From assembly GCA_027068765.1 (NCBI GenBank), contig JAMOMC010000172.1, positions 5,123 to 69,122 of the forward strand: a stretch of 64,000 bases of DNA, written 5' to 3'. This DNA comes from Campylobacterales bacterium. GTDB lineage: Bacteria; Campylobacterota; Campylobacteria; Campylobacterales; QNZT01. This document shows positions 1 to 64,000 of the stretch, one piece after another. Under the pieces are notes generated by a model that saw only the letters and a list, made by a program, of their open reading frames with translations, was not told the DNA's origin and did not search any database. Position numbers and translations under genes: made by a program. The number at the start of each line of letters is the position of its first letter. Position 1 is the stretch's first letter.

Positions 1-287
1 AAGCTAAAAGGATTTTAAAGCTTCAAAGTGGAAGTAGCACAACTATCATAACTTGTATGATTTATGAAAGGGAAGAGTTATACTTTTTAGATATCTCTTC
101 AACCAATTATCAGTTTGAAGTGTTTGAAAAAGAGGATTTGGAAAATTATCTAAACTCAGGTGATTGGAGAGGGAAAGCTGGGGCTTGTATGGTTGAGGGG
201 TTTTGTAAAAAATATATAAAAGATGTTAAAGGACTAGAGAGTAATGCCATGGGGCTTGGCATTGAGAGGCTTCTTCCTTTTGTATGA
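1..287 (+). CDS. maf: Maf-like nucleotide pyrophosphatase, C-terminal fragment (5' end upstream of window)
   Basis: The frame is open from base 3 to the stop at 285-287. The C-terminal 'SGDWRGKAGACMVEG...AMGLGIERLLPF' resembles the Maf 'KAGAYGIQG...V(M)GLP' C-terminus. Confidence 0.65.
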   Translation, partial: AKRILKLQSGSSTTIITCMIYEREELYFLDISSTNYQFEVFEKEDLENYLNSGDWRGKAGACMVEGFCKKYIKDVKGLESNAMGLGIERLLPFV

Positions 288-1368
288 AAATGAGTTAAAA
301 GCTATTAAAAAATCAAATCGTTTTAGAGAGAGGGAGATATTTTGTGAAAATTTGCAAGATTTAGCATCTAATGATTATCTTGGTTTTGCTGAAGATAAAG
401 AGCTTTTAGCTTTGGCATATGAGAGAGTTTTAAGATACAAAACCCATTCCCCAAAAGCATCTCAGCTTATAAATGGCTATCATCCAATTCATAAAGAGTT
501 TGAAGAGTACCTTTGTGAGTTAAATGGTTTTGAAGCAGGTATTGTTGTTGGGAGTGGTTTTTTGGCAAACCTCTCTTTGATTGAGGCACTTTGTCGTAAA
601 AAAGATATTTTAATCTTGGATGAGCTATATCATGCGAGTGGAATTTTAGCTTCAAAACTTGTTTCATGTGAAGTTGTTTTTTTTAGACACAATGATATAT
701 CTCACTTAAAAGAGATACTTAATTCAAATAGTTATAATCGTGCAGTTGTTTGTGTTGAGGGCATTTACTCAATGGATGGAGATATATTAAAAAAAGAGAT
801 TTTTGATATAGAAGATATTTTGCTTATAGTTGATGAAGCTCATAGTTGTGGGGTTTTGGGAGATAATCTTTTGGGAGTGTATGACTATTATGGTATAAAA
901 ATCAAAAAAAATCATATTAAAATGGGAACTCTTGGTAAAGCTTATGGTAGTTATGGGGCTTATATTTTAGCTGATAGTGAAGTTGTCTTATATCTTCAAA
1001 ATAGGGCAAAAGCCATCATTTATGCTACTGCACCATCTGTTTTTGATATATCTTTGGCATTAGAGGCTACTAAAAAAATAGAATCTCAAAAAAAAGAGTT
1101 GCTAGGAAAAATTAAAACTATTGTAAGATTAGTTGATGAAGTGTTTGAAATCAAGATAGATGGATTGATTTTAAAATTAGATGTGGGGAGTTCTAAAAGA
1201 GCTATTTGGATTAAAGAAGAAGCAAAAAAAAGAGGTTTTTTGATAGGGGCAATTCGCCCACCTACTGTAAAAAGTGCTATTATTCGTCTAATTCCAAGGC
1301 TTTCTTTGGATATGGATCTGCTTAAAAAGTTTTTTCTGGAGCTTAGAGATGAAATTTATAGTAAATAG
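244..1368 (+). CDS. bioF: 8-amino-7-oxononanoate synthase (class II PLP aminotransferase family)
   Basis: Motifs 'SNDYLGF', 'DEAHSCGVLG' and the PLP-lysine context 'GTLGKAYGSYG' are present, and the length (~370 aa) fits. An alternative TTG start at 280 would reduce the overlap with maf. Confidence 0.8.
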   Translation: MPWGLALRGFFLLYENELKAIKKSNRFREREIFCENLQDLASNDYLGFAEDKELLALAYERVLRYKTHSPKASQLINGYHPIHKEFEEYLCELNGFEAGIVVGSGFLANLSLIEALCRKKDILILDELYHASGILASKLVSCEVVFFRHNDISHLKEILNSNSYNRAVVCVEGIYSMDGDILKKEIFDIEDILLIVDEAHSCGVLGDNLLGVYDYYGIKIKKNHIKMGTLGKAYGSYGAYILADSEVVLYLQNRAKAIIYATAPSVFDISLALEATKKIESQKKELLGKIKTIVRLVDEVFEIKIDGLILKLDVGSSKRAIWIKEEAKKRGFLIGAIRPPTVKSAIIRLIPRLSLDMDLLKKFFLELRDEIYSK

Positions 1369-2044
1369 ACTTTTGATAAAAAGTAAATCCCAAGAGCTTG
1401 TAAATATCTCATTTGAGATAAAAGAGTCATTTGCATTAGTTGGACAGAGTGGGAGTGGAAAATCTCTAACCTTAAAAGCACTTTTAGGAATGTCTGCTAA
1501 AAACTTAGATGTCAAGTTAGATATAGAATCTAGTTTTAAGATAAAAAGAGGTGAAAATATATCGATAGTTCCACAAAACCCATTTACAGCACTCTCTCCT
1601 TTGACAAAAATTGCTAAACAGTTTATGTTAGATAGAGATAAGGCTGAAATTTTTATGCAGATGGTTGATTTGGATATAGATTTTTTAAATCGTTATCCAT
1701 CTGAGCTTAGTGGTGGACAACTTCAGCGTGTAATAATCGCTATGGCACTCTCAACAAATCCTAAACTTTTACTTCTAGATGAGCCAACAACGGCACTAGA
1801 TTCTGATACAAAAGATGCGATATTGAAACTTATAAAAAAGCTTCAAAAAGAGGTGGGTTATAAAATTTTATTTGTAACTCATGATATTGGAGCGACTAGG
1901 GAGTTATGCCAAGAGATTGCTATATTAAAAAATGGTACAATAGTTGAAGAGGGCAAAGTTAAAGATGTTTTAGAAAATCCTAAAAGTTCATATGCTAAAG
2001 AGCTTATAGAGTCAAATTTTAAAAATAGGAAAAAAAGAGTATGA
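1349..2044 (+). CDS. ABC transporter ATP-binding protein (Dpp/Nik-type, short)
   Basis: Walker A 'GQSGSGKS', signature 'LSGGQLQRV' and Walker B 'LLLLDEPT' are present. No cognate permease is adjacent. Confidence 0.8.
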   Translation: MKFIVNRLLIKSKSQELVNISFEIKESFALVGQSGSGKSLTLKALLGMSAKNLDVKLDIESSFKIKRGENISIVPQNPFTALSPLTKIAKQFMLDRDKAEIFMQMVDLDIDFLNRYPSELSGGQLQRVIIAMALSTNPKLLLLDEPTTALDSDTKDAILKLIKKLQKEVGYKILFVTHDIGATRELCQEIAILKNGTIVEEGKVKDVLENPKSSYAKELIESNFKNRKKRV

Positions 2045-3987
2045 AGTATGTACTAAGAGCATTTATAGCACTTTTTCTTTTGGGAATTATCTCAGTTGTG
2101 ATGGCATTTTTATATTTTTCAAATGAGATAAAGCTAGATGCAGATAAATTAATCTACTACAATCCAGATACAACCACAAGAGTTTATGATAGACATGGCG
2201 AATTAATAGCAAATCTTTTTAATAAAAAGCATAGACTTTATGCCTCTTATGAAGAGATACCACCTAGACTCATTGAAGCTCTTATAGCTATTGAGGATAC
2301 AACTTTTTTTGAGCATAAAGGTGTAAATTATGAGGCGATTTTTAGAGCGGCCATAAAAGATATAAAAGCTATGAGTCTTAAAGAGGGAGCTTCAACATTG
2401 ACTCAACAGCTTATAAAAAACACCATTTTAACTAATGAAAAGAAGTTTAAAAGAAAGATAAATGAAGCGATTTTGGCTTTGAAGTTAGAGGGTGAGCTTA
2501 CAAAAGAGGAGATTTTAGAGAGGTATCTAAATGAGATTTACTTTGGTCATAGATATTATGGGGTTAAAACAGCGGCTCTTGGTTATTTTAGAAAAGAGTT
2601 ACATGAGTTAAATTTAAAAGAGATAGCGATACTTGTTGGGCTTCCAAAGGCACCAAGTACATATGATCCTACAAGACACTTAGATTTGTCACTTAGTCGT
2701 GCAAATACGGTTTTGTTTCGTATGAACTCTATTGGTTGGATTACAGATGAAGAGTATCAAAAGTATGAGCAGTTTCGTCCAAAAATTTATGATGATACTT
2801 TAACAAAAAATAAAACTCCTTATGTGATTGATCAAATTATAAGGGAATTAAGAGCTGAATACCCAGATCTTAGAACTGGTGGTTATGAGATATATACAAC
2901 TATCGATTTGGAGCTTCAAGAGCTTGCTAAAAAGTCACTTTTAGATGGCTATAAAGAGATAATTAAAAGAGGAGAGGGTCAAGAGGTTGATTATAGTGAT
3001 TTAAATGGTGCGATGGTTGTTTTGGAAAATAAAACAGCAGAGGTTTTAGCTCTTGTTGGTGGAGTTGATTATAAGAAAAGCTCTTACAATAGAGCAGTTC
3101 AAAGTATAAGACAACCTGGTTCATCATTTAAGCCATTTATCTATCAAGTAGCTTTAGATGCAGGGTACTCAACTCAGAGTAGATTAACTGATATTTCAAG
3201 AACTTTTAAAGATATAAATCAAGAGGATGAAAAAGAGTGGAGACCCAAAAATTATTCTAAAAATTATGCAGGAGTTTTGAGCCTTCGTCAAGCATTGGTG
3301 CACTCTAGAAACCTTGCTACTATAAATTTAGTAAATGAGTTAGGACTTAGTAGTGTTCATAGGGCGATTAGAAAAATGGGGTTTAAAAATATTCCAGCTG
3401 ATTTGTCTATGTCACTTGGAACTTTTGGTATATCTGTATTGGATTTTAGTGGATTTTATACGATTTTTTCAAATTATGGAAAGAAGTTAGACCCAATTTT
3501 AGTTAAAAAAGTTGTAACGGGGCAGGGTGACGAGAAGAGTTATACTGCAAAAAAAAGTGAAGTTGTATTGCCTTCGCAGAGTTTTTTAACTACATCAATT
3601 TTAAGAGATGTTGTAGTTAAAGGAACAGGCACAAATGCAAAAGTTAAGGGGATTGAGTTAGCTGGAAAAACAGGTACTACAAATGAGTATAAAGATGCAT
3701 GGTTTTGTGGGTATTCTCCACAAATTCAAACTCTTGTATGGTTTGGAAAAGATGACAATCGACCAATGTACAAAGAATCAGGAGGAAAAGCATCAGCACC
3801 TGTGTTTGCATCTTTTTATAGAGAGTATTTAAAGATTCATCCTGAAACTAAAAGAGTATTTGATATACCAAAAAAGGTTAGGGTTGTGAAGGTCAAAAAC
3901 AAGACTGAGTATTTTACAATAATCTCAAAACCACCTAAAAATGGCAGTGAACAAGGAACAACTCCAGAAGATAAGCTTCTATTTTAG
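2041..3987 (+). CDS. Class A penicillin-binding protein (PBP1A, glycosyltransferase + transpeptidase)
   Basis: N-terminal TM helix. GT51 motifs 'EDTTFFEHKGV', 'GASTLTQQL' and 'RKINEA'. Transpeptidase motifs 'SSFKP' (SxxK), 'SRN' and 'KTGTT'. Confidence 0.9.
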   Translation: MKYVLRAFIALFLLGIISVVMAFLYFSNEIKLDADKLIYYNPDTTTRVYDRHGELIANLFNKKHRLYASYEEIPPRLIEALIAIEDTTFFEHKGVNYEAIFRAAIKDIKAMSLKEGASTLTQQLIKNTILTNEKKFKRKINEAILALKLEGELTKEEILERYLNEIYFGHRYYGVKTAALGYFRKELHELNLKEIAILVGLPKAPSTYDPTRHLDLSLSRANTVLFRMNSIGWITDEEYQKYEQFRPKIYDDTLTKNKTPYVIDQIIRELRAEYPDLRTGGYEIYTTIDLELQELAKKSLLDGYKEIIKRGEGQEVDYSDLNGAMVVLENKTAEVLALVGGVDYKKSSYNRAVQSIRQPGSSFKPFIYQVALDAGYSTQSRLTDISRTFKDINQEDEKEWRPKNYSKNYAGVLSLRQALVHSRNLATINLVNELGLSSVHRAIRKMGFKNIPADLSMSLGTFGISVLDFSGFYTIFSNYGKKLDPILVKKVVTGQGDEKSYTAKKSEVVLPSQSFLTTSILRDVVVKGTGTNAKVKGIELAGKTGTTNEYKDAWFCGYSPQIQTLVWFGKDDNRPMYKESGGKASAPVFASFYREYLKIHPETKRVFDIPKKVRVVKVKNKTEYFTIISKPPKNGSEQGTTPEDKLLF

Positions 3988-4995
3988 ATAAAATTCTCTA
4001 TACCAATCTATAAACTTAGAAATTCCTTCTTTGAGAGGAGTTTTTGGTTTATATCCTAAATCATTGATAAGTTCACTTGTATCTGCATAAGTGCTGTAAA
4101 CATCTCCAGGTTGCATATCCATTAGGTTTTTTTGAGCTTTTTTTCCTATTTTTTGCTCTAAAATTTCTATAAAATCCATAAGTCTTATCGGAGTATTATT
4201 CCCAATATTATAAATCTTATATGGAGTTTTATCTGAAGCTGGGTTGTCAATGACTCGTAATACTCCCTCACTTATATCATCAATATAGGTAAAATCTCTC
4301 TCCATTTTTCCGTTGTTAAAAACATTTATAGGCTTGTTTTTTAAAATTGCTCTTGTAAAAAGAAAAGGAGCCATATCAGGTCTGCCCCACGGCCCATAAA
4401 CTGTAAAAAACCGAAGCCCAGTTGTTGAGATATTGTAAAGATGGCTGTAAGTGTGAGCCATGAGTTCATTTGATTTTTTGGTAGCAGCATATAGTGAGAT
4501 TGGGCAAGAGACATCATGTTTGGTGCTAAAGGGTTGCTCTTTATTTAAACCATAGACAGAGGAGCTACTAGCATAGGAGAGTGCTTTTATATCATTTTGT
4601 CTGCAACACTCTAAGATATTCATAAATCCTACGATATTGCTTTGTATATACTCATGAGGATTTTCTAAGGAGTATCTAACACCAGCTTGTGCTGCTAAAT
4701 GGCAAACATCTGTAAAACTCTCTTGTTTAAAAAGTTTCTCCATCTGTTCTCTATCTTCAAGGTTTAATTTTATAAAGCTATACTCTGGATAGATTGAGCT
4801 TTTTATTAATTTTCCATACTCTATATCTTCTTCTTTTATACCTGTATCTTTTAATCTGCCATATTTTAAGGCTACTTCATAGTAGCTATTTATATTATCA
4901 AGTCCGATAACTTCATCACCTCGTTCTAGTAGTTTTTTAGCCAAATTGTGACCGATAAATCCAGCTGTTCCTGTAAGAAGTATCTTTTTAGACAT
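3979..4995 (-). CDS. NAD-dependent nucleotide-sugar epimerase (UDP-glucuronate 4-epimerase-like)
   Basis: Rossmann motif 'GTAGFIGHNL' and SDR catalytic 'YAATK' (YxxxK). It is the last gene of the export operon. Confidence 0.75.
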   Translation of the reverse strand: MSKKILLTGTAGFIGHNLAKKLLERGDEVIGLDNINSYYEVALKYGRLKDTGIKEEDIEYGKLIKSSIYPEYSFIKLNLEDREQMEKLFKQESFTDVCHLAAQAGVRYSLENPHEYIQSNIVGFMNILECCRQNDIKALSYASSSSVYGLNKEQPFSTKHDVSCPISLYAATKKSNELMAHTYSHLYNISTTGLRFFTVYGPWGRPDMAPFLFTRAILKNKPINVFNNGKMERDFTYIDDISEGVLRVIDNPASDKTPYKIYNIGNNTPIRLMDFIEILEQKIGKKAQKNLMDMQPGDVYSTYADTSELINDLGYKPKTPLKEGISKFIDWYREFYLK

Positions 4996-6056
4996 TAGTA
5001 GACTCTTAAAACTGATGTATCAAAACTATAGATAAAACCTATCTTTGCATAACCATACTTTTTTGTATATCTATTTTTTGTATATCTGTTATAAAGATAA
5101 GGTATGACACCGTTAAATTGGTGAAGCATGGCTTTTCCACCGATAAAAACAGTAATCTTATCATTTAGTTTTCTGCTAATTGAGCCTTTAAAGATATGAT
5201 TGTCATCTGTGAGTTTTACATTATCTTCTCTTCCAAATATATTTAGATACTCATATCCACCTTCAAAGAGAAAATCTTGATAATTGTAAACATAGTTAAA
5301 CCCAAAAAAAATGGACTCTTCATCTCTTTTTAAATCTGTTCCTTCAATCTCTACATTAAGTATATCTTGTATGATATTATGTAGTACTATATCACTCTCT
5401 ATAGAAGTTGTTTTTACTCCTGCATAGAGATTTAAAATAGAGTTTTGAAATTCCAAATTTCCAACAGCTCTTATAAAAAAAGATAAATCACTCATATTTG
5501 CAATTTTCATAAAAGGGACTATACCGCCTCTATTTACTATATATAGTGTACTTCCTTTATAAGAGACTCCACCATCTTTAAATACCATAGTTGTGCCTGG
5601 TCTAATCTTTTGTATCATGGAGTTTAAAAATGAGTCATTTTTTAAACTAATATCATCACTGCTATTATGTGTGAAACCAAGGTCAACTGAGAGAGGAAGT
5701 AGAAGATTTTCTATATACGGATTTAAATTTATTTTGCCAAATATTTCATGTTTTTTGTTTTTAAGTTCTGTATCTCCATAATTTATACTTAGATATTCAA
5801 AATTATAGTAGATACTATTGTATGAGTCAATACCGTAACCTAAAGAGATATCTAATCCACTCGCATCTCCAATAGAGCCAACATTTACGCTTCCTAATTC
5901 ACTCTCTTTTATATTAAAAACATCAATTGTATCGTTTATCTTATTGTAATTTAACTTTGTTTTTAACTCTCTTTCATTTAGTAGATTTAAGCCTATTTCA
6001 TTAGCACTAAGAAAACTTATAGTTAGTAATAGAAAAGTAGTTGCTATTTTTTTCAT
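4995..6056 (-). CDS. Outer-membrane beta-barrel protein, paralog 1 (polysaccharide-export associated)
   Basis: Signal peptide 'MKKIATTFLLLTISFLSA', alternating beta-strand pattern, and C-terminal 'GYAKIGFIYSF' with terminal aromatic residues. Clearly homologous to the 6077-7000 product. Confidence 0.6.
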   Translation of the reverse strand: MKKIATTFLLLTISFLSANEIGLNLLNERELKTKLNYNKINDTIDVFNIKESELGSVNVGSIGDASGLDISLGYGIDSYNSIYYNFEYLSINYGDTELKNKKHEIFGKINLNPYIENLLLPLSVDLGFTHNSSDDISLKNDSFLNSMIQKIRPGTTMVFKDGGVSYKGSTLYIVNRGGIVPFMKIANMSDLSFFIRAVGNLEFQNSILNLYAGVKTTSIESDIVLHNIIQDILNVEIEGTDLKRDEESIFFGFNYVYNYQDFLFEGGYEYLNIFGREDNVKLTDDNHIFKGSISRKLNDKITVFIGGKAMLHQFNGVIPYLYNRYTKNRYTKKYGYAKIGFIYSFDTSVLRVY

Positions 6057-6076
6057 AAATTTCCTTTAAAAATATT

Positions 6077-7000
6077 TTAATGATTTGGAAATTTTAGATC
6101 AAAGCTATAAACAAATCCTATATTTGCATATCCAAATTTTGTATCAAACACATTTTTAGTTTTTTCATTGTATAGATATGGGATTATACCGTTGTATTGA
6201 TTAGTATAATATTTACTGCCAATAAAAATTAAAATTTGTCTCGATAAGGCATAAGAGAGAGTTAGATTAAAAACATTGTTACTACTTTCAATATTTTGCA
6301 CACTTCTGTTAAAAAGTCTAATATACTCATATCCACCCTCTATAAGATAATTTCCTAATTCTACGGTATATTGAAATCCTAAATTTAGGGAAGTTTCATT
6401 TCTGTTAAGAGAGAGTAAATCTAGTTTTGTGTTGATATTTGTATATTTTAATCCAAGATAAAAATCTAAAATACTTGCTCTTATTTTTGAACCAGCCAAA
6501 ACTCTTATATAAAATGAGTTATCGCTCAAATCATTCATATTTGAAATTTCTAAATTTGAGCCTGAAATTTTCAAATCATTTGCCCCATTATGTATAAAAC
6601 CTAAATCTGTTGAAAAAGTATCTATAAATGAGCTTGGATTGTGGTAGATGCCAAGTTTTGTAAAAAAGTGCTGTTTTTTATTTTTTAAACTTTCACTTGC
6701 ATAGTCAAGATTTTGATACTCAAAGTTGTAAAAGAGTGATATATATTCAGAAAAACCATAACCAAGGGTAAAGTTAAGACCATTTAAATCTCCAATGCTT
6801 CCATGTCTTGAAGCACTCCCAACATTATCATCTCTTATATTAAAAATATCAAAATTTTTACTAACTACATTGTAGCTTGCACTAATGTTTGCTTTTTGAA
6901 AAGGAAGTACATATGAGCGAATATTTTGTGATGTGGCTTGTACATCTAAAGCCTTTACAAATGAGGCAAATAGAAACAATATTAGCAAAGTTTTAATCAT
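6077..7000 (-). CDS. Outer-membrane beta-barrel protein, paralog 2
   Basis: I place the start at ATG 7000 because it is preceded by GAGGAG and yields the signal peptide 'MIKTLLILFLFASFVKA'. It shares 'SIGD..GL...LGYG', 'YNFEY', 'LKNKK', 'EGGYEY', 'GIIPYLYN' and 'GYANIGFVYSF' blocks with paralog 1. Confidence 0.6.
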   Translation of the reverse strand: MIKTLLILFLFASFVKALDVQATSQNIRSYVLPFQKANISASYNVVSKNFDIFNIRDDNVGSASRHGSIGDLNGLNFTLGYGFSEYISLFYNFEYQNLDYASESLKNKKQHFFTKLGIYHNPSSFIDTFSTDLGFIHNGANDLKISGSNLEISNMNDLSDNSFYIRVLAGSKIRASILDFYLGLKYTNINTKLDLLSLNRNETSLNLGFQYTVELGNYLIEGGYEYIRLFNRSVQNIESSNNVFNLTLSYALSRQILIFIGSKYYTNQYNGIIPYLYNEKTKNVFDTKFGYANIGFVYSFDLKFPNH

Positions 7001-7025
7001 GAAGTTTTCTCCTCTTTTTTGAATC

Positions 7026-7973
7026 TCAAAACGATAACTCACTTTCTCTCTCAGGGGAGCTTCTTATAAATTCTTTAAAGAAGATAAAAAAGATTCCCAA
7101 AATGATAGAAGTTATAAAAGCAACTATAATAATCAAAGCTCTTTTAGGACCTGCTTTATCTTTTATATAGGGTACTTGTGGTTTAGTTAACTGTTTTACC
7201 ATATAGAACTCTCCAGCTTGAGATAGTACCTTTTTTTTCACTAATGCTGAAAGAAGAGAGTTTATATTGTCTCTAAGATCTATATTTTTAGATGCTAAAA
7301 GCTCTTTTTCATAATATGCAACTTGATCATCTAGTTCTTTTAAATCTAATTTTTTGATATAAGTACTCATCTCTAACAGATATATATCTATTAGCTCTTT
7401 TGCTACAAATCTATCTTCAAACTTTGCACTGAGTGTTATAGCACCTGATTCTTTATCCGTTGAAGTTGATAAGATATTTTTTATCTTTAAGTATGTATTG
7501 TATGTTAACTCTTCTTGGTCTATCTCTTTATAAGCATCTGATTTAAAAAAATCGTATATCTCTTTTTTATTTGCAGCAAAGACGAAGTTTTTCTCAATAT
7601 TTTTTAATTTTAGCATCTGGTTGATTTTATATTTTTTAATTATATCTTTATTAAATGAGTAGTTGCCTAGGAGATTTTTAAAAAGTCCGGAGATGTCTAT
7701 ACCTCCACCTCCACCACCTAAGTTTACTCCCGCCATAGCAGCCATAGCAGCTGCTCCACCACTAATATTTGGTTTATCATTCTCTTTTAAGATAAGTACA
7801 GTTGATGATGTATAGACATTTGGTTTTTTAAGTGCATATATAAGAGCAAAAAAAGTTACCAAAAGAGCAATTATTGCAATTGTAAATTTATTTTGCCAAA
7901 TGGTGCTAAATAGCTCTTTTAAATCTATCTCATCTTCTTCAATATAGTTAGCTCTATTATTTATCTCTTGCAT
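7026..7973 (-). CDS. Wzz/polysaccharide co-polymerase (chain-length determinant) family protein, no kinase domain
   Basis: N-terminal 'DEIDLKELFSTIWQNKF' followed by a TM helix, a coiled periplasmic region, and C-terminal 'PKRALIIIVAFI' TM. It also contains a 'GGGGGG' run. Confidence 0.7.
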   Translation of the reverse strand: MQEINNRANYIEEDEIDLKELFSTIWQNKFTIAIIALLVTFFALIYALKKPNVYTSSTVLILKENDKPNISGGAAAMAAMAGVNLGGGGGGIDISGLFKNLLGNYSFNKDIIKKYKINQMLKLKNIEKNFVFAANKKEIYDFFKSDAYKEIDQEELTYNTYLKIKNILSTSTDKESGAITLSAKFEDRFVAKELIDIYLLEMSTYIKKLDLKELDDQVAYYEKELLASKNIDLRDNINSLLSALVKKKVLSQAGEFYMVKQLTKPQVPYIKDKAGPKRALIIIVAFITSIILGIFFIFFKEFIRSSPERESELSF

Positions 7974-7984
7974 CTATTTTTACC

Positions 7985-10819
7985 TTATAATGCACCAACA
8001 GTTCGCATAGCAGCAACTGTTAGAGTTAATTTATAAAATATATCAGCAACTTCGCCAACCATATCAATACCTTTTTGAAACATAAGTTTTTTGGGTACTA
8101 TGATAACATCTCCTCTTTTAATATCTACTTTATTTGATGAAAATAGATAACTTCCGAGAGTTGCTTTTTCAGCCTCTCCATTTGCATGCATTACATATAT
8201 ATGATCAGTATCAGCAAGCTCACTCAAACCTCCACTTTTTGAAATATAATTTTTTATATCATCTCCAAGATAAACTGATGCCATAGGATTCATAACTTCT
8301 CCACTAACCACTACTGTATCTTTAAATGATGGAATAAATAGTTCATCCTCGTTTTTGAGAGTTAAGTCGTTTGAAGTTCCTTTAATAGAACTATTTATAG
8401 TTTTTGAATTATTGCAACTATTGCACGAGTGTCCTGTTTGTTGATTAGGATTTAAATTAATTGAAACTCTTCCAATTGGAGTTAACTGTTCAGCCTCTAC
8501 TATCAAAGTTTCAACAGCTTGTATACTCTCAGATATATTGATGGAGTTCATCGACTTACTACCAGATGCCCTAAGACTTGCTAAAATTACTTGCTCTTTT
8601 AGTTTTGAAAGCTCAATTTTTAGACTCTCTTTTTGAATTTTGGCAATCTCTTTTCTTGTAAATACAGCTCCATATAAAAAAGCCTCATTTGTATATCCAC
8701 CAGCTCTCTCAATCACAGATGAGAGTTTCTCTCCACTATGTATGATATAACTACCAGGAAACTTAACTTCACCTTTTAGTATAATAAATTTTCTATCATT
8801 CCAATAGGGAATTCGTTTTATATTTATCTCATCATGAGGTTGTATAATAAATGTTGAAATATCTGTCATATTTATATTGAATATCTTCTTTTTTCTCTCT
8901 CCATTAGATACATGGTATCTTATAATCTCACACTCTTTTAAGTAAGCTTTTTCTTTTAATCCTCCAGCACTCTGTATAAAGTTTTCCAAAGTCATAGCTT
9001 CTGATACTTCATATTTTCCACTTCTTATTACTTCACCAGAGATGTATGCTGTTTTTATAGGATATGTTTCAAAAAAATCAAAAAGATATATGACATCAAA
9101 TGCTTTTAAAGCAAAGTTTGGATTATTTTCAAAATCAATAATTTTCACATCAGCCTTTTTGTTTTTGTTGTCATAAGAGACTACTTTAACTCTTTGTTGG
9201 TCAAATGCCCCTTTTGTTCCAGCAGCAAATATTAGATCTTTTAATGTCATACCATCAGTAAAGAGATGTTTCCCACCTTGAATGAGTAAGGCTTGAGACT
9301 CTCCTACTTGTGATATTGTTACATATGGATTAACTCCAACATCAAGTTTATTGTATATATATAGTGTATCTCTATTAAAAAGTGTAAAATCCTCTATCCC
9401 ATCTAAGACATTTGCTAGATTGATACTAAACATCTGTGGAGTTAAATCTTTTCCAATTCTTTTAACTACAGCATAATCGAGTTTGGTGTTTTCTAAAAAC
9501 ATAGTATTAAGCTTGCCACCTCTAATCTCTTTTTTTAATAATTTTGAAAGTTGAATTTGGTTTGATCTAATCTCTCTTTTACCTTTGTTCACTACATTTC
9601 CAACTATTTGGATGAATTTTTCATTTGTTATACCCATCTTTCCTACGTAAATTTCATCACCATCTTTAAGTGTAAATCTACCAGCCTCTTTTAATGTGAT
9701 TTTGTGATATTTAATCTGTTTATTGTTTGTATATCTTTTAATATGAATTTGAAGACCATCACCAGAGCTTTTTAGACCACCTGCAATTTTTAAAATTTTT
9801 CTAAGTGATTCACCTCGTTCAATTTCAAAAATTGCCTCTTTATTTATAGCACCCTCTAACCGTACAAGACCATAAGCTCTAGGGACATGGATAGTATCAT
9901 TTGGTTGAAGCACAACATCTCCTTGATCCAACCCAGCATTTAAAAGGTGATAATAGTCAACAGTAGCTATAGTAGTTCCAGCTCTCTTTACCTTAATTTT
10001 TCGAACAGATCCAACATTTGAGACACCATTTGCTTCTATGAGTATATCTTTGACACTAGAGATTGAACTAGTATTAAAAATTCCAGGAGCATTCACAAAA
10101 CCGGTTAGAGTCACTTGTGCGGTTGAGAATGAGTTTAAATCCACAACAACCTCGCTATTTTTATATGAACTTGAGAGATAGTTTGTCAAAAGCTCTTTTA
10201 CCTCTGCATACTTTTCACCAGCGACATGAACTGGACCAATTTCTGGTATATTTATATTTCCTTGACTATTTACTGTTAGAGAGTGTTTTTTATTTGAAGC
10301 TCCATAAACCCAAAAGGTGATGTTGTCTCCACGATTTATGATATAGCTCGATGGTGCATTGATAGTTTTTTGTGAAATTTTATTTTTATTTCTAAAAAAC
10401 TCTTTTGAAAATCTTTCAAGCTTTTTATTGCTGCTTCTTGTGGAGTGTATAGACTTTATTCTTGATAATTCTTCATTGTTTGTTTTATATCTTTGTGGTG
10501 AAAGTCTTAAATCTAAATCCTTAGTAGTTACTATGGTAGCACTTAAAGTCTCATTTTCTTCTAAAGAGTCTTCAAATGTAGCTTCTGCATCTTCTATCTC
10601 ATTTGTAACTTCACTCTTTTGCAAGGTGTCATTATAAAGACCTTTAGTTGCTACATTTGATTTATGTTGCTTTATCATCTCTTTGGCTTTTGGATTATTT
10701 AGCAAAGATGGATTTTTTGCAACCATCGTTTTGGCTTGTTGCATCTGGCTTGCGGAAAATTCGCCATAAAGCGTCGTTGTCATAAACAGAGCTAAAAGTA
10801 TACTGGAGAGTTGTCTCAT
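7985..10819 (-). CDS. Large polysaccharide export protein (Wza/Poly_export + multiple SLBB-like repeats)
   Basis: Signal peptide, Poly_export-like 'YIINRGDNITFWVYG...VNSQGNINIPEIGPVHVAG', then repeated 'GD.I.VP / L.D.I..AGG' soluble-ligand-binding beta-grasp-like modules along 944 aa. Confidence 0.75.
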   Translation of the reverse strand: MRQLSSILLALFMTTTLYGEFSASQMQQAKTMVAKNPSLLNNPKAKEMIKQHKSNVATKGLYNDTLQKSEVTNEIEDAEATFEDSLEENETLSATIVTTKDLDLRLSPQRYKTNNEELSRIKSIHSTRSSNKKLERFSKEFFRNKNKISQKTINAPSSYIINRGDNITFWVYGASNKKHSLTVNSQGNINIPEIGPVHVAGEKYAEVKELLTNYLSSSYKNSEVVVDLNSFSTAQVTLTGFVNAPGIFNTSSISSVKDILIEANGVSNVGSVRKIKVKRAGTTIATVDYYHLLNAGLDQGDVVLQPNDTIHVPRAYGLVRLEGAINKEAIFEIERGESLRKILKIAGGLKSSGDGLQIHIKRYTNNKQIKYHKITLKEAGRFTLKDGDEIYVGKMGITNEKFIQIVGNVVNKGKREIRSNQIQLSKLLKKEIRGGKLNTMFLENTKLDYAVVKRIGKDLTPQMFSINLANVLDGIEDFTLFNRDTLYIYNKLDVGVNPYVTISQVGESQALLIQGGKHLFTDGMTLKDLIFAAGTKGAFDQQRVKVVSYDNKNKKADVKIIDFENNPNFALKAFDVIYLFDFFETYPIKTAYISGEVIRSGKYEVSEAMTLENFIQSAGGLKEKAYLKECEIIRYHVSNGERKKKIFNINMTDISTFIIQPHDEINIKRIPYWNDRKFIILKGEVKFPGSYIIHSGEKLSSVIERAGGYTNEAFLYGAVFTRKEIAKIQKESLKIELSKLKEQVILASLRASGSKSMNSINISESIQAVETLIVEAEQLTPIGRVSINLNPNQQTGHSCNSCNNSKTINSSIKGTSNDLTLKNEDELFIPSFKDTVVVSGEVMNPMASVYLGDDIKNYISKSGGLSELADTDHIYVMHANGEAEKATLGSYLFSSNKVDIKRGDVIIVPKKLMFQKGIDMVGEVADIFYKLTLTVAAMRTVGAL

Positions 10820-11150
10820 TTTGTTCTATCCCTTTGATATTAAAAATTACTAGATTTTAGCTTTTTATGCTTTATGTGTGAAGAAAAGTAACATATTAAA
10901 ATAAATACTTAAAAAAACAAGAATAAAGCAAAAAAAATAACTTTTTAGCAATATAACATAATTAGTTTTAAATATTAAATATATTCAATATTTTTAGGTA
11001 AAACAATAACTATTTAAACTATGAAATAAGCATTTATAAACCTTAAGTATATCGGTCGGCATTTTTATAAAAATCTTTAATATAAATTTAATATTAAACT
11101 GATACTATACTTTCAAATTCAAGATAAATAAAAAAAGGAGAATTTAAATT

Positions 11151-12521
11151 ATGAGAAAAAGAGTTTTATTAAGTGCGATGTTAGCGGGTGTTTTAGTGTT
11201 GAGTGGATGTGAGAGTAAAGATGTTCCAGGTGCTCCAGGTGCAGAAACTCCAGATACAGAAACTCCAGATACGGTATCTATCAAAACAGGTAATGGTACT
11301 ACAGTTACTGTAGACCCAGTAAAAGGCGGAACAGTTGTCATTAACAGAGATAATACTAGCGGTAAAAATAATGTTGCAACAGTAGTTAGATCTGAGCTTA
11401 AAAAATGTGCAGAGGTAGATACAAGTTTAGTTAACACTCCAGGTATAGCTTGTTCTCCAAAAGAGGGTGTAACATATATATTTGGTACAGACTATGGAAG
11501 ATTAGGACCAGTTGATGAAGATAAAGATACTGTAGATGGTGGTGTGTTATTAAAATATGCTTTAACTGAATTTGGTGGTAAAAAATTTCCTACACCAGTT
11601 GAAGGTAATGCGAGTGAAAATCGTATTCAAGAAGTTTTTATTCCAACAAACTATATTCGTTTAAATGATGCTGCAATTGCTGCAAATTTAAGTGTAGATG
11701 AGAAGTATGAGCTTATCAAAAAAGAGCTTGAAGATGTATGTAACATGAAGTGTCAGTCTGGTGAAAATGCTAATAATCCATTTTTTGGAGTTAATACACA
11801 TATAGATGGTACACCTGGTGGTTTGAGTTCTGATGGTGATGGTAGTGATGTAACAACAGGTAAGTTTATAGCAACATATGTTATGCATTTTACTAGAGGT
11901 ACAGGTGAAAAGTTATTAATGGAACAATATGCAAGTAACAATTATAGTAACTTAGAGTATCTTACGGTATCTTTTGAATTAGATGTGACAAAAGCAGGAC
12001 AAATTAATGATAATGGTACGATGCGTGATATTCTTAGATATACAACAAGAGAGAATACACCAGTTGTTTTTGGTGCTAAAAAGCATGATAGTGCTGGCGG
12101 TGGTTTGGTTGTAGTTACTGAAAATCTAAATATGAATGAGGTTATGAATCTTACTAATGTAGAAGATTCAGATAATACTTGGACAATCAACATGGCAAAA
12201 TATTTTAATAAATTGATTGCAAAAGGTGAAGCAGTAGGTGTTGCTGACTATGCAAAAGAGATTTTGGTAGAAAATGCTACAAATCCTTGGCCTGTAAAGA
12301 TTTATGGAACTTTACATAGAGTGACAGAGAGCGGTGGAGTCTATACAAATACAGATGCTACTAAGAGAAGTTATGTGAGAAATCCATCAAACTTTGATCC
12401 AAGTCTATTTGGATTAACAGCAACAGGTCCTCATGCAGATGTGTATTCTTCTAAAAAAGCAGATAACCAAGCGATAAAATTTAACATCGTTTATCCTCTT
12501 GGAGCTTACAATAAGCCATAG
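11151..12521 (+). CDS. Lipoprotein of unknown function
   Basis: AAAGGAG RBS at 11135-11141. Lipobox 'VLSGC' followed by the 'PGAPGAETPDTETPDT' linker. I recognise no family. Confidence 0.7.
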   Translation: MRKRVLLSAMLAGVLVLSGCESKDVPGAPGAETPDTETPDTVSIKTGNGTTVTVDPVKGGTVVINRDNTSGKNNVATVVRSELKKCAEVDTSLVNTPGIACSPKEGVTYIFGTDYGRLGPVDEDKDTVDGGVLLKYALTEFGGKKFPTPVEGNASENRIQEVFIPTNYIRLNDAAIAANLSVDEKYELIKKELEDVCNMKCQSGENANNPFFGVNTHIDGTPGGLSSDGDGSDVTTGKFIATYVMHFTRGTGEKLLMEQYASNNYSNLEYLTVSFELDVTKAGQINDNGTMRDILRYTTRENTPVVFGAKKHDSAGGGLVVVTENLNMNEVMNLTNVEDSDNTWTINMAKYFNKLIAKGEAVGVADYAKEILVENATNPWPVKIYGTLHRVTESGGVYTNTDATKRSYVRNPSNFDPSLFGLTATGPHADVYSSKKADNQAIKFNIVYPLGAYNKP

Positions 12522-12529
12522 TAGATTTT

Positions 12530-12558
12530 AACAATAAAGCCCAAAAGGCTTTGTTGTT
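12530..12558. terminator. Hairpin between convergent genes (possible bidirectional terminator)
   Basis: 'aacaataaagcc-caaaa-ggctttgttgtt' forms a 12-bp stem with one mismatch/wobble. It lies between the stops of the lipoprotein gene and ychF. Confidence 0.4.
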
Positions 12559-13657
12559 AGACATTAAACCTAAAGTGCATAACATCCCCATCTTGCACTA
12601 TATACTCTTTCCCTTCAAGCCTTAGTTTTCCAGCATCTTTGCTTCCAGCCTCTCCATTATAAGTTATAAAATCATTATAAGCAATAACTTCTGCTCGTAT
12701 AAAACCTTTTTCAAAGTCATTGTGAATTACAGATGCTGATTTTGGAGCAAGCCATCCTTTTTTGATAGTCCAAGATCTTACCTCTTGAACTCCTGCTGTA
12801 AAGTAAGATATAAGACCTAATTTTGAGTATGCACTTTTTATAATCTGTTCCAATCCTGACTCTTTTATGCCAAGTTCTTCTAAAAACTCTGTTACTTCAT
12901 TCTCTTCTAAGCCTACAAGCTCTTCTTCGATTTTTGCACAGAGTTTTATAACTTCAAAATTGCTCTTTTTTGCATGAGTTTTTAAAATTTTTACATACTC
13001 ATTGTCTTCTAAAAGTCCATCTTCGTCTGTATTTGCACCGTAGATAATTTCTTTATTTGATAAAAATCTAAGTTCACTATTTAGCTCTATAAAAACTTCA
13101 TCATCTTTTTTAGAAAATGAAGAGACAGGCTTTAGCTCATCAAGATGCATTTTTAACTCTTTTGCAATCTCAAGTTTTACTTTTGCCTCTTTTTGTAGCT
13201 TTGCATCTTTAGTTAATTTATCTATCTTTTTATCTAGCTGCTCAATATCAGCAAATATAAGCTCACTCTCAATTATCTCAATATCTCTAAGTGGATTTAT
13301 ACCTCCTTCAACATGTACAATATTTTCATCATCAAAACATCTAACCATATGAAGGATGACTTCCACTTCCCTTATATTTGAAAGAAACTTATTTCCAAGT
13401 CCCTCACCTTTGCTAGCCCCCTTAACAAGACCGGCAATATCTACAAAATCAATAGTTGAGTTTATAATCTTTTGTGGATTTACTATCTTTGCTAACTCTC
13501 CAAGTCTCAAATCAGGTACACCAACTATTGCCTTGTTTGGCTCAATTGTGCAAAAAGGGTAATTTTCTGCTTGTGCGTTTTGTGCTTTTGTTAGAGCATT
13601 AAAAGTTGTTGATTTTCCTACATTTGGGAGTCCTACTATTCCTACACTTAATCCCAT
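12557..13657 (-). CDS. ychF: Ribosome-binding ATPase YchF
   Basis: G1 motif 'GLPNVGKST', a coiled-coil insert, and a TGS-like C-terminus 'GKEYIVQDGDVMHFRFNV'. Confidence 0.9.
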   Translation of the reverse strand: MGLSVGIVGLPNVGKSTTFNALTKAQNAQAENYPFCTIEPNKAIVGVPDLRLGELAKIVNPQKIINSTIDFVDIAGLVKGASKGEGLGNKFLSNIREVEVILHMVRCFDDENIVHVEGGINPLRDIEIIESELIFADIEQLDKKIDKLTKDAKLQKEAKVKLEIAKELKMHLDELKPVSSFSKKDDEVFIELNSELRFLSNKEIIYGANTDEDGLLEDNEYVKILKTHAKKSNFEVIKLCAKIEEELVGLEENEVTEFLEELGIKESGLEQIIKSAYSKLGLISYFTAGVQEVRSWTIKKGWLAPKSASVIHNDFEKGFIRAEVIAYNDFITYNGEAGSKDAGKLRLEGKEYIVQDGDVMHFRFNV

Positions 13658-15136
13658 TTACGATGCCTTTTTAGATATTAATAATTTATGCTCACACATC
13701 TTTAACCAATACAGACACATTCTAACACCAGCTCCACTAGCTCCTACTTGGTTATAACCCCAGTTTTTGCTAACATATGCTGGACCTGCTATGTCAAGAT
13801 GAAGCCACTTATCTTTTAGTTTTTCATCTACAAAGTTATCTAAAAACATAGCAGCAGTGATTGCTCCTCCATATCTTGTTGAGCTGATATTTGACATATC
13901 TGCAACTTCACTCTTTATCGTTTTTCTAAGATATCTGTTAAAAGGCAAAGAGCCAGCTAACTCACCACTTTTAGATGCAGCTTTAATTATCTGATGTTTT
14001 AAATCACTACTATGCCCCATAACTCCAGTTGTATACTCACCAACTGCAACTACACAAGCACCAGTTAAAGTTGCTATATCAATAAGATAATCAGGCTCTA
14101 ACTCCCCAGCATAACAAAGACAATCAGCCAAAACAAGTCTACCCTCTGCATCTGTGTTTCTAACCTCTATTGTTTTACCATTTTTAGCTACCAATACATC
14201 ATCAGGCTTAAAAGCATCTCCACCTATCATATTTTCACATGCTCCAATTATGGCATGTATTTCAAAAGGTACTTTAAGCTCAGCCGCCCCTTTTAGTATG
14301 GACAACACAGCTGCCCCTCCACCTTTATCAGCTTTCATACTAACCATATGTTCGCTAGGTTTTAAACTAAGTCCACCACTATCATATGTTAATCCTTTTC
14401 CAACAAAAACAAATTTTGCTTTTGCATCTTTTGGTTTATAAGTTAAGTGTATAAATCTAGGTTTATGAATACTTGCTCGACTAACTGCTAAAAATGCACC
14501 CATTTTTTGATCTTTTAAAAACTCCTCATCACCTATAAAACACTCAACATCATCAAGCTTATTGGCTATATCTTGAGCTCTTTTTGCTAATATTTTTGGT
14601 GTCATATCATCTGGAACAGTGTTTACTACTTCTTTGGCTTCGTTTGTAGCATCACAGATGATGATAGCCTCTTTTATAGACTTCTGTGCACTCTCTAAAG
14701 TAATCTGTTTTTCATTATAGTCTTCTAGAGATATTGTGATAGTTTTGATAGTTTTATCTATTTTTTCACTTTTGTATCTATCAAATGTATAACTTTGTAG
14801 CTTTATTCCCTCTACTATTGCTTTTATATTTGTAGGTAATTTATTATGTAGGTAAGAGCCGATTTTTATACTTTTGTATTTTGATTTTGTGATAGCTCTA
14901 TAGCCAACTGCTAATGCTAATCTAATTTCATCTCTATCAAATGAGCTAACTCCGATATAAACACGATGTAAATGAGGTAAATATGCAACTTCTTCACTTT
15001 TTCCCTCAAATGATAAAGTTTCTAAAACTTCCAAATCCTTAATCCACTTATGTTTTAAATTTCCTTCAACTACTAAGATAAATTCACAATCAGCTTCTAT
15101 ATCTTGTAGTTTTTCCTCTGTTACTATAAATTCCAT
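13658..15136 (-). CDS. pepA: Leucyl aminopeptidase (M17)
   Basis: 'NTDAEGRLVLAD' M17 signature, 'GKGLTYDSGG' and 'MKADKGGGA'. Confidence 0.9.
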   Translation of the reverse strand: MEFIVTEEKLQDIEADCEFILVVEGNLKHKWIKDLEVLETLSFEGKSEEVAYLPHLHRVYIGVSSFDRDEIRLALAVGYRAITKSKYKSIKIGSYLHNKLPTNIKAIVEGIKLQSYTFDRYKSEKIDKTIKTITISLEDYNEKQITLESAQKSIKEAIIICDATNEAKEVVNTVPDDMTPKILAKRAQDIANKLDDVECFIGDEEFLKDQKMGAFLAVSRASIHKPRFIHLTYKPKDAKAKFVFVGKGLTYDSGGLSLKPSEHMVSMKADKGGGAAVLSILKGAAELKVPFEIHAIIGACENMIGGDAFKPDDVLVAKNGKTIEVRNTDAEGRLVLADCLCYAGELEPDYLIDIATLTGACVVAVGEYTTGVMGHSSDLKHQIIKAASKSGELAGSLPFNRYLRKTIKSEVADMSNISSTRYGGAITAAMFLDNFVDEKLKDKWLHLDIAGPAYVSKNWGYNQVGASGAGVRMCLYWLKMCEHKLLISKKAS

Positions 15137-15154
15137 TATTCTCCCTAATTATTT

Positions 15155-16360
15155 TTATTTGTCAAAATCTAAAAGCTCTTTAGCTTGCATCATATCTTTG
15201 TCTCCTCGACCTGAAAGATTTACAATTATAATCTTATCTATAATTTTCTGTTTTGGTATCTTTTTTAGATATGCAATTGCATGAGAGCTCTCTAATGCTG
15301 GTATTATTCCCTCAGATTTTGAAAGCCAAACAAATGCATCTAATGCTTCATCATCTGTTATTGACTCATATTGGACTCTGTTTTGCTCTTTTAAAAAGGC
15401 ATGTTCTGGACCAATCCCAGGATAATCTAATCCAGCTGAGATAGAGTGAGCCTCTTGTATTTGTCCATCTTCATCTTGTAGAAGATAACTCATCTGACCG
15501 TGTAAAACTCCACGACTCCCTTTTGCTAAGCTTGCTCCGTGTTTGTTATCTAGTCCAAATCCACCAGCTTCAATACCTATACAAGTTGTCTCTTTATCTT
15601 CTAAAAAGTGGTTGAAAATTCCAATAGCATTACTTCCTCCACCAATACAAGCGATTACGAAATCAGGTAGTTTATCTTCTACTTTAAGTATTTGAGCTCT
15701 TGCTTCATAACCTATGATCGATTGAATATCTCTAATCATCAATGGATAAGGGTGAGGACCTGCTACTGTTCCTATGATATAAAAAGTATCTCTAGCATTT
15801 GTTACCCAATGCCTTATAGCTTCATTCATAGCATCTTTTAGAGTTTTGCTTCCACTTTTTACTGAGTTTACCTTAGCACCTAAAAGTTTCATTCTAAATA
15901 CATTTAACTCTTGTCTTTTAACATCTTTTTCACCCATAAATATCTCACACTCTAAGCCAAAAAGTGCACATACAGTAGCCGTGGCAACTCCGTGTTGACC
16001 TGCTCCTGTCTCTGCAATTATCTTCTTTTTGCCAAGCTTTTTTGCTAAAAGTGCTTGAGCTACTGTGTGGTTTATTTTGTGGGCTCCTGTGTGGTTTAAA
16101 TCTTCTCTTTTTAGGTAAACTTTTGCACCAAGCTCCTGTGAGAGGTTTTTTGCAAAATAAAGAGGATTAGGGCGACCAACATATTGTTTATAGTAGTAGT
16201 CAACCTCCAACCAAAAATCTTTATCAAATCTTATCTTTTTATAGTTTTCATCTAATTCAAGCAATGTTGGCATTAGTGTCTCTGGAACATATCGTCCTCC
16301 AAAGATGCCAAAGTGTCCATTTTCATCTGGGTCAAATTGTGAAGTTTTTGGTATATACAC
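15155..16360 (-). CDS. trpB: Tryptophan synthase beta chain
   Basis: '[10 protein letters not shown]', the PLP-lysine motif 'HTGAHKINH', and 'GGGSNAIG'. Confidence 0.9.
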
Positions 16361-16914
16361 TAGAGAATCTCCAAAACAGAGTAAACAGTAGTCTCTTTTT
16401 TAAGCTCCACATCACCCTTTAAAAATTGAAGATTTATGATAAAGCATGCCTCAACACAATCTCCACCGGCTTGTTTTACTAAAGTTGCGGCTGCTTTTGC
16501 TGTACCTCCCGTTGCTATTAAGTCGTCTATAAGAAGAACTTTAGGTGAACTTTTTTCACAAGAGAATGCATCTATATGAACTTCTACTTCATCAAATCCA
16601 TATTCTAGTGAATATTTTTCAGAGATAGTAGTATATGGAAGTTTTCCCTGTTTTCGAATAGGTACAAATCCAACTCCAAGTCTATCAGCTAAAGGTGCTC
16701 CAAATATAAAACCACGACTATCAATGCCTGCAATAAAGTCTAAATCATAAGATTTATATCTCTCTTCTAGGTGATCTAGTAAAAAACCAAAAGCCTTTTT
16801 ATCTTTTAAAAGTGTAGTTATATCTTTAAAAGTAATCCCTGGTTTTGGAAAATCTTCAATATCTCTAATTGTACTTAAGAGATACTCTTTATCGTTATTA
16901 TTTAACTCTTTCAT
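16360..16914 (-). CDS. apt: Adenine phosphoribosyltransferase
   Basis: PRPP-binding '[14 protein letters not shown]' and '[12 protein letters not shown]'. Confidence 0.9.
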
Positions 16915-16922
16915 AAAAATCC

Positions 16923-17006
16923 TTATTTAAACATGGTGAATTTTAGTGCTAAAAAAAGAACTAAAATAATCCCAAATGCTATAAAACCTACACTCTCTAT
17001 GCCCAT
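16923..17006 (-). CDS. Possible 27-aa hydrophobic micro-protein ([27 protein letters not shown])
   Basis: ATG at 17006 is preceded by 'AAAGGATGAAATT'. It encodes a single predicted TM helix and fills the otherwise empty gap between two same-strand genes. It is below the ORF-track size cutoff. Confidence 0.3.
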
Positions 17007-17017
17007 AATTTCATCCT

Positions 17018-17350
17018 TTATATTAATGCTTCTATTCTATCTTCAAGCTCTTTTATCTTTTTTGTTAATTGATCATTTTCTAACTTATTTTGTGAGTTTC
17101 TAGCCCTTAGAGTTTTTATATCATTTCTAACTTTGTTTAATTCCTCGGTTAATATATCGATATTTCCAATTGCTCGTTGGAGTTGTATACGGTATTTTCT
17201 AATCATCAGTTTTGAATCGTCTATATTGCCTTTTTTAATTTTATTGCTTTTTTCTTCTCTCTTATATAGAGCTTTATTATAATTTAACATAATCAAAAGA
17301 TAGATAATAATAAATATCAAAATAGTATAAAAAAGCCACTCTCCAAACAT
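17018..17350 (-). CDS. Membrane-anchored coiled-coil protein, unknown function
   Basis: N-terminal TM 'WLFYTILIFIIIYLLIML' followed by a heptad-rich, K/E-rich tail. Tightly packed after rpiB. Confidence 0.5.
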   Translation of the reverse strand: MFGEWLFYTILIFIIIYLLIMLNYNKALYKREEKSNKIKKGNIDDSKLMIRKYRIQLQRAIGNIDILTEELNKVRNDIKTLRARNSQNKLENDQLTKKIKELEDRIEALI

Positions 17351-17779
17351 CTACAACTCAATCTTCTTTACTCTATTTGCATGTCTTCCACCTTCAAAAC
17401 TACTCTCACTCCAAGCTTTGCAGATACTCTCAATCACACCAAGCCCAACAACTCTTTGCCCAAAACATAAAACATTGGCATCATTATGCTCTCTTGCCAT
17501 TTTTGCTGTAAAACTATCATGGCATAGTGCTGCTCGTATATTTTTATGCTTGTTTGCAGCCAAACTCATACCAATACCTGTCCCACAAATTAATACTCCT
17601 TGAGTACCTAAATCATTTAAAACATTTTCACAAAGTTTATGAGCAAAATCTGGATAATCAACTCTACTATCATCCATAGGTCCTAAATCTATAACTTCAT
17701 TTCCTAAATCTTGAAGTATCTTTTTAACATTTTCTTTTATGCAAAATGCCGCATGGTCAGTTGCTATATAAATTTTCAT
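17351..17779 (-). CDS. rpiB: Ribose-5-phosphate isomerase B
   Basis: 'GVLICGTGIGMSLAANK' and 'HNDANVLCFG'. Length is 142 aa. Confidence 0.9.
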   Translation of the reverse strand: MKIYIATDHAAFCIKENVKKILQDLGNEVIDLGPMDDSRVDYPDFAHKLCENVLNDLGTQGVLICGTGIGMSLAANKHKNIRAALCHDSFTAKMAREHNDANVLCFGQRVVGLGVIESICKAWSESSFEGGRHANRVKKIEL

Positions 17780-17826
17780 TAATTTACCTTTATTGGTCGC
17801 GATTATATCTAAAATGGGATAAAAAT

Positions 17827-19038
17827 CTATTTTTTGATAGAGATTGGAATTTTGATTGTAAACTCTGCCCCTTTTAACTCTTCATTTTCATATGTGTAAG
17901 TTACATTTTTCGCCTCTATTTTTCCACCCATATGATTTTCAACAATCTCCCTACTCATCCAAAGACCAATACCAGTTCCGTCATTTTCAATTTTTGTTGT
18001 AAAGTATGGTTTAAAAATATCCTTTTTGTTTTCACTTTTAATACCTCCTGCACTATCTTTGATAATTATGTGAGCTTCATTTTCTATTCGTTTTGTAGAT
18101 ATAAATATAAACTTTTTTAAATCTTCTTGTTCATTTAGAGCATCTTTTGCATTATTTAGTATATTTATAACAGCTTGTGAAAGCTCACTCTCAAAACCTG
18201 TTATTTTGACACTATTTATATCTTTTACAATTGTTATATCTCCATTTTGTAGAGTGTAAGAGAGAAGTTTAAGACTACTCTCAATTACAGAGGCACTCTC
18301 AAAAACATTTAAATCTTTTTGTGGTTTAAAAAAGTTTCTAAAATCACTTATTGTATTTGAGAGTATATTTACATAATTTTCAATATCATCAAGTTTTTCA
18401 TCAACTTGTTTTTTACATTTCTTTATACCTTGTTCATTGTCAAGTTCAAACTTATCTAGTGCAAACTTTGTCTTTAAACCAAGTGTAGTTGCAGAGATTG
18501 CACCAAGAGGTTGTCGCCATTGATGTGCAATATTTGCTATCATCTCTCCCATGGATGCCATTTTGGCTTGTTGAAAAAGAACTTGGTCTTTTAGTCGTAA
18601 GCTTTGTACTTGTTGTTGTACTTGTTGTTCTAGGTTCTCATTTAAGTGTTGTAGCTCTTTTGTTGTTTTTGAGAGATTTAGGTGGGTTTTTACTCTTTTT
18701 AAGAGTACTTCTGTATAAAAAGGTTTAGTGACATAGTCAATACCACCTTCTTCAAAACCTGTTATGATATCTTGTTCTTCATCTTTCACGGTTAAAAAAA
18801 TTACGGGTATCTCTTTTGTTGTTTCGTGGAGTTTTAATTTTTTACAAACTTCATATCCATCAAGCTTTGGCATTATAATATCTAATAAAATTAGATCAAT
18901 ATCACCACTTTTTGCTAACTCTAACCCTTTTTCTCCATCTTGTGCATAGACTAAGTTATATCCCTCTTTGCTTAAAATTCCCATAGCCACTTGTAAGTTT
19001 TTGGCATTATCATCGATGAGTAGTATTTTAAAATTCAA
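17827..19038 (-). CDS. Response-regulator receiver fused to histidine kinase (REC-HisKA-HATPase)
   Basis: REC motif 'ILLIDD...LLDIIMPKLDG...TVKDEE'. H-box 'IAHQWRQPL'. ATPase G-box 'DGTGIGLWMS'. Confidence 0.8.
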   Translation of the reverse strand: MNFKILLIDDNAKNLQVAMGILSKEGYNLVYAQDGEKGLELAKSGDIDLILLDIIMPKLDGYEVCKKLKLHETTKEIPVIFLTVKDEEQDIITGFEEGGIDYVTKPFYTEVLLKRVKTHLNLSKTTKELQHLNENLEQQVQQQVQSLRLKDQVLFQQAKMASMGEMIANIAHQWRQPLGAISATTLGLKTKFALDKFELDNEQGIKKCKKQVDEKLDDIENYVNILSNTISDFRNFFKPQKDLNVFESASVIESSLKLLSYTLQNGDITIVKDINSVKITGFESELSQAVINILNNAKDALNEQEDLKKFIFISTKRIENEAHIIIKDSAGGIKSENKKDIFKPYFTTKIENDGTGIGLWMSREIVENHMGGKIEAKNVTYTYENEELKGAEFTIKIPISIKK

Positions 19039-19424
19039 GCTATCTCCTTTTTTAACTCAATTAACTGTGAGTGTAAAGCTACTTTTGTTTTTAACTCAAT
19101 ATCTATGAATGGTTTGATAATATAATCAACCCCTCCAACTTCATATGCTTTTTGTATATCTTCTAAAGAGTCACGCCCTGATAAAAATATAATGACAATA
19201 TCTCTTGTTTGCTTATCTTTTTTTAATATTTCACACATTTCATAGCCATTCATAAAAGGCATCATGATATCTAATAAAACTATCTCAATATTGTGCTCTT
19301 TTACAAGCTTAAGTCCCATGATAGCACTTTTAGCATAAAACATTTGATGCCCGTCATTTTTGAGCATATTCATTGCCATTTGGATATTTTTAGGGGTGTC
19401 ATCTACTATTAGTATCTTGCTCAA
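19035..19424 (-). CDS. Single-domain CheY-like response regulator
   Basis: 'ILIVDDTPKN', 'LLDIMMPFMNG' and 'KPF'. 4-bp overlaps with both neighbours. Confidence 0.85.
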   Translation of the reverse strand: MSKILIVDDTPKNIQMAMNMLKNDGHQMFYAKSAIMGLKLVKEHNIEIVLLDIMMPFMNGYEMCEILKKDKQTRDIVIIFLSGRDSLEDIQKAYEVGGVDYIIKPFIDIELKTKVALHSQLIELKKEIA

Positions 19425-22400
19425 GCTTTATCCTTTTGTAAAATATTTTCTAATTTTGCTATTAGATTTGGAAAAGAGTTCATCATAAAATCTATCCTCT
19501 CTATATCAAAACTTTCACAATTTAGCTTCAACTCTTTTGCATAAGTTAATAGAAGATTGTTAGGATGCAAATTTGCTAAATCTATCAAGTTGGTGGCAAA
19601 CTCTAAAATTAGTGAAAAATCTCCCATATCTTTTATCTTAGTCCATTTTTTAATATAAACTTCTTGAAGTATTTTAACCGTTTTTGGCAAATCTACATAA
19701 GTATTTTCTTCTATAGATGCATCTTTTTTTTGTTTTAATTCATATGTATTATAAGTTAAAAATTTTGTTAATTCCAAAATTAATTCATCATATGATACAG
19801 GTTTTCTAAGATAACCATCAAATTTATACTCTTTAATTTTTTGCATATCTTTTCCCATTACTGAAGCGGTAATTGCAACTACTGGTATATCTTTTAAAAG
19901 AGAGTTTTTTTTGATAATTGATATAGCTTCGTAACCATCCATTATGGGCATTTTTATATCCATGCAGATTAAATCAACTTTGATACTTTTCAATTTCTCT
20001 AAAGCATCTTTCCCATTTTGTGCTTCATAGATTTTTAAGCCATAATTTTTAAGAGCAGATTTTATAAGTTTTCTGTTATCTTTTATATCATCTACAACTA
20101 AAATAGTTGCAGAGTTAAACTCTATACTTTCAGCTATAAATTGTGGTTGTTTTTTTTCATTTTCAATTAAACTTACAGAAATATCTTTAAGATAAACGGT
20201 AAATTTTGAGCCCTCTTTTAGCTTGCTTTGAACCTCTATATCTCCATTCATAAAGTTTAATAGTTTTTTACAAATTGTTAATCCTAATCCTGTACCTCCA
20301 TATTTTTGATTTTGTCCTTTTTGTTGCTCAAATGAGTTAAAAATACTCTTAAGATTTTTTGCATCTATACCTATGCCTGTATCTTCAACAATTAAAGCTA
20401 AATCAATCTTACTCTTTTTCTCATCATCAAATATCTTTTTTACAGATAGTTTAATAACTCCACTATCAGTAAATTTTATAGCATTTCCAATTATATTAAA
20501 TAAAATCTGTCTAATTCTAGCACTATCTAAAAGTAGATATTTAGGAATACTATCATCTATCGCAACTTCAAAATTAAGATTTTTTTGCATAAGTTTTATG
20601 GAAAATATAGACTCCATCTCTAAAACCAATTGCTTGATATTTACACTCTCTAGTATAATTTCTAATTTTCCAGCTTCAATTTTGGATAAATCTAAAATAT
20701 CATTTATAATATCTAAAAGTGCAGATCCTCCTCTTTTTATGGAGCTTAGATAATCTTTTTGTATAGGGTCTGTTATGAGTTTTTCTAAGAGGTTTGAAAA
20801 ACCAATAACAGAATTCATAGGTGTTCTTATCTCATGAGACATATTTGCTAAAAATTCTGATTTTGATAAATTTGCTAATTCTGCTTGTTTTTTGGCTTTT
20901 GATAACTCTTTTTCCATCTTCATTCTTTGAGTTAAGTCAACACCAATTGTAAGAAGAGCATCTTGACCATCATACATAATTGGTAAAATAGATATCATTA
21001 TGTTGTCAATATCTCCATTATAATTTTTTAGTTTTATAATTTTTTCTTTTACAACTCCATCTTTTTTTAAAGTCTCTATAACTTCTATTCTCTCATTTGT
21101 ATCAACATAAAACTCTAAGATATTGTAATTTTCAATATCTTCACTTGAGAGATTATAATCTTTTATAGTTTTTGGATTTGCTAAGAGTATTTTCCCTTCT
21201 ATTGTGGTTACTACAACATATAAAAGTATATTATCTATGAGGGTTCTTATCTGAGTTTCACTCTCTTTTAGTGCTATATTTAGTTTTTTTCTTTTTTTAA
21301 TTTCAGATGCAAGTTTATAATTCCATACAATTATAGCTATCAAGATAAGTAAAAAAACACCAAACAGTTGATATAAAATAGTATAATCAACATTTGTGAC
21401 AAATTCTATTTTTTGCCACCTATTAAGGTTCTCATTATTTTTAATTTCACTCATAGATTTTTCTATGAGTGATCGAAGAAAAGGTTTATCTTCGTGTATA
21501 AAAAGTGTTGACTTCATCTGTATAGAAGTTTTTCCTACAATTTTAAGAGTGTTAAAACCTTGAGCTTTGATTAAATACGAAGCGGCTGGCATAGACAATA
21601 AAATAGCATCATATTTCTCATACACTAAACCACTTAGTGCATCTTTTGGATTTTTTACCTGAATAAATGGTATATCTTTATAGTTTTCAATGAGTTTATG
21701 AGTATATCCATAATCATTTACAATAGCAATTTTTTTATCTTTTATATCTTTTAAATCATCAATAAAACTATTGTCCTCACGCATAATTATAACAATAGGT
21801 ATAGTAGAATAGGGTGTAATTGGTTTGTAGTTTTGTTTTAAAATCATATCGTCAATTTCACCAGAAATTATATCAAGTTGATGTTTTTGAGATAAATCTA
21901 ATGTCTCTTGCCAACTACTTGTAATTTTTGGTTTTATTTTTATACCAATTTTTTTCTCTAACTCTTTTAAATACTCTGCAACTATTCCAATATACTCTCC
22001 ATTTTTATTAAAAGCTTCAAAAGGGAGCCAATTTGGATTTCCTGCAAAAAAGATAGTTGGATTTTTCTCTAACCATCTCTTTTCTGCTTGAGAGAGTGAA
22101 ATTTGTTTAGATATATTTTTAAAATTCTCTTTATAAAAGAAGTCATTATCTATTTTTGGATTTTTTACCAATCCTAATTTGTAGTAAGTTTGTGCAACAT
22201 TTTGATACTTATATCTGTTTATATTACCTAGTTTTTTAAAATTTGGCATAATCATCTGATAAGTGCTTTTTGCTTCAAGTTTTAAAAGTTCTTTATCTGC
22301 TTTTGGTGCATATGTTTTTAAAATTATATCAATTATCTCATCTTGGTTTTCAAGAGCATATTCCCAACCTTTTAGAGTTGCTTTTTTCATTTTAGCAACT

Positions 22401-23068
22401 CTTTTTGGATGAGTGGATAACTCTTTTTGACTTGTAAAAAAATTATCTCCATAAAAATCAATTCCATAACTTTTTGGGTCAATTATATTGACTTTTACAC
22501 CTTTTTTAGCAAGATAAAATGGCTGTGAAGTAGTGTATGCTGAAATAGCATCAACTTTTTTATTGATTAAATCTTCATATGAGCTAAAAGGTACAATGTC
22601 TATATTTTGCAAGCTACCAATTGCATTTAAAAACATAGCATTTATTGGAGTGCCTCCATATCCATCAAAAGCATAAGAGATTTTTTTGCCTATCATTTCG
22701 TATGGTGTTGTAATTTGTGACTCATAAAGCGAGATTAAAACAAGAGGAGATTGTTGAAATATTTGTGAAATTAGTACAACATTTTCACCTTTAAGCCTAT
22801 GAATTGCAAGTGTACTATCGCTTACACCATATTGGGACTCTCCATCTAAAACTTTTTGTATAGGGCTTTTTTGAAAATCTATCTCTTTTAGTGTAACTTC
22901 GAGCCCCTCCTCTTCATAGAAACCTTTATAAATAGCAGCATAGTAGCCTGCAAATTGAAAAGAGTGTTTCCATTTTAATTCAATTGAAACCTTTTGTTTT
23001 ACGCTAATTTTTGCATTTAAAGTGGAGAAAAATAGTAAAAATGTGATGAGAATAGAAATATTTTTCAC
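19421..23068 (-). CDS. Hybrid sensor histidine kinase with two periplasmic solute-binding domains, PAS, HisKA, HATPase and REC
   Basis: Signal/TM segment, an NMT1/SsuA-like SBP ('LKWKHSFQFAGYY') and a type-3 SBP ('FFAGNPNWLPFEAF'), then TM and PAS. H-box 'MSHEIRTPMNSV', N-box 'GNAIKFT', 'DTGIGI', 'GGTGLGLTI'. REC 'VVDDIKDN...MDIKMPIMDG'. The ~130-aa C-terminal helical tail has no obvious HxxKG. Confidence 0.85.
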   Translation of the reverse strand: MKNISILITFLLFFSTLNAKISVKQKVSIELKWKHSFQFAGYYAAIYKGFYEEEGLEVTLKEIDFQKSPIQKVLDGESQYGVSDSTLAIHRLKGENVVLISQIFQQSPLVLISLYESQITTPYEMIGKKISYAFDGYGGTPINAMFLNAIGSLQNIDIVPFSSYEDLINKKVDAISAYTTSQPFYLAKKGVKVNIIDPKSYGIDFYGDNFFTSQKELSTHPKRVAKMKKATLKGWEYALENQDEIIDIILKTYAPKADKELLKLEAKSTYQMIMPNFKKLGNINRYKYQNVAQTYYKLGLVKNPKIDNDFFYKENFKNISKQISLSQAEKRWLEKNPTIFFAGNPNWLPFEAFNKNGEYIGIVAEYLKELEKKIGIKIKPKITSSWQETLDLSQKHQLDIISGEIDDMILKQNYKPITPYSTIPIVIIMREDNSFIDDLKDIKDKKIAIVNDYGYTHKLIENYKDIPFIQVKNPKDALSGLVYEKYDAILLSMPAASYLIKAQGFNTLKIVGKTSIQMKSTLFIHEDKPFLRSLIEKSMSEIKNNENLNRWQKIEFVTNVDYTILYQLFGVFLLILIAIIVWNYKLASEIKKRKKLNIALKESETQIRTLIDNILLYVVVTTIEGKILLANPKTIKDYNLSSEDIENYNILEFYVDTNERIEVIETLKKDGVVKEKIIKLKNYNGDIDNIMISILPIMYDGQDALLTIGVDLTQRMKMEKELSKAKKQAELANLSKSEFLANMSHEIRTPMNSVIGFSNLLEKLITDPIQKDYLSSIKRGGSALLDIINDILDLSKIEAGKLEIILESVNIKQLVLEMESIFSIKLMQKNLNFEVAIDDSIPKYLLLDSARIRQILFNIIGNAIKFTDSGVIKLSVKKIFDDEKKSKIDLALIVEDTGIGIDAKNLKSIFNSFEQQKGQNQKYGGTGLGLTICKKLLNFMNGDIEVQSKLKEGSKFTVYLKDISVSLIENEKKQPQFIAESIEFNSATILVVDDIKDNRKLIKSALKNYGLKIYEAQNGKDALEKLKSIKVDLICMDIKMPIMDGYEAISIIKKNSLLKDIPVVAITASVMGKDMQKIKEYKFDGYLRKPVSYDELILELTKFLTYNTYELKQKKDASIEENTYVDLPKTVKILQEVYIKKWTKIKDMGDFSLILEFATNLIDLANLHPNNLLLTYAKELKLNCESFDIERIDFMMNSFPNLIAKLENILQKDKA

Positions 23069-23103
23069 TTATACACATCCCAATCTTGAAAAATTTAATG
23101 TCT

Positions 23104-24852
23104 TTAATTTGGTATTGTACTTTTTTGACTAATTAAAGTAGCTGATGGTTCAAAAAAGTAATAGCCTTGATATTCATCTATATCAAACTCTTGTAGTTTT
23201 TCGAAAACCTCTTTTGAGTGGACAAACTCTGCAATTACTTTTATGCCTAACTCATTTGCAGTTTGAGTGATTGCTTTTACCATTGTCTGTATCTGTATAC
23301 TTTTGTCAATGTTTTTTATTAAAGAGCCATCAATCTTTAGATAATCTGGACTCGTTTGTATAATATTTCCAAAGTTTGAAAAACCGCTACCAAAATCATC
23401 AATGGCAATTTTAACTCCATATTTCCTAAATTTTTTGATAAATTTTTGCAATATTTTATAATCTTTTATATCTTCGCTCTCTACAATTTCAAAAATTAGT
23501 CTATCTCCAATATCATGGTTTTCTAATACATTTTCTATTAATGAGACTATACTACTATCAGTAAAATCACTGTATGTAAGGTTGACAGATAAGATACAGT
23601 GATTTTTGATGAGATGTTCAAGAGCTTTTTTTACCATTGTTTTTGATAGATTTGAGTACTGTTTTGTAGCAATTGCAGTATCAAGAAAAAAGTACGGGGA
23701 TACAAGAGTCTCTACCTCATTCTCTACCTCTTTTAATCGCATTAAAGCTTCATGTTTTACAATTTTGCCTTGACAATTTACAATTGGCTGAAAAACTGGG
23801 ATAATATTGTTGTTATCTAAAGCATATTGTATTTTTCTTTTCCAGCTTATTGTATTTTGCATCTTTTTTAAAGTATTCATTGAGGTTTTATAAATTATAT
23901 ATGGTTTTTTATCTGTTTTTGCAAATTTTAATGCAATATCTGCATGAGTTAAAAGATGATCTTTCTCAAATGAAACACCAATTGTTGCATCTATGTAAAT
24001 TTCCTCTTTAAGCTCTTCCATATAAAGTGGTAGATGTATTATAAATTTGCTAAGTCTTGTTATAAAGTTTTTAAATTTATCCTCGTTTTCTTGTTTACTA
24101 CAAATTGCAAACTCATCTCCTGATGTTCTATAGAGTGTATAATTTGCCCCCAAGGTGTGTACTTCTAAAATATTTGCAAACTGTCGTATAGTTACATTAC
24201 CTATATTGGTTCCATATAAATCATTTATAAATTGCAGGCGATCTATATCAATGAGAGCTAACATCTCATACTCATTTTTTTCAATATCTCTACTAAGTGC
24301 TAAACGATTTTTAAGACCTGTTAAGTGGTCGGTGTAAAGCTGCTTTTTTAGCTCATTTGTTCTTTTTTTTATCTCAACTTCTAGATGCTCATTTGATGCG
24401 ACTATTTTGGCAGTGTAAAGTTTTGAGTTTTTTTCATTATTTATATTTTTTGATATTTTATATAGTGCTTTTAGGAGTTGTTTTTCTTGCATAGGTTTTA
24501 GTAAAAAACTATCTATTCCTAAATTTATTAGTTTTAAAAGAGTTGCAGGTTCATCCTGAGCAGATACTACTGAAATATACTGTTTTATATTAATTTGATG
24601 TATTTGTTCAATCATATCTAAGCCATTTAAATTTGGCATGTTTATATCTGTTATAACTATATCAAAATAGCGATTTTTTGTATATAACTCATTTTTGTAA
24701 GCATTTAAACCTTCTTTTCCATCTGTACATAAGGTAACACTTGCAAATAGCATCTCATATAACTCAACACTCTGCTCTATGATTGATGCATCATCTTCAA
24801 CATATAGTAAGTGTAAGTTTTTGGTATAAAAATGTAGTTCTTTAAAGTCCAT
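23104..24852 (-). CDS. REC-GGDEF-EAL c-di-GMP turnover protein
   Basis: REC 'LLYVEDD...TDINMPNLNG'. GGDEF domain with variant 'SGDEF'. EAL domain motifs 'HEALMRL', 'DDFGSGFSN' and 'EYQGYYF'. Confidence 0.85.
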   Translation of the reverse strand: MDFKELHFYTKNLHLLYVEDDASIIEQSVELYEMLFASVTLCTDGKEGLNAYKNELYTKNRYFDIVITDINMPNLNGLDMIEQIHQINIKQYISVVSAQDEPATLLKLINLGIDSFLLKPMQEKQLLKALYKISKNINNEKNSKLYTAKIVASNEHLEVEIKKRTNELKKQLYTDHLTGLKNRLALSRDIEKNEYEMLALIDIDRLQFINDLYGTNIGNVTIRQFANILEVHTLGANYTLYRTSGDEFAICSKQENEDKFKNFITRLSKFIIHLPLYMEELKEEIYIDATIGVSFEKDHLLTHADIALKFAKTDKKPYIIYKTSMNTLKKMQNTISWKRKIQYALDNNNIIPVFQPIVNCQGKIVKHEALMRLKEVENEVETLVSPYFFLDTAIATKQYSNLSKTMVKKALEHLIKNHCILSVNLTYSDFTDSSIVSLIENVLENHDIGDRLIFEIVESEDIKDYKILQKFIKKFRKYGVKIAIDDFGSGFSNFGNIIQTSPDYLKIDGSLIKNIDKSIQIQTMVKAITQTANELGIKVIAEFVHSKEVFEKLQEFDIDEYQGYYFFEPSATLISQKSTIPN

Positions 24853-24981
24853 AAATTAAAATCCTAATATGTTGTGAAATAACTATTTTAAAACATGGAT
24901 TGTATCATGTAATAGATTAATTTTTTCTTTTAAGATTTTAATTTAATTTTATTAGTTTTTATTATAATTTAGCATCCTTGC

Positions 24982-25644
24982 TTAGATTTTAAATTTTTGT
25001 ATCGTAAACTCTCCATCTTTATAACTTAAGTAGTACAATAAATCTTTTTTTACCTCTTCGCCTATGAGGTATCTTATGGCTAGATTTGCTTGTAAAGATG
25101 CTACTTGCATGATGATAGGAGCCGCTATGCCTCCTGGTTTTCTATCTGTGATTTTAAATGCATCAAAACTAGCTTTGTCAAAAAAACATACTTGTCCGTG
25201 AAACTCTTCAACTGAGCCATAAATCCAAGGGGTTTTTGTCTCTTTGGCCCATTCTCCTATAGCTTTTCGTGTTGGAAGATTATCCATAGCATCTATGATG
25301 AGATCTACTTTGTGACCCTCTTTTTTAAACTCATCAAAACTCATAACTTTTGGTATGGTCTTGGTATATGGAGATTTGCTTTGTATTAGTTTTGAGATGC
25401 ATTGAGCTTTTTGCTTATTTTCATCTTCAAGTGTAAAAGCTATCTGCCTGTGTATGTTGTGAAGTGTTACATGGTCAAAATCTATGAGATATATGGTTCC
25501 AATCCCTATTGTCCCAAGTGCAAGAGAGAGTGAACTACCAAGTCCACCACACCCTATAATAGCAATTGTCTTATCTTGTAAACTATCTTGAGCCTCATCT
25601 CCCCAAAGTTGAATTTGTCTTAAAAAATACTCATCTCTTGTCAT
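24982..25644 (-). CDS. ThiF/MoeB/HesA-family E1-like adenylyltransferase
   Basis: 'IAIIGCGGLGS' nucleotide-binding loop, 'DFDHVTLHNIHRQ', and ~220 aa length. Confidence 0.8.
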   Translation of the reverse strand: MTRDEYFLRQIQLWGDEAQDSLQDKTIAIIGCGGLGSSLSLALGTIGIGTIYLIDFDHVTLHNIHRQIAFTLEDENKQKAQCISKLIQSKSPYTKTIPKVMSFDEFKKEGHKVDLIIDAMDNLPTRKAIGEWAKETKTPWIYGSVEEFHGQVCFFDKASFDAFKITDRKPGGIAAPIIMQVASLQANLAIRYLIGEEVKKDLLYYLSYKDGEFTIQKFKI

Positions 25645-25719
25645 GGTTTCTCCTTCGTTTAGTTATATTATCATTTTTATAGTTAATAATTGTAAAAAGT
25701 AAATTTGATATCTATTTAA

Positions 25720-25768
25720 TTTTTGCACATCTTTATGATTAAAAATTAATCATAAAGATGTGCAAAAA
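25720..25768. repeat. Perfect 49-nt palindrome (23-bp arms, 3-nt centre) in a divergent intergenic region
   Basis: I read 'tttttgcacatctttatgattaa-aaa-ttaatcataaagatgtgcaaaaa' directly. The arms are exact reverse complements. Confidence 0.9.
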
Positions 25769-25810
25769 AGATTTATAAAATTATATAATAAGAGAAAAAA
25801 AGATTTAACC

Positions 25811-27391
25811 ATGAAACAATTAACTCCATTAGAGAGTTTTATAAACTATAAAACAGATACAGATAAACAGTGTGGAAATTACCATATAGAGATTGCAGAG
25901 TTAAAAGAGAATGAGCAGTATAGATTTCATTTTGATATGAGTGTCTGTATCGGTTGTCACTGTTGTGAGGTGGCTTGCAATGAGCAAAATGCTAACTCTG
26001 CAGATATAAAATGGCGTCGTGTTGGTGAGATGGAAGCGGGAGTTTTTCCAAATGTAAAGCAACTTTTTAACTCAATGAGCTGTAATCACTGTATAGATCC
26101 TGAGTGTTTAAAAGGCTGTCCTACAAACTCATATATAAAGTTTGAAAATGGCATAGTTTATCACGATGATGATGTTTGCATAGGATGCCAATACTGTACT
26201 TGGAACTGCCCTTATGAAGTCCCTATTTTTAATCCTGATAGAGGTATAGTTACAAAATGTCATATGTGTTACGAAAAGTTAGATGCAAAACAGACTCCAG
26301 CTTGTGTTCAAGCTTGTCCCGCAGGGGCGATAGAGATAGAGATTGTAAATGTTGATAAATGGTTAAAATCAGATATCAAAAAAGAGGGGGTAGCACCACA
26401 TCTTCCAGATATCTCTATCACAAAACCAACTACTAGATATACACTTCCTAAATTTGATGAAGATGTAAAGCCAGTGGATGAGCATATCTTAAAACCAGCA
26501 CACAAAGAGTTACCACTTATCTTCATGACTATCTTTTCACAAATCTCAGTTGGCGGATTTTTGGCTCTATTTTTAGGACATATTTTAAATATTGAATTTA
26601 ATTTAGAGAAGACAAATCTCTGGCTGGTAGTTGTGGTCTTTTTACCAATTGCAGTAGGTCTACCTCTTTCAGCTTTACATCTAGGTCGTCCAATTATGGC
26701 TTTTAGTGCTATGAAAAATATCAAAACTTCTTGGCTATCTCGTGAAGCTTTAGCTCTTGGTTTATATGCTTTTGGTGTTTTTTTGGTAGTTATTTTGTAT
26801 TATTTTGAAATTTTTGGTATTTTGATGACTCTTTTACAAGCTTTAGTTTTGAGTATGGGAGTTTATGGTATTTTTGCTCAATCGATGATATATCGTGTTA
26901 AAGCTAGACCATCTTGGGATAGAGTCTCAACTACAAAGAGATTTTTTGGATCAGGATATGTTGGGTTTTTGCTTGTGGGTTTTGTGATGCTTTTAGATGG
27001 AGCTAATGAGAGTGTTATGGCTATTTTGGTACTGATGTTACTTTTTGGGGGTTACCAAATTTATGCTATTTATAAAGAGGTATACTTTTATAAGTGTCTA
27101 GATGTAAATAGTATAAACTTTTATCAATTAAATAGAACAAAAAAACTTCTCGAAGAGAAATTTAGAAAGTATAAAAATATTAGGCTCACTTCGATAGTGC
27201 TATTTGCTTTAGTATTTCCACTTTTTGCTATAGTTTTTATAGTGAATGAGTCATTTGTGTTTGCTCTATTTTTACTTTTTATCTCAATTGCAGGAGCGAC
27301 TGTAAGCGAACTTTTAGGTCGTTATCTCTTTTTTGTTACGGTTGTACCTTTGGGTTTAGCAGGGAATTTTTTTGCTGGAAATCAGAGATAA
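25811..27391 (+). CDS. Fused DmsB-like 4x[4Fe-4S] ferredoxin + DmsC/YnfH-like membrane anchor
   Basis: Cys clusters 'CIGCHCCEVAC', 'CNHCIDPECLKGCP', 'CIGCQYCTWNCP' and 'CHMC...ACVQACP', followed by ~8 hydrophobic helices. I prefer ATG 25811 because the GTG at 25760 lies inside the palindrome. Confidence 0.75.
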   Translation: MKQLTPLESFINYKTDTDKQCGNYHIEIAELKENEQYRFHFDMSVCIGCHCCEVACNEQNANSADIKWRRVGEMEAGVFPNVKQLFNSMSCNHCIDPECLKGCPTNSYIKFENGIVYHDDDVCIGCQYCTWNCPYEVPIFNPDRGIVTKCHMCYEKLDAKQTPACVQACPAGAIEIEIVNVDKWLKSDIKKEGVAPHLPDISITKPTTRYTLPKFDEDVKPVDEHILKPAHKELPLIFMTIFSQISVGGFLALFLGHILNIEFNLEKTNLWLVVVVFLPIAVGLPLSALHLGRPIMAFSAMKNIKTSWLSREALALGLYAFGVFLVVILYYFEIFGILMTLLQALVLSMGVYGIFAQSMIYRVKARPSWDRVSTTKRFFGSGYVGFLLVGFVMLLDGANESVMAILVLMLLFGGYQIYAIYKEVYFYKCLDVNSINFYQLNRTKKLLEEKFRKYKNIRLTSIVLFALVFPLFAIVFIVNESFVFALFLLFISIAGATVSELLGRYLFFVTVVPLGLAGNFFAGNQR

Positions 27392-27406
27392 TGTTAATCT
27401 GATTTC
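27378..27406. terminator. Hairpin between convergent genes
   Basis: 'gaaatcaga-(11 nt)-tctgatttc' spans the stop codon of the Fe-S/anchor gene. Confidence 0.35.
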
Positions 27407-27438
27407 TGCAATTATGATATTTTATCAAACTTAGGCTG

Positions 27439-28254
27439 CTATTTTAACCTTTTATCCATATTTATAATTATCTCTTTAAGCTCTCTAACTTCAACTTGAA
27501 GTTTTTCAATGTCATTTAACTTTTTTTCTTGTTTCTCATCATCTTTTATAGTAAATATCGCATCTACTATAATACCTATAAAAAGGTTTATCATTACAAA
27601 AGTAACAACCAAGATATAGATAACAAAAAATATCCAAGCAAGAGGAAAAACTTCCATAACAGGACGAACAATCCCCATAGACCAACTCTCTAATGTCATG
27701 ATTTGAAAAAGTGTATACATCGACTCACCAAGAGTTCCAAACCACTGAGGAAAAGCATCTCCAAATATATCTGTTGCCATGATAGAAAATACATAGAAAA
27801 ATAGTAAAAGCATGATAGATATAGAGAAAATTCCAGGAATTGCCCCTAAAAGTGCAGATACAATAGTTCGCATCTGCGGAATAATAGTAAGCAGTCTAAA
27901 TAGCCTTAAAACTCTTAAAGTTCTAAGTATAGCCCACTGTTCACCTGCTGGAACTAGGGAAATCGCCACTACAAAAAAATCAAATAGACTCCAAGGGTCT
28001 TTAAAAAAACTAACTCTATGAACATATATTCGCAAAATTATCTCAATAGTAAAAATAGCAATAATACTCTTATCTAAAAAATTTATAATACTTCCATAGT
28101 CAGCCATTATGGGTTTTGAAGTTGCAATACCTAATATAATTCCGTTAAATATAATTAAGCTAGTTATAAAGTATCTAAACTTTTTTGACTCTATAAATAT
28201 CTCTATAATTTTATACAATTTTAAATCCTTTTGAAAAAAAGGATATTTTAGCAC
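27439..28254 (-). CDS. Bacterial voltage-gated sodium channel (NavAb/NaChBac family)
   Basis: S4 '[20 protein letters not shown]', selectivity filter '[16 protein letters not shown]', 6-TM layout and a C-terminal coiled coil. By recall it closely resembles the A. butzleri NavAb sequence. Confidence 0.9.
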
Positions 28255-28343
28255 AGAAACCTGAGTTCACATACTTAGAAGTACCAAAAAAATTATATAA
28301 GCCATGGAGATAAAAAAAGATACAATACAACAAAGGAGTCTTT

Positions 28344-28787
28344 ATGGAAGCACTTTACCCATATGCACAGATAATACATTTGATTTTAGCCATAATTTTT
28401 TTAGGTTATGTTTTTACAGATTTAGCGGTTATTTCAGCACTTAAAAATAGATTTGATAAAGATACTCAAAAAAAAATAACCCAAATATTAGGAGCTAGAA
28501 GTTTTAAAATATTTCCCATAACACTTTTGTTTCTAGTTTTAACAGGTGGGATGATGATGTCTAGGTTTATGAATTTGGATGTAGGTTTTTTTGAGAGTGA
28601 TTTGCAAAAAATGTTACTTTTTAAAATTCTTTTGGTTTTTATTATTGTTGCAGGTGTTTTAAGCAACCTATTTAAAAAATTTACTAAAAGAGAAAAAAGT
28701 AAGTTTATGAAAGATGATTTTCATAAATTAGTTATTGTTTTAGGGGTTTTTATTGTTGTTTTTGCAAAGTTGATGTTTTTTGTATAA
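28344..28787 (+). CDS. Small 4-TM membrane protein, unknown function
   Basis: Four hydrophobic segments. GGAG RBS 6 nt upstream of the start. Confidence 0.5.
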   Translation: MEALYPYAQIIHLILAIIFLGYVFTDLAVISALKNRFDKDTQKKITQILGARSFKIFPITLLFLVLTGGMMMSRFMNLDVGFFESDLQKMLLFKILLVFIIVAGVLSNLFKKFTKREKSKFMKDDFHKLVIVLGVFIVVFAKLMFFV

Positions 28788-28824
28788 AGTTGTAACCAAA
28801 ATGTAATCAAACTAAGATATTATC
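28781..28824 (+). promoter_or_regulatory. Candidate Pho box plus -10 element upstream of pstC
   Basis: Direct repeats 'TGTATAAAGT / TGTAACCAAAA / TGTAATCAAAC' at 10-11 bp phasing, followed by 'TATTAT' (28818-28823). Confidence 0.4.
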
Positions 28825-28852
28825 CTCTTTAATTTATAAATTAAGGCAAAAC

Positions 28853-29704
28853 ATGGGTGCAAAAAGTTTTAGAAATTTCTCATTTTTATCTGCAACAATT
28901 TCATTTTTCATTCTTTTAGGTATTTTTATCGTTTTAATTAGTTACTCAAAAGACTCTATAGAAGCTTTTGGACTTGGTTTTATATTTGATAATGCTTGGG
29001 AAGTAGGGGAGGATGATGAAGGTGGTATATTTGGAGGATTAGTTCCTATAGTTGGGACTTTGTATGCAACTTTGATTGCGATGGTGCTTGCTGTTCCTAT
29101 CGCTATGGGTATTGCTATCTTTTTAACTGAAGTTGCTCCTGCTTTTTTGGTTAAGCCTGTCTCTATTAGTATTGAGCTTTTAGCGGCAATTCCTAGTATT
29201 ATTTATGGTATGTGGGGGCTTTTTTATCTAGCTCCTATTGTGCAGAGTTTTTTTGGTGGTAGTGGAATTGGTCTTTTGACTGCGGGTTTGGTTTTGGCGG
29301 TTATGATTGTGCCTTTTATGGCAGCAATTAGTAAAGATGCCATGAACACCACACCTGATGTTTTAAAAGAGAGTGCTTATGCTATGGGGGCTACAAAGTT
29401 TGAAGTTGTAAAAGATGTTGTTATGCCTTATTCAAAGGCTGGTATTATTGGCTCTATTATCTTGGCACTTGGTAGAGCTTTAGGAGAGACTATGGCAGTT
29501 GCATTTTTGATAGGTTCAGTTATGCAAATTCCATCATCTATAACAGATGCGACCACTTCTATTCCTGTTGTATTAGCAAACAACTTTGCAGAGGCGGATG
29601 ATTTGGAACTCTCATCGATGTTCTATCTTGCTCTTATCTTATTTGTAGTTAGTTTTATTATTATCTCAGCTGCTAAATTTTACTTTTTAGGAAAGAAAAG
29701 ATGA
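28853..29704 (+). CDS. pstC: Phosphate ABC transporter permease PstC
   Basis: 6-TM BPD permease with 'LGRALGETMAV' EAA-type loop. First gene of the pstCAB order. Confidence 0.9.
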   Translation: MGAKSFRNFSFLSATISFFILLGIFIVLISYSKDSIEAFGLGFIFDNAWEVGEDDEGGIFGGLVPIVGTLYATLIAMVLAVPIAMGIAIFLTEVAPAFLVKPVSISIELLAAIPSIIYGMWGLFYLAPIVQSFFGGSGIGLLTAGLVLAVMIVPFMAAISKDAMNTTPDVLKESAYAMGATKFEVVKDVVMPYSKAGIIGSIILALGRALGETMAVAFLIGSVMQIPSSITDATTSIPVVLANNFAEADDLELSSMFYLALILFVVSFIIISAAKFYFLGKKR

Positions 29705-30510
29705 ATAGACTCTTTTTAAATAAAATAGTTTTAGCCCTCTCAACTCTCTCGGCGATTATTGGGATAGGGTTTTTGTTTTGGATATTGGCAACTTTGAGTA
29801 TCAAAGGAGTCTCTGCACTGAGTTTTGATATTTTTCTAAATGATCTTGTAAATGGAGGAATTAGAAACCTTTTAGTTGGTCAATTTACAATGGCTTTTAT
29901 AGCAACTATAGTTGGTGTACCAATTGGAATGATGGCTGGAATATACTTAAGAGAGTATGGAAATAACAGTACATTCGCTATGATAATTAGAAATTTAAGT
30001 GATATCATGATGAGTGCACCTTCTATTGTAATTGGTGTATTTGTCTATGCAATTATCGTAAGTCCTATGAATGGTTATAGTGGTTTTGCAGGAGCAGCAG
30101 CACTCTCGATTATGATGATACCAATTGTTATCTCTACTACAGACAACATGCTCTCACTTGTTCCAAAAGAGCTAAGAGAAGCAGGAATTGCACTTGGTGG
30201 AAGTAAACATAAAATCATTTTACAGATAGTTTTAAAAGCAGCAAAAATTGGTATTACAACAGGAATTTTATTAGCATTTGCTAGAATTATTGGAGAGACT
30301 GCACCACTTTTGTTTACCTCTGCAAATAGTGCTTATTTTACAATGGATTTAAGTGAACAGTTCCCATCACTTACAGTTAGTATCTACAATCTTGCAAACT
30401 ACCCAGATAGTGAGAGTAGAGATTTAGCATGGGCTGCTTCATTTGTATTAACAATGATAGTGCTTTTTATAAATTTATTGGGTAGATATTTTACAAGAGA
30501 TAAAGGATAA
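29701..30510 (+). CDS. pstA: Phosphate ABC transporter permease PstA
   Basis: '[14 protein letters not shown]' motif. 4-bp overlap with pstC. Confidence 0.9.
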
Positions 30511-30515
30511 AAAAT

Positions 30516-31307
30516 ATGGCTAAACAGATTATTTTGGATATTAAAAATTTCTCTTTTACATATGCAAGTTCACAAAAACCTGCACTTAAAGAGGTTAACT
30601 TACCAATCTATACAAATAAAATAACGGCGATGATAGGGCCTAGTGGTTGTGGTAAATCAACACTTTTAAGATCTTTAAACAGAATCCATGATCTATACCC
30701 TGGAAACACTTATCAAGGAGAGGTAAATCTTTTAAATAGTAAAACAGATAAATATGAAGATATTTTAAAATTAAAAAAAGAGAATGACCTTATCAAGCTT
30801 CGTCAAAGAGTTGGTATGATATTTCAAAAGCCTACTCCATTTCCTATGAGTATTTTTGATAATGTAGCTTATGGGTTAAAACTCCAAGGCATAAAAGATA
30901 AAACTATAATTGAAGAGAAAGTTGTAAATGCTTTAAAAGGTTCAGCCATTTGGGATGAAGCAAAAGATAGATTAAAAGAGAGTGCAATGGGGCTTAGTGG
31001 AGGGCAGCAACAAAGACTCTGTATAGCTCGTGCGGTTGCACTTGTTCCTGAAATATTACTTCTAGATGAGCCTACATCTGCATTAGATCCTATCTCAACT
31101 GGAGCTATTGAGGAGCTTGTGAGTGAGCTTAAAAAAGATATATCTATAGTTATAGTAACTCACAACATGCAACAAGCTAGCCGTCTTAGTGATTATACAG
31201 CTTTTATGTACTTAGGAGAGATGTTAGAGTACAATAAGACAGATAAGATTTTTTTAAATCCAAAAGAGAAATTAACTGAAGATTATGTAACAGGAAGGTT
31301 TGGGTGA
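30516..31307 (+). CDS. pstB: Phosphate ABC transporter ATP-binding protein PstB
   Basis: 'GPSGCGKST', '[14 protein letters not shown]', '[12 protein letters not shown]' and 'VTHNMQQA'. Confidence 0.95.
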
Positions 31308-31972
31308 TGTTAGGAAACTATAAAAAGATATTAGAAAAATCAAGAGCAAGAGTACAAGAACTTGCTCTTGATGTATTAAAAGCTAGTGAAGATGTCTTTG
31401 AAGCATTTAAAAATGGAGATATTGAAAAAGCAAATGCAGCAAAAGAGCTGTTAAAAGATACTCACAATAGAAACAATAAAATTGACAATGAAATTATCAA
31501 AACTTTAGCACTTTTTTCTCCTGAAGCTAAAGATTTAAGAGTTGTTATAGCTTATCTTAAAATCACAAGCGAGTTAACAAGAATCGCTGACTATATAAGA
31601 AGTTATGCAAAAAGTTATAAGATGCAAGTTAGTGGTGAGTTTGATTTGGATGATTTGAAACAAGATACAATTTCTTTTCAACAAAGTACACTAAAATCAC
31701 TAAAAGCGGCAGTAGAATCTATAAAAGTAGAGTCTGTTGATGCTTTAGAAACTCTTTATAGAAAAGTAAATGTTGAAGAGAGTAAATGTGATGATATTTT
31801 AAGCATTTTAGAGAAAAATACACTTGGGCAAATCTGTATAAATCCTGAAAATGCAGGAGATTATGTGATGTTTTTGCAAAGTATGAGAAAACTAGAGAGA
31901 GTCTCTGATAGAAGTGTAACTATCGTAAAACTAGCCTATTTTGCCCAAAAAGGTGGAAAGTTAAAATTGTGA
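31304..31972 (+). CDS. phoU: Phosphate signalling complex protein PhoU
   Basis: Two-repeat helical protein ('ELTRIADY' and 'LERVSDRS'). Position after pstB. Confidence 0.85.
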
Positions 31973-32643
31973 TTAATTCTCATATTGTAGTTATCGAAGA
32001 TGAAGAGGATTTGTTGGAGCTTTTAGAGTACCGTTTACAAAAAGAAGGTTATGATGTTACTGGGTTTTTATCGGTCAAAAAAGTTGAAGAGTTTCTTTTG
32101 GAAGAGGATGTAAATTTACTTATTGTTGATAGAAATCTTCCTGGTGTTGAGGGAAGTTTGTTTGTAAAGAAATTACGAGATATGGGATATAAAATACCTG
32201 TAATTTTTGTAAGTGCAAAAGATAATGATTTAGATATAGAGGAGGGATTTTTAAGAGGTGGGGATGACTATATAACAAAACCTTACAATATGAATGAGCT
32301 TGTGCTTCGTGTTAAATCTCTGCTTCGTCGTACAAATATAGAAGATGCTGGAAAACTAATTTATAAAGATATCATTTTAGATTTAGATGAGAGAGTAACT
32401 TATGTAGATGGTGAAAAAATAGAGCTTTCTAAGTTGGAGTTTGAGCTTTTATCTTATTTTATACAAAATAAAAATATCGTCTTAAATAGAAATGAACTAC
32501 TTCAAGATGTTTGGCTGGATGAAGATTGTAAGCAAGAAAAAACTGTAAATGTCACGATAAATAGACTTAAAAATAAGATAGATCCTCATAAAAGAAAAGA
32601 GTATATTCAGCCAATTAGAGGGATCGGATATAAATTTTGTTGA
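31969..32643 (+). CDS. OmpR/PhoB-family response regulator
   Basis: REC 'IVVIEDEEDL...LLIVDRNLPGVEG'. Winged helix 'LSKLEFELLSYF...RGIGYKF'. GTG start. Confidence 0.8.
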   Translation: MINSHIVVIEDEEDLLELLEYRLQKEGYDVTGFLSVKKVEEFLLEEDVNLLIVDRNLPGVEGSLFVKKLRDMGYKIPVIFVSAKDNDLDIEEGFLRGGDDYITKPYNMNELVLRVKSLLRRTNIEDAGKLIYKDIILDLDERVTYVDGEKIELSKLEFELLSYFIQNKNIVLNRNELLQDVWLDEDCKQEKTVNVTINRLKNKIDPHKRKEYIQPIRGIGYKFC

Positions 32644-34019
32644 AACTTGACCAATTATATTTTCGCTCTTTTCTTATTTTGTTTATAATTACAGTTTTGT
32701 TAACTTCAACTATCGGTTATATCGTTCTTAAAAATAGTGAGACAAATAGCCATAAAACCATGCTTTTATCGATGATATACCAATTTTCTATTTTAGAAGA
32801 TAGACAAAAATCTAAAGATGAGGCTGTAAAAGAGATTTATGAAAAAACATTAGTGAGAGTAACAATTATCAATCCAAAAGGAGAGGTAATATCTGAAAGT
32901 AGTAGAGATATAAAAGGGATGGATAATCATTTGAATAGAGAAGAGATACAAATGGCTATCTCTAATGATGTTGGGTTTAGTGTTAGATACTCTAAAAGTG
33001 TTGATAAAGATTATCTATATGTTGCAAAAAAGTTTCCGTATGGCTTTATCCGTATGGCTTATGCCCTTGACACTATTAAAGCTAAATTTTTTGATTTTTG
33101 GATAAAGAGTATTGCATTTATCTCTCTTATTTTACTGTTTGCATTTTGGATTGCGCTTAGAATAAATGAAAAAATAGCTCTTGATCTAAGTGCTATAAAA
33201 AATAGCTTAGATAATTTACTGAATAAAAAATATGAGAGTTTGCCAAATACTCCAAAATGTTGTAGAGAGTTTGAGACTATATCAAAGCAGATTGATAAAG
33301 TAGCTTTGAAGTTGCAAAAAAGAGATAGCCAAAAAAATAAAATTACAAAAAATCTAAAACTACACACTAAAAAACAAGCAGATATTATATCTGCAATCTC
33401 TCATGAGTTTAAAAATCCAGTCGCAGCTATAATGGGGTATGCTCAAAGTGTGAGAGAAGATGCTGATTTAAATTTAGAAATTCGAAATAGATTTTTAGAC
33501 AAAGTTATTAAAAATGGAGAAAAAATCTCTTTTATGATAGATAGACTCTCAATGGCTGTAAGGTTAGAGAGTGATGTTTTTGTACCAAATCTTACTACAT
33601 TTAAGATATCTTCTTTGCTTATGGAGGTTAAAGATACACTTTTGCAAAAGTATAAAGATAGAGAGATTATCTTAGAAATTGAAGATATAACAATCAAAGC
33701 AGATAGGTCAATGTTTGATAATCTTCTTTTAAATCTTGTAGACAATGCTTTAAAATATTCAGAAGATGCAGTAATAATTAGAGTAAAAGATGCAAAGTTA
33801 GAGGTGATAGACAAAGGTATAGGTATAAGTGAAGAGAATATAAAAAATATCACCAAACGATTTTTTAGAGTTGATAATCTATCGTGGGATAACTCAATGG
33901 GTGTTGGGCTTTATATCGTTAAATATATACTAAAACTTCATAACATAACTCTTGCAATAGATAGTAATCCTTTAAAAGGTTCAAAATTTTGGTTCACTTT
34001 GAAAAATCTTATTAAATAA
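32637..34019 (+). CDS. PhoR-like sensor histidine kinase
   Basis: Two TM helices, H-box 'ISHEFKNPVAAI', 'DNALKYS', 'DKGIGI' and 'GVGLYIV'. Confidence 0.75.
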   Translation: MLKLDQLYFRSFLILFIITVLLTSTIGYIVLKNSETNSHKTMLLSMIYQFSILEDRQKSKDEAVKEIYEKTLVRVTIINPKGEVISESSRDIKGMDNHLNREEIQMAISNDVGFSVRYSKSVDKDYLYVAKKFPYGFIRMAYALDTIKAKFFDFWIKSIAFISLILLFAFWIALRINEKIALDLSAIKNSLDNLLNKKYESLPNTPKCCREFETISKQIDKVALKLQKRDSQKNKITKNLKLHTKKQADIISAISHEFKNPVAAIMGYAQSVREDADLNLEIRNRFLDKVIKNGEKISFMIDRLSMAVRLESDVFVPNLTTFKISSLLMEVKDTLLQKYKDREIILEIEDITIKADRSMFDNLLLNLVDNALKYSEDAVIIRVKDAKLEVIDKGIGISEENIKNITKRFFRVDNLSWDNSMGVGLYIVKYILKLHNITLAIDSNPLKGSKFWFTLKNLIK

Positions 34020-34080
34020 AAATTTATTTTAGTCGATACTTGTCGTAAGATATAAAAAATAAACTATTGGAGATGTAAAG

Positions 34081-35169
34081 ATGTTTGGACTAAAAAAGAC
34101 AATACTTTTAGATGAGTACATAAAAGAGATAGAAACTTTAAAAGATGAAAATTCTAAGTTAAAAGATACAATTTATCAACTTCAAAATAGTGTAAATTCA
34201 AATAACATAGATGATAAAGAGAGTGAAGATAATAAAAATGAGAGTGAACTGCTCTCTATATTACTTCATAGTTATGAAGATGGTATAACTTTTTTAAAAA
34301 ATGGAGCAGGTGAAAGCTTAGTAATGCTAAAAGATGTAAATAGCTTAAACACTCAAACAGTTGAGATGGTTTCAAAATCAAAAGATGAAACAGGAGATGT
34401 AATATCATCAGTTGAGAGTATTCAGCAGTATACACAGCAGTTAAAAGATAACTCTCATTCACTAAATGATAGTGTTATATCAATTTCACAGATTATTGAT
34501 TTGATTAAAGATATCTCAGATCAAACTAATTTATTGGCACTAAATGCTGCTATTGAGGCGGCAAGAGCGGGGGAACATGGTAGAGGATTTGCTGTAGTTG
34601 CTGATGAAGTTAGAAAGCTTGCTGAGAGAACACAAAAAGCAACTCAAGAAGTCGAGATAAATATCAGCGGTCTTAAACAAAATGCGAATAATATGATTGA
34701 GATTAGTGATACATTTGGTAATGAATCAGATTCTATTATGGGTATGCTAGATACATTTACAAATAATGTAGACCAAGTTGGTATAAATACTGAAAATATC
34801 ATGAATATGACAGAAAACATAACTAGAGAAGCTGCTATTAGTAATGGTAAAATAGAGCATATTCTTTTAAAATTAGGAGCATATCAAGCAATTTTAAATA
34901 ATAAAAATATTAATATAGATACTTATAGTGATTGTGGTTTTGGAAAATGGGTAAATGAAGCTGTTAAAGGATTTTTGAAAAATTGTAAAAATATTAAAGA
35001 GATTGATAAACATCATAAAAATGTACACGATGGTTTAGAAGATGCACTAAAAAGCCATTTTAAAGAGGATAATTTGAAAAAGAGTGTAGAGATATTAAGA
35101 GATGTTGAAAACTCTAGCAAAGTTGCATTTGATGATTTGATAGAGTCGGTAAAATTAGCACGAAATTAA
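34081..35169 (+). CDS. Soluble methyl-accepting chemotaxis protein with C-terminal CZB (zinc-binding) domain
   Basis: No TM segment. Signalling hairpin '[34 protein letters not shown]'. C-terminal 'CGFGKW...HHKNVHD' is a CZB-type Cys/His pattern. Confidence 0.8.
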
Positions 35170-35182
35170 AATAATTTTTATT

Positions 35183-35215
35183 AGATGAACTTGATAATTG
35201 TTATCAAGTTCATCT
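35183..35215. terminator. Perfect 15-bp stem / 3-nt loop hairpin after the MCP gene
   Basis: 'agatgaacttgataa-ttg-ttatcaagttcatct'. No U-tract follows, so it could instead be an operator for the downstream porin operon. Confidence 0.45.
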
Positions 35216-35290
35216 AAACTTAAGGTCTCTTTTGTTAAGGTTTGGTTTCGATAGTGAATATCAAAATTAAAACTTTCAAAGGAAGATGTT

Positions 35291-36559
35291 ATGAATAAAA
35301 AACTAGGAGTTACATTATCATCTATTTTGTTAACCTCTATACTAAATGCACAGACAGATATAGAGAAACTACAAAATGAGATTAATATACTCAAGAAACA
35401 ATCAGATGTATTAGCAGAAGAGCTACTAGATATATCAACTGGTTCATTTACAAAGATAGATGATTCAAAAGCACACAATGGTTTAGGTGCTGCTGCATCT
35501 AAGGTTTACTACACAAATTCACCACTATCAATTGGTGGTTATGGTGAGATGTATTGGGCAAAAGTTGACGGTGAGCGTTCATATGCAGACTTATATAGGT
35601 TTATTCCATATTTTGGTTATAAATTTTCTGATAATGTTATCTTAAATACAGAGATAGAGTTTGAACACGGAGGCTCTCAAAGTGTGAAACTTGATGGTAG
35701 TGATGAAAGTTCTGTAAGTGGGAAAATTCTTTTAGAGTTTATGTATCTTGATTTTTTAATAAGCAAATCAGTAAATATTCGAGTTGGAAATCTTTTAGTT
35801 CCTATGGGTATCACAAATCTAAGACATGAGCCTACTCTTTTTGCAACCGTACAAAGACCAGCAATTGAAAAACTACTAATCCCAAGCACTTGGCATGAAA
35901 ACGGTATACTTGTTTATGGAGATATATCTAATACTGGAATTGAATATACAACAGGTATCATCAATGCATTAAATATTAACAATACTAACACTGTTGATGG
36001 TAAAGAGAAATGGATAAGAACGGGTCGTTTAGGTTCTGCTTATAATGCACCATTTAATGCAGCATTTGTAGCAAGAGCTGACTATAGAGGCATAAATGGC
36101 TTGCTTGCGGGAGGTTCTGTATATGTAGGTGATGGTTCAAATCAAAAAAATGACATCAAAGGGACAACTATGAGTATATTTGAAGTCCATGCTGTATATA
36201 ACTATAGAGGTTTAAATATAAAAGGACTCTACACACAGTCAAATTTAAATGGAGGCGAGAAAATTTCTGCTAAAGCACCTAAAAAAGGTAGTGGATATTA
36301 TGTGAATACCTCTTATGATGTAGGTACTTTGATAGGTATTGATTTTAAGACATTAGTTTTTGCACAATATGAAAACTACAACACAAGAGAGAAACTAGTA
36401 GATGGAAGTAGCTATAAGGCTACAAATATAATCAACTTTGGTGCTAACTTTTTTCCAACTGACCAGACAGTCTTAAAAGCAGATTATCAGATAAAAGATG
36501 ATAAAAACGAGGATGATAAAGTAAACACTGCATCTTTGTCATTTGGATTTCTTTTTTAA
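35291..36559 (+). CDS. Outer-membrane porin (OprO/P-like)
   Basis: Signal peptide and an N-terminal coiled coil 'DIEKLQNEINILKKQ'. 'IRVGNLLVPMGITNLRHEPTLFATVQRP' resembles the porin O/P 'vGqfk.PfG.e......f.eR' block. C-terminal 'SFGFLF'. Confidence 0.65.
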   Translation: MNKKLGVTLSSILLTSILNAQTDIEKLQNEINILKKQSDVLAEELLDISTGSFTKIDDSKAHNGLGAAASKVYYTNSPLSIGGYGEMYWAKVDGERSYADLYRFIPYFGYKFSDNVILNTEIEFEHGGSQSVKLDGSDESSVSGKILLEFMYLDFLISKSVNIRVGNLLVPMGITNLRHEPTLFATVQRPAIEKLLIPSTWHENGILVYGDISNTGIEYTTGIINALNINNTNTVDGKEKWIRTGRLGSAYNAPFNAAFVARADYRGINGLLAGGSVYVGDGSNQKNDIKGTTMSIFEVHAVYNYRGLNIKGLYTQSNLNGGEKISAKAPKKGSGYYVNTSYDVGTLIGIDFKTLVFAQYENYNTREKLVDGSSYKATNIINFGANFFPTDQTVLKADYQIKDDKNEDDKVNTASLSFGFLF

Positions 36560-36568
36560 GGTATATTT

Positions 36569-37084
36569 ATGAAGTGGATATTTTTATTGATTTTAACTAT
36601 CTCGTCTATTTGGGCAAAATCTAATGTTGTAGATGTAGAGTCTATTATTAAAGAGAATTACACAAAAGATGTGAGCATAAAAAGAGATAAGATTATTCTT
36701 TCTAAAAAAGAGCTTGACTCTATCAAACAGATGGCAAAACTTCCTGTTAAATCTAAACTTTATAGATATTACAAAGTTGAGAGTGAAGGTACTGTTGTAG
36801 CTTATGCAATTTTAATTAGTCAAAAGGTGAGAACTAAAAAAGCTACAGTTTTATACTTTATTGAAAACCAAAAGGTGAAATTTATAGAAATTTTATCATT
36901 TTTGGAGCCAAAAGAGTATATTCCAAAAGATACTTGGATGAGTCAATTTGATGATAAGAATTTAACGGATGAATTTAAAATAGGTAGAGATATACCTACA
37001 ATTAGCGGTGCAACTATGAGTGCAAGAAGTTTAAGTGATGGAGCAAGGCTGGCAATTGCTCTTTATAGGATAAAATTAAAGTGA
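36569..37084 (+). CDS. Periplasmic FMN-binding domain protein with flavinylation motif
   Basis: Signal peptide. 'IPTISGATMSARS' matches the ApbE-type [S/T]GA[S/T] covalent FMN attachment motif. Confidence 0.7.
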   Translation: MKWIFLLILTISSIWAKSNVVDVESIIKENYTKDVSIKRDKIILSKKELDSIKQMAKLPVKSKLYRYYKVESEGTVVAYAILISQKVRTKKATVLYFIENQKVKFIEILSFLEPKEYIPKDTWMSQFDDKNLTDEFKIGRDIPTISGATMSARSLSDGARLAIALYRIKLK

Positions 37085-37554
37085 AATTTCTAACTACAAA
37101 AGAGTTAAATGAAAATCCATTTTTAAGATATTTAATAGCTGGATTACTAGCTTTTTTTGTACTATTTTTAATCTCAGATATTGCTCTTCATCATTTACAA
37201 ATTGGCTTAAGCTTTAAAGAAGCTTGCTCTTTGATTTTAGGAGATGAAGAGGAGTTTATAGAGCCTATACTTCTAGAGACTCTTCTTCTTATAGTTCATA
37301 TTGACCTCTTTTTCTCTATGCTTTTACTTCTTTGTCTTACAGCTATATCTATTAGAGTTTTTAAAAGAGGTAATCCAACATTTTTATTTTTAAATACTCT
37401 TTATATATTAGCTATTTTAGCTCCACTGCTTTTAATCTCTAGCTATTTTTTTGGTAAGTTTGTTGTAGTGAGTTGGGTAGTAGTATTTGTAATTTGGCAT
37501 ATTTTGGCTCTTTTTTTATCTTTAAAAACTCTTTATGCGATTTTTAGATTATGA
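37081..37554 (+). CDS. 4-TM membrane protein with conserved His (unknown)
   Basis: Hydrophobic helices; 'ALHHLQ', 'ETLLLIVHIDLFFSM' and 'VIWHIL'. 4-bp overlap with the upstream gene. Confidence 0.5.
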   Translation: MKFLTTKELNENPFLRYLIAGLLAFFVLFLISDIALHHLQIGLSFKEACSLILGDEEEFIEPILLETLLLIVHIDLFFSMLLLLCLTAISIRVFKRGNPTFLFLNTLYILAILAPLLLISSYFFGKFVVVSWVVVFVIWHILALFLSLKTLYAIFRL

Positions 37555-37964
37555 GAGATGAAAGTAAATTTTCACTTGTTATCTTTTATAGTTTAGTTTT
37601 TGCATCTTTAACTATCTTTAGTGGATTGGGACTTTTTGTTTTGGATGAGAGTTGGTCAAGTAGTCAAAGTGAGCTTAAAAAAAGTTTTGAAGGGATGCTT
37701 GAGGTTGTAACTCCTCATCTCTTTGCTATGGCAATTTTTGCTTTTGTAATAAATCATTTTTTACTTTTTATCCAAGGCTTTTGTCAAAAAAAGGCATTAA
37801 AATTCTCAATGTTTATCTATCTTGTTATTGTTTTGATAAATTTTAGTGGATATTTTGCATCTTTGGGATTTGTCGCTTTCATCTGGATAAAAATCTTTTT
37901 TTTACTCATTTTCACCCTTAGCTTTTTATGGGTATTTTATAAAATCTTAGGCTATAATCGTTAA
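37551..37964 (+). CDS. 4-TM membrane protein with conserved His (unknown; distant paralog of the preceding gene?)
   Basis: 'MLEVVTPHLFAMAIFAFVINHF' echoes the 'E....H.(D)LF.M' segment of the previous protein. 4-bp overlap. Confidence 0.5.
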   Translation: MRDESKFSLVIFYSLVFASLTIFSGLGLFVLDESWSSSQSELKKSFEGMLEVVTPHLFAMAIFAFVINHFLLFIQGFCQKKALKFSMFIYLVIVLINFSGYFASLGFVAFIWIKIFFLLIFTLSFLWVFYKILGYNR

Positions 37965-37976
37965 AAACGGAATATT

Positions 37977-39275
37977 TTGAATACTTTAGAAGAGACATTA
38001 AGACATCTTGAAACAAGAAATATATTTTTAACAGGTGGAGCAGGAGTTGGGAAAAGTTATCTTACGAAAGAGATAAAAGATAGTTATGAAAATAGTTATA
38101 GAGGTGTTATTGTTCTTGGAAGTACAGGAATTTCAGCTGTAAATGTTGGAGGACAGACAATTCATAGTTTTTTTGCATTTGGCATCTCATCTAACTTTGA
38201 AGAGTTAGCATCAAATGATAGATACAATAAAAATAGACTAAAAGAGCTTACAAAAATTCTCAAAAAAACTAAACTTTTAATCATTGATGAGATTAGCATG
38301 GTTAGTGCTGATTTGATGGATATGATACTTTATCGCCTTAGAAATGCAAAATTTGGTGGAAAAATTTTGGTTGTTGGGGATTTTTATCAACTTCCTCCTA
38401 TACAAAAAACTAAAAACAGCACCATATTTTCTGAAAATCTTTATGCATTTCAAAGTAGTGCTTGGGAAGTTTTTGATTTTGTTTCACTTGAATTAACCAA
38501 AATTAAAAGAACTTCAAATAAAGAGTTTATGAAAGTTTTAGAAAAAATTAGAGTAGGGGAGTTAGATAATGAAGTTTTAAGATATTTAAATATTTTAAAG
38601 GAACAGAGTTTTGATAATATAAACGAAGCGACCACTCTTCACGGAAGAAATTTAGAGGCTGATTTAGTAAATAGACAAAAAGTGGCTGGGGTAGCAATGC
38701 CTGAGCATGATTTACCTGCAATTACAGAGATAAAAGATAAAAAACTTCATGAAAATAGAATAAAATCTTGGAAAAATTCACTTCCAATTGTTGAAGATTT
38801 AAAACTAAAAGAGGGAATACCTATAATATTTACAACAAATAAATGGGGGAATTTTCACAATGGAGAGAGAGCATTTGTTGAGCATATAGATAGTGATAGT
38901 GTAGTAGTTTCTAAAGAGGGTAGGCTTTTAAAAGTTGATAGATTTGAATTTGAACTTGGAAGATCTGAGATAAATGAAAAAGGAGCTTTAGACTCTGAAG
39001 TTTTATGTACATTAAAACAGTTTCCACTTCGCCCAGCTTATGCCATAACTATACATAAATCACAAGGCATGAGTTTAAATCAACTTATTTGCAATGTTGA
39101 CAATATCTTTGCAGATAGTCAATTTTATGTTGCTTTAAGCCGTGCAGTTGACCCTAAAAAGCTTAAAATTTTATACACAAGAGATGATTTTGAAGTTTAC
39201 TTAAAAAGGGTTGTAAATGTGAGTGAGAGTGTTAAAGAGTTTTATCAAAAAAGTGATATGATAAAACTTGATTAA
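37977..39275 (+). CDS. PIF1/RecD-family SF1 DNA helicase
   Basis: Walker A 'GGAGVGKSY', 'LIIDEISMV', 'VVGDFYQLPP' and 'AITIHKSQGMS'. TTG start. Confidence 0.75.
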   Translation: MNTLEETLRHLETRNIFLTGGAGVGKSYLTKEIKDSYENSYRGVIVLGSTGISAVNVGGQTIHSFFAFGISSNFEELASNDRYNKNRLKELTKILKKTKLLIIDEISMVSADLMDMILYRLRNAKFGGKILVVGDFYQLPPIQKTKNSTIFSENLYAFQSSAWEVFDFVSLELTKIKRTSNKEFMKVLEKIRVGELDNEVLRYLNILKEQSFDNINEATTLHGRNLEADLVNRQKVAGVAMPEHDLPAITEIKDKKLHENRIKSWKNSLPIVEDLKLKEGIPIIFTTNKWGNFHNGERAFVEHIDSDSVVVSKEGRLLKVDRFEFELGRSEINEKGALDSEVLCTLKQFPLRPAYAITIHKSQGMSLNQLICNVDNIFADSQFYVALSRAVDPKKLKILYTRDDFEVYLKRVVNVSESVKEFYQKSDMIKLD

Positions 39276-39983
39276 TTATTTTTGTGCTATAAAAAGTGTT
39301 GAAATATCCATAGAGTAACCTTTAACTTCTTTCATAGTAAATCCAACTTCATTTAACTCAGAGACTAACATCTCTTTTGTCAAAAAACCCTCTATGGAGT
39401 TTGGAAGATATGAGTAAGCTTCATAGTTTTTAGATAAAATCCCACCAACAAGAGGTAAAATTCTCTTCATATAAAAATCTCTAACTCGTGAAGCAATGCT
39501 TGCTTTTTGTAGTTTTGTAAACTCTAAAATCACAAGTAAGCCACCAGGTTTTAAAACTCTATAAAACTCTTCTAATCCCTCTTTTCTATCTATTACATTT
39601 CTAAGACCATAAGAGATGCTAAGTATATCTACACTAGCATCTTTAAAAGGGAGTTTTTTAGCTTCAGCTTCTACAAAACTTGCAACAAGATTTTTCTCTT
39701 TAGCTTTTTGTAGCATCCCAACAGATGGGTCAACACCGATAATCTCTTTTATTAAAATTTTTGAATTTTTTGCTCTTTTATCCCAAAACTCACACATATC
39801 ACCAGTACCACAAGCCACATCTAAAATAGTATCTATCTCTTTTTTATCATAAAATTTAAAACTTTTATCACATGCATCTTTTCTCCAGCTTTTATCTACT
39901 CCAAAACTAAGAACTCTATTTGCCACATCATAAGTGCCAGATATGTTATTAAACATGTTGACAATTTTTTCTTGTTTATTCAA
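39276..39983 (-). CDS. ubiE: Demethylmenaquinone/ubiquinone C-methyltransferase
   Basis: 'YDVANRVLSFGVDKSWR' and SAM motif 'ILDVACGTGD'. Typical UbiE/MenG length. Confidence 0.85.
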   Translation of the reverse strand: MNKQEKIVNMFNNISGTYDVANRVLSFGVDKSWRKDACDKSFKFYDKKEIDTILDVACGTGDMCEFWDKRAKNSKILIKEIIGVDPSVGMLQKAKEKNLVASFVEAEAKKLPFKDASVDILSISYGLRNVIDRKEGLEEFYRVLKPGGLLVILEFTKLQKASIASRVRDFYMKRILPLVGGILSKNYEAYSYLPNSIEGFLTKEMLVSELNEVGFTMKEVKGYSMDISTLFIAQK

Positions 39984-39994
39984 ATTTCTTCACC

Positions 39995-40759
39995 TTATTT
40001 ATAATATTTTTTAGCTTTTGGGATAAGTGCTTTTATCCTATTTATTCTGTTTATATCAGCTGGATGTGTAGATAAAAATTCTGGTGGATTTTTACTATTT
40101 TGTTTTAATTTTCTCATATTATCCCAAAATCTTACAGCTTCATCTGGATTGTATCCAGCTTTGGTCATAAGATATAGACCAATCTCATCAGATTCATACT
40201 CAAACTTTCTACTAAAAGGTAAAACCATCCCATATGTTTCGCTCACACCATATGCTTGGTTAATTACTTGTGAGTATTGACCGCCACCTATTGTTTTTGA
40301 AGCTATCTCTTTTCCTACTCTTCCAAGTTGTATCATGCTCATTCTCTCAGCGCCATGACGAGCTATCGCATGAGCTACTTCATGTCCCATAACAACTGCT
40401 AGTTGATCCTCATTTTGTACAGCTTTGAATAAACCAGTATATACAAATACTTTTCCTCCAGGCAGAACAAAAGCATTTAAAACATCCTTTTCAATTACAA
40501 AAAATTGCCATTTATAATCTGGCTGATTTGCAACTGCTGCTATCCTTTTTCCAACCTTTTGTACAAGAGCATTGATTTTTCTATCTCTGCTAAGAGCCTC
40601 TTTTTGTAAAATTTGTTGAGCTGATTGATAACCCATTTGCATCTCTTGTTGTGGAGAAAATATTATCATCTGTTTTCTGTTTGTGTAAGGTGTTTTACTG
40701 CAAGATGTAAAAATTGCTAAAACCAAAACTAGCAAAATCGCTTTTGAAATACTCTTCAT
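39995..40759 (-). CDS. M48-family zinc metallopeptidase lipoprotein
   Basis: Lipobox 'IFTSC', 'HEVAHAIARH' (HExxH), and a downstream 'E..SDEIG' third-ligand region. Confidence 0.8.
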   Translation of the reverse strand: MKSISKAILLVLVLAIFTSCSKTPYTNRKQMIIFSPQQEMQMGYQSAQQILQKEALSRDRKINALVQKVGKRIAAVANQPDYKWQFFVIEKDVLNAFVLPGGKVFVYTGLFKAVQNEDQLAVVMGHEVAHAIARHGAERMSMIQLGRVGKEIASKTIGGGQYSQVINQAYGVSETYGMVLPFSRKFEYESDEIGLYLMTKAGYNPDEAVRFWDNMRKLKQNSKNPPEFLSTHPADINRINRIKALIPKAKKYYK

Positions 40760-40780
40760 TCAAATGCCTTTTTGTTTTGA

Positions 40781-42190
40781 TTATAACAAATTACTGCTTT
40801 TGTTTTTAAAGTTTTTGAAAGCTGTTTTAAACTCATCTACTTTTTTTGACATTGAGATAGAACTCTCATTTTCAATTGTTTCCAAAAGTTTATCATAGTC
40901 TTCTGGTTTGTGTTTTAAGTTTTCTAAATATGTATATAAAATTATCCGTTTTTTCTTTAAAACCTCAATATTTATAAGTTTTGTTAATACTTTGTCGTTG
41001 TCGTTGTTGTCTATTAACATATCAAATTCATTATCTATGATTTTTAGAGCTGTAAATGATTTTTTGATTCTTTTATAACTTTTTAAACTCTCGCAATCTT
41101 TGTATGTTTTACACAATAAATCTATCTCATTATGTAATTTTAAAATTTTTTCATTAAGAGTATTTTCAATTGCTAATTTAGCTTCATTTTTTAAAAACTC
41201 TCTACTGCTCTCTTTAATCATTAACTCATATTGTCTAAATATTATAGAAAATTTCCGTGTATTAAAAAATAGAGTTATTTTACTTTTTTCTTTAGAAATT
41301 TTTTCTTTAATATTTTTTTGAAACCCCTTCATCTCTTTTTTATCTATTAAAGACTCCATTTGGGCTAACTCTTTTTGAATAAATTTAAGATCTTTATGAG
41401 TTTTTAGTGCAATTTTCATAATTTTTAGATGAGATATAACCTTTTGAATGATATTTTTATCAAAAATATTTTCATACAAAGACAATAAAACTCTACTTTT
41501 TTTAATTGCCTTATCAAACTTTTTTAAACCTTTTTTGCCACCTGTTTCAACTATAAGGTCTTTAGAAATTTTTAGCTCAGTTAATAGTTTTAAAAGTACA
41601 ATTCTAAGAGCATCACTTGTGTGCATTTTATCAAAAATTATCTTTTTTAAATCTTGATTTCTACCAAGCTCTATATCTTTAAAAATTGAATAAATATCGT
41701 AGCTACTTTTATTTTTTTCTCCTAAGAGTGCTAAGTTTTTCTCTAAATAGTAATCATTAGATGTTATATCTTTAATAATATAGTGCTTAAATGTATCTGG
41801 AATTTTAAAATTCTCCAAATCACTCTTTCTATTTAGAATAATTTCAAGAGTGTAAATGTCACTCAATTTATCTCTATATTTATCTATGTAATACTCATTT
41901 TTATTGTCTAATATTAAAAAACGACTCTTTTTTATTTTGTAACCAATAGCTTTTTTTTTCATCTTCTCATAAAGCTCTTTTGTTATTTTTCTTCTTCTTT
42001 TATCAAGTGAGCCTAAAGTTCCATTTTTTGTAGTTTTATAAAAATATGGAGGTATGTGACTATATTTAGTCTCTTTGCAAACTTTAATATTTGTAAAAAA
42101 AATTGAAACCTCTTGGCTTTGCAGTTTTAAATCATCTATCAAAGTATCGATAGTAGAATTTAAAAGATATTTTTTCTTTATCTGATACAT
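40781..42190 (-). CDS. Hypothetical protein, possible divergent CYTH + CHAD architecture
   Basis: The N-terminal 'YQIKKKYLL' sits where CYTH has 'EIERKFL'. 'IKKSRFLI...YIDKY...LEII' and 'DITSNDYYLEKNLA' follow the CYTH strand order. The K-rich helical C-terminal half is CHAD-like. Eye-level evidence only. Confidence 0.4.
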   Translation of the reverse strand: MYQIKKKYLLNSTIDTLIDDLKLQSQEVSIFFTNIKVCKETKYSHIPPYFYKTTKNGTLGSLDKRRRKITKELYEKMKKKAIGYKIKKSRFLILDNKNEYYIDKYRDKLSDIYTLEIILNRKSDLENFKIPDTFKHYIIKDITSNDYYLEKNLALLGEKNKSSYDIYSIFKDIELGRNQDLKKIIFDKMHTSDALRIVLLKLLTELKISKDLIVETGGKKGLKKFDKAIKKSRVLLSLYENIFDKNIIQKVISHLKIMKIALKTHKDLKFIQKELAQMESLIDKKEMKGFQKNIKEKISKEKSKITLFFNTRKFSIIFRQYELMIKESSREFLKNEAKLAIENTLNEKILKLHNEIDLLCKTYKDCESLKSYKRIKKSFTALKIIDNEFDMLIDNNDNDKVLTKLINIEVLKKKRIILYTYLENLKHKPEDYDKLLETIENESSISMSKKVDEFKTAFKNFKNKSSNLL

Positions 42191-42310
42191 CTTATTCCTT
42201 ATAATATACTATTATACAAAAAAAAGTTACTTTTCAAGAATATATTTGTATAAATGGTAAAAAAGTCATAATTTTGTTACTATTTTGGATGTTTTTAGTC
42301 GGAGCTTCAT

Positions 42311-42342
42311 TTAATTGCAGCATAAAAAAATGCCACAATTAA
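42311..42342 (-). terminator. Hairpin downstream of the PG-binding lipoprotein gene
   Basis: 13-bp stem (two G:U pairs on the minus-strand RNA) with a 6-nt loop, 11 nt after the stop. No clear U-tract. Confidence 0.35.
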
Positions 42343-42352
42343 AATAGTTTGT

Positions 42353-43453
42353 TTAAAGACCTAATGAGTTTAAAGTCTCTTTTGTTAGTGCACCAGTTGA
42401 GAGTCCATTTGCTCTTTGATATTTTTCTAATGCCGCTCTTGTTCTCCATCCAAAAATTCCATCAATTGGACCTGGACTTATGCCTGTATCTTTTAATGCT
42501 TTTTGAACACTTCTGATATTTGGCTTTGACATATTTGTTTTACAAAGTACAGGTTGCCACTTTAATTGTGCATCTGATACTTTTACCTTTTTTGTAATTG
42601 TCTGATAGCTCTCAGGAACTAAGCTCTTTTTTACAGATGCTGGCTCTACCAACTCTCTTACTTTTACAGTTTTATAAACAGCAGGAATAGGGATAACTCT
42701 TGTAGTTGCAGGATTGTCTAAAATAGTTCTTTTTACTGTTTTATATTTTGGAGGAATAGGTATAGATTTTGTAGTTGCTGGAGTTTTAAGAACCCTTTTT
42801 GTTACAGTTTTGTACTGTGCTGGAACATTTACAAGACATAAAATTTCACCTGTTAAGTTATTTAATTTTTCAACTGGACCTCTGCCTTTTCTCCAAGCAG
42901 TATGAGCATCTTTTACTAAAATTTTCTCTGTTATAGTTTCGTAGGTTGCAGGAACGGTAACTAATCTTTCACTAGCTTCTGAGACTAAAACTTTTTCAGT
43001 TATTTTTTTGTAAGTTGCAGGAACAGCTACCAATCTCTCACCAGCCTCTTTTACAAGTATCTTTTTTGTAGTTGTTGCATATTTAGCGGGAACAACTGTA
43101 ACATTTTCACTAGCCTCTTTAGCTAAAACTTGCTCTTTTTGTAGCTCATATTTTGCAGGAATTAAAACTCTTGCAAAACACTCACCAGCTTTTGCATTTG
43201 GTGGGTATAAAGAGCCTCCGCTACTTACTGTAACTTCTCTAGTAACAGTTTTACCAGTATTAGCTCTAGCTTCTAAAATTGCTACTTGAAGCGCTGCAAT
43301 TTGCCTATCTTTATCATCTTCTACAGAAGTAAAACTTTGTGGGGCTTTTACACCTGGTGTTTTGCAAGCTTTTTTCTCTGCACAGCCACTTATACTTAAA
43401 GCAACCGCTGCGGATAATAAAATCGGTATGCTTTTTCTCTTATCTATATTCAT
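42353..43453 (-). CDS. Repeat-containing lipoprotein with C-terminal peptidoglycan-binding domain
   Basis: ATG 43453 is preceded by AAGGAG. Lipobox 'SISGC'. About 8 tandem ~22-aa 'VPAxYKT(V/I)TxKVL' repeats. C-terminal PG_binding_1-like 'VQKALKDTGISPGPIDGIFGWRTRAALEKYQ'. Confidence 0.7.
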   Translation of the reverse strand: MNIDKRKSIPILLSAAVALSISGCAEKKACKTPGVKAPQSFTSVEDDKDRQIAALQVAILEARANTGKTVTREVTVSSGGSLYPPNAKAGECFARVLIPAKYELQKEQVLAKEASENVTVVPAKYATTTKKILVKEAGERLVAVPATYKKITEKVLVSEASERLVTVPATYETITEKILVKDAHTAWRKGRGPVEKLNNLTGEILCLVNVPAQYKTVTKRVLKTPATTKSIPIPPKYKTVKRTILDNPATTRVIPIPAVYKTVKVRELVEPASVKKSLVPESYQTITKKVKVSDAQLKWQPVLCKTNMSKPNIRSVQKALKDTGISPGPIDGIFGWRTRAALEKYQRANGLSTGALTKETLNSLGL

Positions 43454-43543
43454 TTTAGAACTCCTTAAATTCAATAGCTTGTATTATGTTATAAAATTAT
43501 TGAGTATCTAATAATATAAACATATTACAAAATAAATTTTATT

Positions 43544-43990
43544 TTAATTTAATAAACTTTTTACCTGTGAGCTTACGCTTTTTCCATCAGCTAAATTCCC
43601 AACTTTTTGCATAGTTAGTTTGATAACACTTCCCATATCTTTCACTCCACTAGCTCCACTTTGTGAAATTATATCTTCTATTATCGATTTTAATTCACTT
43701 TCATCTAACTGTTTTGGTAGGTAGCTTTTTAACAAATTCGCCTCTTTAACCTCTTTTTCATATAATTCATCTCTTTTTGCTTCTTTATATTGTTTAGCTG
43801 CATCATCTCTTTGTTTTATCGATTTTTGTATGATTTTAAAAATATCATCATCACTTAACTCTCTTCTCTCATCAACTTCAACTTGTTTTAATGCACTCAT
43901 CAAAAATCGTATTGTTTCTCGTTTGAAAACATCTTTTGCTCTCATTGCATCTTTTAAATCACTCTGTAATTTCTCTTTTATTTGACTCAT
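43544..43990 (-). CDS. GatB/YqeY domain protein
   Basis: 'LKDAMRAKD', 'ETIRFLMSALKQVEVDERR' and 'EEIIS...GMGSVIK'-type C-terminus. Length 148 aa. Confidence 0.85.
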   Translation of the reverse strand: MSQIKEKLQSDLKDAMRAKDVFKRETIRFLMSALKQVEVDERRELSDDDIFKIIQKSIKQRDDAAKQYKEAKRDELYEKEVKEANLLKSYLPKQLDESELKSIIEDIISQSGASGVKDMGSVIKLTMQKVGNLADGKSVSSQVKSLLN

Positions 43991-44050
43991 TTTTATCCTT
44001 TTGGAATAGTTTATGCTTCATTATAACCAATGAATAATAAGGATTAAAAA

Positions 44051-44779
44051 ATGAAACTTAGTTTAAGTTTAATTATAGCTATATATATCGCACTATTTGC
44101 AGGATGTACAACTCATCAAGTAGAACCTAGAATTTCGATGAAAGCACCTGTTTATGTAGAACAAACTACTAAAAGAGCTTGTGGAAACAACTGTGATAAT
44201 GGCTTTAGCCAAAATGAAGGAAGTATCTATGCAAAAGGTGCGAGTACTCTATTTTCAGATAAAAAAGCAATGGGAATAAATGATATAGTAACAGTGGTTA
44301 TAGAGGAAAATACAGCTCAATCTTCTCAAGGAAATAAAAAAATTAGTGATAATTCTCAGAACAATATTGGTGGAGGAGTGTTTTCAGGAGCAAGTGGTGG
44401 CATCTCAAATTCAATTGCAAAAAATTTAAATGCGGCAACTGATATAGGTTTTAAAACAGCTTCAAATAGTAATTTCAGCGGTTCAGGAACACAATCTAGA
44501 AATGAAAAATTTACAACAACAATAAGTGCTAGAATTGTAAAAGTTTTAAAAAATGGAAATTATTTTATAGATGGAAGTAGGGAGCTTTTGCTAAATGGTA
44601 CTAAGCAGATGATTAGAGTTACAGGAGTTATAAGACCTTATGATATAGATCAGTTAAATACTATCGATTCAAAATACATAGCAGATGCAAAGATCCACTA
44701 TGAGACTGAAGGAGATATCAAAGAGGCTACTAGGCGTCCTTGGGGTTCTAGACTTGTTGATACAATTATGCCGTTTTAA
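44051..44779 (+). CDS. flgH: Flagellar L-ring lipoprotein FlgH
   Basis: Lipobox 'LFAGC', 'GINDIVTVVIEENTAQSSQG' and 'ITARIVKVLKNGNYFIDGSRELLLNG..Q.IRVTGVIRP.DI'. Confidence 0.85.
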   Translation: MKLSLSLIIAIYIALFAGCTTHQVEPRISMKAPVYVEQTTKRACGNNCDNGFSQNEGSIYAKGASTLFSDKKAMGINDIVTVVIEENTAQSSQGNKKISDNSQNNIGGGVFSGASGGISNSIAKNLNAATDIGFKTASNSNFSGSGTQSRNEKFTTTISARIVKVLKNGNYFIDGSRELLLNGTKQMIRVTGVIRPYDIDQLNTIDSKYIADAKIHYETEGDIKEATRRPWGSRLVDTIMPF

Positions 44780-44801
44780 TATTTCAAATTGAAATATTTT
44801 T
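44778..44801 (+). terminator. Rho-independent terminator candidate after flgH
   Basis: 'aatatttcaa-a-ttgaaatatt' forms a 10-bp stem followed by 'ttttat'. Confidence 0.5.
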
Positions 44802-44835
44802 ATAAATTAAATGAAAATTATCCTATACTTCTTGT

Positions 44836-46014
44836 ATGGATGATTTTTTTATAAACTATTTTATAGGTTTTTTCTCGGCATTATTACTGTTTTTTGGATT
44901 TTTTTGGATTTTTTTTCAAAAAAATGAGAGAAGGAGTAGGGCGATTATAAAGCGATTTTATGAATTAAAAGTTGAATATGCAAGATTACAGGAGCAGTTA
45001 GATAGTTCAAAAAATTTAAATGAAAGATTAAAAATAGAGTTTGAAAATATAGCAAACTCCATAATAGAGAAAAACTCTAGAACTTCCCAAGTTCACTTAG
45101 TAAATATTTTACAACCGTTTAAAGAAAATATAAAAGAGTTTAATTTAAAGATAGAAAACTACTATAAAGATGAGAGCAAAGAGAGGTTTTCACTTGTAAA
45201 AGAGATAGAGAAACTAAACTCATTAAACACACAAATGTCACAAGATGCTATAAATCTAACAAATGCACTAAAAGGTGACAATAAAATTCAAGGCGACTGG
45301 GGTGAGTATATCTTAGAGAGAGTTTTAGAAAACTCAGGACTTAAAAAAGGTCGTGAGTATGAGATACAAAAAGAGTTTAAAGATGAAAATGGAAAAAGTC
45401 TTCGTCCTGATGTGATAATTCATTTACCAGATAAAAAAGATATTATAATTGACTCTAAACTCTCACTTACAGCTTATGAGATGTACCATTCAAGTGATGA
45501 AAATGAGAGAGATTTTTATCTACAAAAACATATAAGCTCAATAAATACTCACATAAAACTTTTAGGTCAAAAAGCATATGAGCAGAGGATAGATATAAAT
45601 ACTTTAGATTTTGTCTTGATGTTTATCCCTATTGAAGCCGCTTTTTTATTAGCAGTGGAGATGGATAGGGGGCTTTATGAGAGAGCATATTCACAAAATA
45701 TTATTTTAGTATCTCCATCAACTCTTCTTGCAGTTTTAAGAACTATACAAAATAGCTGGAGATATGCGTACCAAAATAAAAATGCCCAATTAATCGCCAA
45801 AAAAGCGGGTGACATGCACGATAAATTTGTTGGCTTTATAAATGAGATGCAAAATGTCGAAAGTTCACTTCTAAAGGCGCAAAACAGTTACAATGATGCT
45901 TTTAAAAAGTTAAGCAGTGGCAAAGGAAATCTTATAAATAGGGCAAAAGAGTTAAAAGAGCTAGATGGAGTCTATCACAAGAAAGAGACTAAAGAATATG
46001 TTGGATTTACCTAA
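44836..46014 (+). CDS. rmuC: DNA recombination protein RmuC
   Basis: N-terminal TM and coiled coil. 'GDWGEYILERVLE', 'RPDVIIHLPD' and 'IIDSKLSL' form an RmuC nuclease-like core. Confidence 0.85.
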   Translation: MDDFFINYFIGFFSALLLFFGFFWIFFQKNERRSRAIIKRFYELKVEYARLQEQLDSSKNLNERLKIEFENIANSIIEKNSRTSQVHLVNILQPFKENIKEFNLKIENYYKDESKERFSLVKEIEKLNSLNTQMSQDAINLTNALKGDNKIQGDWGEYILERVLENSGLKKGREYEIQKEFKDENGKSLRPDVIIHLPDKKDIIIDSKLSLTAYEMYHSSDENERDFYLQKHISSINTHIKLLGQKAYEQRIDINTLDFVLMFIPIEAAFLLAVEMDRGLYERAYSQNIILVSPSTLLAVLRTIQNSWRYAYQNKNAQLIAKKAGDMHDKFVGFINEMQNVESSLLKAQNSYNDAFKKLSSGKGNLINRAKELKELDGVYHKKETKEYVGFT

Positions 46015-46048
46015 GTAAAGTAAAAAAAATACTTACATAAACTTAGGT
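46009..46048 (+). terminator. Hairpin + T-run after rmuC (convergent with NnrS-like gene)
   Basis: 'acctaagt...acttaggt' 8-bp outer stem followed by 'ttttt'. Confidence 0.35.
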
Positions 46049-46050
46049 TT

Positions 46051-47211
46051 TTAATTTAATTTTTTTCCAAATAACACAACTGGAAGATATTTTACACTCC
46101 AGCTTATAAACAGTACAAGCCAGAGCAAGACTGAGAGGTCAAAAAGTATATTTAAACCACTAAATGAGTAGATAGCTCTTGTTATAACAACAATAGGAGT
46201 TAGATAAAAAAGGGCTTTTGTAGTTTTATCAATAACCATTTGATTTCCAGAGTGTCCAAGAGTTACACGAGTTCCAAAACCTATCATAAGTGTTGTTAAA
46301 AATCCAAGCATAACAAGATGCAAACCAACATAGATAAAATCTTTCTCAAATATAAGTTCTATAAAAGATGCAAAGCTAGAGATAAAAAGAGAGATAGGGA
46401 GCCAAAAGAGTCCAAGATGCAGTATCCATAAGATGCTTTGTGAGTTTTTATATGGTAATTTCCAGCTATAAATCTCTCTTGCTAAGTATAAACTAAGAAG
46501 AAGTAAAAAGATAAAACCTATTTTCAAATTAAACACTTCAAAAATTATAAAGGCAGAAAAAAGAGAAAATGTAATAGGAAGTAATTTTTTATTTTTTTCA
46601 ACCATAACATGAGAAAAAAATGGAATCATTCGCTGTCCAACACTTAAAGCAGTGATAGTTAAGAACAGATAGATAGCAATGAGTTTTGCTAAAGATAAGA
46701 TAGTCTCAGAGTTACTTAAAAATCCTACAAAAAATAAAAAACAAGAGACAACTCCACTAGCAAAACCTATCATAATCCATTTTTGATCATAAAGATCTGG
46801 CATTGGAGAGATCTTATAAATTTGGTAAAAAACTACCATCGTATAGATAAGAGATGCAAAAACAAAAAATACTCCAAAATAAATTAAAACATTAGAGATA
46901 AACGAGCCAATTAAAAAGAGTAAAATTCCCAAAAATAAAAGGGCAAAATTTGTAGTATAAATACTCTTTTCAAGTGCTATAGTTTGGCTAAATCTTGGAA
47001 AGGTTGTAAGTAAAAATCCTAAAAAAAACGGGGTAAAAACAGCAAATATCAAAGAAAAGGAGTGAAAAAAATTTGCAGAGGCAGTAAGTGTTACAATCCC
47101 TTTATAACTAAGAGTAAAAACTAGCATAAAAATGGTAGCATTTACAATACCAAAAGCAAAAAATGCTTGATGTGGCTGTGAAAAAATAAGTTCTAATTTA
47201 CCTCTATTCAT
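46051..47211 (-). CDS. NnrS-family polytopic membrane protein
   Basis: ~12 TM helices, ~386 aa, and an N-terminal 'QPHQAFFAFGI' region resembling the NnrS N-terminus. Family call by recall. Confidence 0.6.
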   Translation of the reverse strand: MNRGKLELIFSQPHQAFFAFGIVNATIFMLVFTLSYKGIVTLTASANFFHSFSLIFAVFTPFFLGFLLTTFPRFSQTIALEKSIYTTNFALLFLGILLFLIGSFISNVLIYFGVFFVFASLIYTMVVFYQIYKISPMPDLYDQKWIMIGFASGVVSCFLFFVGFLSNSETILSLAKLIAIYLFLTITALSVGQRMIPFFSHVMVEKNKKLLPITFSLFSAFIIFEVFNLKIGFIFLLLLSLYLAREIYSWKLPYKNSQSILWILHLGLFWLPISLFISSFASFIELIFEKDFIYVGLHLVMLGFLTTLMIGFGTRVTLGHSGNQMVIDKTTKALFYLTPIVVITRAIYSFSGLNILFDLSVLLWLVLFISWSVKYLPVVLFGKKLN

Positions 47212-47615
47212 GCTAAATACTTTGTAGGAACTTTTATGATATTGTGATTTGTGGGACTCATCTCTTCTCTATCTTTTTCTAAATCTTCTTTATAAACTTG
47301 TAGTTGATCACTCAAAAGAAGAAGCCAAGCAACAAGAGAGTCACTAGCTTTTCCATCTACTTTTCTACACTCTTCTAAAACCTCTTCACCAAGGGTTACG
47401 ATTTTATTTATTTCAACTATTTTTAAATATGCAGAAGAAGATTTTATATTGTGAAAGATGCGAAAAATTTCATCTATATTGTTTTTATAAAGCTCTTTTT
47501 TTTCTAACCCAATTATTAATGGTTCTAATGCTTCAATCATAAATGTATAGTGAGAAAAAAACTCCTCAATAATCTCTAAATCATACTCTATCTCTAAATC
47601 TGTAAAAACACCCAT
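47208..47615 (-). CDS. Single-domain Hpt (histidine phosphotransfer)-like protein
   Basis: 'IFRIFHNIKSSSAYLKI' fits the Hpt 'aHxLKGsa..lG' site. ATG 47615 is preceded by AGAGG. The longer TTG-initiated ORF would overlap the mfd start. 4-bp overlap with the NnrS-like gene. Confidence 0.55.
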   Translation of the reverse strand: MGVFTDLEIEYDLEIIEEFFSHYTFMIEALEPLIIGLEKKELYKNNIDEIFRIFHNIKSSSAYLKIVEINKIVTLGEEVLEECRKVDGKASDSLVAWLLLLSDQLQVYKEDLEKDREEMSPTNHNIIKVPTKYLA

Positions 47616-47675
47616 ATAACCTCTTTTAAATTGACTACTTGCTATTATATTAGCAAAATACAAATAAGGTAAAGT

Positions 47676-50645
47676 TTGCAAGCAACCATATTCGAATACT
47701 TAAAATCCAATCCAAACATAGAAGTTTTAATCATAAAAGATGACAAAGAGGCACAAATAGCTTCTCATTGTGCCTCTTTTTTAGGTTATAAGAGTTTTGT
47801 TTTGCCAGATTTTCGTGCATCTTATGGAGATGATCTTCGCTCATATAAAGAGGAGTTGTTTGAGATAAATATCTCTCTAAGTGCCTATTTTGAGACAAAA
47901 AAGTCTAAAAAGATTCTTATATCTCCTTTTAGGACTTTAGCACATTCACTTCCCAAAAAGTCTCTTTTTCAAAATTTCAATATTGAGTTTGGGCAGAGTT
48001 TAAATCTTTTAGAGTTTAAAGACAAGCTTCTTTACTGGGGGTATAGTTTTGTTGATATTGTGGAGGAAAAAGGAGAGGTTTCATTTCGAGGTGATATTAT
48101 CGATATATTTCCTATCTCATTTTCAAATCCTATTCGTATCTCACTTTTTGATGATGAGATTGAGAGTATTAGAGAGTTTTCTTATTTGAGTCAAAAAAGT
48201 AATAAAGAGGAATTAGAAACTATTAAAATCTCTCCTGCACTCTTTGGGCTTTGTAAAGAGGAGTATGAGCTTCTAGAATCAAGAGTGAGTGAGCTTAAAA
48301 GTGATAGTTTTGTGCAAGATATAAACTCTCTTGGGTTTTGGTGTTTGGAGGAGTTAGCGGAGAATTATCTAAAAAAGATGACTCTTATCTCTGTTTCAAA
48401 TATAACAAAAGAGGTAGAAGAGTATTTTTCTTTTTCACAAGATGCTAAGAAAAAAGAGCAATTTTTAGAGATACCTATTATAAATGAGCCTAAAATATAT
48501 AAAGATATAGAGGTTGCTTCATTAGATGCACTAATAGAGTATCATAAAGATAAAAAGATAACCATAATTGCTAAAAATGAAGGCTTGGCAAAACAGTCAG
48601 TTATCAAAAGTGATGCTAAAATATCTTATCAATATAGTGAGTTAATAATAAACCTTTTAAGTAGTGAAGAGCTTATCATATCTCTAAACAAACCTGAGAA
48701 AAAAAATCGAAAAAATCGAAGTAAAATTGTACTTGATGATCTTAAAGTTGGAGATTATGTTGTTCATGAAAATTACGGTATCGGTCTTTTTAAAGGTCTT
48801 ACAAATACCAAGGTTTTAGGTGTTGTGAGGGATTTTGTTGAGATTTCTTACCAAGGAGATGATAGGCTTTTAATCCCTGTTGAAAATTTAACTCTCATAG
48901 ATAGATATATATCTGATGGTGGTGGTATGGCTATAGTTGATAAGCTTGGAAAAAGTAGCTTTATCAAGATGAAAGCCAAAGCAAAAATAAAACTTTTTGA
49001 GATTGCTAAAGAGATTATCGAAATAGCAGCAAATAGAGAGCTTATTAATGGAGCTAAAATTAGCTCAAATGATGATGAGTTAGAAGTATTTCAAGCAGAT
49101 GCAGGGTTTGTTTATACTCAGTGTCAAGAGAAGAGTATATCTGAGATATTTGAAGATTTGGCAAGTGCTAAGGTTATGGATAGACTCCTTAGTGGAGATG
49201 TTGGGTTTGGAAAAACTGAGGTTGCTATGAATGCAATTTTTGCGAGTGTAAAGAGTGGTTTTCAAGCTGCATTTTTAGCTCCAACTACTCTTCTTTGTTC
49301 TCAACACTTAAAAAGTTTAAAAGAGAGGTTTTCAAAGTATGGTATTTCAGTTGTAAAGCTTGATCGTTTCACAAGCACAAAAGAGAAAAATGAGATTTTA
49401 AAAGGTCTTAAAAGTGGAAGTATCGATGTTTGTGTAGGAACTCACTCTCTTTTTGGAGTAGAGTTTAATAATCTTGCATTTTTAGTTTTAGATGAAGAGC
49501 ATAAGTTTGGAGTAAAACAAAAAGAGAAGTTAAAAGCCCTAAAACAAAACCTCCACATACTCTCAATGAGCGCCACCCCAATACCAAGAAGTTTAAACAT
49601 GGCTCTCTCATCTATAAAACAGTATTCGCAACTTCAAACCCCACCAGATAAAAGAGAAGATGTGAGGACTTTTGTAAAAGAGTATAATGAGAAGCTTTTA
49701 AAAGAGATATCTCTTCGTGAGATTAGAAGAGGAGGGCAGATTTTTTATGTACACAATAGAATTTCAAGCATAGAGCAAAAGAGAAAAGAGCTCCAAGAGA
49801 TATTGCCTGAAGCAAAAATTCTTGTGCTTCACTCTAAGATTTCAGCAGCTGTTACAGAAAAAGAGATAATGGCATTTGAGAAAAAAGAGTATGATATTTT
49901 AATCTCTACAACTATCATAGAATCAGGCATCCACATACCAAATGTAAATACAATTATAGTTGAAAATGCTGATAGATTTGGAATGGCAGATCTTCATCAG
50001 CTTCGTGGACGAGTAGGTAGAGGGAGCAGGGTTGGGTATTGCTACTTTTTAGTAAAAAATAAAGATGAGATTTCAGATAGTTCAAAAAAAAGATTAATCG
50101 CACTAGAGTCAAACTCATTTTTAGGAAGTGGGGCGGTATTAGCTTATCATGATTTAGAGATTAGAGGTGGTGGAAATTTGATAGGAGAAGCACAAAGTGG
50201 TCATATTAAAAATATCGGATATTCACTCTATCTTAAAATGTTAGAAGATGCACTAAGTACACTCTTAAATGAGCAAAAAGTAGAGAAAAAAGAGGTAGAG
50301 ATAAAGCTTGCTGTTAGTGCATATCTAAGTAGTGATTCAGTTGGAGAGGATCGCATAAGATTGGAACTGTATCGTCGCCTTAGCAAATGTGAGAGTGTAA
50401 ATGAAGTTTATGAGATAGAGGAGGAGATGATTGACCGTTTTGGTAAGTTAGATCTTATGACAAAAAGTTTTTTAGAGATAATAGTGATAAAAATTTTAGC
50501 TTCACAAAAGGGGATAAAACTCATATCTAGTTATCAGCAAAACATTACAATTGTTAAAGATGATGAGACAAAAGAGTATCTGAAATCTCCAAGCAAAGAT
50601 GATGATGATATTATCAATACTACTTTGGGGTTTTTGAGGAGGTAA
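47676..50645 (+). CDS. mfd: Transcription-repair coupling factor
   Basis: CarD/RID-like 'GDYVVHENYGIG', Walker A 'GDVGFGKTEVAM', 'VLDEEHKFG', 'LHQLRGRVGR' and a TRCF C-terminal domain. Confidence 0.9.
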   Translation: MQATIFEYLKSNPNIEVLIIKDDKEAQIASHCASFLGYKSFVLPDFRASYGDDLRSYKEELFEINISLSAYFETKKSKKILISPFRTLAHSLPKKSLFQNFNIEFGQSLNLLEFKDKLLYWGYSFVDIVEEKGEVSFRGDIIDIFPISFSNPIRISLFDDEIESIREFSYLSQKSNKEELETIKISPALFGLCKEEYELLESRVSELKSDSFVQDINSLGFWCLEELAENYLKKMTLISVSNITKEVEEYFSFSQDAKKKEQFLEIPIINEPKIYKDIEVASLDALIEYHKDKKITIIAKNEGLAKQSVIKSDAKISYQYSELIINLLSSEELIISLNKPEKKNRKNRSKIVLDDLKVGDYVVHENYGIGLFKGLTNTKVLGVVRDFVEISYQGDDRLLIPVENLTLIDRYISDGGGMAIVDKLGKSSFIKMKAKAKIKLFEIAKEIIEIAANRELINGAKISSNDDELEVFQADAGFVYTQCQEKSISEIFEDLASAKVMDRLLSGDVGFGKTEVAMNAIFASVKSGFQAAFLAPTTLLCSQHLKSLKERFSKYGISVVKLDRFTSTKEKNEILKGLKSGSIDVCVGTHSLFGVEFNNLAFLVLDEEHKFGVKQKEKLKALKQNLHILSMSATPIPRSLNMALSSIKQYSQLQTPPDKREDVRTFVKEYNEKLLKEISLREIRRGGQIFYVHNRISSIEQKRKELQEILPEAKILVLHSKISAAVTEKEIMAFEKKEYDILISTTIIESGIHIPNVNTIIVENADRFGMADLHQLRGRVGRGSRVGYCYFLVKNKDEISDSSKKRLIALESNSFLGSGAVLAYHDLEIRGGGNLIGEAQSGHIKNIGYSLYLKMLEDALSTLLNEQKVEKKEVEIKLAVSAYLSSDSVGEDRIRLELYRRLSKCESVNEVYEIEEEMIDRFGKLDLMTKSFLEIIVIKILASQKGIKLISSYQQNITIVKDDETKEYLKSPSKDDDDIINTTLGFLRR

Positions 50646-50895
50646 TATATGTGTCTGATAAGAAGTCACTTAATTTGATGTTGGTGTAAACCAATAGAGT
50701 ATTTTGTTACTTTCTTTCTTCTTATAAGTAATCATTCACAAATTTTATTTAAAATTATAACATTAAAAAATTTGATTTTTTTGATTTTCTTATATTGCTA
50801 TCGAATTTAGCTTATAAACAATATAAACTTGGAAAAACTATTTAACTTTGCAAATAATTGTGATAAAATATTTCATAGATATGCAAGGGAGAAAT

Positions 50896-52551
50896 ATGAC
50901 AAATACAGAAGTTCTACGGTTTATTATCAGTGGATTAGAAAATAGCCCTGATATTATTTGGAAAGGGGATAAGGAGCTTTTTGAGTTGATTTTTGATCCG
51001 ATTCCATATGGGAATGATATTGAAAATAGACAAAAAGAGGCAAAACAATTTATCTTCGATATATTTCAAAATGTTGGCAAGTTTGATAAAGCAAAATTTA
51101 ATAAACTTGTAAAAAATATAATCTCTGGAGGAAGTGAGGAGAGTTGTAGAAAAAAAATAGTAGCCTTTCTTCAAGAAGAGATAACACGACTAGAAATCAT
51201 AACAGATGTAGATATAGAAAAACTTGTTGAAGCACTTCCTTGTAAAGGTGATTTAGATAAAGGGCAAAAAGAGTATATCTATGATATTTTTCAATATGTT
51301 GAAAAGTTTAATAAAACAAAATTTGATCAACTTTCAAAATCTATAACTTGCGGAAAAGATGAAAAGATAGATAAAGAAGTAGTAATAACCTTTTTGCGAG
51401 AAGAGGTAACACGACTAAAAATTATAACAGATGTAGATATAGAAAAACTTGTTGAGTTTATTCCTTGTAAAGATAGTAAAGAAAAAAATTATAAGACATC
51501 ATTTTCAGGTTGGAAAAAAGAGGGAACTATTTCTAGTATAGGTTGTAAAAGAATTAAAAAAGCTCTACAGAAAAATTTTTATTTTGAAAGTGACTTATGG
51601 TCTAAAGGAGATACTTTTATAAAACAAAGATTACAAGAAGGTATAAATAAATTTATAATTGGTCCTCTTCCATTAGATCCTATAACCCCTTCTTTTACAC
51701 AAGAAGAGTTGGATGACTTATTAAATATTAGAGGTATGAAGTTACAAGAAATTAAACAATATCTAGAAGAACACCCTATTTTATCACAAAATTTTGTAGA
51801 AAAATTGATTTATATTTTATATGATAAAGAATACTATGATCTTTTAGTAGATGAAGTATTTAATAAATTTTATAAAGATGATATAGGGATTAAAAAAATA
51901 AAAGCACATGTTTGGGGTAGTGATAAAATAGGTAAATATTTAGAAGCATATTATTTACTTTCTACTATACCTTCAGACGATGATGATGAAATAGTAAATA
52001 TGAAAACTGCGGCAACCTCAAATATGAGACGACATCAGTTAAATGATGCAAAAACAGACAACAATCAAAAAAAAGAGATTATTGAAACGCTAATCTCTGA
52101 TTACAAAGAAACTTTTGAGTCTAAAGATACTTACAACTACTATCCTGGTATAAATTTAGCCTATATGTCAGTGATATCTATAGCTCTTTTTGGCAACGAG
52201 ATAAAACTAGATGATAGTATTTCTACTATTTATAATAAATCAAAAAAATCTATCGATATAGACAAAAAAAATCTTGATACTTCAAAACAATACTATGCAA
52301 ACATAACTACTATCGAGTTTATGCTACTTAACAACATTGAAAGTTTTACTGTTGAATTAGAACAATTTTTGGACTCTAAAGAGCAAACAATAATTATTAA
52401 AGGGCTACTTCAAACAAGGCGACAGATGCAGTTTTTTATCGATACTCTTGCAAGCTCTGGGATTAGTAAAAATCCTATCATCTTAAATATGCAAAAATCA
52501 ATAAAGATAATTGATGACTTTATAGATGGTTTAAAAGAATTTGAAATGTAA
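50896..52551 (+). CDS. Unknown protein A: duplicated novel N-terminal module + DUF4071/TRAF-binding-TPR-like C-terminal domain (tentative)
   Basis: ATG 50896 is preceded by AGGGAG and aligns with the paralog start 'MTN(T/S)EV'. C-terminal motifs 'YNYYPGINLAYM' and 'KQYYANITTIEFMLL'. I recognise no enzymatic motif. Confidence 0.7.
   Translation: MTNTEVLRFIISGLENSPDIIWKGDKELFELIFDPIPYGNDIENRQKEAKQFIFDIFQNVGKFDKAKFNKLVKNIISGGSEESCRKKIVAFLQEEITRLEIITDVDIEKLVEALPCKGDLDKGQKEYIYDIFQYVEKFNKTKFDQLSKSITCGKDEKIDKEVVITFLREEVTRLKIITDVDIEKLVEFIPCKDSKEKNYKTSFSGWKKEGTISSIGCKRIKKALQKNFYFESDLWSKGDTFIKQRLQEGINKFIIGPLPLDPITPSFTQEELDDLLNIRGMKLQEIKQYLEEHPILSQNFVEKLIYILYDKEYYDLLVDEVFNKFYKDDIGIKKIKAHVWGSDKIGKYLEAYYLLSTIPSDDDDEIVNMKTAATSNMRRHQLNDAKTDNNQKKEIIETLISDYKETFESKDTYNYYPGINLAYMSVISIALFGNEIKLDDSISTIYNKSKKSIDIDKKNLDTSKQYYANITTIEFMLLNNIESFTVELEQFLDSKEQTIIIKGLLQTRRQMQFFIDTLASSGISKNPIILNMQKSIKIIDDFIDGLKEFEM
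51031..51471 (+). repeat. Intragenic tandem duplication (~70-aa module x2) inside gene A
   Basis: Unit 1 (51031-51246) 'QKEAKQFIFDIFQNVGKFDKAKFNKL...TRLEIITDVDIEKLVEALPCK'. Unit 2 (51265-51471) 'QKEYIYDIFQYVEKFNKTKFDQL...TRLKIITDVDIEKLVEFIPCK'. The stretch 'ataacagatgtagatatagaaaaacttgttga' is identical in both. Confidence 0.85.
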
Positions 52552-52615
52552 ATCCAAATAATCCAATATAAAAGTGTTATGATAATATCACACAGATAAG
52601 AAATGAGGATAAAAT

Positions 52616-53265
52616 ATGACAAATTCAGAAGTTGTGCAGTTTATTATCAGTAAGTTAGAAAATAGCTCTATCACTTGGAAAGGTGACAAAGAGCTTTTTG
52701 AATTGATTTTTGCTCCAATTCCATATGGGAATGAAATTGAGAAGAGACAAAAAGAGATAAAACGATCTATTTTTGATATCTTTCAAGATATTGATAAGTT
52801 TGATAAAATAAAATTTAATAAACTTGTAAGAGATATAAGCTGTGGAGATCAAAAAAGACATAAAAAACAGATTATAACCTTTTTAGAAGAAGAGATAATA
52901 AGGCTCAAAATCACAACAGATGCAGATATAAAAAAACTTGTTTCCGTTATTCCTTGCAAAAATTCTAAAGAGAAAAACTATAGAACTCAATTTGCACATT
53001 GGAAAAAAAAAGGAGCTACTGTTACTATACATGATAGGAGTATCAAAAATGCTTTGCAGAAAAATTTTTATTTTGAAAGTGACTTATGGTCTATGGAAGA
53101 TGCAGCTATAAAACAAATATTGCAAAAGGGTATAGACACTAGAATTCTATTACTGAATTAGAACTGTTTTTGAAATTTAAGGAGAGGATAATAATTTGCA
53201 TAGAGCTAACAAAACGACAGATGAAGTTTTTTATCGATACTCTTGCAAACTCTGGAATAGGTTGA
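52616..53265 (+). pseudogene. Tandem, internally deleted and frameshifted copy (A') of gene A
   Basis: ORF 52616-53161 parallels the A N-terminus with a single repeat unit, including an identical run 'cagaaaaatttttattttgaaagtgacttatggtcta'. 53158-53265, in a different frame, reads 'LELFLKFKERIIICIELTKRQMKFFIDTLANSGIG*', matching A's C-terminal 'ELEQFLDSKEQTIIIKGLLQTRRQMQFFIDTLASSGIS'. Confidence 0.7.
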
Positions 53266-53303
53266 AATATAAAAATGTTAATATCAATACGCAAGGGTAG
53301 TAA

Positions 53304-54371
53304 ATGACAAATAATTTCTTTGAAAAACATTCTATTTTAGGGTTACAACCCGAAATCATAAAAAGTGATAAAAGCTATAGTATAGTTCTCTATGGTAACT
53401 CCCCTCTGGCTATAAAGATATTTTATCAACTTGCTATCTTATCAAATCTTCCAAATGAAAACATACTAAATTTATACCTTGTTGATTTGAAAGCTAAGAA
53501 TTTTTATAAAAAATTAAAAAAGCTTTTTAGTGGTATCAAAAAAATAACTCATCTTAATATCATAACTATAGAGTTAGATAGTAAAAATCCCAAATTTTAT
53601 ACCAACAAAATATGGCAAAAAGAGAACTTAACAAATATCATTATTGCAACACAAAATGAAAAGAAAAATTTAAAAATCAAAACAGAGCTCAAAAACTACA
53701 TATCTAGCAAAAAAACTAAAATTTTATTACCTATAGCAAGTCGAACCAATATCAACTCTAAACAAATAGCAAAATTGATTAACTACCTATATCAAGAGAC
53801 AAAATACAACCCAAATCTACTTTTTACACAAAAAGATAAAGATAAAGCAAAAACAATATGGTCAAATAAAATATTATTAAGTGATAAAAAATCAACTAAG
53901 ATGCAAAGTATTCATATAGATACAAAACTATTAACTCTTGGTTTAAAAAAACAAAAAAGCACAAAAACCCCCGAAGAACTTTTAAAAATAAATAAAGAGA
54001 TATTTGATAAAAAATTAGGGTTTAGAGAGATAGATGATCAAAAATTACAAGAGTACTCTCTGAAATTTCAAGATACTAAAAATAACTTTACAGCAATTTA
54101 CTTTCCAAAAGAGTTTAAAAGTCTATTTGAAAAGCTGATAAGAAGTGAACATAACAGATGGAACACTTATCATTATCTAAATGGTTGGAAATATAATAAA
54201 AATAAAAACAAACAACTAAAAGAACACAACTGCTTGATGCCTTTGGAAAAATTTGATAAAGAGTATCTTAAAACTACAGTGATATTTGATATATACTCTA
54301 TAGTTTATATACCAAATTTATTGGCTAGTGTTGGGGTGGAATTAGTTGATATAATGGAAAAAACACTCTAA
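53304..54371 (+). CDS. Unknown protein B: N-terminal Rossmann-like region + C-terminal RyR-like domain (tentative)
   Basis: 'SEHNRWNTYHYLNGWKYNKNKNKQLKEHNCLMPLEKFDKEYLKTTVIFDIYSIVYIPNLLASVG' fits the RyR-domain pattern (H..W......GW.Y......K.H..L.P...L......D...V..IP..L...G). RBS 'AAGGGTAG' lies upstream. Confidence 0.65.
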   Translation: MTNNFFEKHSILGLQPEIIKSDKSYSIVLYGNSPLAIKIFYQLAILSNLPNENILNLYLVDLKAKNFYKKLKKLFSGIKKITHLNIITIELDSKNPKFYTNKIWQKENLTNIIIATQNEKKNLKIKTELKNYISSKKTKILLPIASRTNINSKQIAKLINYLYQETKYNPNLLFTQKDKDKAKTIWSNKILLSDKKSTKMQSIHIDTKLLTLGLKKQKSTKTPEELLKINKEIFDKKLGFREIDDQKLQEYSLKFQDTKNNFTAIYFPKEFKSLFEKLIRSEHNRWNTYHYLNGWKYNKNKNKQLKEHNCLMPLEKFDKEYLKTTVIFDIYSIVYIPNLLASVGVELVDIMEKTL

Positions 54372-54386
54372 AAAAGGTAATAATTT

Positions 54387-54944
54387 ATGGCATACTTTCC
54401 CGCATTTATAAAACTTGACAATTTAAAAATTTTGATTATCGGTGGCGGTAATATAGCTAGTGAAAAACTTGGGCATATGTTGGATTTTACTAAGGATATA
54501 ACAGTAATATCTCCAAAACTATCAGCTACTTCAAGAGAGTTAATAAAAAAGAATTCGCTTTTTTTTATAAATAAAATTTATGAGAAAGATGATATTGATG
54601 GTTTTGCTATAGTTATCGTGGCAGTTGATGATGTGAGTGTTCAAAAAAGTGTTTATGAAGAGGCAAAAAGTAAAAAGATACTTTGCAATAGTGTTGATAG
54701 TGTGGATTATTGTGATTTTATATTTCCTTCATATATAAAAGATGGAGACTTGACAATTGCTATCTCAACCTCAGGTTCATCTCCAGCTTTGGCTAAACAT
54801 CTGCGTAAATTTTTGCAAAAGGTTATGCCAAAGTCTATAGATGATTTTTTAAAACAGATGAAAAGATATAGAGAGAGTATGCCAAAAGGAAAAGAGAGGA
54901 TGGAATTTTTGGATAAAAAGGCTAAAGATTTTTTTAAAACTTAA
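54387..54944 (+). CDS. Precorrin-2 dehydrogenase / sirohydrochlorin ferrochelatase (SirC/CysG N-terminal-like)
   Basis: 'FPAFIKLDN.KILIIGGGNIASEK', 'DFIFPS' and 'LTIAISTSGSSPALAK'. Confidence 0.8.
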   Translation: MAYFPAFIKLDNLKILIIGGGNIASEKLGHMLDFTKDITVISPKLSATSRELIKKNSLFFINKIYEKDDIDGFAIVIVAVDDVSVQKSVYEEAKSKKILCNSVDSVDYCDFIFPSYIKDGDLTIAISTSGSSPALAKHLRKFLQKVMPKSIDDFLKQMKRYRESMPKGKERMEFLDKKAKDFFKT

Positions 54945-55024
54945 TTTAAAGGCAACTCCAATAATCAATTAATTATTTAATTATGCTAATATATAATATT
55001 AATTTAATTATTTAAGGGTATAAG

Positions 55025-56368
55025 TTGAAAAATAGAAAAACTATAATCACTTACGGAACATATGATATGCTTCATATTGGTCATCTAAATATACTAAAAC
55101 GAGCAAAAGCTTTAGGAGATTACTTGATAGTTGGAGTTACGGATGAAAATTATGACCGTTCTCGTGGAAAGTTAAATGTTTCGCAAAGTACAAAAAAGAG
55201 AGTAAATGCTATAAAAGAGTTGGATTTTGTTGATGAAGTTATCGTTGAGACTCATAAAAAGCAAAAAGCTATTGATATGATAAAGTACAATGTAGATATA
55301 TTTGCAATTGGGGATGATTGGGTTGGAGCATTTGACTATCTTAATAAATATACACATGTTGAGTATCTTCCTCGCACTGAGGGCATCTCTAGCACAAAGC
55401 TTAGAAATGAGACTTTTAAGCCTATAAAATTAGGAATTTCAGGACTTGGAAAAGAGACAGGATCTTTTATAAATGAAGCAGAGTTTGTCTCAAATATATC
55501 AATTACTAGAATTTATGATGAAGATTTATCTTCAATAAAAGAGTTTACAAAAACTTCAAATATAAAATATGGTCACGATAACTATGATGAGTTTTTAGAT
55601 ACCTCAATCACTGCTGTTTATATAAACTCATCTGTAAAAGAGCACTATACTCAGATAAAAATGGCTCTAGAAGCTGATAAACATGTACTTTGTGAAAATC
55701 CTTTGGCACTTGAAAAAGATGAGTTAAAAGAACTTTTAGCTTTAGCTAAAATAAAGAAAAAAATTCTTCTTTCAGCTTTAAGAACAGCATTTTTACCTGC
55801 ATTTAATCAACTTTTAAAAAAGATAAACAAAGGTGTAATTGGTGATATAAAAGTAGTTCGTGCAAATCGTTCTACACTTTATAAACAAAGAGATTATCCT
55901 GATGAGTTTATGAAACAAGGTGCTACAAATCTACTTTCTAGTTATCCATCTTTGTTGACTCATAAAGTTTTAGGAAAGAGTAAAGATATAAAATTTTTTG
56001 ATCAATTAGAAGAGGATTATGATATAAGTAACACTATAATTACAACTCATAAAAATGGCACTATTGGTATATCTACAATTGCAACAGGAGTAAAATTGGA
56101 AGAGAGTGCTATGATTGCAGGAACAAAAGGTTATATCTATATTCCTTCTCCATGGTGGCTTATGAAAAGTTTCTCACTTGGTTTTGAAGATGAGAGTAAA
56201 AGTGAGAAGTATGAGTATGAGTTTGAGGGATGTGGGCTTCGTTATATGATTGCAGAGTTTAGCTCTTTGATACAAAGAGGAAAGATAAAATCTAAAAAAT
56301 TAAGTGGAGCTGATATGATGAAGATAAATAGAGTAGTATTAAAATATAATGAAAAAGGAGAGAAGTAG
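55025..56368 (+). CDS. Fusion: TagD-like cytidylyltransferase + Gfo/Idh/MocA oxidoreductase
   Basis: N-terminal 'TYGTYDMLHIGHLNIL' (HxGH) and 'RTEGISSTKLR'. The C-terminal half has 'IKLGISGLGK' and 'HVLCENPLAL' (EKP-like motif). TTG start. Confidence 0.75.
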   Translation: MKNRKTIITYGTYDMLHIGHLNILKRAKALGDYLIVGVTDENYDRSRGKLNVSQSTKKRVNAIKELDFVDEVIVETHKKQKAIDMIKYNVDIFAIGDDWVGAFDYLNKYTHVEYLPRTEGISSTKLRNETFKPIKLGISGLGKETGSFINEAEFVSNISITRIYDEDLSSIKEFTKTSNIKYGHDNYDEFLDTSITAVYINSSVKEHYTQIKMALEADKHVLCENPLALEKDELKELLALAKIKKKILLSALRTAFLPAFNQLLKKINKGVIGDIKVVRANRSTLYKQRDYPDEFMKQGATNLLSSYPSLLTHKVLGKSKDIKFFDQLEEDYDISNTIITTHKNGTIGISTIATGVKLEESAMIAGTKGYIYIPSPWWLMKSFSLGFEDESKSEKYEYEFEGCGLRYMIAEFSSLIQRGKIKSKKLSGADMMKINRVVLKYNEKGEK

Positions 56369-57442
56369 ATGATATATGAGGATTATTATATATTTACTCC
56401 AGGACCTGTTAAGATGTCTAAAGAGATTTTAGAGATAGGGGCGAAGCAGACTCCGTATTTTAGAAATAGTGAGTTTTCTGATGTTACTTTTTATTGTGAA
56501 AATTATCTTTTAGAGATGCTGAATGCTCCAAAAAATAGTAGAGTTATATTTTTGACCGCATCTGGGACTGCTGGTATGGAGTCTGTGGTTATGAATTTAC
56601 TAGATGTAGATGATAATGCACTTGTTGTTAATGGCGGAGGTTTTGGTGCTAGATTTGTGGATATTTGTAATTTACACGATATTAATCATTTTAATTTAAA
56701 AGTTAAAGATACAAATCTTAGTGATATTCAAAAGATTGCTCCACAAGAAAAATTTAATTCACTTATAGTTAATGCTCATGAGACGAGTGTTGGACATATT
56801 TATGATTTAGAGGCTATTGGTAAATATTGTAAAAAAAATAATCTTTTATATATTGTAGATGCAATTAGTATGTTTGTAACAGACTCTTTAGATATGCAAA
56901 AAGATAGTATAGATGCAGTAATTGTTAGTAGTCAAAAAGCGTTGGCTCTTCCTCCTGGGCTTACTATGGTTGTGTTATCTCCTAAAGCATTAGAAAAAGT
57001 AAAAGATGTAAAAAGTTTATATTTTAATTTTAAAGATTATCTTAGAGATGGACAAAGAGGTCAAACACCTTATACTCCAGCAGTTACCATAATGCTTCAG
57101 CTTGAAGCTAGGTTAAAACAGATTCAAAAAGATGGAGGAGTTGAAAAAAGTATCAAAAAAGCTAAAAATTTAGCTGAATATTTTCGTCAAAAAATAAAGC
57201 CTTTACCACTTGTAGCCTTTTCCAAGTTTATGCCAAATGCGATGACGACCCTTGCACCAACAGATGGTAAAAGTGCTTTTAAAATAGTAGAAGATTTGGA
57301 GAAAAATTATAAGGTTATGGTCTGTCCAAATGGAGGAGAGTTAAAAGATAAAATTTTTAGAATCTCACATATGGGTGATATGGATGAGGCTTATATAGAT
57401 ATTTTAATAAATGCACTTTTTGACTATTATGAAAACAATTGA
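56369..57442 (+). CDS. Class V (AGXT/PhnW-like) PLP aminotransferase
   Basis: 'IFTPGPVKMS', 'DAISMF' and the PLP-lysine context 'VSSQKALALPPGL'. The start abuts the previous stop. Confidence 0.8.
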   Translation: MIYEDYYIFTPGPVKMSKEILEIGAKQTPYFRNSEFSDVTFYCENYLLEMLNAPKNSRVIFLTASGTAGMESVVMNLLDVDDNALVVNGGGFGARFVDICNLHDINHFNLKVKDTNLSDIQKIAPQEKFNSLIVNAHETSVGHIYDLEAIGKYCKKNNLLYIVDAISMFVTDSLDMQKDSIDAVIVSSQKALALPPGLTMVVLSPKALEKVKDVKSLYFNFKDYLRDGQRGQTPYTPAVTIMLQLEARLKQIQKDGGVEKSIKKAKNLAEYFRQKIKPLPLVAFSKFMPNAMTTLAPTDGKSAFKIVEDLEKNYKVMVCPNGGELKDKIFRISHMGDMDEAYIDILINALFDYYENN

Positions 57443-58187
57443 TGATAAAACTATAAAAAAAGCTCAACTTATCATGCTTGATATGCTGATAGAATTTGAC
57501 AAAATTTGTCAAAAGCATGAGCTTAAATACTGGTTAGATAGTGGTACACTTTTAGGGGCCATCAGACATAATGGTTTTATACCTTGGGATGATGATGTAG
57601 ATATATCTATGCCTGTGAGTGATTATAAAAAGTTTTGTGAAGTTGCAAGTGGTGAGTTAAAAAAAAGTATGTTTTTACAACACACAAAAACAGATAGTAC
57701 ATTTCCTTTTGACTATATGAAGATAAGAGATACTAGAGCTACGATTGTAGAGTTTCATGAAGAGGGTAGGGATATAAAGTACAATCAAGGTCTTTTTTTA
57801 GATATTTTCCCAATGTTAGTTATAAAAGATAGTAAGTTTCATAATTTTATTTATAGATACTCTTTTATGGTTATCAGATTTTTTTCTGCAAAAAAGTTTG
57901 AAAATAGACACATAAGAGGAGTGTTTGTAAATTTACTTCATAAGATGCATCTTGGTTTTTTAAAAAAAGATACAAAGATTATCTATGGCGGTGAGATGCC
58001 AGATGTAGCTGGAAGTTTCTCTTATGATGAGATTTTTCCACTGAAAAGAATAGAGTTTGAAGGTTTAGAGTTTTTAGCTCCAAATAGATGTGAAGATTAT
58101 CTTTTAGAGCTTTATGGTGAGGATTATATGCAATTACCCCCTTTAGAAAAAAGGAGTGTGCATGCAGTAGAGATCAAGATAACCTAA
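57429..58187 (+). CDS. LicD-family phosphotransferase
   Basis: 'YWLDSGTLLGAIRHNGFIPWDDDVDISM' is the LicD signature. An alternative ATG at 57411 is possible. Confidence 0.8.
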   Translation: MKTIDDKTIKKAQLIMLDMLIEFDKICQKHELKYWLDSGTLLGAIRHNGFIPWDDDVDISMPVSDYKKFCEVASGELKKSMFLQHTKTDSTFPFDYMKIRDTRATIVEFHEEGRDIKYNQGLFLDIFPMLVIKDSKFHNFIYRYSFMVIRFFSAKKFENRHIRGVFVNLLHKMHLGFLKKDTKIIYGGEMPDVAGSFSYDEIFPLKRIEFEGLEFLAPNRCEDYLLELYGEDYMQLPPLEKRSVHAVEIKIT

Positions 58188-58771
58188 TAGTTTTGGTTAT
58201 CGCCTCGTTTTACTTTTTTGCTAAATTCTGTCTGTCCACCAGCTGAGAGAAGTTTTGCTTGACCTATCCAATCTTCTTTTTTTACTCTCCCTTTAAATGC
58301 AAGGTAGTTTTCAATCCAATCAATATTGTCATTTGACCAACCAGCAATTTGTTGAAAATTAAAGATACCAAGTCCTTGTAGTGTATCTTCTATCTTTAAA
58401 CCAATTCCACTAATCTCTTTTAAATCATCAGCTTCTCCATTTATTGGTGCTTGAAGTGAGCTTGGTCTAACTCCTATCTCTTGACCAATTGCACTGTGTC
58501 CAGTATCATTATCTGTAAAAACTGAACTGCCAACGGCAGCAACTGAACTTGTAGATATGTCTTTAGTGATACCTCCTAAGTTGTTTTCATCTAGCGATAT
58601 ATCCTCTTTCATAAAATCTTGTGAGTAGTCATTTAATTTATCTTTTTTGTCATACTCATCACCATCGCATTTACCAATCTTACCCAGTAAATAACCGATA
58701 ATTCCACCTATCAAAGCCGCAACTAACAGACATAAAATAATCTGCATCGCTAATTCCATTATGTTCTCCAT
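58184..58771 (-). CDS. Membrane-anchored protein with C-terminal helix-hairpin-helix (COG3743-like) domain
   Basis: N-terminal TM 'IILCLLVAALIGGIIGYLLG'. C-terminal 'DDLKEISGIGLKIEDTLQGLGIFNFQQIAGW...YLAFKGRVKKEDWIGQAKLL'. Confidence 0.55.
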   Translation of the reverse strand: MENIMELAMQIILCLLVAALIGGIIGYLLGKIGKCDGDEYDKKDKLNDYSQDFMKEDISLDENNLGGITKDISTSSVAAVGSSVFTDNDTGHSAIGQEIGVRPSSLQAPINGEADDLKEISGIGLKIEDTLQGLGIFNFQQIAGWSNDNIDWIENYLAFKGRVKKEDWIGQAKLLSAGGQTEFSKKVKRGDNQNY

Positions 58772-58775
58772 CTTT

Positions 58776-59792
58776 TTAATCTCCTATAATTTTAAATTCT
58801 ACTCTTCTGTTTATCTGTTTATTTTCTAAAGAGTTGTTTTTTACTAGTGGTTGACTTTCTCCATAACCTATAGCTTTTAGTCTATAACCTTTTATCCCTT
58901 TTGAAATAAGGTATTTTCTTATGGCGTCAGCTCTTTTTTGACTCAGTTTTTTATTGTTTTGTTCAGTTCCATCTGAATCAGTATGACCGCCAATTTCAAC
59001 TTTGACCTCTTTATGTTCATTTAATATATCATAAACTTTGTCGATGCTATTTTTGCCTTTAGGGGTTAGAGCATCTTTTGCATATACAAATTCAACTTTT
59101 GATAATTTAAATAGATTATCAAGCTTCTCTTGTATCTCTTTTTTGCTTACTTTTTTGATAATAGGCTCTTTTTGAACAATCTCTTTTGGCTCAGAAGGTT
59201 TTGGAGGAATTTTTTCAATATTTTTTATCTCCTGTTTAACTTCAGATTTTTTTACTTTAATTTTTTCTACAATTAGTTGATTATCAATCTTTATGTTTCC
59301 CGCACCTAGTAGTTTGTTATGAATGTCTTGTTTGACTTGTTGATCATCAACCCTACCACTCATTGTCATTTCTCCTGCTTTGTACTCTAAAAAACCATTT
59401 TTAAATTTTGAAAATTCACTATTTAGAGTTGGTAAAAGTTTTAAAATTTTTATATTTTGAGCATTCTTATCTATGATAATCATACCCTCTTTTACATCTT
59501 CAGAGATTTTTTTGTATTCAGACTTAAGTGTTTCTAAATCCTCTTTTGAGTTAAAAATTCCAGAAATTTTGATACTATCTTTATCTTTTAAGACTTTGAT
59601 ATTTATATCTTTTCCCTTTTGTGATTGCTTCAGCACCGTTTTAGCACCTTCGCTTTGAGTAGTTGTTGGTGTTATTGCAGGTTTAGTAACTGCTTTTGTA
59701 TCATTTAACTCTTGTAGTTTATTCCAAACACAAAAGATGATAAAAAATAGCAAAAGCCAAACCAAAAGCCATAACCATTGACGTCGCGACAT
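58776..59792 (-). CDS. OmpA/MotB-family peptidoglycan-binding protein with N-terminal TM anchor
   Basis: TM 'WLWLLVWLLLFFIIF'. C-terminal 'GHTDSDGTEQNNKKLSQKRADAIRKYL...NRRVEF'. Confidence 0.8.
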   Translation of the reverse strand: MSRRQWLWLLVWLLLFFIIFCVWNKLQELNDTKAVTKPAITPTTTQSEGAKTVLKQSQKGKDINIKVLKDKDSIKISGIFNSKEDLETLKSEYKKISEDVKEGMIIIDKNAQNIKILKLLPTLNSEFSKFKNGFLEYKAGEMTMSGRVDDQQVKQDIHNKLLGAGNIKIDNQLIVEKIKVKKSEVKQEIKNIEKIPPKPSEPKEIVQKEPIIKKVSKKEIQEKLDNLFKLSKVEFVYAKDALTPKGKNSIDKVYDILNEHKEVKVEIGGHTDSDGTEQNNKKLSQKRADAIRKYLISKGIKGYRLKAIGYGESQPLVKNNSLENKQINRRVEFKIIGD

Positions 59793-59844
59793 TTAAATTC
59801 CTTTTTTTCTTTTATTGTAGCAGTTAAAATCTAAAAAACAAAAA

Positions 59845-62145
59845 TTATTTTACTTTTTTTAGGAAAAAAGTGAAAAAATCTGATTGAAACTCACTGTTTC
59901 CTATCTTTTTGTACTGTATAGATGCACCTTCAAAGTTTCTCTCTTGTTGATATAAAAGTCCAAGAGCATATCTACTCTCAAAATTAGATGGATCAGTTAG
60001 TTTTGAAAGCTCCAAAAGTGCAACAGCATTTGCATAATGTTTCGCACCAATGGCAGAAACTGATGCTAAAAACAGAGTATGAGTATCTTCTTGCCCATAA
60101 TTATCAATTAGTTCATTATATATTTGATATGATTTTTCAAAATCTTTATTATATATATTTGCAAATGCTAAAGATTGTAGGTATGGTACACTTTTTACAT
60201 CTTTATATTTTTCTAGCTCCCTTTTTGCTTTATGAGAAATTCCTGCGATACTTAGCATCCTTATATATAATTCACGAGGCAATGCACCCCCATAAAGAAG
60301 TGGATTTAAATCTAAATCATCTTGATTTAAAACTCTTTGAATTGCTCTAGCATAAGCTTTTATATCATTTTTATTGTGTGAGGAGTCAAGATATAGTATA
60401 TTTGAGACGATATCGTTTTTCAATCTACTCTTTAGCCAGTAGGCACTTTTGGAGTAGATGCTTATATCGTTTTGAATGTTAGAGATAATTAGATTTATAG
60501 CATGTGCAAAGATTTGTGAGTTGGTTTCTATATACTCTAGATTTAATACAGATGTATTTAGGGCTAAGTTTATGAGAGCTAAGGCCTCTTTATTATCACT
60601 TTTCTCTTTTAATTTTTCAAGCTCTTTTGCTGGTATCTCTCTAGCCGTCAATTTTGCACAAAAAGCTTTAAATGTTAATGCTTTGTAGTTGTTTAAATCA
60701 AGAGAATAACTTTTTGAGAAGTATTTATAAGCATTTTGAAAATCAAAGATTTGAGCATATGATAGAGCTAAATTATAGTATAAAGCTGAGTGAGAGGGAT
60801 ATAGTTTTGTTGTATTTTTTAGTATCTTATTTGCTTCATATATTTTGTTTTCATTTATTTTTTTTAATGCTTTTGTAATTTCAATATTTATATTTGAGAT
60901 GGTTTTTGAATCTTTTAGATATAAAAGAGCTGGTGTAATATCTCTTATTTCCACTTTTTTTGCACCTTTTTGAATATAGTTTATAGTCTCACTCGCATCA
61001 AAGAGTTGGTAAGGAGCATAATAAAAAAGTAGAGAGTATCTATATTTATTATCTAAAAAAAGTCTTCTTTTAAATTCATTTTGAGCTAAAATTGGATCAA
61101 AAAGAGAGTTTTTAAGCTCTACTTTTATAGGGTATGTCTCTTCAGCTTTTTGTTTAAAGGAATCGTAACTAGCTTTTAAAAGCTCTCCTGAATCTTCTAA
61201 AAGCCCTAATTTGTTTTTTACTAATGCAAGAGCTACATTAGATTTTAAAGGCTCTATCTTACTTGATACTGCATTTTGCAAAGAGTCTTGTGCAAGTTTA
61301 TACTCTGAAGCTCTTGCTTGTAAAAGTCCAATAGCCAAATAATCTTTTGCATAATTTATTTTTTTTAGATGATTTATAGCTTGTGTATCATTTTTGCTTG
61401 TTGCTAAAATTTTACTAGCTATAAAATTTTGTTCATCTTTATAAAAACCTGATGTAGGATTTAAGATAGCTATTAAACTCTCAGTTGGTTCAAGTTTATA
61501 ATAGTTTATAAGAGCTATATAGTATGAATAAAGAGGGGAGCTTTGCACAAAAGGTAGATACTTTTGACTAAGAGCTAAATAGTGAAAAAATGCATCTTTA
61601 TCTTCTAAATATAAAGAGCAAATTGCTGAGTTTAAAGCACTTGGAGTTTTTAGTTTATCGCTCATCATTGAAGAGTCAAAAGATTCTATTGCCTCTTTAT
61701 ATTTTTTTAGTTTTAATTTGGCTACACCGATATTGTAAAAAGAGATGGCTTTATTGTAGTGAGAGAGGTGATTATAGATTGCTAAAGCCTCTTTTATCTC
61801 TCCTTGTTTATATAGTCTGTCTGCTTTTTGGATTAATTTTTGGGCTTTGCTTAACTCATTTTTAGATAACTCTTTTTCTTTTATAGTTTTTATAATTTTA
61901 GTCTCATTTACTTCATGGTTTTGTTTTAACGAAGTTTTTTTCTTAATATAAAAAATTGTAAAAACTACTCCCATTATGAGTATTAGAATTAAAAATGCAA
62001 TTATGAGGTATTTTATAAGTGTATCAGTTGTTATACTCTTTTTTTTTGTCTCATCCTCTTCTATCTCAACTTTTGAACTCTTTTTTTGTTTCGATGTTTC
62101 CTCTAAATCATCATCATCGATGGTTTTAAACTCTTCATCAGCCAT
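59845..62145 (-). CDS. TM-anchored TPR-repeat protein (positional analog of Campylobacter PflB, tentative)
   Basis: Acidic N-terminus, one TM helix ('LIIAFLILILIMGVVFTIFYI'), then many TPR-like A/Y/L-patterned repeats. It sits immediately downstream of serS, as I recall for C. jejuni Cj0390. Confidence 0.6.
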   Translation of the reverse strand: MADEEFKTIDDDDLEETSKQKKSSKVEIEEDETKKKSITTDTLIKYLIIAFLILILIMGVVFTIFYIKKKTSLKQNHEVNETKIIKTIKEKELSKNELSKAQKLIQKADRLYKQGEIKEALAIYNHLSHYNKAISFYNIGVAKLKLKKYKEAIESFDSSMMSDKLKTPSALNSAICSLYLEDKDAFFHYLALSQKYLPFVQSSPLYSYYIALINYYKLEPTESLIAILNPTSGFYKDEQNFIASKILATSKNDTQAINHLKKINYAKDYLAIGLLQARASEYKLAQDSLQNAVSSKIEPLKSNVALALVKNKLGLLEDSGELLKASYDSFKQKAEETYPIKVELKNSLFDPILAQNEFKRRLFLDNKYRYSLLFYYAPYQLFDASETINYIQKGAKKVEIRDITPALLYLKDSKTISNINIEITKALKKINENKIYEANKILKNTTKLYPSHSALYYNLALSYAQIFDFQNAYKYFSKSYSLDLNNYKALTFKAFCAKLTAREIPAKELEKLKEKSDNKEALALINLALNTSVLNLEYIETNSQIFAHAINLIISNIQNDISIYSKSAYWLKSRLKNDIVSNILYLDSSHNKNDIKAYARAIQRVLNQDDLDLNPLLYGGALPRELYIRMLSIAGISHKAKRELEKYKDVKSVPYLQSLAFANIYNKDFEKSYQIYNELIDNYGQEDTHTLFLASVSAIGAKHYANAVALLELSKLTDPSNFESRYALGLLYQQERNFEGASIQYKKIGNSEFQSDFFTFFLKKVK

Positions 62146-62149
62146 ATTT

Positions 62150-63397
62150 TTATCTTATATAAGCTTCAAGGGCTTTTGGTATCAAAACTCTGCCATCACT
62201 TTGTTGATAATTTTCCATTATAGCAATTATAGTTCTCCCAATAGCAAGTGAAGAGCCATTTAGTGTATGGACTAATCTATTTTTTTTACCATCTTTATAT
62301 CTTATTTTTGCACGACGAGCTTGAAAATCTTTTGTATTTGATATAGAGCTTATTTCTCTATATCTATTTTGACCAGGTAGCCACACTTCAATATCTACAG
62401 TTTTAGCCGCTCCAAACCCTAAATCTCCCCCACATAAAAGCACAAGTCTATGATGAAGATTTAAAGAGCTTAAGAGATCACTTGCAGTTTTAACCATCAA
62501 ATTAAAGATTTCTTCGCTATCTGCTGGTTTAGAGATGCAAACAAGCTCAACTTTTCCAAATTGATGTTGTCTTATCATCCCTCTTGTATCTTTTCCTGCA
62601 CTTCCTGCCTCTTTTCTAAAACAGGCTGTATGAGATGTTAACTTTATAGGAAGGTTTTCCTCTTTTAATATCTCATCTCTGTAAAGGTTTGTAACAGGTA
62701 CTTCCGCAGTTGGTATAAGATATAAACTCTCACCTTCAATCTTAAAGAGGTCATCTTCAAATTTTGGAAGTTGCCCAGTTGCTGTTAGTGACTCTTTGTT
62801 TGTTATAAAAGGTACTGACACTTCACAAAAACCTCTTTGAGTATTAAAATCTAACATATAATTTACTAAAGCTCTCTCTAATTTAGCACCATCACCTTTA
62901 AGTACACTAAAACGACTTTTTGAGAGTTTAACACCTCTCTCAAAATCTATCCATTGCTGTTTTTTATCTAGATCCCAATGCTCCTTTGGCTCAAAATCAA
63001 ATACGGGCTTATTGAGGATTTTTTTAATCTCTATATTATCATCTTCACTCTCTCCACTTGGTACACTCTCATCTGGTATATTTGGAATAACAAGGGCAAT
63101 TTCAAAAAGTCTCTCTTCAAGCTCTCTTGTTTTTAGAAGAGTTTTTGTAATTTTATCTTTGTTGTTATCTAATTCTTTTTTTAATTCATCTGTATCTTTG
63201 CCCTCTTTTTTATAGATAGGAAAGAGTTTACTTTTTGAGTTTTGTTCAGCTTGAAGTGTCTCTAAAACGGCTTTTTCTTCTTTTAGTTTTAGTGATAACT
63301 CTTTTAGTGAATTAAGAAGTGTTTTGTCTATATTTTTCTTTTTTAATTTATCACTTATCTCTTCAAAGTTATTTGCTAACTCTTTTAAATCTAACAT
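62150..63397 (-). CDS. serS: Seryl-tRNA synthetase
   Basis: N-terminal coiled-coil arm. Class II motifs '[25 protein letters not shown]' and '[18 protein letters not shown]'. Confidence 0.95.
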
Positions 63398-63405
63398 CTC
63401 ATTCC

Positions 63406-64000
63406 TTATCTATAAATTCCAACAGTATCTCTAATTTTTATCATTTTCTCTTTGGCTATAATTCTAGCTTTTTTAGCACCACTATCTAAAATATCTAAAA
63501 CTTCGTCTCTATTTTCAAGATAGTAAGCTCTTTTTTCTCTTGGCTTTTCAAAATAGTCCCAAATTTTTTCTTTTAAACTCATTTTAAAATGACCATGACC
63601 CTCTCCACCTTTAAGATATCTTAGCTTTAACTCTTCTAATTCATCTTTATTCATAAAGAGTTTACACAGTGCAAATACATTACAATCTTTATACTCTTTT
63701 GGCTCTTCTATGCTAACACTATCAGTTACAATCTTTCCAACTTGTTTTTTAAGTGCTTTTTCACTCATAAATATATCGATAGTATTTTTATAACTTTTAC
63801 TCATTTTAGAGCCATCAATCCCAGGAATAGATGCAAGATTTTCAGGTACTTTAAACTGGGGAAGTGTGAAAATGTCTCCGTGAAGATTATTAAACTTTAT
63901 GGCGATATCTCTTGTTATCTCTACATGTTGGATTTGATCTTTTCCAACAGGAACACTATTTATATCATAAAGTAAAATATCTGCTGCCATTAAAACAGGA
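63406..64000 (-). CDS. trpS: Tryptophanyl-tRNA synthetase, C-terminal part (5' end beyond window)
   Basis: 'GSKMSKSY' KMSKS loop and '[10 protein letters not shown]'. The frame is open to the window edge. Confidence 0.9.

Follow-up and report, generated by a model that had tools for sequence, protein, structure and literature searches.

A perfect 49-bp palindrome upstream of a DmsBC fusion gene contains a conserved putative operator, probably of nitrogen assimilation, in Campylobacterota

In the 64-kb stretch of Campylobacterales DNA analysed here (the window), two divergently transcribed genes, one encoding a fusion of a DmsB-type 4Fe-4S domain with a DmsC-type membrane anchor (dmsBC) and the other a protein of the ThiF/MoeB family, are separated by an intergenic region that carries a perfect inverted repeat of 49 nt, tttttgcacatctttatgattaa-aaa-ttaatcataaagatgtgcaaaaa (Table 1). 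The initial annotation had described this palindrome, its 23-nt arms and its 3-nt centre, and both the sequence and a repeat search bear the description out: the arms (25720-25742 and 25746-25768) are 100% complementary. Its distances to the neighbouring genes had also been given correctly (76 nt for the thiF-like start, ATG 25644, and 43 nt for ATG 25811), as had the location of a GTG (25760) within the palindrome, where it falls in the right arm. The length of the downstream homologues (524-530 aa) and their matching N-termini favour ATG 25811 (526 aa) over GTG 25760 (543 aa) as the start of dmsBC, in agreement with the start preferred earlier. The palindrome is the longest perfect inverted repeat of the window. 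The number of perfect repeats with 23-nt arms and loops of 0-10 nt expected by chance in 64 kb at the base composition of the window is 2.6e-7, and the longest perfect arm reached only 9-13 nt in 30 shuffled sequences. When the arm was searched with up to three mismatches across the 64 kb, the two arms themselves and one chance match at 56790 (three mismatches, intragenic) were recovered, and no further copy of the palindrome was found in the window. An intrinsic (Rho-independent) terminator was rejected, since the stem is A/T-rich, no T-run follows the palindrome on either strand (the absence of a U-tract had already been recognized), a scan of terminator-like sites returned 0 sites, and both flanking genes begin, rather than end, at this intergenic region.

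Table 1. Features at and around the palindrome (positions are those of the window)
Feature	Position	Strand	Remarks
Perfect 49-bp palindrome	25720..25768	.	23-nt arms, AAA centre; repeat search, shuffles, DNA folding
Conserved 17-bp dyad core TGATTAAAAATTAATCA, putative operator	25736..25752, centre 25744	.	Orthologue comparison
Left outer arm TTTTTGCACATCTTTA	25720..25735	.	Not conserved; flank 17/23 identical to L003
Right outer arm	25753..25768	.	Not conserved; 13/23 identical to L003
-10 box TATAAT, dmsBC-fusion promoter (predicted)	25784..25789	+	Invariant (ATATAAT) in 8 closest orthologues
DmsB-type 4Fe-4S/DmsC-type membrane anchor fusion gene, putatively regulated	25811..27391	+	526 aa
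Divergent ThiF/MoeB-family gene	24982..25644	-	220 aa; ATG 100 nt from operator centre
Best sigma-70-like promoter for thiF-like gene, TTTACA-18-GATAAT	25667..25696	-	Consensus match only

Comparison with orthologous loci separates the palindrome into an inner part that is conserved and an outer part that is not. A dyad motif, TG-nn-TA-(A/T)5-TA-nn-CA, occurs within 200 nt upstream of approximately 60 of 79 dmsBC orthologues from Sulfurimonas, Sulfurovum, Nitratifractor, Hydrogenimonas, Arcobacteraceae, and other Campylobacterales, and its TG, TA, TA and CA are nearly invariant. In the window, this motif corresponds to a core that is perfectly symmetric around 25744, with TGATTAA-N3-TTAATCA as the conserved element, and the 21-mer at 25734-25754 scores 19.4 bits on the orthologue-derived matrix. 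The arms contain no secondary match to the motif, the best other score between 25690 and 25800 being 5.2 bits. In the eight closest orthologues, invariance is confined to the core, the -10 box, and a leader rich in A. Among 90 sites, position 3 of the motif is A, C, T, or G in 47, 18, 15, and 10 cases, respectively, whereas position 5 is T in 85; the motif is of odd length (17 bp) and centred on one base. The variable mirrored positions are complementary in 38% and 61% of cases, compared with 30% and 55% expected from the column frequencies, and this absence of covariation indicates that specific bases, not their pairing, are conserved. The earlier proposal of a dimeric-regulator operator is therefore supported by the comparative evidence as far as the inner core is concerned, whereas the half-site then put forward, TTGCACAT...ATGTGCAA, is conserved in no orthologue, and the outer half-site TTGCACAT, being absent from all orthologous regions, was rejected as an operator. 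Thus, the inner 17-21 bp of the palindrome are supported as a putative operator of a dimeric transcription factor, and the outer 2 x 15 bp do not belong to the conserved site, their perfect symmetry being specific to this lineage.

The core stands in a fixed relation to a predicted promoter. The -10 box of dmsBC begins exactly 40 nt past the operator centre (25744 to 25784), and the same offset recurs across the regulon: of 182 site-directions, 57 have a -10-like hexamer beginning precisely 40 nt from the centre of the site, whereas the background per offset is approximately 3-4. Transcription would accordingly be predicted to start near 25796, with the operator centre ~52 nt upstream, and the palindrome, which lies upstream of the -10 box and of this start, should not be transcribed with the dmsBC gene. 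No -35 consensus was found across the regulon; TGCAAA is present at 25761-25766 in the right arm, 17 nt before the -10 box, and the closest orthologous locus (L003, whose orthologue protein is 81% identical) has AGCAAA at the same offset. A sigma-54 GG/GC element (GG-N10-GC) was not detected between site and gene. On the thiF side, there is no -10-like box at the canonical 40-nt offset, and control of the thiF-like gene by the site is thus not indicated. Dyad symmetry, conservation with diverging flanks, fixed promoter spacing, and functionally related genes downstream, all of which characterize operators, are found together at these sites.

The genes preceded by the motif are concerned with nitrogen. 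Among loci fetched by protein homology, further sites were found upstream of narK, nirA, a siroheme gene, and a cupredoxin/COX1-like pair, and an exact-pattern scan of metagenomes located the motif 75-79 nt upstream of amtB in eight ORF fragments from seven loci, as well as at this distance from genes for narK (4), glnA (3), PII (2), NrtA-like proteins (2), and ureD (2). Additionally, the pattern occurs 65 nt upstream of ntrB in an AT-rich ntrB-ntrC-ntrY locus (one locus, represented by three near-identical contigs). These genes, which cover nitrate, nitrite, siroheme, ammonium, glutamine synthetase, PII, and urease, mark a putative nitrogen-assimilation regulon, and the presence of amtB, glnA, PII, and urease points to general nitrogen status rather than to NO or molybdate. 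A sulfur-assimilation or molybdate (ModE) regulon, as suggested by the ThiF/MoeB neighbour and by NIR_SIR genes, was rejected on the grounds that the regulon includes amtB, glnA, PII, urease, and narK, and that the thiF linkage is unique to the source genome. The dmsBC fusion lies directly upstream of a NasA-like molybdoenzyme in 57 of 81 clustered related loci. In the window, it stands alone, with no partner of the nasA, nirA, narK, or amtB type in the 64 kb; since dmsBC has here lost its usual partners nasA, nirA, and narK, the site could be a relic. A search of the literature for a nitrogen regulator or motif of Campylobacterota returned nothing relevant.

A candidate for the regulator emerges from gene linkage. 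In four Sulfurovum-like loci, a gene for an HTH_8 protein (244 aa) is followed by genes for a 233-aa protein, amtB, and PII; a second amtB-PII pair follows in three of the four, and each of these three 10.7-kb loci contains exactly three sites of more than 17 bits, located at the regulator gene and upstream of each amtB. More distant homologues of the regulator also have sites at or near their own genes, namely a 15.6-bit site (49% identity), a 19.8-bit site 27 nt before the ATG (37% identity), and a 20.4-bit site (32% identity); in a further homologue of 41% identity, from an organism of 60% G+C, the operon is preceded by only a weak site of 11.6 bits. With its C-terminus, which resembles Fis and the DNA-binding domain of NtrC, the candidate matches Pfam HTH_8 with 23.1 bits (cut-off 22) and the C-terminus of the NCBIfam ntrC model with E = 6e-9, with Fis-like matches in the PDB down to E = 4e-6. 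Its middle part shows weak, partial AAA+ similarity (PspF at E = 2e-4 and a "faint" Sigma54_activat record), GAFTGA is absent, and a length of ~245 aa leaves no room for a receiver domain. A structure model of moderate confidence (pLDDT 67.7) gave NtrX, FlrC, and NtrC1 as the best Foldseek matches, at low TM-scores. The co-operonic 233-aa partner has a weak PAS match. Although the candidate gene was not found in the 64-kb window, no DNA-binding protein other than the HTH_8 family recurs in linkage with the motif, and on the basis of this linkage and of the sites at its own gene, the ~245-aa NtrC-derived HTH_8 protein is the most likely candidate regulator. A DUF3972 protein near glnA was considered for this role and rejected, as no motif site was seen at its gene; its neighbourhood (PHP-family protein, U32 peptidase, purE, glyQ) is presumably conserved housekeeping synteny.

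The site and its candidate regulator share features with several known systems while matching none of them entirely. Like the NtrC (NR-I) box, TGCACC(A/T)4TGGTGCA (PMC4987338, PMC8743547), the motif is a 17-bp dyad with TG/CA ends and an A/T centre. Both precede amtB-glnK, glnA, and nitrogen scavenging genes, and the candidate protein has an NtrC/Fis-type HTH, with sites also at its own gene. However, positions 3-6 read nnTA here instead of CACC, so that the GCACC/GGTGC signature is lacking; the site occupies a fixed, predicted -52 position beside a sigma-70-type -10 box, whereas NtrC sites lie at least 100 bp upstream of a sigma-54 promoter; and the candidate has no receiver, an AAA+ domain that is only degenerate, and no GAFTGA. 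The TnrA/GlnR boxes of Bacillus, TGTNANATTTTNTNACA, resemble the motif in being inverted repeats of 17 bp that begin with TG, end with CA, and have A/T at the centre, and they too serve a global nitrogen regulon (PMC5569456). They differ in having T3 and A5 (TGTNA...TNACA), in place of which the motif has a variable position 3 and T5/A6, and they are bound by MerR-type proteins of Firmicutes, none of which was found near the sites studied here. At promoters activated by TnrA, the box precedes the start by ~49-51 bp, a distance similar to the -52 deduced here. CRP, FNR, and NtcA sites are of even length (TGTGA-N6-TCACA, GTA-N8-TAC, TTGAT-N4-ATCAA), and a site of this kind was rejected because the 17-bp motif is odd-length and centred on a base.

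In fold, the candidate regulator is matched best by NtrX of Brucella abortus (PDB 5m7n), which belongs to the NtrC family. NtrX keeps a receiver and a cognate kinase, NtrY, whereas the candidate of ~245 aa has no receiver and is accompanied by the 233-aa weak-PAS protein. NtrX is without the sigma-54 contact motif and binds the promoter of its own operon. The arrangement also recalls NifL-NifA, by analogy only, in that a weak-PAS protein is co-transcribed with a receiver-less DNA-binding protein of the NtrC family beside PII genes; NifA, however, is a functional sigma-54 activator, and an interaction between partner and regulator would here be entirely hypothetical.

The outer arms call for a separate account. 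Across 91 sites, the 14 positions beyond the 21-mer show a mean symmetry of 4.97, compared with 4.64 in a register-shifted control, which is chance level, and this palindrome is the only one with 14/14 symmetric outer positions. Twelve sites are flanked on each side by a -10 box at 40 nt, and mirrored divergent promoters were rejected as the source of outer symmetry (5.25 versus 4.85 of 14 in the remaining sites, p = 0.25). The flank of L003 is more similar to the left arm (17/23) than to the right (13/23). We consider it most plausible that the outer symmetry arose by a mutational event, such as a template switch during replication of a quasi-palindrome, which would have copied one arm onto the other, so that the symmetry of the outer arms would need no function of its own. 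The perfection of quasi-palindromes through template switching is an established class of mutation (PMC7202029, PMC3820800, PMC8604942), in which an imperfect inverted repeat becomes perfect in one step, and the repeat is imperfect in L003 and perfect in the window. The known cases come from reporter genes and close genomes, whereas the present one rests on a single, distant comparison with L003, and the converted stretch would be long, at ~15 nt per arm.

Against this account stands the possibility that the 49-bp palindrome acts as a structure over its entire length, either as a cruciform or by offering an oligomeric NtrC-like factor a larger surface to contact, that it tunes the promoter, and that its arms are under selection. 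Extrusion of a cruciform may occur in supercoiled DNA, and in a 59-nt stretch the single-stranded DNA hairpin is indeed very stable (-22.7 kcal/mol, z = -8.9). Furthermore, long perfect palindromes recur at other motif sites, with arms of 22 nt (L143), 15 nt (L053), 14 nt (L205), and 12 nt (L207), and five sites, compared with 1.5 expected, show symmetry at nine or more of the 14 outer positions; such recurrent extensions could mean a selected rather than a neutral structure. However, the chance-level symmetry over the 91 sites implies that the regulon as a whole does not need the outer positions, and the outer sequences of the L143, L053, and L205 palindromes are mutually unrelated, which rules out base-specific contacts. 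The palindromes of L143 and L205-L207 lie directly after an upstream stop codon and could be 3' hairpins, a role inapplicable in the window. Two other assemblies of the same species carry an identical palindrome, but their divergence from the window is only 0.04-0.24%, too little for the identity of 49 nt to be informative on selection. On balance, we regard a structural role of the whole palindrome as quite unlikely. It is also unlikely, though it deserves somewhat more weight, that the core is the operator of another regulator, such as a full-length NtrC, a GlnR/TnrA-like MerR protein, an Rrf2/NsrR-type sensor of nitrite or NO, or a ModE-type protein. The absence of the HTH_8 candidate gene from the window, the pattern upstream of ntrB, the length shared with the TnrA boxes, and the inclusion of nitrite reductase and the COX1-like/cupredoxin pair, which could be NO-related, would all be compatible with such a factor. 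Yet genes of the HTH_8 family are themselves accompanied by a site, at the gene or near it, in the four Sulfurovum-like loci and in the three homologues of 49%, 37%, and 32% identity, with a background of roughly one chance site per 60 kb; the gene content of the regulon points to general nitrogen status; neither the T3/A5 of TnrA nor the even-length CRP/NtcA geometry is present; and no MerR, Rrf2, or ModE gene was seen near any site.

Two further readings concern the palindrome as RNA and as mobile DNA. A 5'-UTR hairpin that occludes translation or stabilizes the dmsBC or thiF-like mRNA, as the initial annotation had envisaged, could draw on the strong predicted RNA fold of the region (single-stranded, -29.7 kcal/mol, z = -7.3) and on the GTG of the ORF track inside the palindrome, but the invariant -10 box comes after the palindrome, at a constant 40 nt from its centre, the best promoter match of the thiF-like gene is also downstream on the thiF strand, bases rather than pairing are conserved, homologue lengths favour the later start, and all Rfam matches (miRNA-like, RNA-OUT, and generic hairpin families) remain below gathering scores. 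With the promoter placed downstream and no covariation at mirrored motif positions, this reading is highly improbable. We also consider it very unlikely that the palindrome belongs to a dispersed repeat family, marks one end of a mobile element, or serves site-specific recombination. The lineage has undergone a rearrangement on the left side, where the narK of L003 is replaced by the thiF-like gene, but homology to L003 extends ~40 nt to the left of the palindrome centre, which places the breakpoint elsewhere than at the palindrome. No transposase or recombinase genes flank the palindrome, which is single-copy in the 64 kb; viral contigs contain no exact match to the arm, and among the fetched loci the arm is present only in two contigs of the same species (L001 and L002). 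The earlier suggestion of a cruciform or recombination site accordingly finds no support in a nearby recombinase gene or a second copy. A dispersed repeat without promoter association, which had been held to count against a regulatory role, is not what was found either: the core belongs to a motif that is strictly promoter-associated and shared by many genera.

Taken together, we consider it likely that the core is the operator of a dimeric factor of nitrogen assimilation in Campylobacterota, probably the ~245-aa NtrC-derived protein, and that the outer arms arose from a lineage-specific mutational event. The factor would bind the inner 17-21 bp, ~52 nt upstream of the predicted dmsBC start, and we infer that it would most likely activate transcription under nitrogen limitation. 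The regulator itself would combine a degenerate AAA+ domain with a Fis-type HTH, lack a receiver, and be made together with the 233-aa weak-PAS partner. A more far-reaching reading, possible but put forward only tentatively, joins these elements into a global nitrogen regulon of Campylobacterota that is so far undescribed. The master regulator would be a remnant of NtrC, ~245 aa long, that lacks a receiver, works independently of sigma-54, and has a Fis-type HTH beside its degenerate AAA+ domain; the co-transcribed weak-PAS protein would control it by a NifL-NifA-like logic instead of phosphorylation, and it would activate sigma-70 promoters from a rigid -52 position. Among its targets, the DmsBC fusion would serve as an Fe-S/membrane module linked to quinol and would supply the assimilatory nitrate and nitrite reductases of the cytoplasm with electrons, and the long perfect palindromes would be the footprint of template switching on binding sites.

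Starting from one palindrome, the analysis has led to a conserved putative operator with rigid geometry, a coherent regulon, and a specific candidate regulator family. The outer arms are of lesser importance; they illustrate cleanly, in a natural sequence, how a binding site can become extended to a long perfect palindrome. The context of these results is nitrogen control in Campylobacterota of vents and sediments, including Sulfurimonas, Sulfurovum, Arcobacteraceae, and their relatives. If confirmed, the regulator would represent a new architecture among the few master nitrogen regulators of bacteria (NtrC, NtcA, TnrA/GlnR, GlnR, and AmtR), the motif could be used to annotate nitrogen-responsive genes in metagenomes, and the widespread orphan "DmsBC-like" fusion protein would acquire a physiological role.

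The palindrome between the divergent thiF-like and DmsB-DmsC fusion (dmsBC) genes, TTTTTGCACATCTTTATGATTAA-AAA-TTAATCATAAAGATGTGCAAAAA, is as perfect as the initial annotation described it, with two 23-nt arms that are 100% complementary around a 3-nt gap, and no longer perfect inverted repeat occurs in the 64 kb. At the composition of the window (30% G+C, base-pair complementarity probability 0.288), 2.6e-7 comparable repeats are expected by chance, and the longest perfect arm in 30 shuffles reached 9-13 nt versus 23 nt here. The palindrome is identical in two further assemblies of the same species, which is uninformative on selection because these assemblies barely differ from the window (16 of 6663 and 1 of 2679 positions). 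The distances of 76 nt to the thiF-like start and 43 nt to position 25811 are likewise correct, and the preference for the ATG at 25811 over the palindrome-internal GTG at 25760 is borne out, since fusion homologues of 524-530 aa align from this ATG. Elsewhere in the window, another perfect inverted repeat (17-nt arms TTAGATGAACTTGATAA/TTATCAAGTTCATCTAA, 3-nt centre) lies 12 nt past the stop of a gene ending at 35169 and ahead of a gene starting at 35291; no T-run follows it, and it could form a hairpin that stabilises mRNA or resembles a terminator.

Conservation resides in the centre of the palindrome. The orthologue set comprised 80 loci from genomes and two retrieved by exact-protein look-up, with 150-200 nt upstream of the gene compared. 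A 17-bp dyad, TG-nn-TA-(A/T)5-TA-nn-CA, is present in ~60 of 79 upstream regions, mostly centred 65-73 nt from the start codon, and the inner 17 bp of the palindrome, TGATTAAAAATTAATCA, match it perfectly (19.4 bits for the surrounding 21-mer), while the outer arms are not conserved. The alignment of the eight closest orthologues is invariant only in the TG, A, T and CA of the core, an ATATAAT -10 box, parts of the A-rich leader and the ATG; the site of the closest orthologous locus (L003), AGTGGTTAA-ATT-TTAATCACT, has asymmetric and unrelated flanks.

The spacing between core and promoter is rigid. Across 91 sites searched in both directions, 57 cases place the first base of a TATAAT-like hexamer (at most one mismatch) at exactly 40 nt from the centre of the site, against ~3-4 at each other offset, and the window, with its centre at 25744, follows the same rule. 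At twelve sites a -10 box lies 40 nt away in both directions, and a single operator there serves two divergent genes (e.g., narK and dmsBC in L003); the window has the canonical box on the dmsBC side only, and the thiF-like ATG is 100 nt from the operator centre with no box at the canonical offset. Between site and -10 box, no -35 consensus was found, only A/T enrichment with a ~10-bp period, as promoters of this phylum typically show, and the sigma-54 element GG-N10-GC is absent. If transcription starts ~7 nt past the -10 box, the operator would be centred near -52, from where activation would presumably proceed, and the palindrome would lie outside the transcript.

Coordinates of the features discussed (window or comparison locus)
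Feature	Locus	Coordinates	Strand	Remark
Palindrome	Window	25720-25768
Conserved core	Window	25736-25752
21-mer	Window	25734-25754
TATAAT	Window	25784-25789
ThiF/MoeB-family gene	Window	24982-25644	-	220 aa; left of palindrome
DmsB-type 4Fe-4S domain and DmsC-type membrane anchor fusion	Window	25811-27391	+	Right of palindrome
Hybrid histidine kinase	Window	19421-23068		23104-24852 listed alongside
Second inverted repeat	Window	35181-35217
Palindrome centred on motif	L143	3955-4001		47 bp, perfect, 22-nt arms, AAAGAGAGAGGTATATGATTAA...
Extended arms, 15 nt	L053	~2889-2921		narK-dmsBC intergenic region
Extended arms, 14 nt	L205	~6420-6450		Upstream of amtB1
Weaker site, 60% G+C organism	L208	1067-1087
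Weaker site, 60% G+C organism	L209	2979-2999
NirA-like/NasA-like fusion gene	L206	82-4014
PP2C-kinase fusion	L003	1-1566
COX1-like/cupredoxin-like pair	L060	533-2756
Pattern upstream of ntrB	L200	5777-5795
Paired sites	L050	185/218
Paired sites	L051	810/844
Paired sites	L060	211/245
Paired sites	L072	131/165
Paired sites	L076	2884/2918
Paired sites	L080	2866/2900

The operator for a dimeric regulator proposed in the initial annotation therefore stands in kind, on the conserved core and the 40-nt spacing to the -10 box, but not with the half-site proposed, as the outer arms are not conserved. The alternative of an RNA hairpin would agree with the predicted folding of the stretch (-29.7 kcal/mol, z = -7.3 as RNA; -22.7 kcal/mol, z = -8.9 as DNA) but is not supported: mirrored variable positions of the motif are complementary in 38% versus 30%, and 61% versus 55%, predicted from column frequencies; an excess this small indicates half-sites recognised as sequence rather than as a base-paired stem, and the palindrome is predicted to lie upstream of the transcription start. 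The absence of a U-tract is confirmed, no T-run following on either strand, and a terminator is rejected, the scan being empty. A dispersed repeat family finds no support in the window, where the arm has no second copy and its sole match with three mismatches, at 56790, is intragenic; a recombination site is not supported either.

The perfect symmetry of the outer arms is real and lineage-specific. Over the 14 outer positions past the 21-mer, mean symmetry at the 91 sites is 4.97 versus 4.64 in a control slid by one register, and the window site alone reaches 14 of 14. Against the homologous flank of L003, the left arm retains 17 of 23 identical positions and the right arm 13 of 23, a difference that fits the rewriting of one arm from the other; quasi-palindrome template switching achieves this in a single step (PMC7202029, PMC3820800, PMC8604942) and would be the mutational origin of the outer arms. 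Other long perfect extensions occur at motif sites of L143 (amtB), L053 and L205, with unrelated outer sequences, the L143 palindrome lying directly past a stop codon and 79 nt before amtB, and sites at which 9 or more of the 14 outer positions are symmetric occur in mild excess (5 observed versus 1.5 expected). Operators can accordingly be read as natural seeds of events of the template-switch type. The rival explanation is a structural role of the arms, such as cruciform extrusion or an enlarged surface for contacts with an oligomer; an origin from mirror-image divergent promoters was tested and not supported.

A candidate regulator emerges from the metagenomic locus L143, where the motif separates amtB-glnK from an upstream operon of two genes, which encode a 244-aa protein with a terminal Fis-type HTH (…LGINRNTLRKKIHEH) and a 233-aa partner with a weak PAS match, the partner gene being the one that ends at the L143 palindrome. 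The 244-aa protein has >1000 homologues, the best 120 of which are all 244-246 aa, with the named ones from Sulfurovum; at 50% clustering, the family comprises ~100 clusters with E <= 1e-10 and members of ~240-270 aa, short fragments aside. Three more contexts share the order regulator, partner, amtB, PII, amtB, PII, and in L206 one 1310-aa gene fusing NirA-like (NIR_SIR) and NasA-like (molybdopterin) parts adjoins such a regulator-amtB-PII cluster. With a scoring matrix trained on dmsBC promoters only, the three 10.7-kb loci with this gene order each contain exactly three sites >17 bits. One precedes the ATG of the regulator gene itself by ~24 nt, and the other two lie ahead of amtB1, where an extended -10 box again follows at 40 nt, and of amtB2. 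Distant family members also have sites at or near their own genes (37% identity, 19.8 bits, 27 nt before the ATG; 32%, 20.4 bits; 49%, 15.6 bits), and a 41%-identical member with a conserved partner, from a 60% G+C organism, has an A/T-rich site, CGTGCTTAAAAAGTGACCATT, upstream of its operon (11.6 bits), so the family extends past AT-rich Campylobacterota. As chance sites arise ~1 per 60 kb, the linkage of the motif to this HTH_8 family is far above chance.

The C-terminal 70 residues of the regulator match the Fis and NtrC DNA-binding domain and its middle weakly matches sigma-54 activator AAA+ domains; neither a GAFTGA sequence nor a receiver domain was found. In fold comparisons of a structure model of moderate confidence (pLDDT 67.7), NtrX, FlrC, NtrC1 and Fis rank highest, at low TM-scores. 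The motif resembles the NtrC box in being 17 bp long with TG...CA ends and an A/T centre (PMC4987338, PMC8743547) but differs in its inner bases. Gene linkage, own-gene sites, the Fis/NtrC-type domain and NtrC-box geometry together assign the motif, with moderate confidence, to this NtrC-derived ~245-aa family as putative binder of the core; the partner may have a role as well. The 64-kb window contains no regulator gene, and the source organism presumably encodes one elsewhere. The literature searched, with incomplete coverage, contained no description of the motif or regulator.

The motif also precedes narK, nirA, a siroheme synthase gene and a cupredoxin gene, frequently in pairs spaced 33-34 bp apart, with one site per gene at the canonical distance in divergent narK-dmsBC regions and both sites ahead of one gene elsewhere (e.g., siroheme synthase in L051). 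A noisy scan of metagenome contigs with the exact pattern ATGRTTAAAWWTTAAYCAT returned at least 120 loci; recurrent downstream genes among the matches listed are amtB (at least 8 ORF fragments in at least 7 loci), narK (at least 4), glnA (at least 3), PII, NrtA-like binding protein and ureD (at least 2 each) and dmsBC (at least 1), typically 75-79 nt from centre to ATG. This gene set is a general nitrogen-assimilation regulon, and a sulfur, molybdate or NO regulon is rejected on the same grounds. In three near-identical AT-rich contigs (L186, L193 and L200) with ispDF divergent from ntrB-ntrC-ntrY, an order associated with alphaproteobacteria, the same 19-mer pattern stands 65 nt ahead of ntrB. 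The match may be fortuitous, or it may hint at recognition of such sites by NtrC-type HTH domains in AT-rich genomes.

The source belongs to the Campylobacterales; its best genome match stands at 76% protein identity, and the nearest protein of a large database, own cluster excluded, is 81% identical. Here the fusion gene is solitary, with nasA, nirA and narK all absent within 64 kb; in this lineage the thiF-like gene replaces the narK of L003, and homology to L003 picks up again ~40 nt left of the palindrome centre. Downstream of the thiF-like gene, a 1215-aa hybrid histidine kinase has an N-terminal region of ~590 aa that reads as a candidate double periplasmic-binding-protein domain and shares 29-31% identity with sensors whose genes lie near narK or glnA in L141 and L120, with which it may form a nitrate- or nitrogen-linked signalling family; the L141 sensor is a GGDEF-EAL protein (domains checked in that locus), and the sensor genes of L141 and L174 begin directly past a motif site.

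Among 81 clustered related loci, dmsBC neighbours include a PP2C phosphatase-Ser/Thr kinase fusion of ~540 aa (16 loci; L003, L010-L014, L019, L032, L036 and others), mostly between narK and dmsBC and preceded by a motif site in L014 and L019. A COX1-like protein of ~541 aa (19 loci) is in some accompanied by a small cupredoxin-like protein without Pfam match (linkage seen in L060, L005, L006, L059, L072, L138 and L141), and a site precedes the pair in several loci; the pair may be oxidase- or NO reductase-like. The dmsBC fusion itself belongs to the assimilatory nitrate-reduction cluster of the phylum: a NasA-like cytoplasmic molybdoenzyme gene lies directly 3′ in 57 of the 81 loci, and NirA-like nitrite reductase and NarK-like transporter genes are neighbours in 26 each. 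The adjoining NasA-like and NirA-like genes (L005-L084) suggest that the DmsB-DmsC fusion is the quinol-linked electron input for assimilatory nitrate and nitrite reduction.

Follow-up and report, generated by a model that had tools for sequence, protein, structure and literature searches.

A putative Fur-controlled electron-transfer cassette of a porin, an FMN_bind protein and two PF27139 membrane proteins in Campylobacterota

Covalent flavinylation by ApbE is now viewed as a major route by which electrons are moved out of the bacterial cytoplasm. A transmembrane electron-transfer component is present in every flavinylation cluster described (PMC8238504), and the membrane partners in the published catalogues fall into six classes, namely NapH-like, MsrQ-like, PepSY-like, DsbD, Nqr/Rnf-like and DUF4405/FezC. 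Fur-repressed flavinylation clusters are known in Caulobacter and Shewanella (PMC3751524, PMC8238504). These PepSY-like/DUF2271/ApbE clusters (Caulobacter CC_3059-CC_3063; Shewanella), catalogued by Meheust et al. 2021, have a His-bearing membrane protein to which outward electron transfer for the reduction and assimilation of iron is ascribed, and they frequently have an outer-membrane partner (PMC8238504; PMC3751524). Haem b is also carried by the apbE-associated proteins DUF4405 and FezC, for the latter of which the haem sites have been modelled via homodimerisation (PMC11334425).

Herein, we analysed a four-gene cassette (g1 to g4) in a 64 kb stretch of Campylobacterales DNA, referred to below as the window. 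A preliminary description of this DNA had regarded its combination of a porin with flavinylation-type genes as uncharacterised, which agrees with the two published flavinylation catalogues that we consulted, where neither the PF27139 transmembrane family nor a dedicated porin is listed. Our literature search found no experiment on any member of the cassette family.

The cassette, its relatives and the flavoprotein

All four ORFs described for 35291-37964 were found there on the forward strand. They encode a porin (g1, 35291-36559, 422 aa), an FMN_bind protein (g2, 36569-37084, 171 aa) and two inner-membrane proteins with four transmembrane (TM) helices each (g3, 37081-37554, 157 aa, with a GTG start; g4, 37551-37964, 137 aa). 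The genes are tightly coupled as described, with 4-nt overlaps of GTGA between g2 and g3 and ATGA between g3 and g4, except that the gap between g1 and g2 is 9 nt rather than 10 bp. The ATGA-type overlap is kept in nearly all relatives.

The porin-g2-g3-g4 cassette recurs at approximately 70 Campylobacterota loci, in Sulfurovum, Sulfurimonadaceae, Arcobacter, Hydrogenimonas and Sulfuricurvum MAGs, and in distant high-GC lineages, indicating that the four genes are co-conserved and are more than chance ORFs. Across 77 loci, g1 was present in 70, g3 in 69 and g4 in 65. The genes that flank it in the window (Pho, MCP and helicase genes) are not conserved beside the cassette.

An apbE gene is convergent with and adjoins g4 in 53 of the 58 relatives with enough downstream sequence (ApbE Pfam match of the neighbouring gene, 2e-58), lies inside the operon in five distant clusters (L078, L079, L081, L082 and L084), and is fused to a TM domain of the family in the proteins P0197, P0213, P0217 and P0218. 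Neither a tblastn search of the 64-kb window nor the sister contig yielded an apbE gene, and flavinylation here therefore depends on a gene outside both. The proposed ApbE-type flavinylation of g2 is thus backed by its motif (see below) and by the linkage in relatives, but not by an apbE gene in the window itself.

As previously proposed, g2 is a secreted FMN_bind-type protein, and it resembles RnfG/NqrC. An N-terminal signal peptide, MKWIFLLILTISSIWA/KS, can be read from its sequence, and the N-termini of its homologs are equivalent. The match of the window protein to Pfam FMN_bind (E 0.0022, 19.1 bits) is under the gathering cut-off of 22 bits; g2 also matches NCBIfam rnfG (E 3e-4), and about 30 of its homologs carry precomputed PF04205. 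Among solved structures, the g2 family profile matches the RnfG chains 9eri_G, at E 3.8e-9, and 7zc6_G. The sequence ISGATMS, to which attention had been drawn, was found at residues 145-151, and within its motif S146-G147-A148-T149 the residues S146, G147 and T149 were invariant in 25 homologs. In the family profile alignment this motif is aligned with I-T-G-[AS]-T of the solved RnfG, which we take to be the flavinylation site of RnfG, with Thr as the flavinylated residue. T149, in the context D141-I-P-T-I-S-G-A-T149, is accordingly the predicted covalent FMN site of g2.

Upstream boxes, the porin and neighbouring genes

The perfect hairpin that had been reported before the operon is real, with arms of 17 nt instead of 15 bp. 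The arms (35181-35197 and 35201-35217) are 100% complementary and separated by a 3-nt spacer, and only two perfect inverted repeats of this kind occur in the 64 kb window. The core of the palindrome forms a Fur-box-like operator, TGATAATTGTTATCA, at 35192-35206. Scored against the 7-1-7 form of the Fur consensus, TGATAATnATTATCA (14 positions), this distal box agrees at 13/14 and is the best match in the whole window. A promoter-like TTGATA-18-TAAACT overlaps the palindrome. Since the palindrome lies 12 nt past the MCP stop codon, it may double as the MCP terminator. A proximal Fur-like box, CGATAGTGAATATCA, agreeing at 11/14, is located at 35249-35263, ~28 nt before the g1 start codon, and is followed by the putative g1 RBS AAGGAAG (35279-35285).

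Two boxes per promoter were seen in most of the relatives' promoters that we inspected; L004, L005 and L010 are examples, in which the proximal box reads ...GATAATGAATATCAAAAC.... Matches of at least 12/14 to the Fur consensus occurred ahead of 48 of 58 porin homologs and in 24 of 238 control promoters (10%), giving a Fisher p of 2.5e-27, a value that overstates the independence of the loci because they are phylogenetically related. We therefore interpret the upstream hairpin as most likely a Fur operator and not a plain hairpin, and the boxes suggest that the cassette is probably switched on by iron starvation.

The genes around related cassettes point in the same direction. L081, L082 and L084 have a Fur-family gene immediately before the cassette, and operator-like sites occur in the spacer between fur and the porin. 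Further Fur-family genes are nearby in L011, L051 and L071. L082 carries FeoAB and TonB-ExbBD, L004 a TonB-dependent receptor, and L051 an SBP/permease/ATPase ABC importer, which we read as Fe3+-type. In P0272, the TM domain is fused to DtxR-type iron-binding and FeoA domains. The role in iron assimilation that had been put forward as a possibility is strongly favoured by these genes and by the Fur boxes, and the conserved operator probably places the cassette in iron acquisition.

The position of g1 close to a Pho system could instead suggest that it belongs to the Pho regulon next to it, as a phosphate-selective porin of the OprO/P type, and that its placement beside g2-g4 has no functional meaning. 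The pstCAB-phoU-phoBR genes are indeed upstream of g1, as had been described, at a distance of 1.3-6.4 kb and on the same strand, and the g1 family is distantly related to Porin_O_P. The adjacency, however, is not kept in relatives: pst or phoU was found near the cassette in none of 75 related loci, pst/pho genes adjoin it only in the window's own lineage, and the response regulators near related cassettes are only ~30% identical to the window PhoB. Even in the window, the MCP gene and the strong palindrome stand between g1 and phoR, and Fur-type boxes precede g1. Linkage between the porin and g2 is tight, as seen from the short gap here and from a g1 homolog immediately 5' of g2 in ~60 loci, distant phyla included. 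The closeness of the cassette to the Pho system is coincidental, and we give a role of g1 as a Pho-regulon porin hardly any weight.

The g1 protein comprises a signal peptide, an N-terminal coiled coil and an outer-membrane beta-barrel. The coiled coil, noted before, is borne out by bZIP/ZapB-type matches over residues ~6-54. The OprO/P-like character holds as a distant relation only: 13 of 25 family members match Porin_O_P (best E 7e-14), the g1 family profile reaches OprO 4rjw at E 0.03 in an alignment restricted to the C-terminal third, and for the g1 of the window no Pfam model, Porin_O_P included, matches at E <= 1. Homologs in the distant high-GC clusters match at E 1e-58 to 1e-101. The invariant Glu/His-rich motifs of the family are E121-x-E123-x-E125, H179-E180-P181 and T200-W201; the dominance of Glu and His among the invariant columns (E121, E123, E125, E149, H179 and E180) would argue against anion selectivity.

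Genes for cytochrome c peroxidase, for thioredoxin-domain (DUF255) proteins, for DsbD and for MsrA-like proteins are frequent beside related cassettes, and the cassette might thus belong to a periplasmic oxidative-stress or redox-repair system under a PerR/Fur-family regulator, in which g3/g4 and g2 feed a peroxidase or repair enzyme instead of iron. The di-haem cytochrome c peroxidase occurs in 14 loci and, in variant operons, lies directly between a porin paralog and g2, which fits such a system; there is a precedent in MsrPQ, where a haem-b membrane protein feeds a periplasmic repair enzyme (PMC8238504). Fur-family boxes and PerR boxes look alike, and for the regulators adjoining the cassette at other loci, Fur models score best, below their equivalog cut-offs, with PerR models close behind. 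However, these redox genes occur mostly where the synteny is of the Sulfurovum type, and neither the window nor the distant clusters have them, whereas across phyla the cassette travels with apbE, fur, feoAB, TonB and DtxR/FeoA. In the variant operons, the peroxidases are accompanied by genes for imelysin and DHOR, for which a part in iron uptake has itself been implied, and a dedicated porin would be hard to explain for peroxide. We consider a redox-repair role improbable.

The paired membrane proteins

The two membrane proteins had been described as sharing a helix motif. The motif is only approximate in the form given, while the two proteins proved to be true paralogs. g4 carries a precomputed match to PF27139 (Aq_1264_TM). 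g3 has no such match of its own; single-copy PF27139 proteins match the HMMs of both g3 (1e-17, full length) and g4 (1e-23), and they align with g3 end to end. Direct comparison of the two by hhalign gave an E of 7e-5. Judged by these alignments, g3 and g4 are diverged paralogs of one family, PF27139, and g3 retains the ancestral N-terminus MKFLxTKEL. An exhaustive search gave 638 representative clusters of the family, which occurs as a single gene, a split pair, tandem fusions and ApbE fusions. Among 219 family proteins (146 search representatives and 73 earlier homologs), 22 were tandem fusions of g3-like and g4-like parts with the His pattern of the split pair. As the family occurs both single-copy and as natural tandem fusions, g3 and g4 probably form a heterodimer. 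AF2 predicted four long helices for g3 at low confidence (pLDDT 63.6) and four helices for g4 (pLDDT 84.5).

The His residues to which the preliminary description pointed are conserved in homologs. In g3, H73 (TM2) is kept in 67 and H140 (TM4) in 64 of 68 homologs, and position 105 is Asn in the window and His in 51 of the 68. In g4, H56 and H69 are present in 64/64 homologs, with P55-H56 and H69 on TM2 and a His-to-His distance of 13 residues; conservation extends to E51 and K114. Over 241 domains of the PF27139 family, H56, H69 and K114 were kept in 219, 217 and 219, respectively. A spacing of 13 residues between His residues on one TM helix is familiar from di-haem cytochromes b. The invariant His residues of g3 (H73, H140) and g4 (H56, H69) are compatible with a putative haem-b conduit. 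In a related cluster, the TM protein in the equivalent slot passes the Pfam cytochrome b561 cut-off (31 vs 30.1 bits), and one g4 homolog matches this model with an E of 0.015. The case for a haem site on the cytoplasmic side is weak, with no His in g3 equivalent to g4 H69. In the two tandem fusions that we read, P0189 and P0197, no TM4 His was seen in the N-domain; since the partner of g4 H69 is missing in some members, only one inter-subunit bis-His site is universal.

Given the same architecture and Fur control, g3 and g4 might not be cytochromes at all, and could form a permease for ferrous iron or another metal, or an FAD exporter supplying periplasmic ApbE. A dedicated transporter for extracytosolic flavin has been described in Listeria (PMC9973259), and direct TM-ApbE fusions would fit flavin supply. 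Compared with known cytochromes, g3 and g4 gave no Pfam match and no PDB sequence match, every Foldseek match to the PDB had E > 2, and hhalign against the cytochrome-like proteins of L078 and L079 was not significant, so that no homology to any haem protein is detectable. The invariant E51, H56, H69 and K114 would also suit an ion path, and the DtxR/FeoA arrangement of P0272 resembles transporter regulation. A transporter, however, would leave g2 without an electron donor in the cassette, and L082 already has feoAB beside the cluster. Many bacteria in which the PF27139 family is not expected nevertheless have functional ApbE-dependent systems such as Nqr, Rnf and NosR, and a family-specific FAD exporter therefore seems unnecessary. 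The 13-residue His spacing with matching His in the partner is also the pattern known for bis-His haem. On balance, we regard a transporter function of g3/g4 as unlikely, though it is the alternative that we take most seriously.

Proposed mechanism and comparison with known systems

Co-conservation, apbE linkage and the invariant motif and His residues support the earlier suggestion of an uncharacterised extracytosolic electron-transfer operon with a dedicated porin. We think it reasonably probable that the cassette is a Fur-repressed iron-acquisition module, using covalent-flavin electron transfer across the envelope for periplasmic iron reduction and assimilation. The parts that we infer are the binding of haem, the donor of the electrons and the direction in which they flow, iron as the substrate and the selectivity of the porin.

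The g3/g4 heterodimer, built of two diverged Aq_1264_TM copies, would conduct electrons towards the periplasm, with the quinol pool as their most likely source. One b-type haem could sit between the subunits near the periplasm, held by g3 H73 with g4 H56, and a second, deeper in the membrane, by g3 H140 with g4 H69. The exported g2 would receive covalent FMN on T149 from an ApbE encoded elsewhere in the genome and act as a periplasmic one- or two-electron carrier or reductase. g1 would be a dedicated outer-membrane pore whose Glu/His motifs and periplasmic coiled coil admit the substrate to the flavoprotein, or dock the flavoprotein; ferric iron or ferric chelates are the most likely substrate. 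The resulting Fe(II) would be imported by a separate transporter, for example FeoB. In iron-replete cells, Fur would bind both boxes (35192-35206 and 35249-35263) and keep the operon off.

A more far-reaching version seems quite unlikely to us. It would make the cassette an unrecognised, TonB-independent reductive iron-import route across the whole envelope, in which PF27139 stands for a new class of cytochrome b, split into a heterodimer, and covalent flavin serves as the shuttle. The porin would be lined by Glu and His, be specific for metal and dock the flavoprotein via its coiled coil. In the boldest form, the porin-flavoprotein pair may be a flavin-based counterpart of MtrAB-type porin-cytochrome conduits, with ferric minerals outside the cell at hydrothermal vents as the electron acceptors.

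The cassette is common in chemolithoautotrophs of the Sulfurovum/Sulfurimonas type, which are dominant in sulfidic and vent habitats with complex iron speciation, and it therefore offers a testable mechanism for their iron acquisition. Experiments can start from the single residue predicted to be flavinylated, from the four candidate haem ligands, from natural fusions suited to expression and from the two operator sites.

Among known systems, the PepSY-like/DUF2271/ApbE clusters share with the cassette a secreted protein bearing the [S/T]GA[S/T] flavinylation motif, a His-bearing membrane protein, apbE (linked to the cassette in relatives) and iron repression (proposed for the cassette). Unlike in those clusters, the flavoprotein here is an RnfG-like FMN_bind protein and not DUF2271, the membrane part consists of two PF27139 paralogs of four TM helices and not of PepSY_TM, the outer-membrane component is a TonB-independent porin in place of a TonB-dependent receptor or DUF4198 protein, and there is no NAD-binding domain. 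The Actinobacteria MsrQ-like + FMN_bind + VIT1 clusters (PMC8238504) are similar to the proposed mechanism in leading from a haem-b membrane protein to a flavinylated FMN_bind protein and on to Fe(III), with a separate Fe(II) transporter, but they have a ferric-reductase domain with six TM helices, are often NAD-linked, and have no outer-membrane component.

For the single components, the closest sequence relatives of g2 are RnfG/NqrC (9eri_G), which have the covalent-FMN Thr in the same ...I-[ST]-G-A-T... context; g2, in contrast, is free-standing, has a signal peptide and is partnered by a porin and PF27139 proteins, with no RnfA-E or NqrA-F genes near it. g1 has a distant barrel relation to OprO/OprP (PF07396) and differs in its coiled coil, its invariant Glu/His-rich motifs, its failure to match the Pfam model and its ties to Fur boxes and flavinylation genes rather than to the Pho regulon. 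Like DUF4405/FezC (Huang et al. 2024, PMC11334425), g3 and g4 are small, polytopic and apbE-clustered, with conserved central His residues and a link to iron handling, and they are proposed to build haem sites by dimerisation, as in the modelled FezC dimer. They differ in having four TM helices per subunit instead of six, in the predicted heterodimer of diverged paralogs and in the merely putative nature of their haem binding, and no significant sequence similarity to DUF4405/FezC was found. Thus, PF27139 is a candidate seventh class of membrane partner for flavinylation systems, and the dedicated outer-membrane porin is a further addition to them.

Organization and conservation of the cassette

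The four ORFs of the cassette were found at 35291–37964 on the plus strand, exactly as the preliminary description had placed them: the porin gene g1 (35291–36559, 422 aa), the FMN_bind flavoprotein gene g2 (36569–37084, 171 aa), and the genes of two 4-TM proteins, g3 (37081–37554, 157 aa, GTG start) and g4 (37551–37964, 137 aa). The two 4-nt overlaps, at g2/g3 and g3/g4, were also as described, but the gap between g1 and g2 is 9 nt and not 10 bp. The ATGA overlap of g3 and g4 was almost universal among relatives, implying translational coupling of these two genes. The G+C content of the window is ~30%, and the closest relatives of its proteins came from uncultured Campylobacterales, with Sulfurovum as the nearest named genus (g2 identity of 47–49%).

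A scan with the g2 profile, using one genome per species, generated 75 loci, all of which belonged to Campylobacterota (Sulfurovum, Sulfurimonadaceae, Arcobacter, Hydrogenimonas, and Sulfuricurvum). When two contigs bearing the window's own genes were included, homologs of g1, g3, and g4 were present in 70, 69, and 65 of the 77 loci, respectively, and contig ends accounted for most of the missing ones. The four genes are therefore co-conserved.

On the 5′ side, the cassette is preceded by pstCAB-phoU-phoB-phoR and then by a gene for a CZB-domain chemoreceptor; on the 3′ side it is followed by a PIF1-like helicase gene. Neither the chemoreceptor nor the helicase was conserved in any of the compared loci. 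The pst/pho genes were likewise missing from the cassette surroundings of the other loci, and the response regulators near the relatives' cassettes had only ~30% identity to the PhoB of the window. Thus, the location downstream of the Pho system, although present in the window as described, is accidental, and the same observations led us to reject g1 as a Pho-regulated phosphate porin. Two further membrane proteins are encoded shortly before pstC, namely a NaChBac-like voltage-gated cation channel (Ion_trans; 27439–28254, minus strand) and a 147-aa protein with a weak CopD match (28344–28787, plus strand).

The flavoprotein, its flavin transferase and the porin

The g2 protein just missed the threshold of the Pfam FMN_bind model (E 0.0022; 19.1 bits, threshold 22 bits) and matched the NCBIfam RnfG models weakly across nearly its full length; about thirty g2 homologs had a precomputed PF04205 match. 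The g2 family profile matched solved RnfG chains (9eri_G, E 3.8e-9; 7zc6_G, E 2.4e-5), and in the family profile alignment the segment D-I-P-T-I-S-G-A-T of g2 was aligned with I-T-G-[AS]-T of RnfG, which we take to be the RnfG flavinylation site. The [S/T]GA[S/T] flavinylation motif that had been read in g2 held up, with S146, G147, and T149 invariant in 25 diverse homologs.

Clustering of the genes at the 75 loci revealed that the commonest extra neighbour was a convergent apbE, the flavin transferase gene (Pfam ApbE, E 2.4e-58), right after g4. It was located there in 53 of the 58 loci with enough downstream sequence. Together, the motif invariance, the RnfG match, and the apbE linkage strongly support the predicted flavinylation of g2 at the family level, and flavinylation of the window's own g2 is predicted. 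The search for apbE, which the preliminary description had proposed, gave a divided result: the gene adjoins g4 in most relatives, but tblastn found none in the 64-kb window. In the window and in its close relative L003, this position has either no gene or genes other than apbE. In the window, a gene for a PIF1/RecD-like SF1B helicase (37977–39275, plus strand) begins there, 12 nt past g4; it is itself unconserved in the relatives, suggesting that a lineage-specific rearrangement displaced apbE.

No Pfam match was obtained for the window's g1. Porin_O_P was matched by 13 of 25 g1 family members (best E 7e-14). The profile of this family weakly resembled OprO (4rjw, E 0.03) and matched coiled-coil proteins over its first 50 residues. 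Hence, the description of g1 as an OprO/P-like porin with an N-terminal coiled coil was correct at the level of the superfamily. The g1 family extends far outside Campylobacterota, with 25–35% identity to high-GC homologs. Its acidic and His motifs, E121-x-E123-x-E125, E149, H179-E180-P181, and T200-W201, are invariant, which suggests a specific cation binding or selectivity site and not a phosphate filter. We also considered g1 as a DUF3570-type flavinylated outer-membrane barrel and rejected this, because no [S/T]GA[S/T] motif was seen in it by eye.

The paired membrane proteins

A precomputed match assigned g4 to the Pfam family PF27139 (Aq_1264_TM); neither g3 nor g4 had a match in the Pfam copy used, which predates this family. 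A word-indexed homolog search with g4 alone generated 4 close matches, and profile and exhaustive searches reached further. The profile search from g4 homologs led to a second PF27139 subgroup of 170–175 aa, whose genes lie in the order fur, porin, FMN_bind-like, single PF27139, and apbE. In these clusters, the porin was homologous to g1 (E 1e-95 to 1e-101) and the FMN_bind-like protein to g2 (E 1e-42). The single-copy PF27139 proteins matched the HMMs of both g3 (1e-17, over the full length) and g4 (1e-23) and aligned with g3 end to end, and hhalign of g3 against g4 gave an E of 7e-5. By these comparisons, g3 and g4 are diverged paralogs of one ancestral protein.

The exhaustive search for PF27139 recovered 638 representative clusters at E ≤ 1e-3. 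Fusions were surveyed in 219 family proteins (146 representatives from this search and 73 earlier homologs), 22 of which were tandem fusions of 305–339 aa. The tandem protein P0189 resembles g3 in its N-terminal half ('MKFFTTG...', with a single His in TM2) and g4 in its C-terminal half ('PH...x12...H'). P0197 joins tandem TM domains to an ApbE domain, P0213, P0217, and P0218 join a single TM domain to ApbE, and P0272 carries, fused to its TM domain, a DtxR-type metal-binding domain and FeoA. Fusion of otherwise split proteins is a classic sign of joint function, and the tandem, ApbE, and DtxR/FeoA fusions are a sign that the split g3 and g4 would work as one unit, tied to ApbE and iron. Fused forms among the listed PF27139 representatives (P0257 or others) also include a single domain with PilZ.

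Conserved His residues, which had been noticed in both membrane proteins, were confirmed in the homologs. In g3, H73 was conserved in 67, H140 in 64, and H37 in 50 of 68 homologs; position 105, which is Asn in the window, was His in 51 of the 68. In g4, H56 and H69 were each conserved in 64/64. Across 241 PF27139 family domains, H56, H69, and K114 were retained in 219, 217, and 219, respectively, and the exceptions at H56 and H69 were mostly g3-like halves of tandem fusions. H56 and H69 both lie on TM2 at a spacing of 13 residues, which is that of two His on one helix in di-haem cytochromes b. AF2 gave a confident four-helix model of g4 (pLDDT 84.5) and a poor model of g3 (pLDDT 63.6) with four long helices, as in g4.

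Foldseek found no structural match of the g4 model in the PDB, and the PF27139 family profile had no sequence relative there. We rejected a sequence relationship between PF27139 and either cytochrome b561 or DUF4405: one g4 homolog marginally matched the Pfam cytochrome b561 model (E 0.015), and hhalign to the cytochrome-like TM proteins of the related clusters L078 and L079 was not significant. That g3 and g4 form a transporter for Fe2+ or flavin is a serious rival explanation. Indirect evidence argues for a haem protein. The cluster of P0109, a distant g2 homolog, has the order DUF6662, FMN_bind, ApbE, and a 145-aa TM protein, and the last passed the threshold of Pfam prokaryotic cytochrome b561 (31.0 bits, threshold 30.1). 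Experiments have shown that haem b is bound by FezC, a ferrosome protein, and by DUF4405 proteins associated with apbE, and haem sites formed by FezC homodimerisation were proposed from an AlphaFold model (PMC11334425). A transmembrane electron conduit is present in every described flavinylation cluster (PMC8238504), and g3 and g4 are the only candidates for this role in the cassette. From this evidence, we lean slightly towards g3 and g4 being a haem-b heterodimer that acts as the electron conduit, at little better than an even chance.

In such a heterodimer, g3 H73 and g4 H56 would form an inter-subunit haem site near the periplasm, a prediction consistent throughout the PF27139 family. A second, deeper site would be formed by g4 H69 and g3 H140; this is plausible in Campylobacterota and not universal. 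At L078:6985–9917, the porin is replaced by a DUF6662 protein of 294 aa, which is probably a small beta-barrel, and the PF27139 protein by a 145-aa protein passing the Pfam cytochrome b561 threshold, suggesting that outer- and inner-membrane partners are swapped modularly around an FMN_bind-ApbE core.

Fur boxes, iron and known systems

The hairpin that had been reported before the operon as a perfect 15-bp repeat is present and perfect, but its arms (35181–35197 and 35201–35217) are 17 nt each, with a 3-nt spacer. The 64 kb contain only one further perfect inverted repeat of 15 bp or more (~25726–25760), which lies just 5′ of a single 543-aa ORF (25760–27391, plus strand), in which a 4Fe-4S dicluster domain (DmsB-like Fer4_11) is fused to a DmsC-like membrane anchor. 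The palindrome centre, TGATAATTGTTATCA (35192–35206), matches the 7-1-7 Fur-box consensus TGATAATnATTATCA at 13/14 positions; it is the window's best Fur-box match, and a promoter-like TTGATA-18-TAAACT overlaps it. The 17-bp palindrome is a predicted Fur-type operator. A plain intrinsic terminator was rejected, as the scanner made no call and no T-run follows, although the palindrome may double as a terminator of the upstream chemoreceptor gene. That gene (34081–35169, plus strand), directly 5′ of the palindrome, encodes a methyl-accepting chemotaxis protein whose C-terminal domain is CZB (chemoreceptor zinc-binding) and in which no TM segment is obvious by eye. No credible riboswitch or other known RNA was found in the leader and operon (34900–38200) by an Rfam E-value scan.

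Boxes matching at least 12/14 positions within 260 nt upstream preceded 48 of 58 g1 homologs, compared with 3% of random windows and with 24 of 238 upstream regions that were drawn from these loci as controls (Fisher p 2.5e-27, kinship among loci being ignored). Of the ten porins without a box, nine were not directly beside g2 and were mostly variant-operon paralogs. Two boxes were apparent in each of the eight relative promoters inspected, and the window has a proximal box at 35249–35263 (11/14). Besides these, the window has only two Fur-box-like sites, both 12/14 and probably chance matches: 17305–17319, between a phosphoribosyltransferase gene and rpiB, and 33002–33016, inside phoR.

In distant clusters with high (72%) and 54% GC (L081, L082, and L084), a Fur-family gene lies directly 5′ of the porin gene. 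All Fur-like sites of the two high-GC loci, L081 and L084 (14.5 kb each), lie in the fur-porin spacer, which in L082 holds one of that locus's two 13/14 sites, TGATAATGATTTTCA. The operator-like TGATTTTCAATTTCA is common to all three spacers (L081:4740–4775, L084:4740–4765, and L082:4876–4902). From these sites and genes, Fur-family and iron control of the cassette appears likely.

Several relatives carry iron genes with the cassette. TonB-ExbBD and feoAB accompany it in L082, and L004 has a TonB-dependent receptor; Fur-family genes are nearby in L011, L051, and L071, and L051 also has an SBP/permease/ATPase ABC importer, read as Fe3+-type. Variant long operons, whose imelysin and DHOR genes also count among the iron genes, were found in L011, L051, L061, and L064 (e.g., L051:121–9720), in the order imelysin, DHOR di-haem oxidoreductase, imelysin, fatty-acid-hydroxylase-like membrane protein, porin paralog, di-haem cytochrome c peroxidase, g2, g3, and g4. 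Next come apbE and a Fur-family gene in both L051 and L011; L061 has g2 without g3/g4 or apbE, and the L064 contig stops inside g3. Their porin paralogs have no Fur box directly 5′.

The main functional rival is a role in oxidative stress under PerR-type control. Genes for cytochrome c peroxidase, DsbD, and thioredoxin-domain proteins often neighbour the cassette, and the Fur-family proteins of the distant clusters scored highest on Fur models, though short of the equivalog thresholds, and nearly as high on PerR models. Fur-repressed flavinylation clusters are known in Caulobacter and Shewanella (PMC3751524; PMC8238504). Given this precedent, the Fur boxes, and the linked iron genes, iron-regulated reductive iron assimilation is the best-supported function, and for ferric iron as the substrate the chances seem evenly balanced. 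The earlier reading of an extracytosolic electron-transfer operon was supported and sharpened by the co-conservation, the apbE linkage, and the Fur boxes, and the cassette is very probably a flavinylation-dependent module of this kind.

The cassette was not found in the literature on ApbE, Fur, porin, and Sulfurovum, nor among the Sulfurovum and Sulfurimonas entries of the Meheust et al. supplementary tables, and Aq_1264 had no mention in the literature searched. The four-gene arrangement with a dedicated porin, which the preliminary description did not recognise, had no match in the two flavinylation catalogues (PMC8238504 and PMC11334425). We regard the cassette as a good lead open to experiment and not as a categorical surprise. 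It resembles the PepSY/DUF2271 and MsrQ/FMN_bind clusters for assimilatory iron reduction (Meheust et al. 2021, PMC8238504) and the DUF4405/FezC cytochromes (Huang et al. 2024, PMC11334425). Unlike these systems, it has features of its own, found in neither paper nor elsewhere in the literature searched: the PF27139 membrane family, the split-paralog architecture, and the dedicated coiled-coil porin.

Follow-up and report, generated by a model that had tools for sequence, protein, structure and literature searches.

Genes A and B constitute a rare, conserved gene pair that probably belongs to bacterial TIR/ADP-ribose immune signaling as a component not yet catalogued. The pair lies in a 64-kb stretch of Campylobacterales DNA, the whole of which is referred to here as the window. 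By profile similarity, the C-terminal half of the A protein is a member of the TPR-S superfamily (PF20308), and, as judged by alignment, the B protein retains the H/W/H/D residues by which phage RyR proteins bind or cleave 2'/3'cADPR. We propose, with evenly balanced confidence and on the basis of genomic context, that A and B together make up a conserved module of two genes within the TIR/ADP-ribose signaling branch of bacterial conflict (anti-phage) systems. The features of the locus are as follows.

47676 to 50645, plus strand: mfd, transcription-repair coupling factor (Pfam TRCF, CarD_TRCF_RID, UvrB_inter, DEAD, and Helicase_C)
50646 to 50895, plus strand: AT-rich noncoding leader, 250 bp (read from the sequence)
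50896 to 52551, plus strand: gene A, 551 aa (open reading frame; AF2 model)
51034 to 51258 and 51259 to 51483, plus strand: tandem duplication in A, 2 x 225 nt (75 aa), with 74% nucleotide and 53% amino acid identity
51883 to 52548, plus strand: C-terminal TPR-S-type domain of A, aa 330 to 551 (profile and fold matches)
52552 to 52615, plus strand: conserved A-B spacer, copy 1 (ATCCAAATAATCCAATATAAAA...); A', not B, comes next
52616 to 53281, plus strand: A', decayed tandem copy of A (BLASTP to A; repeat families D1, D3, D4, D6, and D7)
53304 to 54371, plus strand: gene B, 355 aa (AF2 model, pLDDT 93.8, pTM 0.92)
53361 to 53738, plus strand: N-terminal Rossmann (RCK/NAD-binding-like) domain of B, aa ~20 to 145 (Foldseek)
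53751 to 54353, plus strand: tandem RyR-repeat (R12-like) domain of B, aa ~150 to 350 (Foldseek)
54087 to 54263, plus strand: Pfam RyR (PF02026) match in B, aa 262 to 320 (E = 2.5e-8)
54387 to 54944, plus strand: sirC/cysG-N-like precorrin-2 dehydrogenase gene (NAD_binding_7, E = 2.6e-27; Sirohm_synth_M; TIGR01470 cysG_Nterm, E = 1e-34)

The order in the window is mfd, A, A', B, and the sirC-like gene, and open reading frames and Pfam matches place these features and the noncoding DNA where an earlier reading, made from the sequence only, had put them. The genes mfd and sirC-like are the upstream and downstream limits of the locus and lie outside the module; the neighbors of A-B in the window are housekeeping genes. 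The window Mfd is 87% identical to that of Campylobacterales bacterium BB8. The A-B pair is found downstream of mfd in 0 of 80 relatives, so it is not conserved core content, and none of the 80 has a sirC-like gene at that position. The sequence-only reading also held that the pair had been inserted between core genes. This cannot be shown, because the sirC-like gene and everything beyond it are likewise nonsyntenic with relatives and gene order is scrambled relative to the nearest relative.

The leader contains a promoter-like site with an extended -10 element carrying a TG extension (TTAACT-16-TGATAAAAT, 50842 to 50869), which by sequence is likely the promoter of A, and a ribosome-binding site (AAGGGAG). 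The TGATAAAAT motif recurs ~25 nt 5' of the A-like start in two other loci, L005 and L006, and no Rfam family or tRNA was found in the leader. The TTG start at 50848 reported by the ORF finder was rejected as unlikely in favor of the ATG at 50896, which is supported by homologs and the ribosome-binding site.

The AF2 model of A is entirely helical (pLDDT 80) and predicts a helical N-terminal region (aa 1 to 260) followed by the TPR-S-type domain. The sequence-only reading had assigned the latter to a TPR-like DUF4071 domain. The TPR-like part of that assignment stands, while the family proves to be TPR-S. A profile of the A C-terminal domain (A6) retrieved 23 PF20308 (Tetratricopeptide Repeats-Sensor) proteins with E values of 5e-35 to 3e-20, and the domain carries the motifs TxxxSNxRR, YYPGINxAY, YYAxIxxxEF, and RTxRQ, of which YYPGIN, YYAxI, and RTxRQ are common to TPR-S proteins. 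A differs from these proteins in that its own Pfam match is below the cutoff (E = 0.038, aa 389 to 424) and in having about 120 extra N-terminal residues and the 75-aa duplication. The best specific structural match to the C-terminal half is the central regulatory region of ASK1 (MAP3K5; 5ulm_A, probability 1.00, TM 0.46 over 301 columns; 8qgy_B, probability 0.99), with a weak Foldseek E value (0.14). In contrast to ASK1, A lacks a kinase, a PH domain, and a TRAF context, and the MAP3K_TRAF_bd profile (PF13281, formerly DUF4071) did not match A, although it matched one distant member of the A family (E = 1e-3).

A weaker alternative raised in the sequence-only reading makes A an HTH-TPR receptor of the RRNPP-like kind; such a quorum-sensing receptor would bind DNA and a secreted peptide. 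A does combine a helical N-terminal region with a TPR-like domain, and Rap proteins (3ulq, 8rte, and 6t3h) are among its fold matches, although only weakly (probability 0.5 to 0.66). We disfavor this alternative as extremely improbable: no HTH family matched A at an E value of ≤1, PDB profile matches to homeodomains were nonsignificant (E = 0.4 to 1.7) and fell in another segment of A, no small propeptide ORF adjoins A, similarity to ASK1 and TPR-S is far stronger, and the partners of A-family proteins are SLOG-like or RyR proteins rather than peptides.

Homologs of A are few, with 13 among 5.8e9 clustered proteins and 99 representatives among 1.84e9. In four distinct lineages (66 to 84% nucleotide identity), an A-like gene is followed directly by a B-like gene, mostly on short contigs with little context, which answers the question of co-occurrence that the sequence-only reading had posed. 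Seven more distant A-like loci have an overlapping SLOG-like gene upstream in place of B, as does the single classical TPR-S protein examined (L100; E = 8.8e-52), although the SLOG assignment is itself subthreshold (YpsA, E = 0.006; YAcAr, E = 0.03). The sensing of cADPR by SLOG domains is established (PMC9503650), and therefore two types of ADPR-binding domain alternate as partners. The SLOG-like gene is missing from the window; the window's lineage has lost it and carries the downstream Rossmann+RyR gene in its place. What had appeared to be an unknown domain of A at the position of a TIR effector corresponds in relatives to this separate SLOG-like gene.

The proposed internal duplication in the N-terminal region of A was confirmed. 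It is absent from all 12 A homologs compared and from A', and its two units differ with a dN/dS of ~1.1 and a dS of ~0.29. A' was likewise recognized as a decayed tandem copy (64% and 54% amino acid identity to A over two segments, BLASTP E = 3e-49), although the remnant extends to 53281 and not, as had been read, to 53265. It consists of a 181-aa ORF (52616 to 53161) equivalent to the N-terminal region with a single repeat unit, an internal deletion of ~700 nt corresponding to 51646 to 52343 of A, and an out-of-frame C-terminal remnant (53145 to 53281), within which aa 487 to 526 of A match 53155 to 53268 by tblastn. A' is a dead duplicate, a pseudogene. In L005 and L006, the ATCCAAATAATCCAATATAAAA spacer motif lies between the A-like stop codon and the B-like gene, and by this sequence evidence the unit copied to give A' was A plus the A-B spacer. 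The sequence-only reading had called the duplication recent, but a dS of about 0.55 between A and A' (dN/dS of 0.40) makes it old, and the dS of the internal repeat does not fit a recent event either.

The clear decay of A', the dN/dS of the internal repeat, and the missing SLOG-like partner could indicate that the whole locus is a decaying remnant without current function. This is very improbable, given that A is an intact ORF retaining all family-invariant residues, B is intact and 72 to 81% identical to its orthologs with its pocket residues kept, and all four lineages conserve the pair, its spacer, and the promoter motif. A is 47 to 64% identical to its relatives and thus evolves faster than B.

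The RyR-like end of B seen in the sequence-only reading is well founded. The PF02026 match scores 34.5 bits, above the cutoff of 27.4, and the B family profile matches solved RyR repeats in the PDB with an E value of 8.3e-15. In Foldseek searches, the B model matched RyR3 Repeat12, which has been crystallized with ATP/ADP, with a probability of 1.00 and NAD-binding domains with probabilities of 0.97 to 1.0. The motifs E282-H283-N-R-W286 and K306-x-H308 fall within the PF02026 match and D329 just 3' of it (nucleotides 54288 to 54290). H283, W286, H308, and D329 align with the ligand-binding and catalytic residues H75, W78, H100, and D117 of the phage protein RyDEP (PMC13232231) and are conserved in 44, 45, 45, and 44 of 45 family members, respectively. 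B thus shares the R12-type fold and residue spacing of the RyDEP family (PF02026). It differs in being host encoded, in carrying two tandem repeats per chain where RyDEP is a homodimer, in lacking the H/W motif in repeat 1, in its N-terminal Rossmann domain, and in its genetic linkage, which is to TPR-S or TIR-STAND genes and not to phage early genes.

Most of the 54 B homologs are ~610 aa long, and in these the B-like region is preceded by two transmembrane helices and a TrkA_N domain; the short forms make up a separate clade. These long homologs, a weak match of the family profile to KtrA/YuaA RCK domains, and the housekeeping neighbors in the window would fit a nonimmune nucleotide-sensing regulator of ion homeostasis, with B as a soluble RCK-type subunit (like KtrA/TrkA) plus an RyR domain, A as a TPR adaptor, and the island-like context incidental. 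We consider this quite improbable in light of the repeated linkage of the short-B clade to TIR/STAND, TPR-S, and toxin-antitoxin contexts, the extremely patchy distribution of the pair, its duplication and decay, and the fast evolution of A.

A conflict role for A-B is suggested by these contexts. In L096, L099, L008, and an Arcobacter plasmid (CP146529.1), the gene immediately downstream of a short B relative encodes a TIR/DUF4062-STAND or TIR-NMT1_3 protein, a TIR gene lies directly upstream of the SLOG-like and A-like pair in L003 and L004, and toxin-antitoxin, TIR, and R-M genes are abundant in the relatives' neighborhoods. The faster evolution of A than of B and the absence of the pair from the mfd loci of the 80 relatives point the same way. 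PADLOC returned nothing for the region; its models cover none of A, B, the SLOG-like partner, and the classical TPR-S proteins, in keeping with the earlier statement that no named defense system matches. The sequence-only reading of the locus is supported, and none of the findings it had named as speaking against it was obtained.

Within the proposed module, B would be the nucleotide-handling component, a receptor or a hydrolase of the signal. Because R12-type pocket residues are kept and the Rossmann domain resembles NAD-binding/RCK domains, B most likely binds an ADPR-derived signal, which it may also hydrolyze; residue conservation does not separate binder from enzyme, because 6 of 8 phage RyR homologs bind the signal without cleaving it. 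A would be a TPR-S-type helical-repeat sensor or adaptor that, by analogy, works with B as its relatives work with the SLOG-like protein, and its fast-evolving, duplicated N-terminal region is likely the specificity or output surface. Weighing against the module are the absence of a TIR gene from the whole window, the lack of a recognizable toxic or enzymatic effector domain in A and B, the lack of PADLOC models, the subthreshold TPR-S match of A and SLOG match of the alternative partner, the short contigs of most A-B loci, and the housekeeping neighbors. We infer that the signal would come from a TIR enzyme encoded elsewhere.

B could instead be a signal sink, a host or island cADPR hydrolase or sponge that ends or buffers TIR signaling and is regulated or targeted by A; its role would be to switch signaling off and so prevent autoimmunity or, as part of a mobile element, to counter Thoeris. 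The only standalone RyR-domain proteins characterized either break down or sequester 2'/3'cADPR, B keeps both equivalents of the catalytic dyad (H283 and D329), B-like genes adjoin TIR-bearing proteins without effector fusion, and the window has no TIR gene and no obvious effector in cis. We nevertheless regard a sink as unlikely: searches of viral contigs turned up no A or B relatives and PHROG matches were marginal, the 4-nt overlap between the B-like gene and the downstream TIR-STAND gene in L096 points to a subunit that cooperates and not to an antagonist, and the alternation of SLOG-like genes and B as TPR-S partners would be left unexplained.

The proposed module has parallels in Thoeris systems. 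Like ThsA (type I Thoeris, SIR2 + SLOG), B has an N-terminal NAD-binding-type Rossmannoid domain and, at its C terminus, a putative cADPR-isomer-binding domain; its Rossmann domain, however, resembles RCK/dehydrogenase NAD-binding domains rather than SIR2 and has no evident catalytic motif, and its sensor domain is R12, not SLOG. The type VIII effector ThsI, a CMP hydrolase plus TPR, is activated by canonical cADPR, and its TPR domain has been proposed to perceive cADPR (bioRxiv 10.64898/2025.12.03.692087). The window has neither the TIR gene nor the CMP-hydrolase domain, and the defense phenotype belongs to ThsI. Compared by description, the SLOG-like and A-like pair resembles a split version of the ThsI layout of TPR plus nucleotide-processing Rossmannoid.

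The locus lies downstream of mfd in DNA with a G+C content of ~30%; the window Mfd shares 87% identity with its counterpart in Campylobacterales bacterium BB8 and ~74% with Sulfurospirillum Mfd.

Features of the locus, in forward-strand order
47676-50645, + strand, mfd
250 bp from mfd to A, + strand order, non-coding DNA
50896-52551, + strand, gene A (551 aa)
64 bp after A and preceding A', spacer
52616-53281, + strand, A', decayed tandem copy of A
53304-54371, + strand, gene B (355 aa)
54387-54944, + strand, sirC/cysG-N-like gene

From A through A' and B to the sirC-like gene, no terminator-like site was found, and the frequency of promoter-like sites did not exceed chance expectation. An extended -10-like site, TGATAAAAT, lies at 50842-50869, ~25 nt 5' of A, and the same motif is also found 5' of A-like genes (relatives of A) in two other lineages. 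Rfam and tRNA scans detected no Rfam family or tRNA at the locus.

The sequence-only reading described A and B as a module inserted between core genes. None of 80 relatives carries A, B, the sirC-like gene, or later genes within 10 kb of mfd, so the locus is lineage-specific. A clean insertion was not demonstrable, because gene order is scrambled between the window and its nearest relative and the synteny approach failed on it. The genes at 54387-58187 (the sirC-like gene, a cytidylyltransferase-GFO/MocA fusion, a class-V aminotransferase, and LicD) resemble a cluster for surface-glycan decoration. These genes are also missing downstream of mfd in 80 of 80 relatives, which extends the variable region well past A and B. 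The only mfd neighbor kept beside mfd in the nearest relative (72% identity, locus L010) encodes a 157-aa protein (47208-47681, - strand); it is divergent from mfd and overlaps the predicted mfd TTG start (47676) by 6 nt. Viral-contig scans found no relatives of A or B, and a plasmid collection held one match to B and none to A or to classical TPR-S proteins.

The suspected RyR-like segment in B was borne out by a Pfam match to PF02026 (34.5 bits versus a cutoff of 27.4, E = 2.5e-8). The B-family profile also matched RyR repeats of solved PDB structures (E = 8.3e-15) and, at E = 1.6e-6, 3nrt, the structure of a Bacteroides RyR domain. In the AF2 model of B (pLDDT 93.8, pTM 0.92), two repeats form a pseudo-symmetric, Repeat12-like globular domain, and the C-terminal ~200 aa overlay RyR3 Repeat12 (R12) over ~205 to 225 columns (probability 0.99 to 1.00, TM 0.41 to 0.48); the matching structures include crystals with ATP, ADP, and AMP-PCP. 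The N-terminal domain matches NAD-binding Rossmann domains in fold, with a conserved GxSxxA loop and with Asp61, at the end of strand 2, in 27 of 45 family members. PHROG matches of B were marginal and came via the RyR motif only, and a BFVD fold search weakly matched phage RyR proteins.

According to a preprint of May 2026 (PMC13232231), phage RyR-domain proteins (PF02026) bind 2'/3'cADPR. RyDEP, the founding member, cleaves this signal with a His75/Asp117 dyad, while Trp78 stacks on the adenine and His100 holds the phosphates (PMC13232231). HMM alignment to RyR repeats placed H283, W286, H308, and D329 of B (spacings of +3, +25, and +46, the last with a 4-residue insertion) exactly on RyDEP H75, W78, H100, and D117. 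These residues occur in repeat 2 only and are kept in 44 to 45 of 45 family members. The data show B to be a Rossmann + R12 protein whose ADPR-type pocket, judged by its residues, appears intact. Other phage RyR homologs are nanomolar sponges (PMC13232231). A role for B as a signal sink or off-switch seems unlikely.

The closest of the 54 B homologs are ~350 aa long, and most others are ~610 aa. These long homologs (600 to 620 aa, for example, proteins P0023, P0025, P0030, and P0036) have a channel-like layout: two N-terminal transmembrane helices and a TrkA_N/RCK region precede the Rossmann and R12 domains. Since R12 domains bind cADPR isomers, the long homologs could, by analogy, be nucleotide-gated channels. 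Their TrkA_N match falls in the extra N-terminal region, outside the B-like part, and B itself has no TrkA_N (PF02254) match. A nonimmune, RCK-type ion-regulatory role for A and B, of the kind that the long homologs bring to mind, is quite improbable.

A had no above-threshold Pfam, NCBIfam, or PADLOC match and no PHROG match at all. The sole suggestive family match was to Pfam TPR-S (PF20308) at aa 389-424, ending at a YYPGIN motif, with 15 bits (E = 0.038) under a gathering cutoff of 27.6 bits. Among 28 distant members of the A family, 10 matched TPR-S (best E = 3.8e-10), and nine of these, scanned singly, scored 14 to 24 bits. A profile of the C-terminal domain alone (A6) retrieved 23 proteins of ~370 aa with precomputed PF20308 assignments (E values of 5e-35 to 3e-20), from which we conclude that the C-terminal half of A is a divergent TPR-S domain and that A is a TPR-S-superfamily protein. 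The conserved family core runs from an NYK..F..WK motif (aa ~198 of A) through the C terminus; the first ~120 aa are subfamily-specific, and a related N-terminal motif occurs in some distant members. Long A-family members were searched for a fused SLOG-like domain and none was found, their extensions being diverse helical regions. The family is rare, with 13 proteins in a search of 5.8 billion clusters and 99 representatives among 1.84 billion proteins. A 766-aa multi-TPR protein elsewhere in the window (58776-62145, - strand), whose gene lies beside that of an OmpA-family protein, with seryl-tRNA synthetase downstream, has no similarity to A detectable by tblastn.

The AF2 model of A is all-helical (pLDDT 80), with the highest confidence in the C-terminal half (pLDDT 85 to 95). 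It has an alpha-solenoid, TPR-like fold and matches the TPR region of ASK1 and the TPR proteins Rap, LGN, and KLC. The best specific PDB match was the ASK1 central regulatory region (5ulm_A, probability 1.00, TM 0.46, 301 columns), followed by a second ASK1 structure (8qgy_B, probability 0.99); the E values of both ASK1 matches were weak. The initial description of A as DUF4071-like therefore stands for the fold and fails for the family, where TPR-S takes its place: A had no match to PF13281 (MAP3K_TRAF_bd, DUF4071) at an E value of ≤1, and one of 28 relatives (P0131) matched it below the cutoff (E = 0.00099, 18.7 bits versus 24.1). The A-family profile had no significant match among PDB sequences, and the resemblance to ASK1, as judged from the predicted model, is at the fold level only. 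The proposed alternative of an HTH-TPR receptor found no support: no HTH family matched A at an E value of ≤1, and no HTH was otherwise detectable. The fold matches to Rap proteins reached probabilities of only 0.5 to 0.66, and no propeptide-type small same-strand ORF lies between A and the next gene; an RRNPP-like receptor is extremely improbable.

The expectation that A-like and B-like genes co-occur was confirmed in four distinct lineages at 66 to 84% nucleotide identity. An A-like gene is directly followed by a B-like gene in the window and in three sets of compared loci, L005 (100% nucleotide identical to L097), L006 (approximately equivalent to L007), and L098. Every B relative with at least 72% identity and upstream DNA on its contig comes after an A-like gene, which shows A and B to be a conserved gene pair. 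More distant A-like genes lack B and have instead an upstream gene of ~185 aa that overlaps them by ~10 nt (22 nt in L094); this arrangement was seen at seven A-like loci (L001, L002, L003/L004, L091, L093, L094, and L095). The ~185-aa protein matches the SLOG families YpsA and YAcAr below threshold and carries GxSGHR, LADGADR, and GGTxDIA motifs. Immediately upstream of the gene for a classical 390-aa TPR-S protein, L100 encodes a member of the same SLOG-like family (E = 8.8e-52 versus the upstream-gene profile), so the SLOG-like pairing reaches at least that classical member. No SLOG-like gene was found in the window (tblastn, best E > 1) or upstream of the A-like genes in L005 and L006. The partner of TPR-S proteins alternates between a RyR protein and a putative SLOG-like protein, the SLOG assignment being sub-threshold.

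Several other neighbors were recorded. In L100 (5431-13173; also L101), the TPR-S gene precedes an FtsK/HerA-type ATPase, two small genes, a 698-aa repeat protein whose C-terminal part has hydrophobic segments, a vWA protein, and a PP2C phosphatase, a set that may be a larger conflict-type operon. PG_binding_1 proteins encoded upstream of three SLOG/A-like loci, as well as a 280-aa protein in L006, have the appearance of secreted or outer membrane neighbors and were rejected as partners.

Toxin-antitoxin and TIR genes are abundant around related loci, with TIR genes flanking the modules in L003/L004, L096, L099, L008, and L104. Short B relatives outside the A-B clade adjoin genes for TIR-bearing or DUF4062 proteins, on their upstream side:

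L096, B relative directly upstream of a TIR-like-STAND-TPR protein, 4-nt overlap
L099, B relative directly upstream of a TIR_2-STAND protein
L008, two tandem B paralogs directly upstream of a TIR_2-NMT1_3 protein
Arcobacter plasmid CP146529.1, B relative directly upstream of a DUF4062 protein, with type I R-M, integrase, and transposase genes around

These arrangements show that B relatives also pair with TIR-STAND proteins. In L008 (10001-15101; also L009), the tandem paralogs are 349 and 378 aa long and 53% identical, and the TIR_2-NMT1_3 protein after them has 848 aa; trypsin-CARDB and TIR genes lie upstream, and the locus edge holds a 1411-aa STAND-TPR gene. In L003 (1071-5654; also L004), a TIR protein of 206 aa, with a transmembrane helix at its C terminus, is encoded 72 nt upstream of the SLOG-like and A-like pair, which is followed by a 587-aa Pfam-less gene. 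This TIR is 48% identical to the TIR encoded divergently from the B-like gene in L096, which ties the two module types together. Assignment of the small TIRs of L003 and L096 to published Thoeris TIR clusters was weak (~21% identity to a "4TM SLOG"-associated TIR) and was set aside. The 64-kb window held no TIR-like sequence (tblastn with five TIR queries, best E = 0.99).

The view that A, A', and B match no named defense system held up, as PADLOC-DB 2.0 has no matching model. A had only a chance-level MTase match (E = 0.01), and A', B, and the A-like, B-like, SLOG-like, and classical TPR-S relatives had none. R12 in B and TPR-S in A are candidate sensing domains; Pfam, PADLOC, NCBIfam, and PHROG searches recognized no toxic or enzymatic effector domain in either protein. 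In ThsA, SLOG is established as the sensor of cADPR isomers (PMC9503650). ThsI, a type VIII Thoeris effector comprising a CMP hydrolase and TPR, is activated by canonical cADPR, with the TPR proposed as the sensing part, and type X Thoeris has an ion-channel effector whose signal is unknown (December 2025 preprint, bioRxiv 10.64898/2025.12.03.692087). Neither that preprint nor PMC13232231 mentions host RyR proteins or PF20308, and literature searches on "TPR-S" and DUF4071 turned up no relevant work.

TPR-S, the RyR/R12 domain, and TIR-linked conflict systems are already known. The pairing of A with B, the swap between SLOG and RyR partners, and host R12 proteins beside TIR-STAND genes are absent from PADLOC and were not found in the searchable literature. 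We give an even chance to the reading that the A-B module is part of TIR/ADPR-based conflict signaling, in which B would bind, and perhaps hydrolyze, an ADPR-derived signal and A would act as a sensor or adaptor. A evolves faster than B (47 to 64% versus 72 to 81% identity), and this, with its duplicated N-terminal region, is consistent with such a role for A. Binding or destruction of cADPR-type immune signals by RyR domains was shown only in 2026 and for phage proteins only; the locus reveals a bacterial Rossmann + RyR lineage that keeps the same pocket residues and is repeatedly wired to TPR-S or TIR-STAND proteins. The swap of SLOG-like and RyR partners beside TPR-S proteins suggests that two ADPR-binding modules are interchangeable. 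More tentatively, host R12 might be a new receptor class for TIR-made cADPR-type signals, A and B a new Thoeris-like module in which a TPR-S protein has an R12 receptor as its partner instead of a SLOG one, and the ~610-aa B relatives (two transmembrane helices, RCK, Rossmann, and R12) nucleotide-gated channel effectors and a prokaryotic antecedent of cADPR-modulated ryanodine receptors, a joint reading that we regard as possible but doubtful. If B binds or cleaves cADPR isomers and A and B respond, TIR-based immunity would gain a new class of receptor and a new type of module; this would also be relevant to the presence of the RyR domain in animal ryanodine receptors.

The history of the locus includes two duplications. 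A and A' are paralogs, closer to each other than to any other relative, with 64% and 54% amino acid identity across two segments. The conserved A-B spacer motif sits after the A stop codon and its 3' part reappears right before B, which indicates that A and the spacer were duplicated together and that A' is the copy that first abutted B. A' has lost ~700 nt internally, and its C-terminal remnant is out of frame; beside the retained pocket residues of B, it is very improbable that the A/B locus as a whole is a nonfunctional remnant. The second duplication is a 225-nt tandem repeat within A (51034-51258 and 51259-51483; 74% nucleotide and 53% amino acid identity) that is present in none of 12 homologs of A and is also not in A'. 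At a dS of ~0.55 (dN/dS of 0.40), the A/A' split is old, and the two 75-aa repeat units of A (51034-51483), with a dS of ~0.29, are younger. Their dN/dS of ~1.1, versus 0.40 for A and A', suggests that the duplicated N-terminal segment is under relaxed or diversifying selection. The sequence ATGACAAAT (Met-Thr-Asn) opens A, A', and B alike (50879-50905, 52609-52630, and 53287-53313) and is thus shared by two unrelated genes, A and B. A similar GCAAGGG-type ribosome-binding site precedes A and B, GAGGA precedes A', and ATGACAAAC is the start of the B-like genes in L006 and L098 too.
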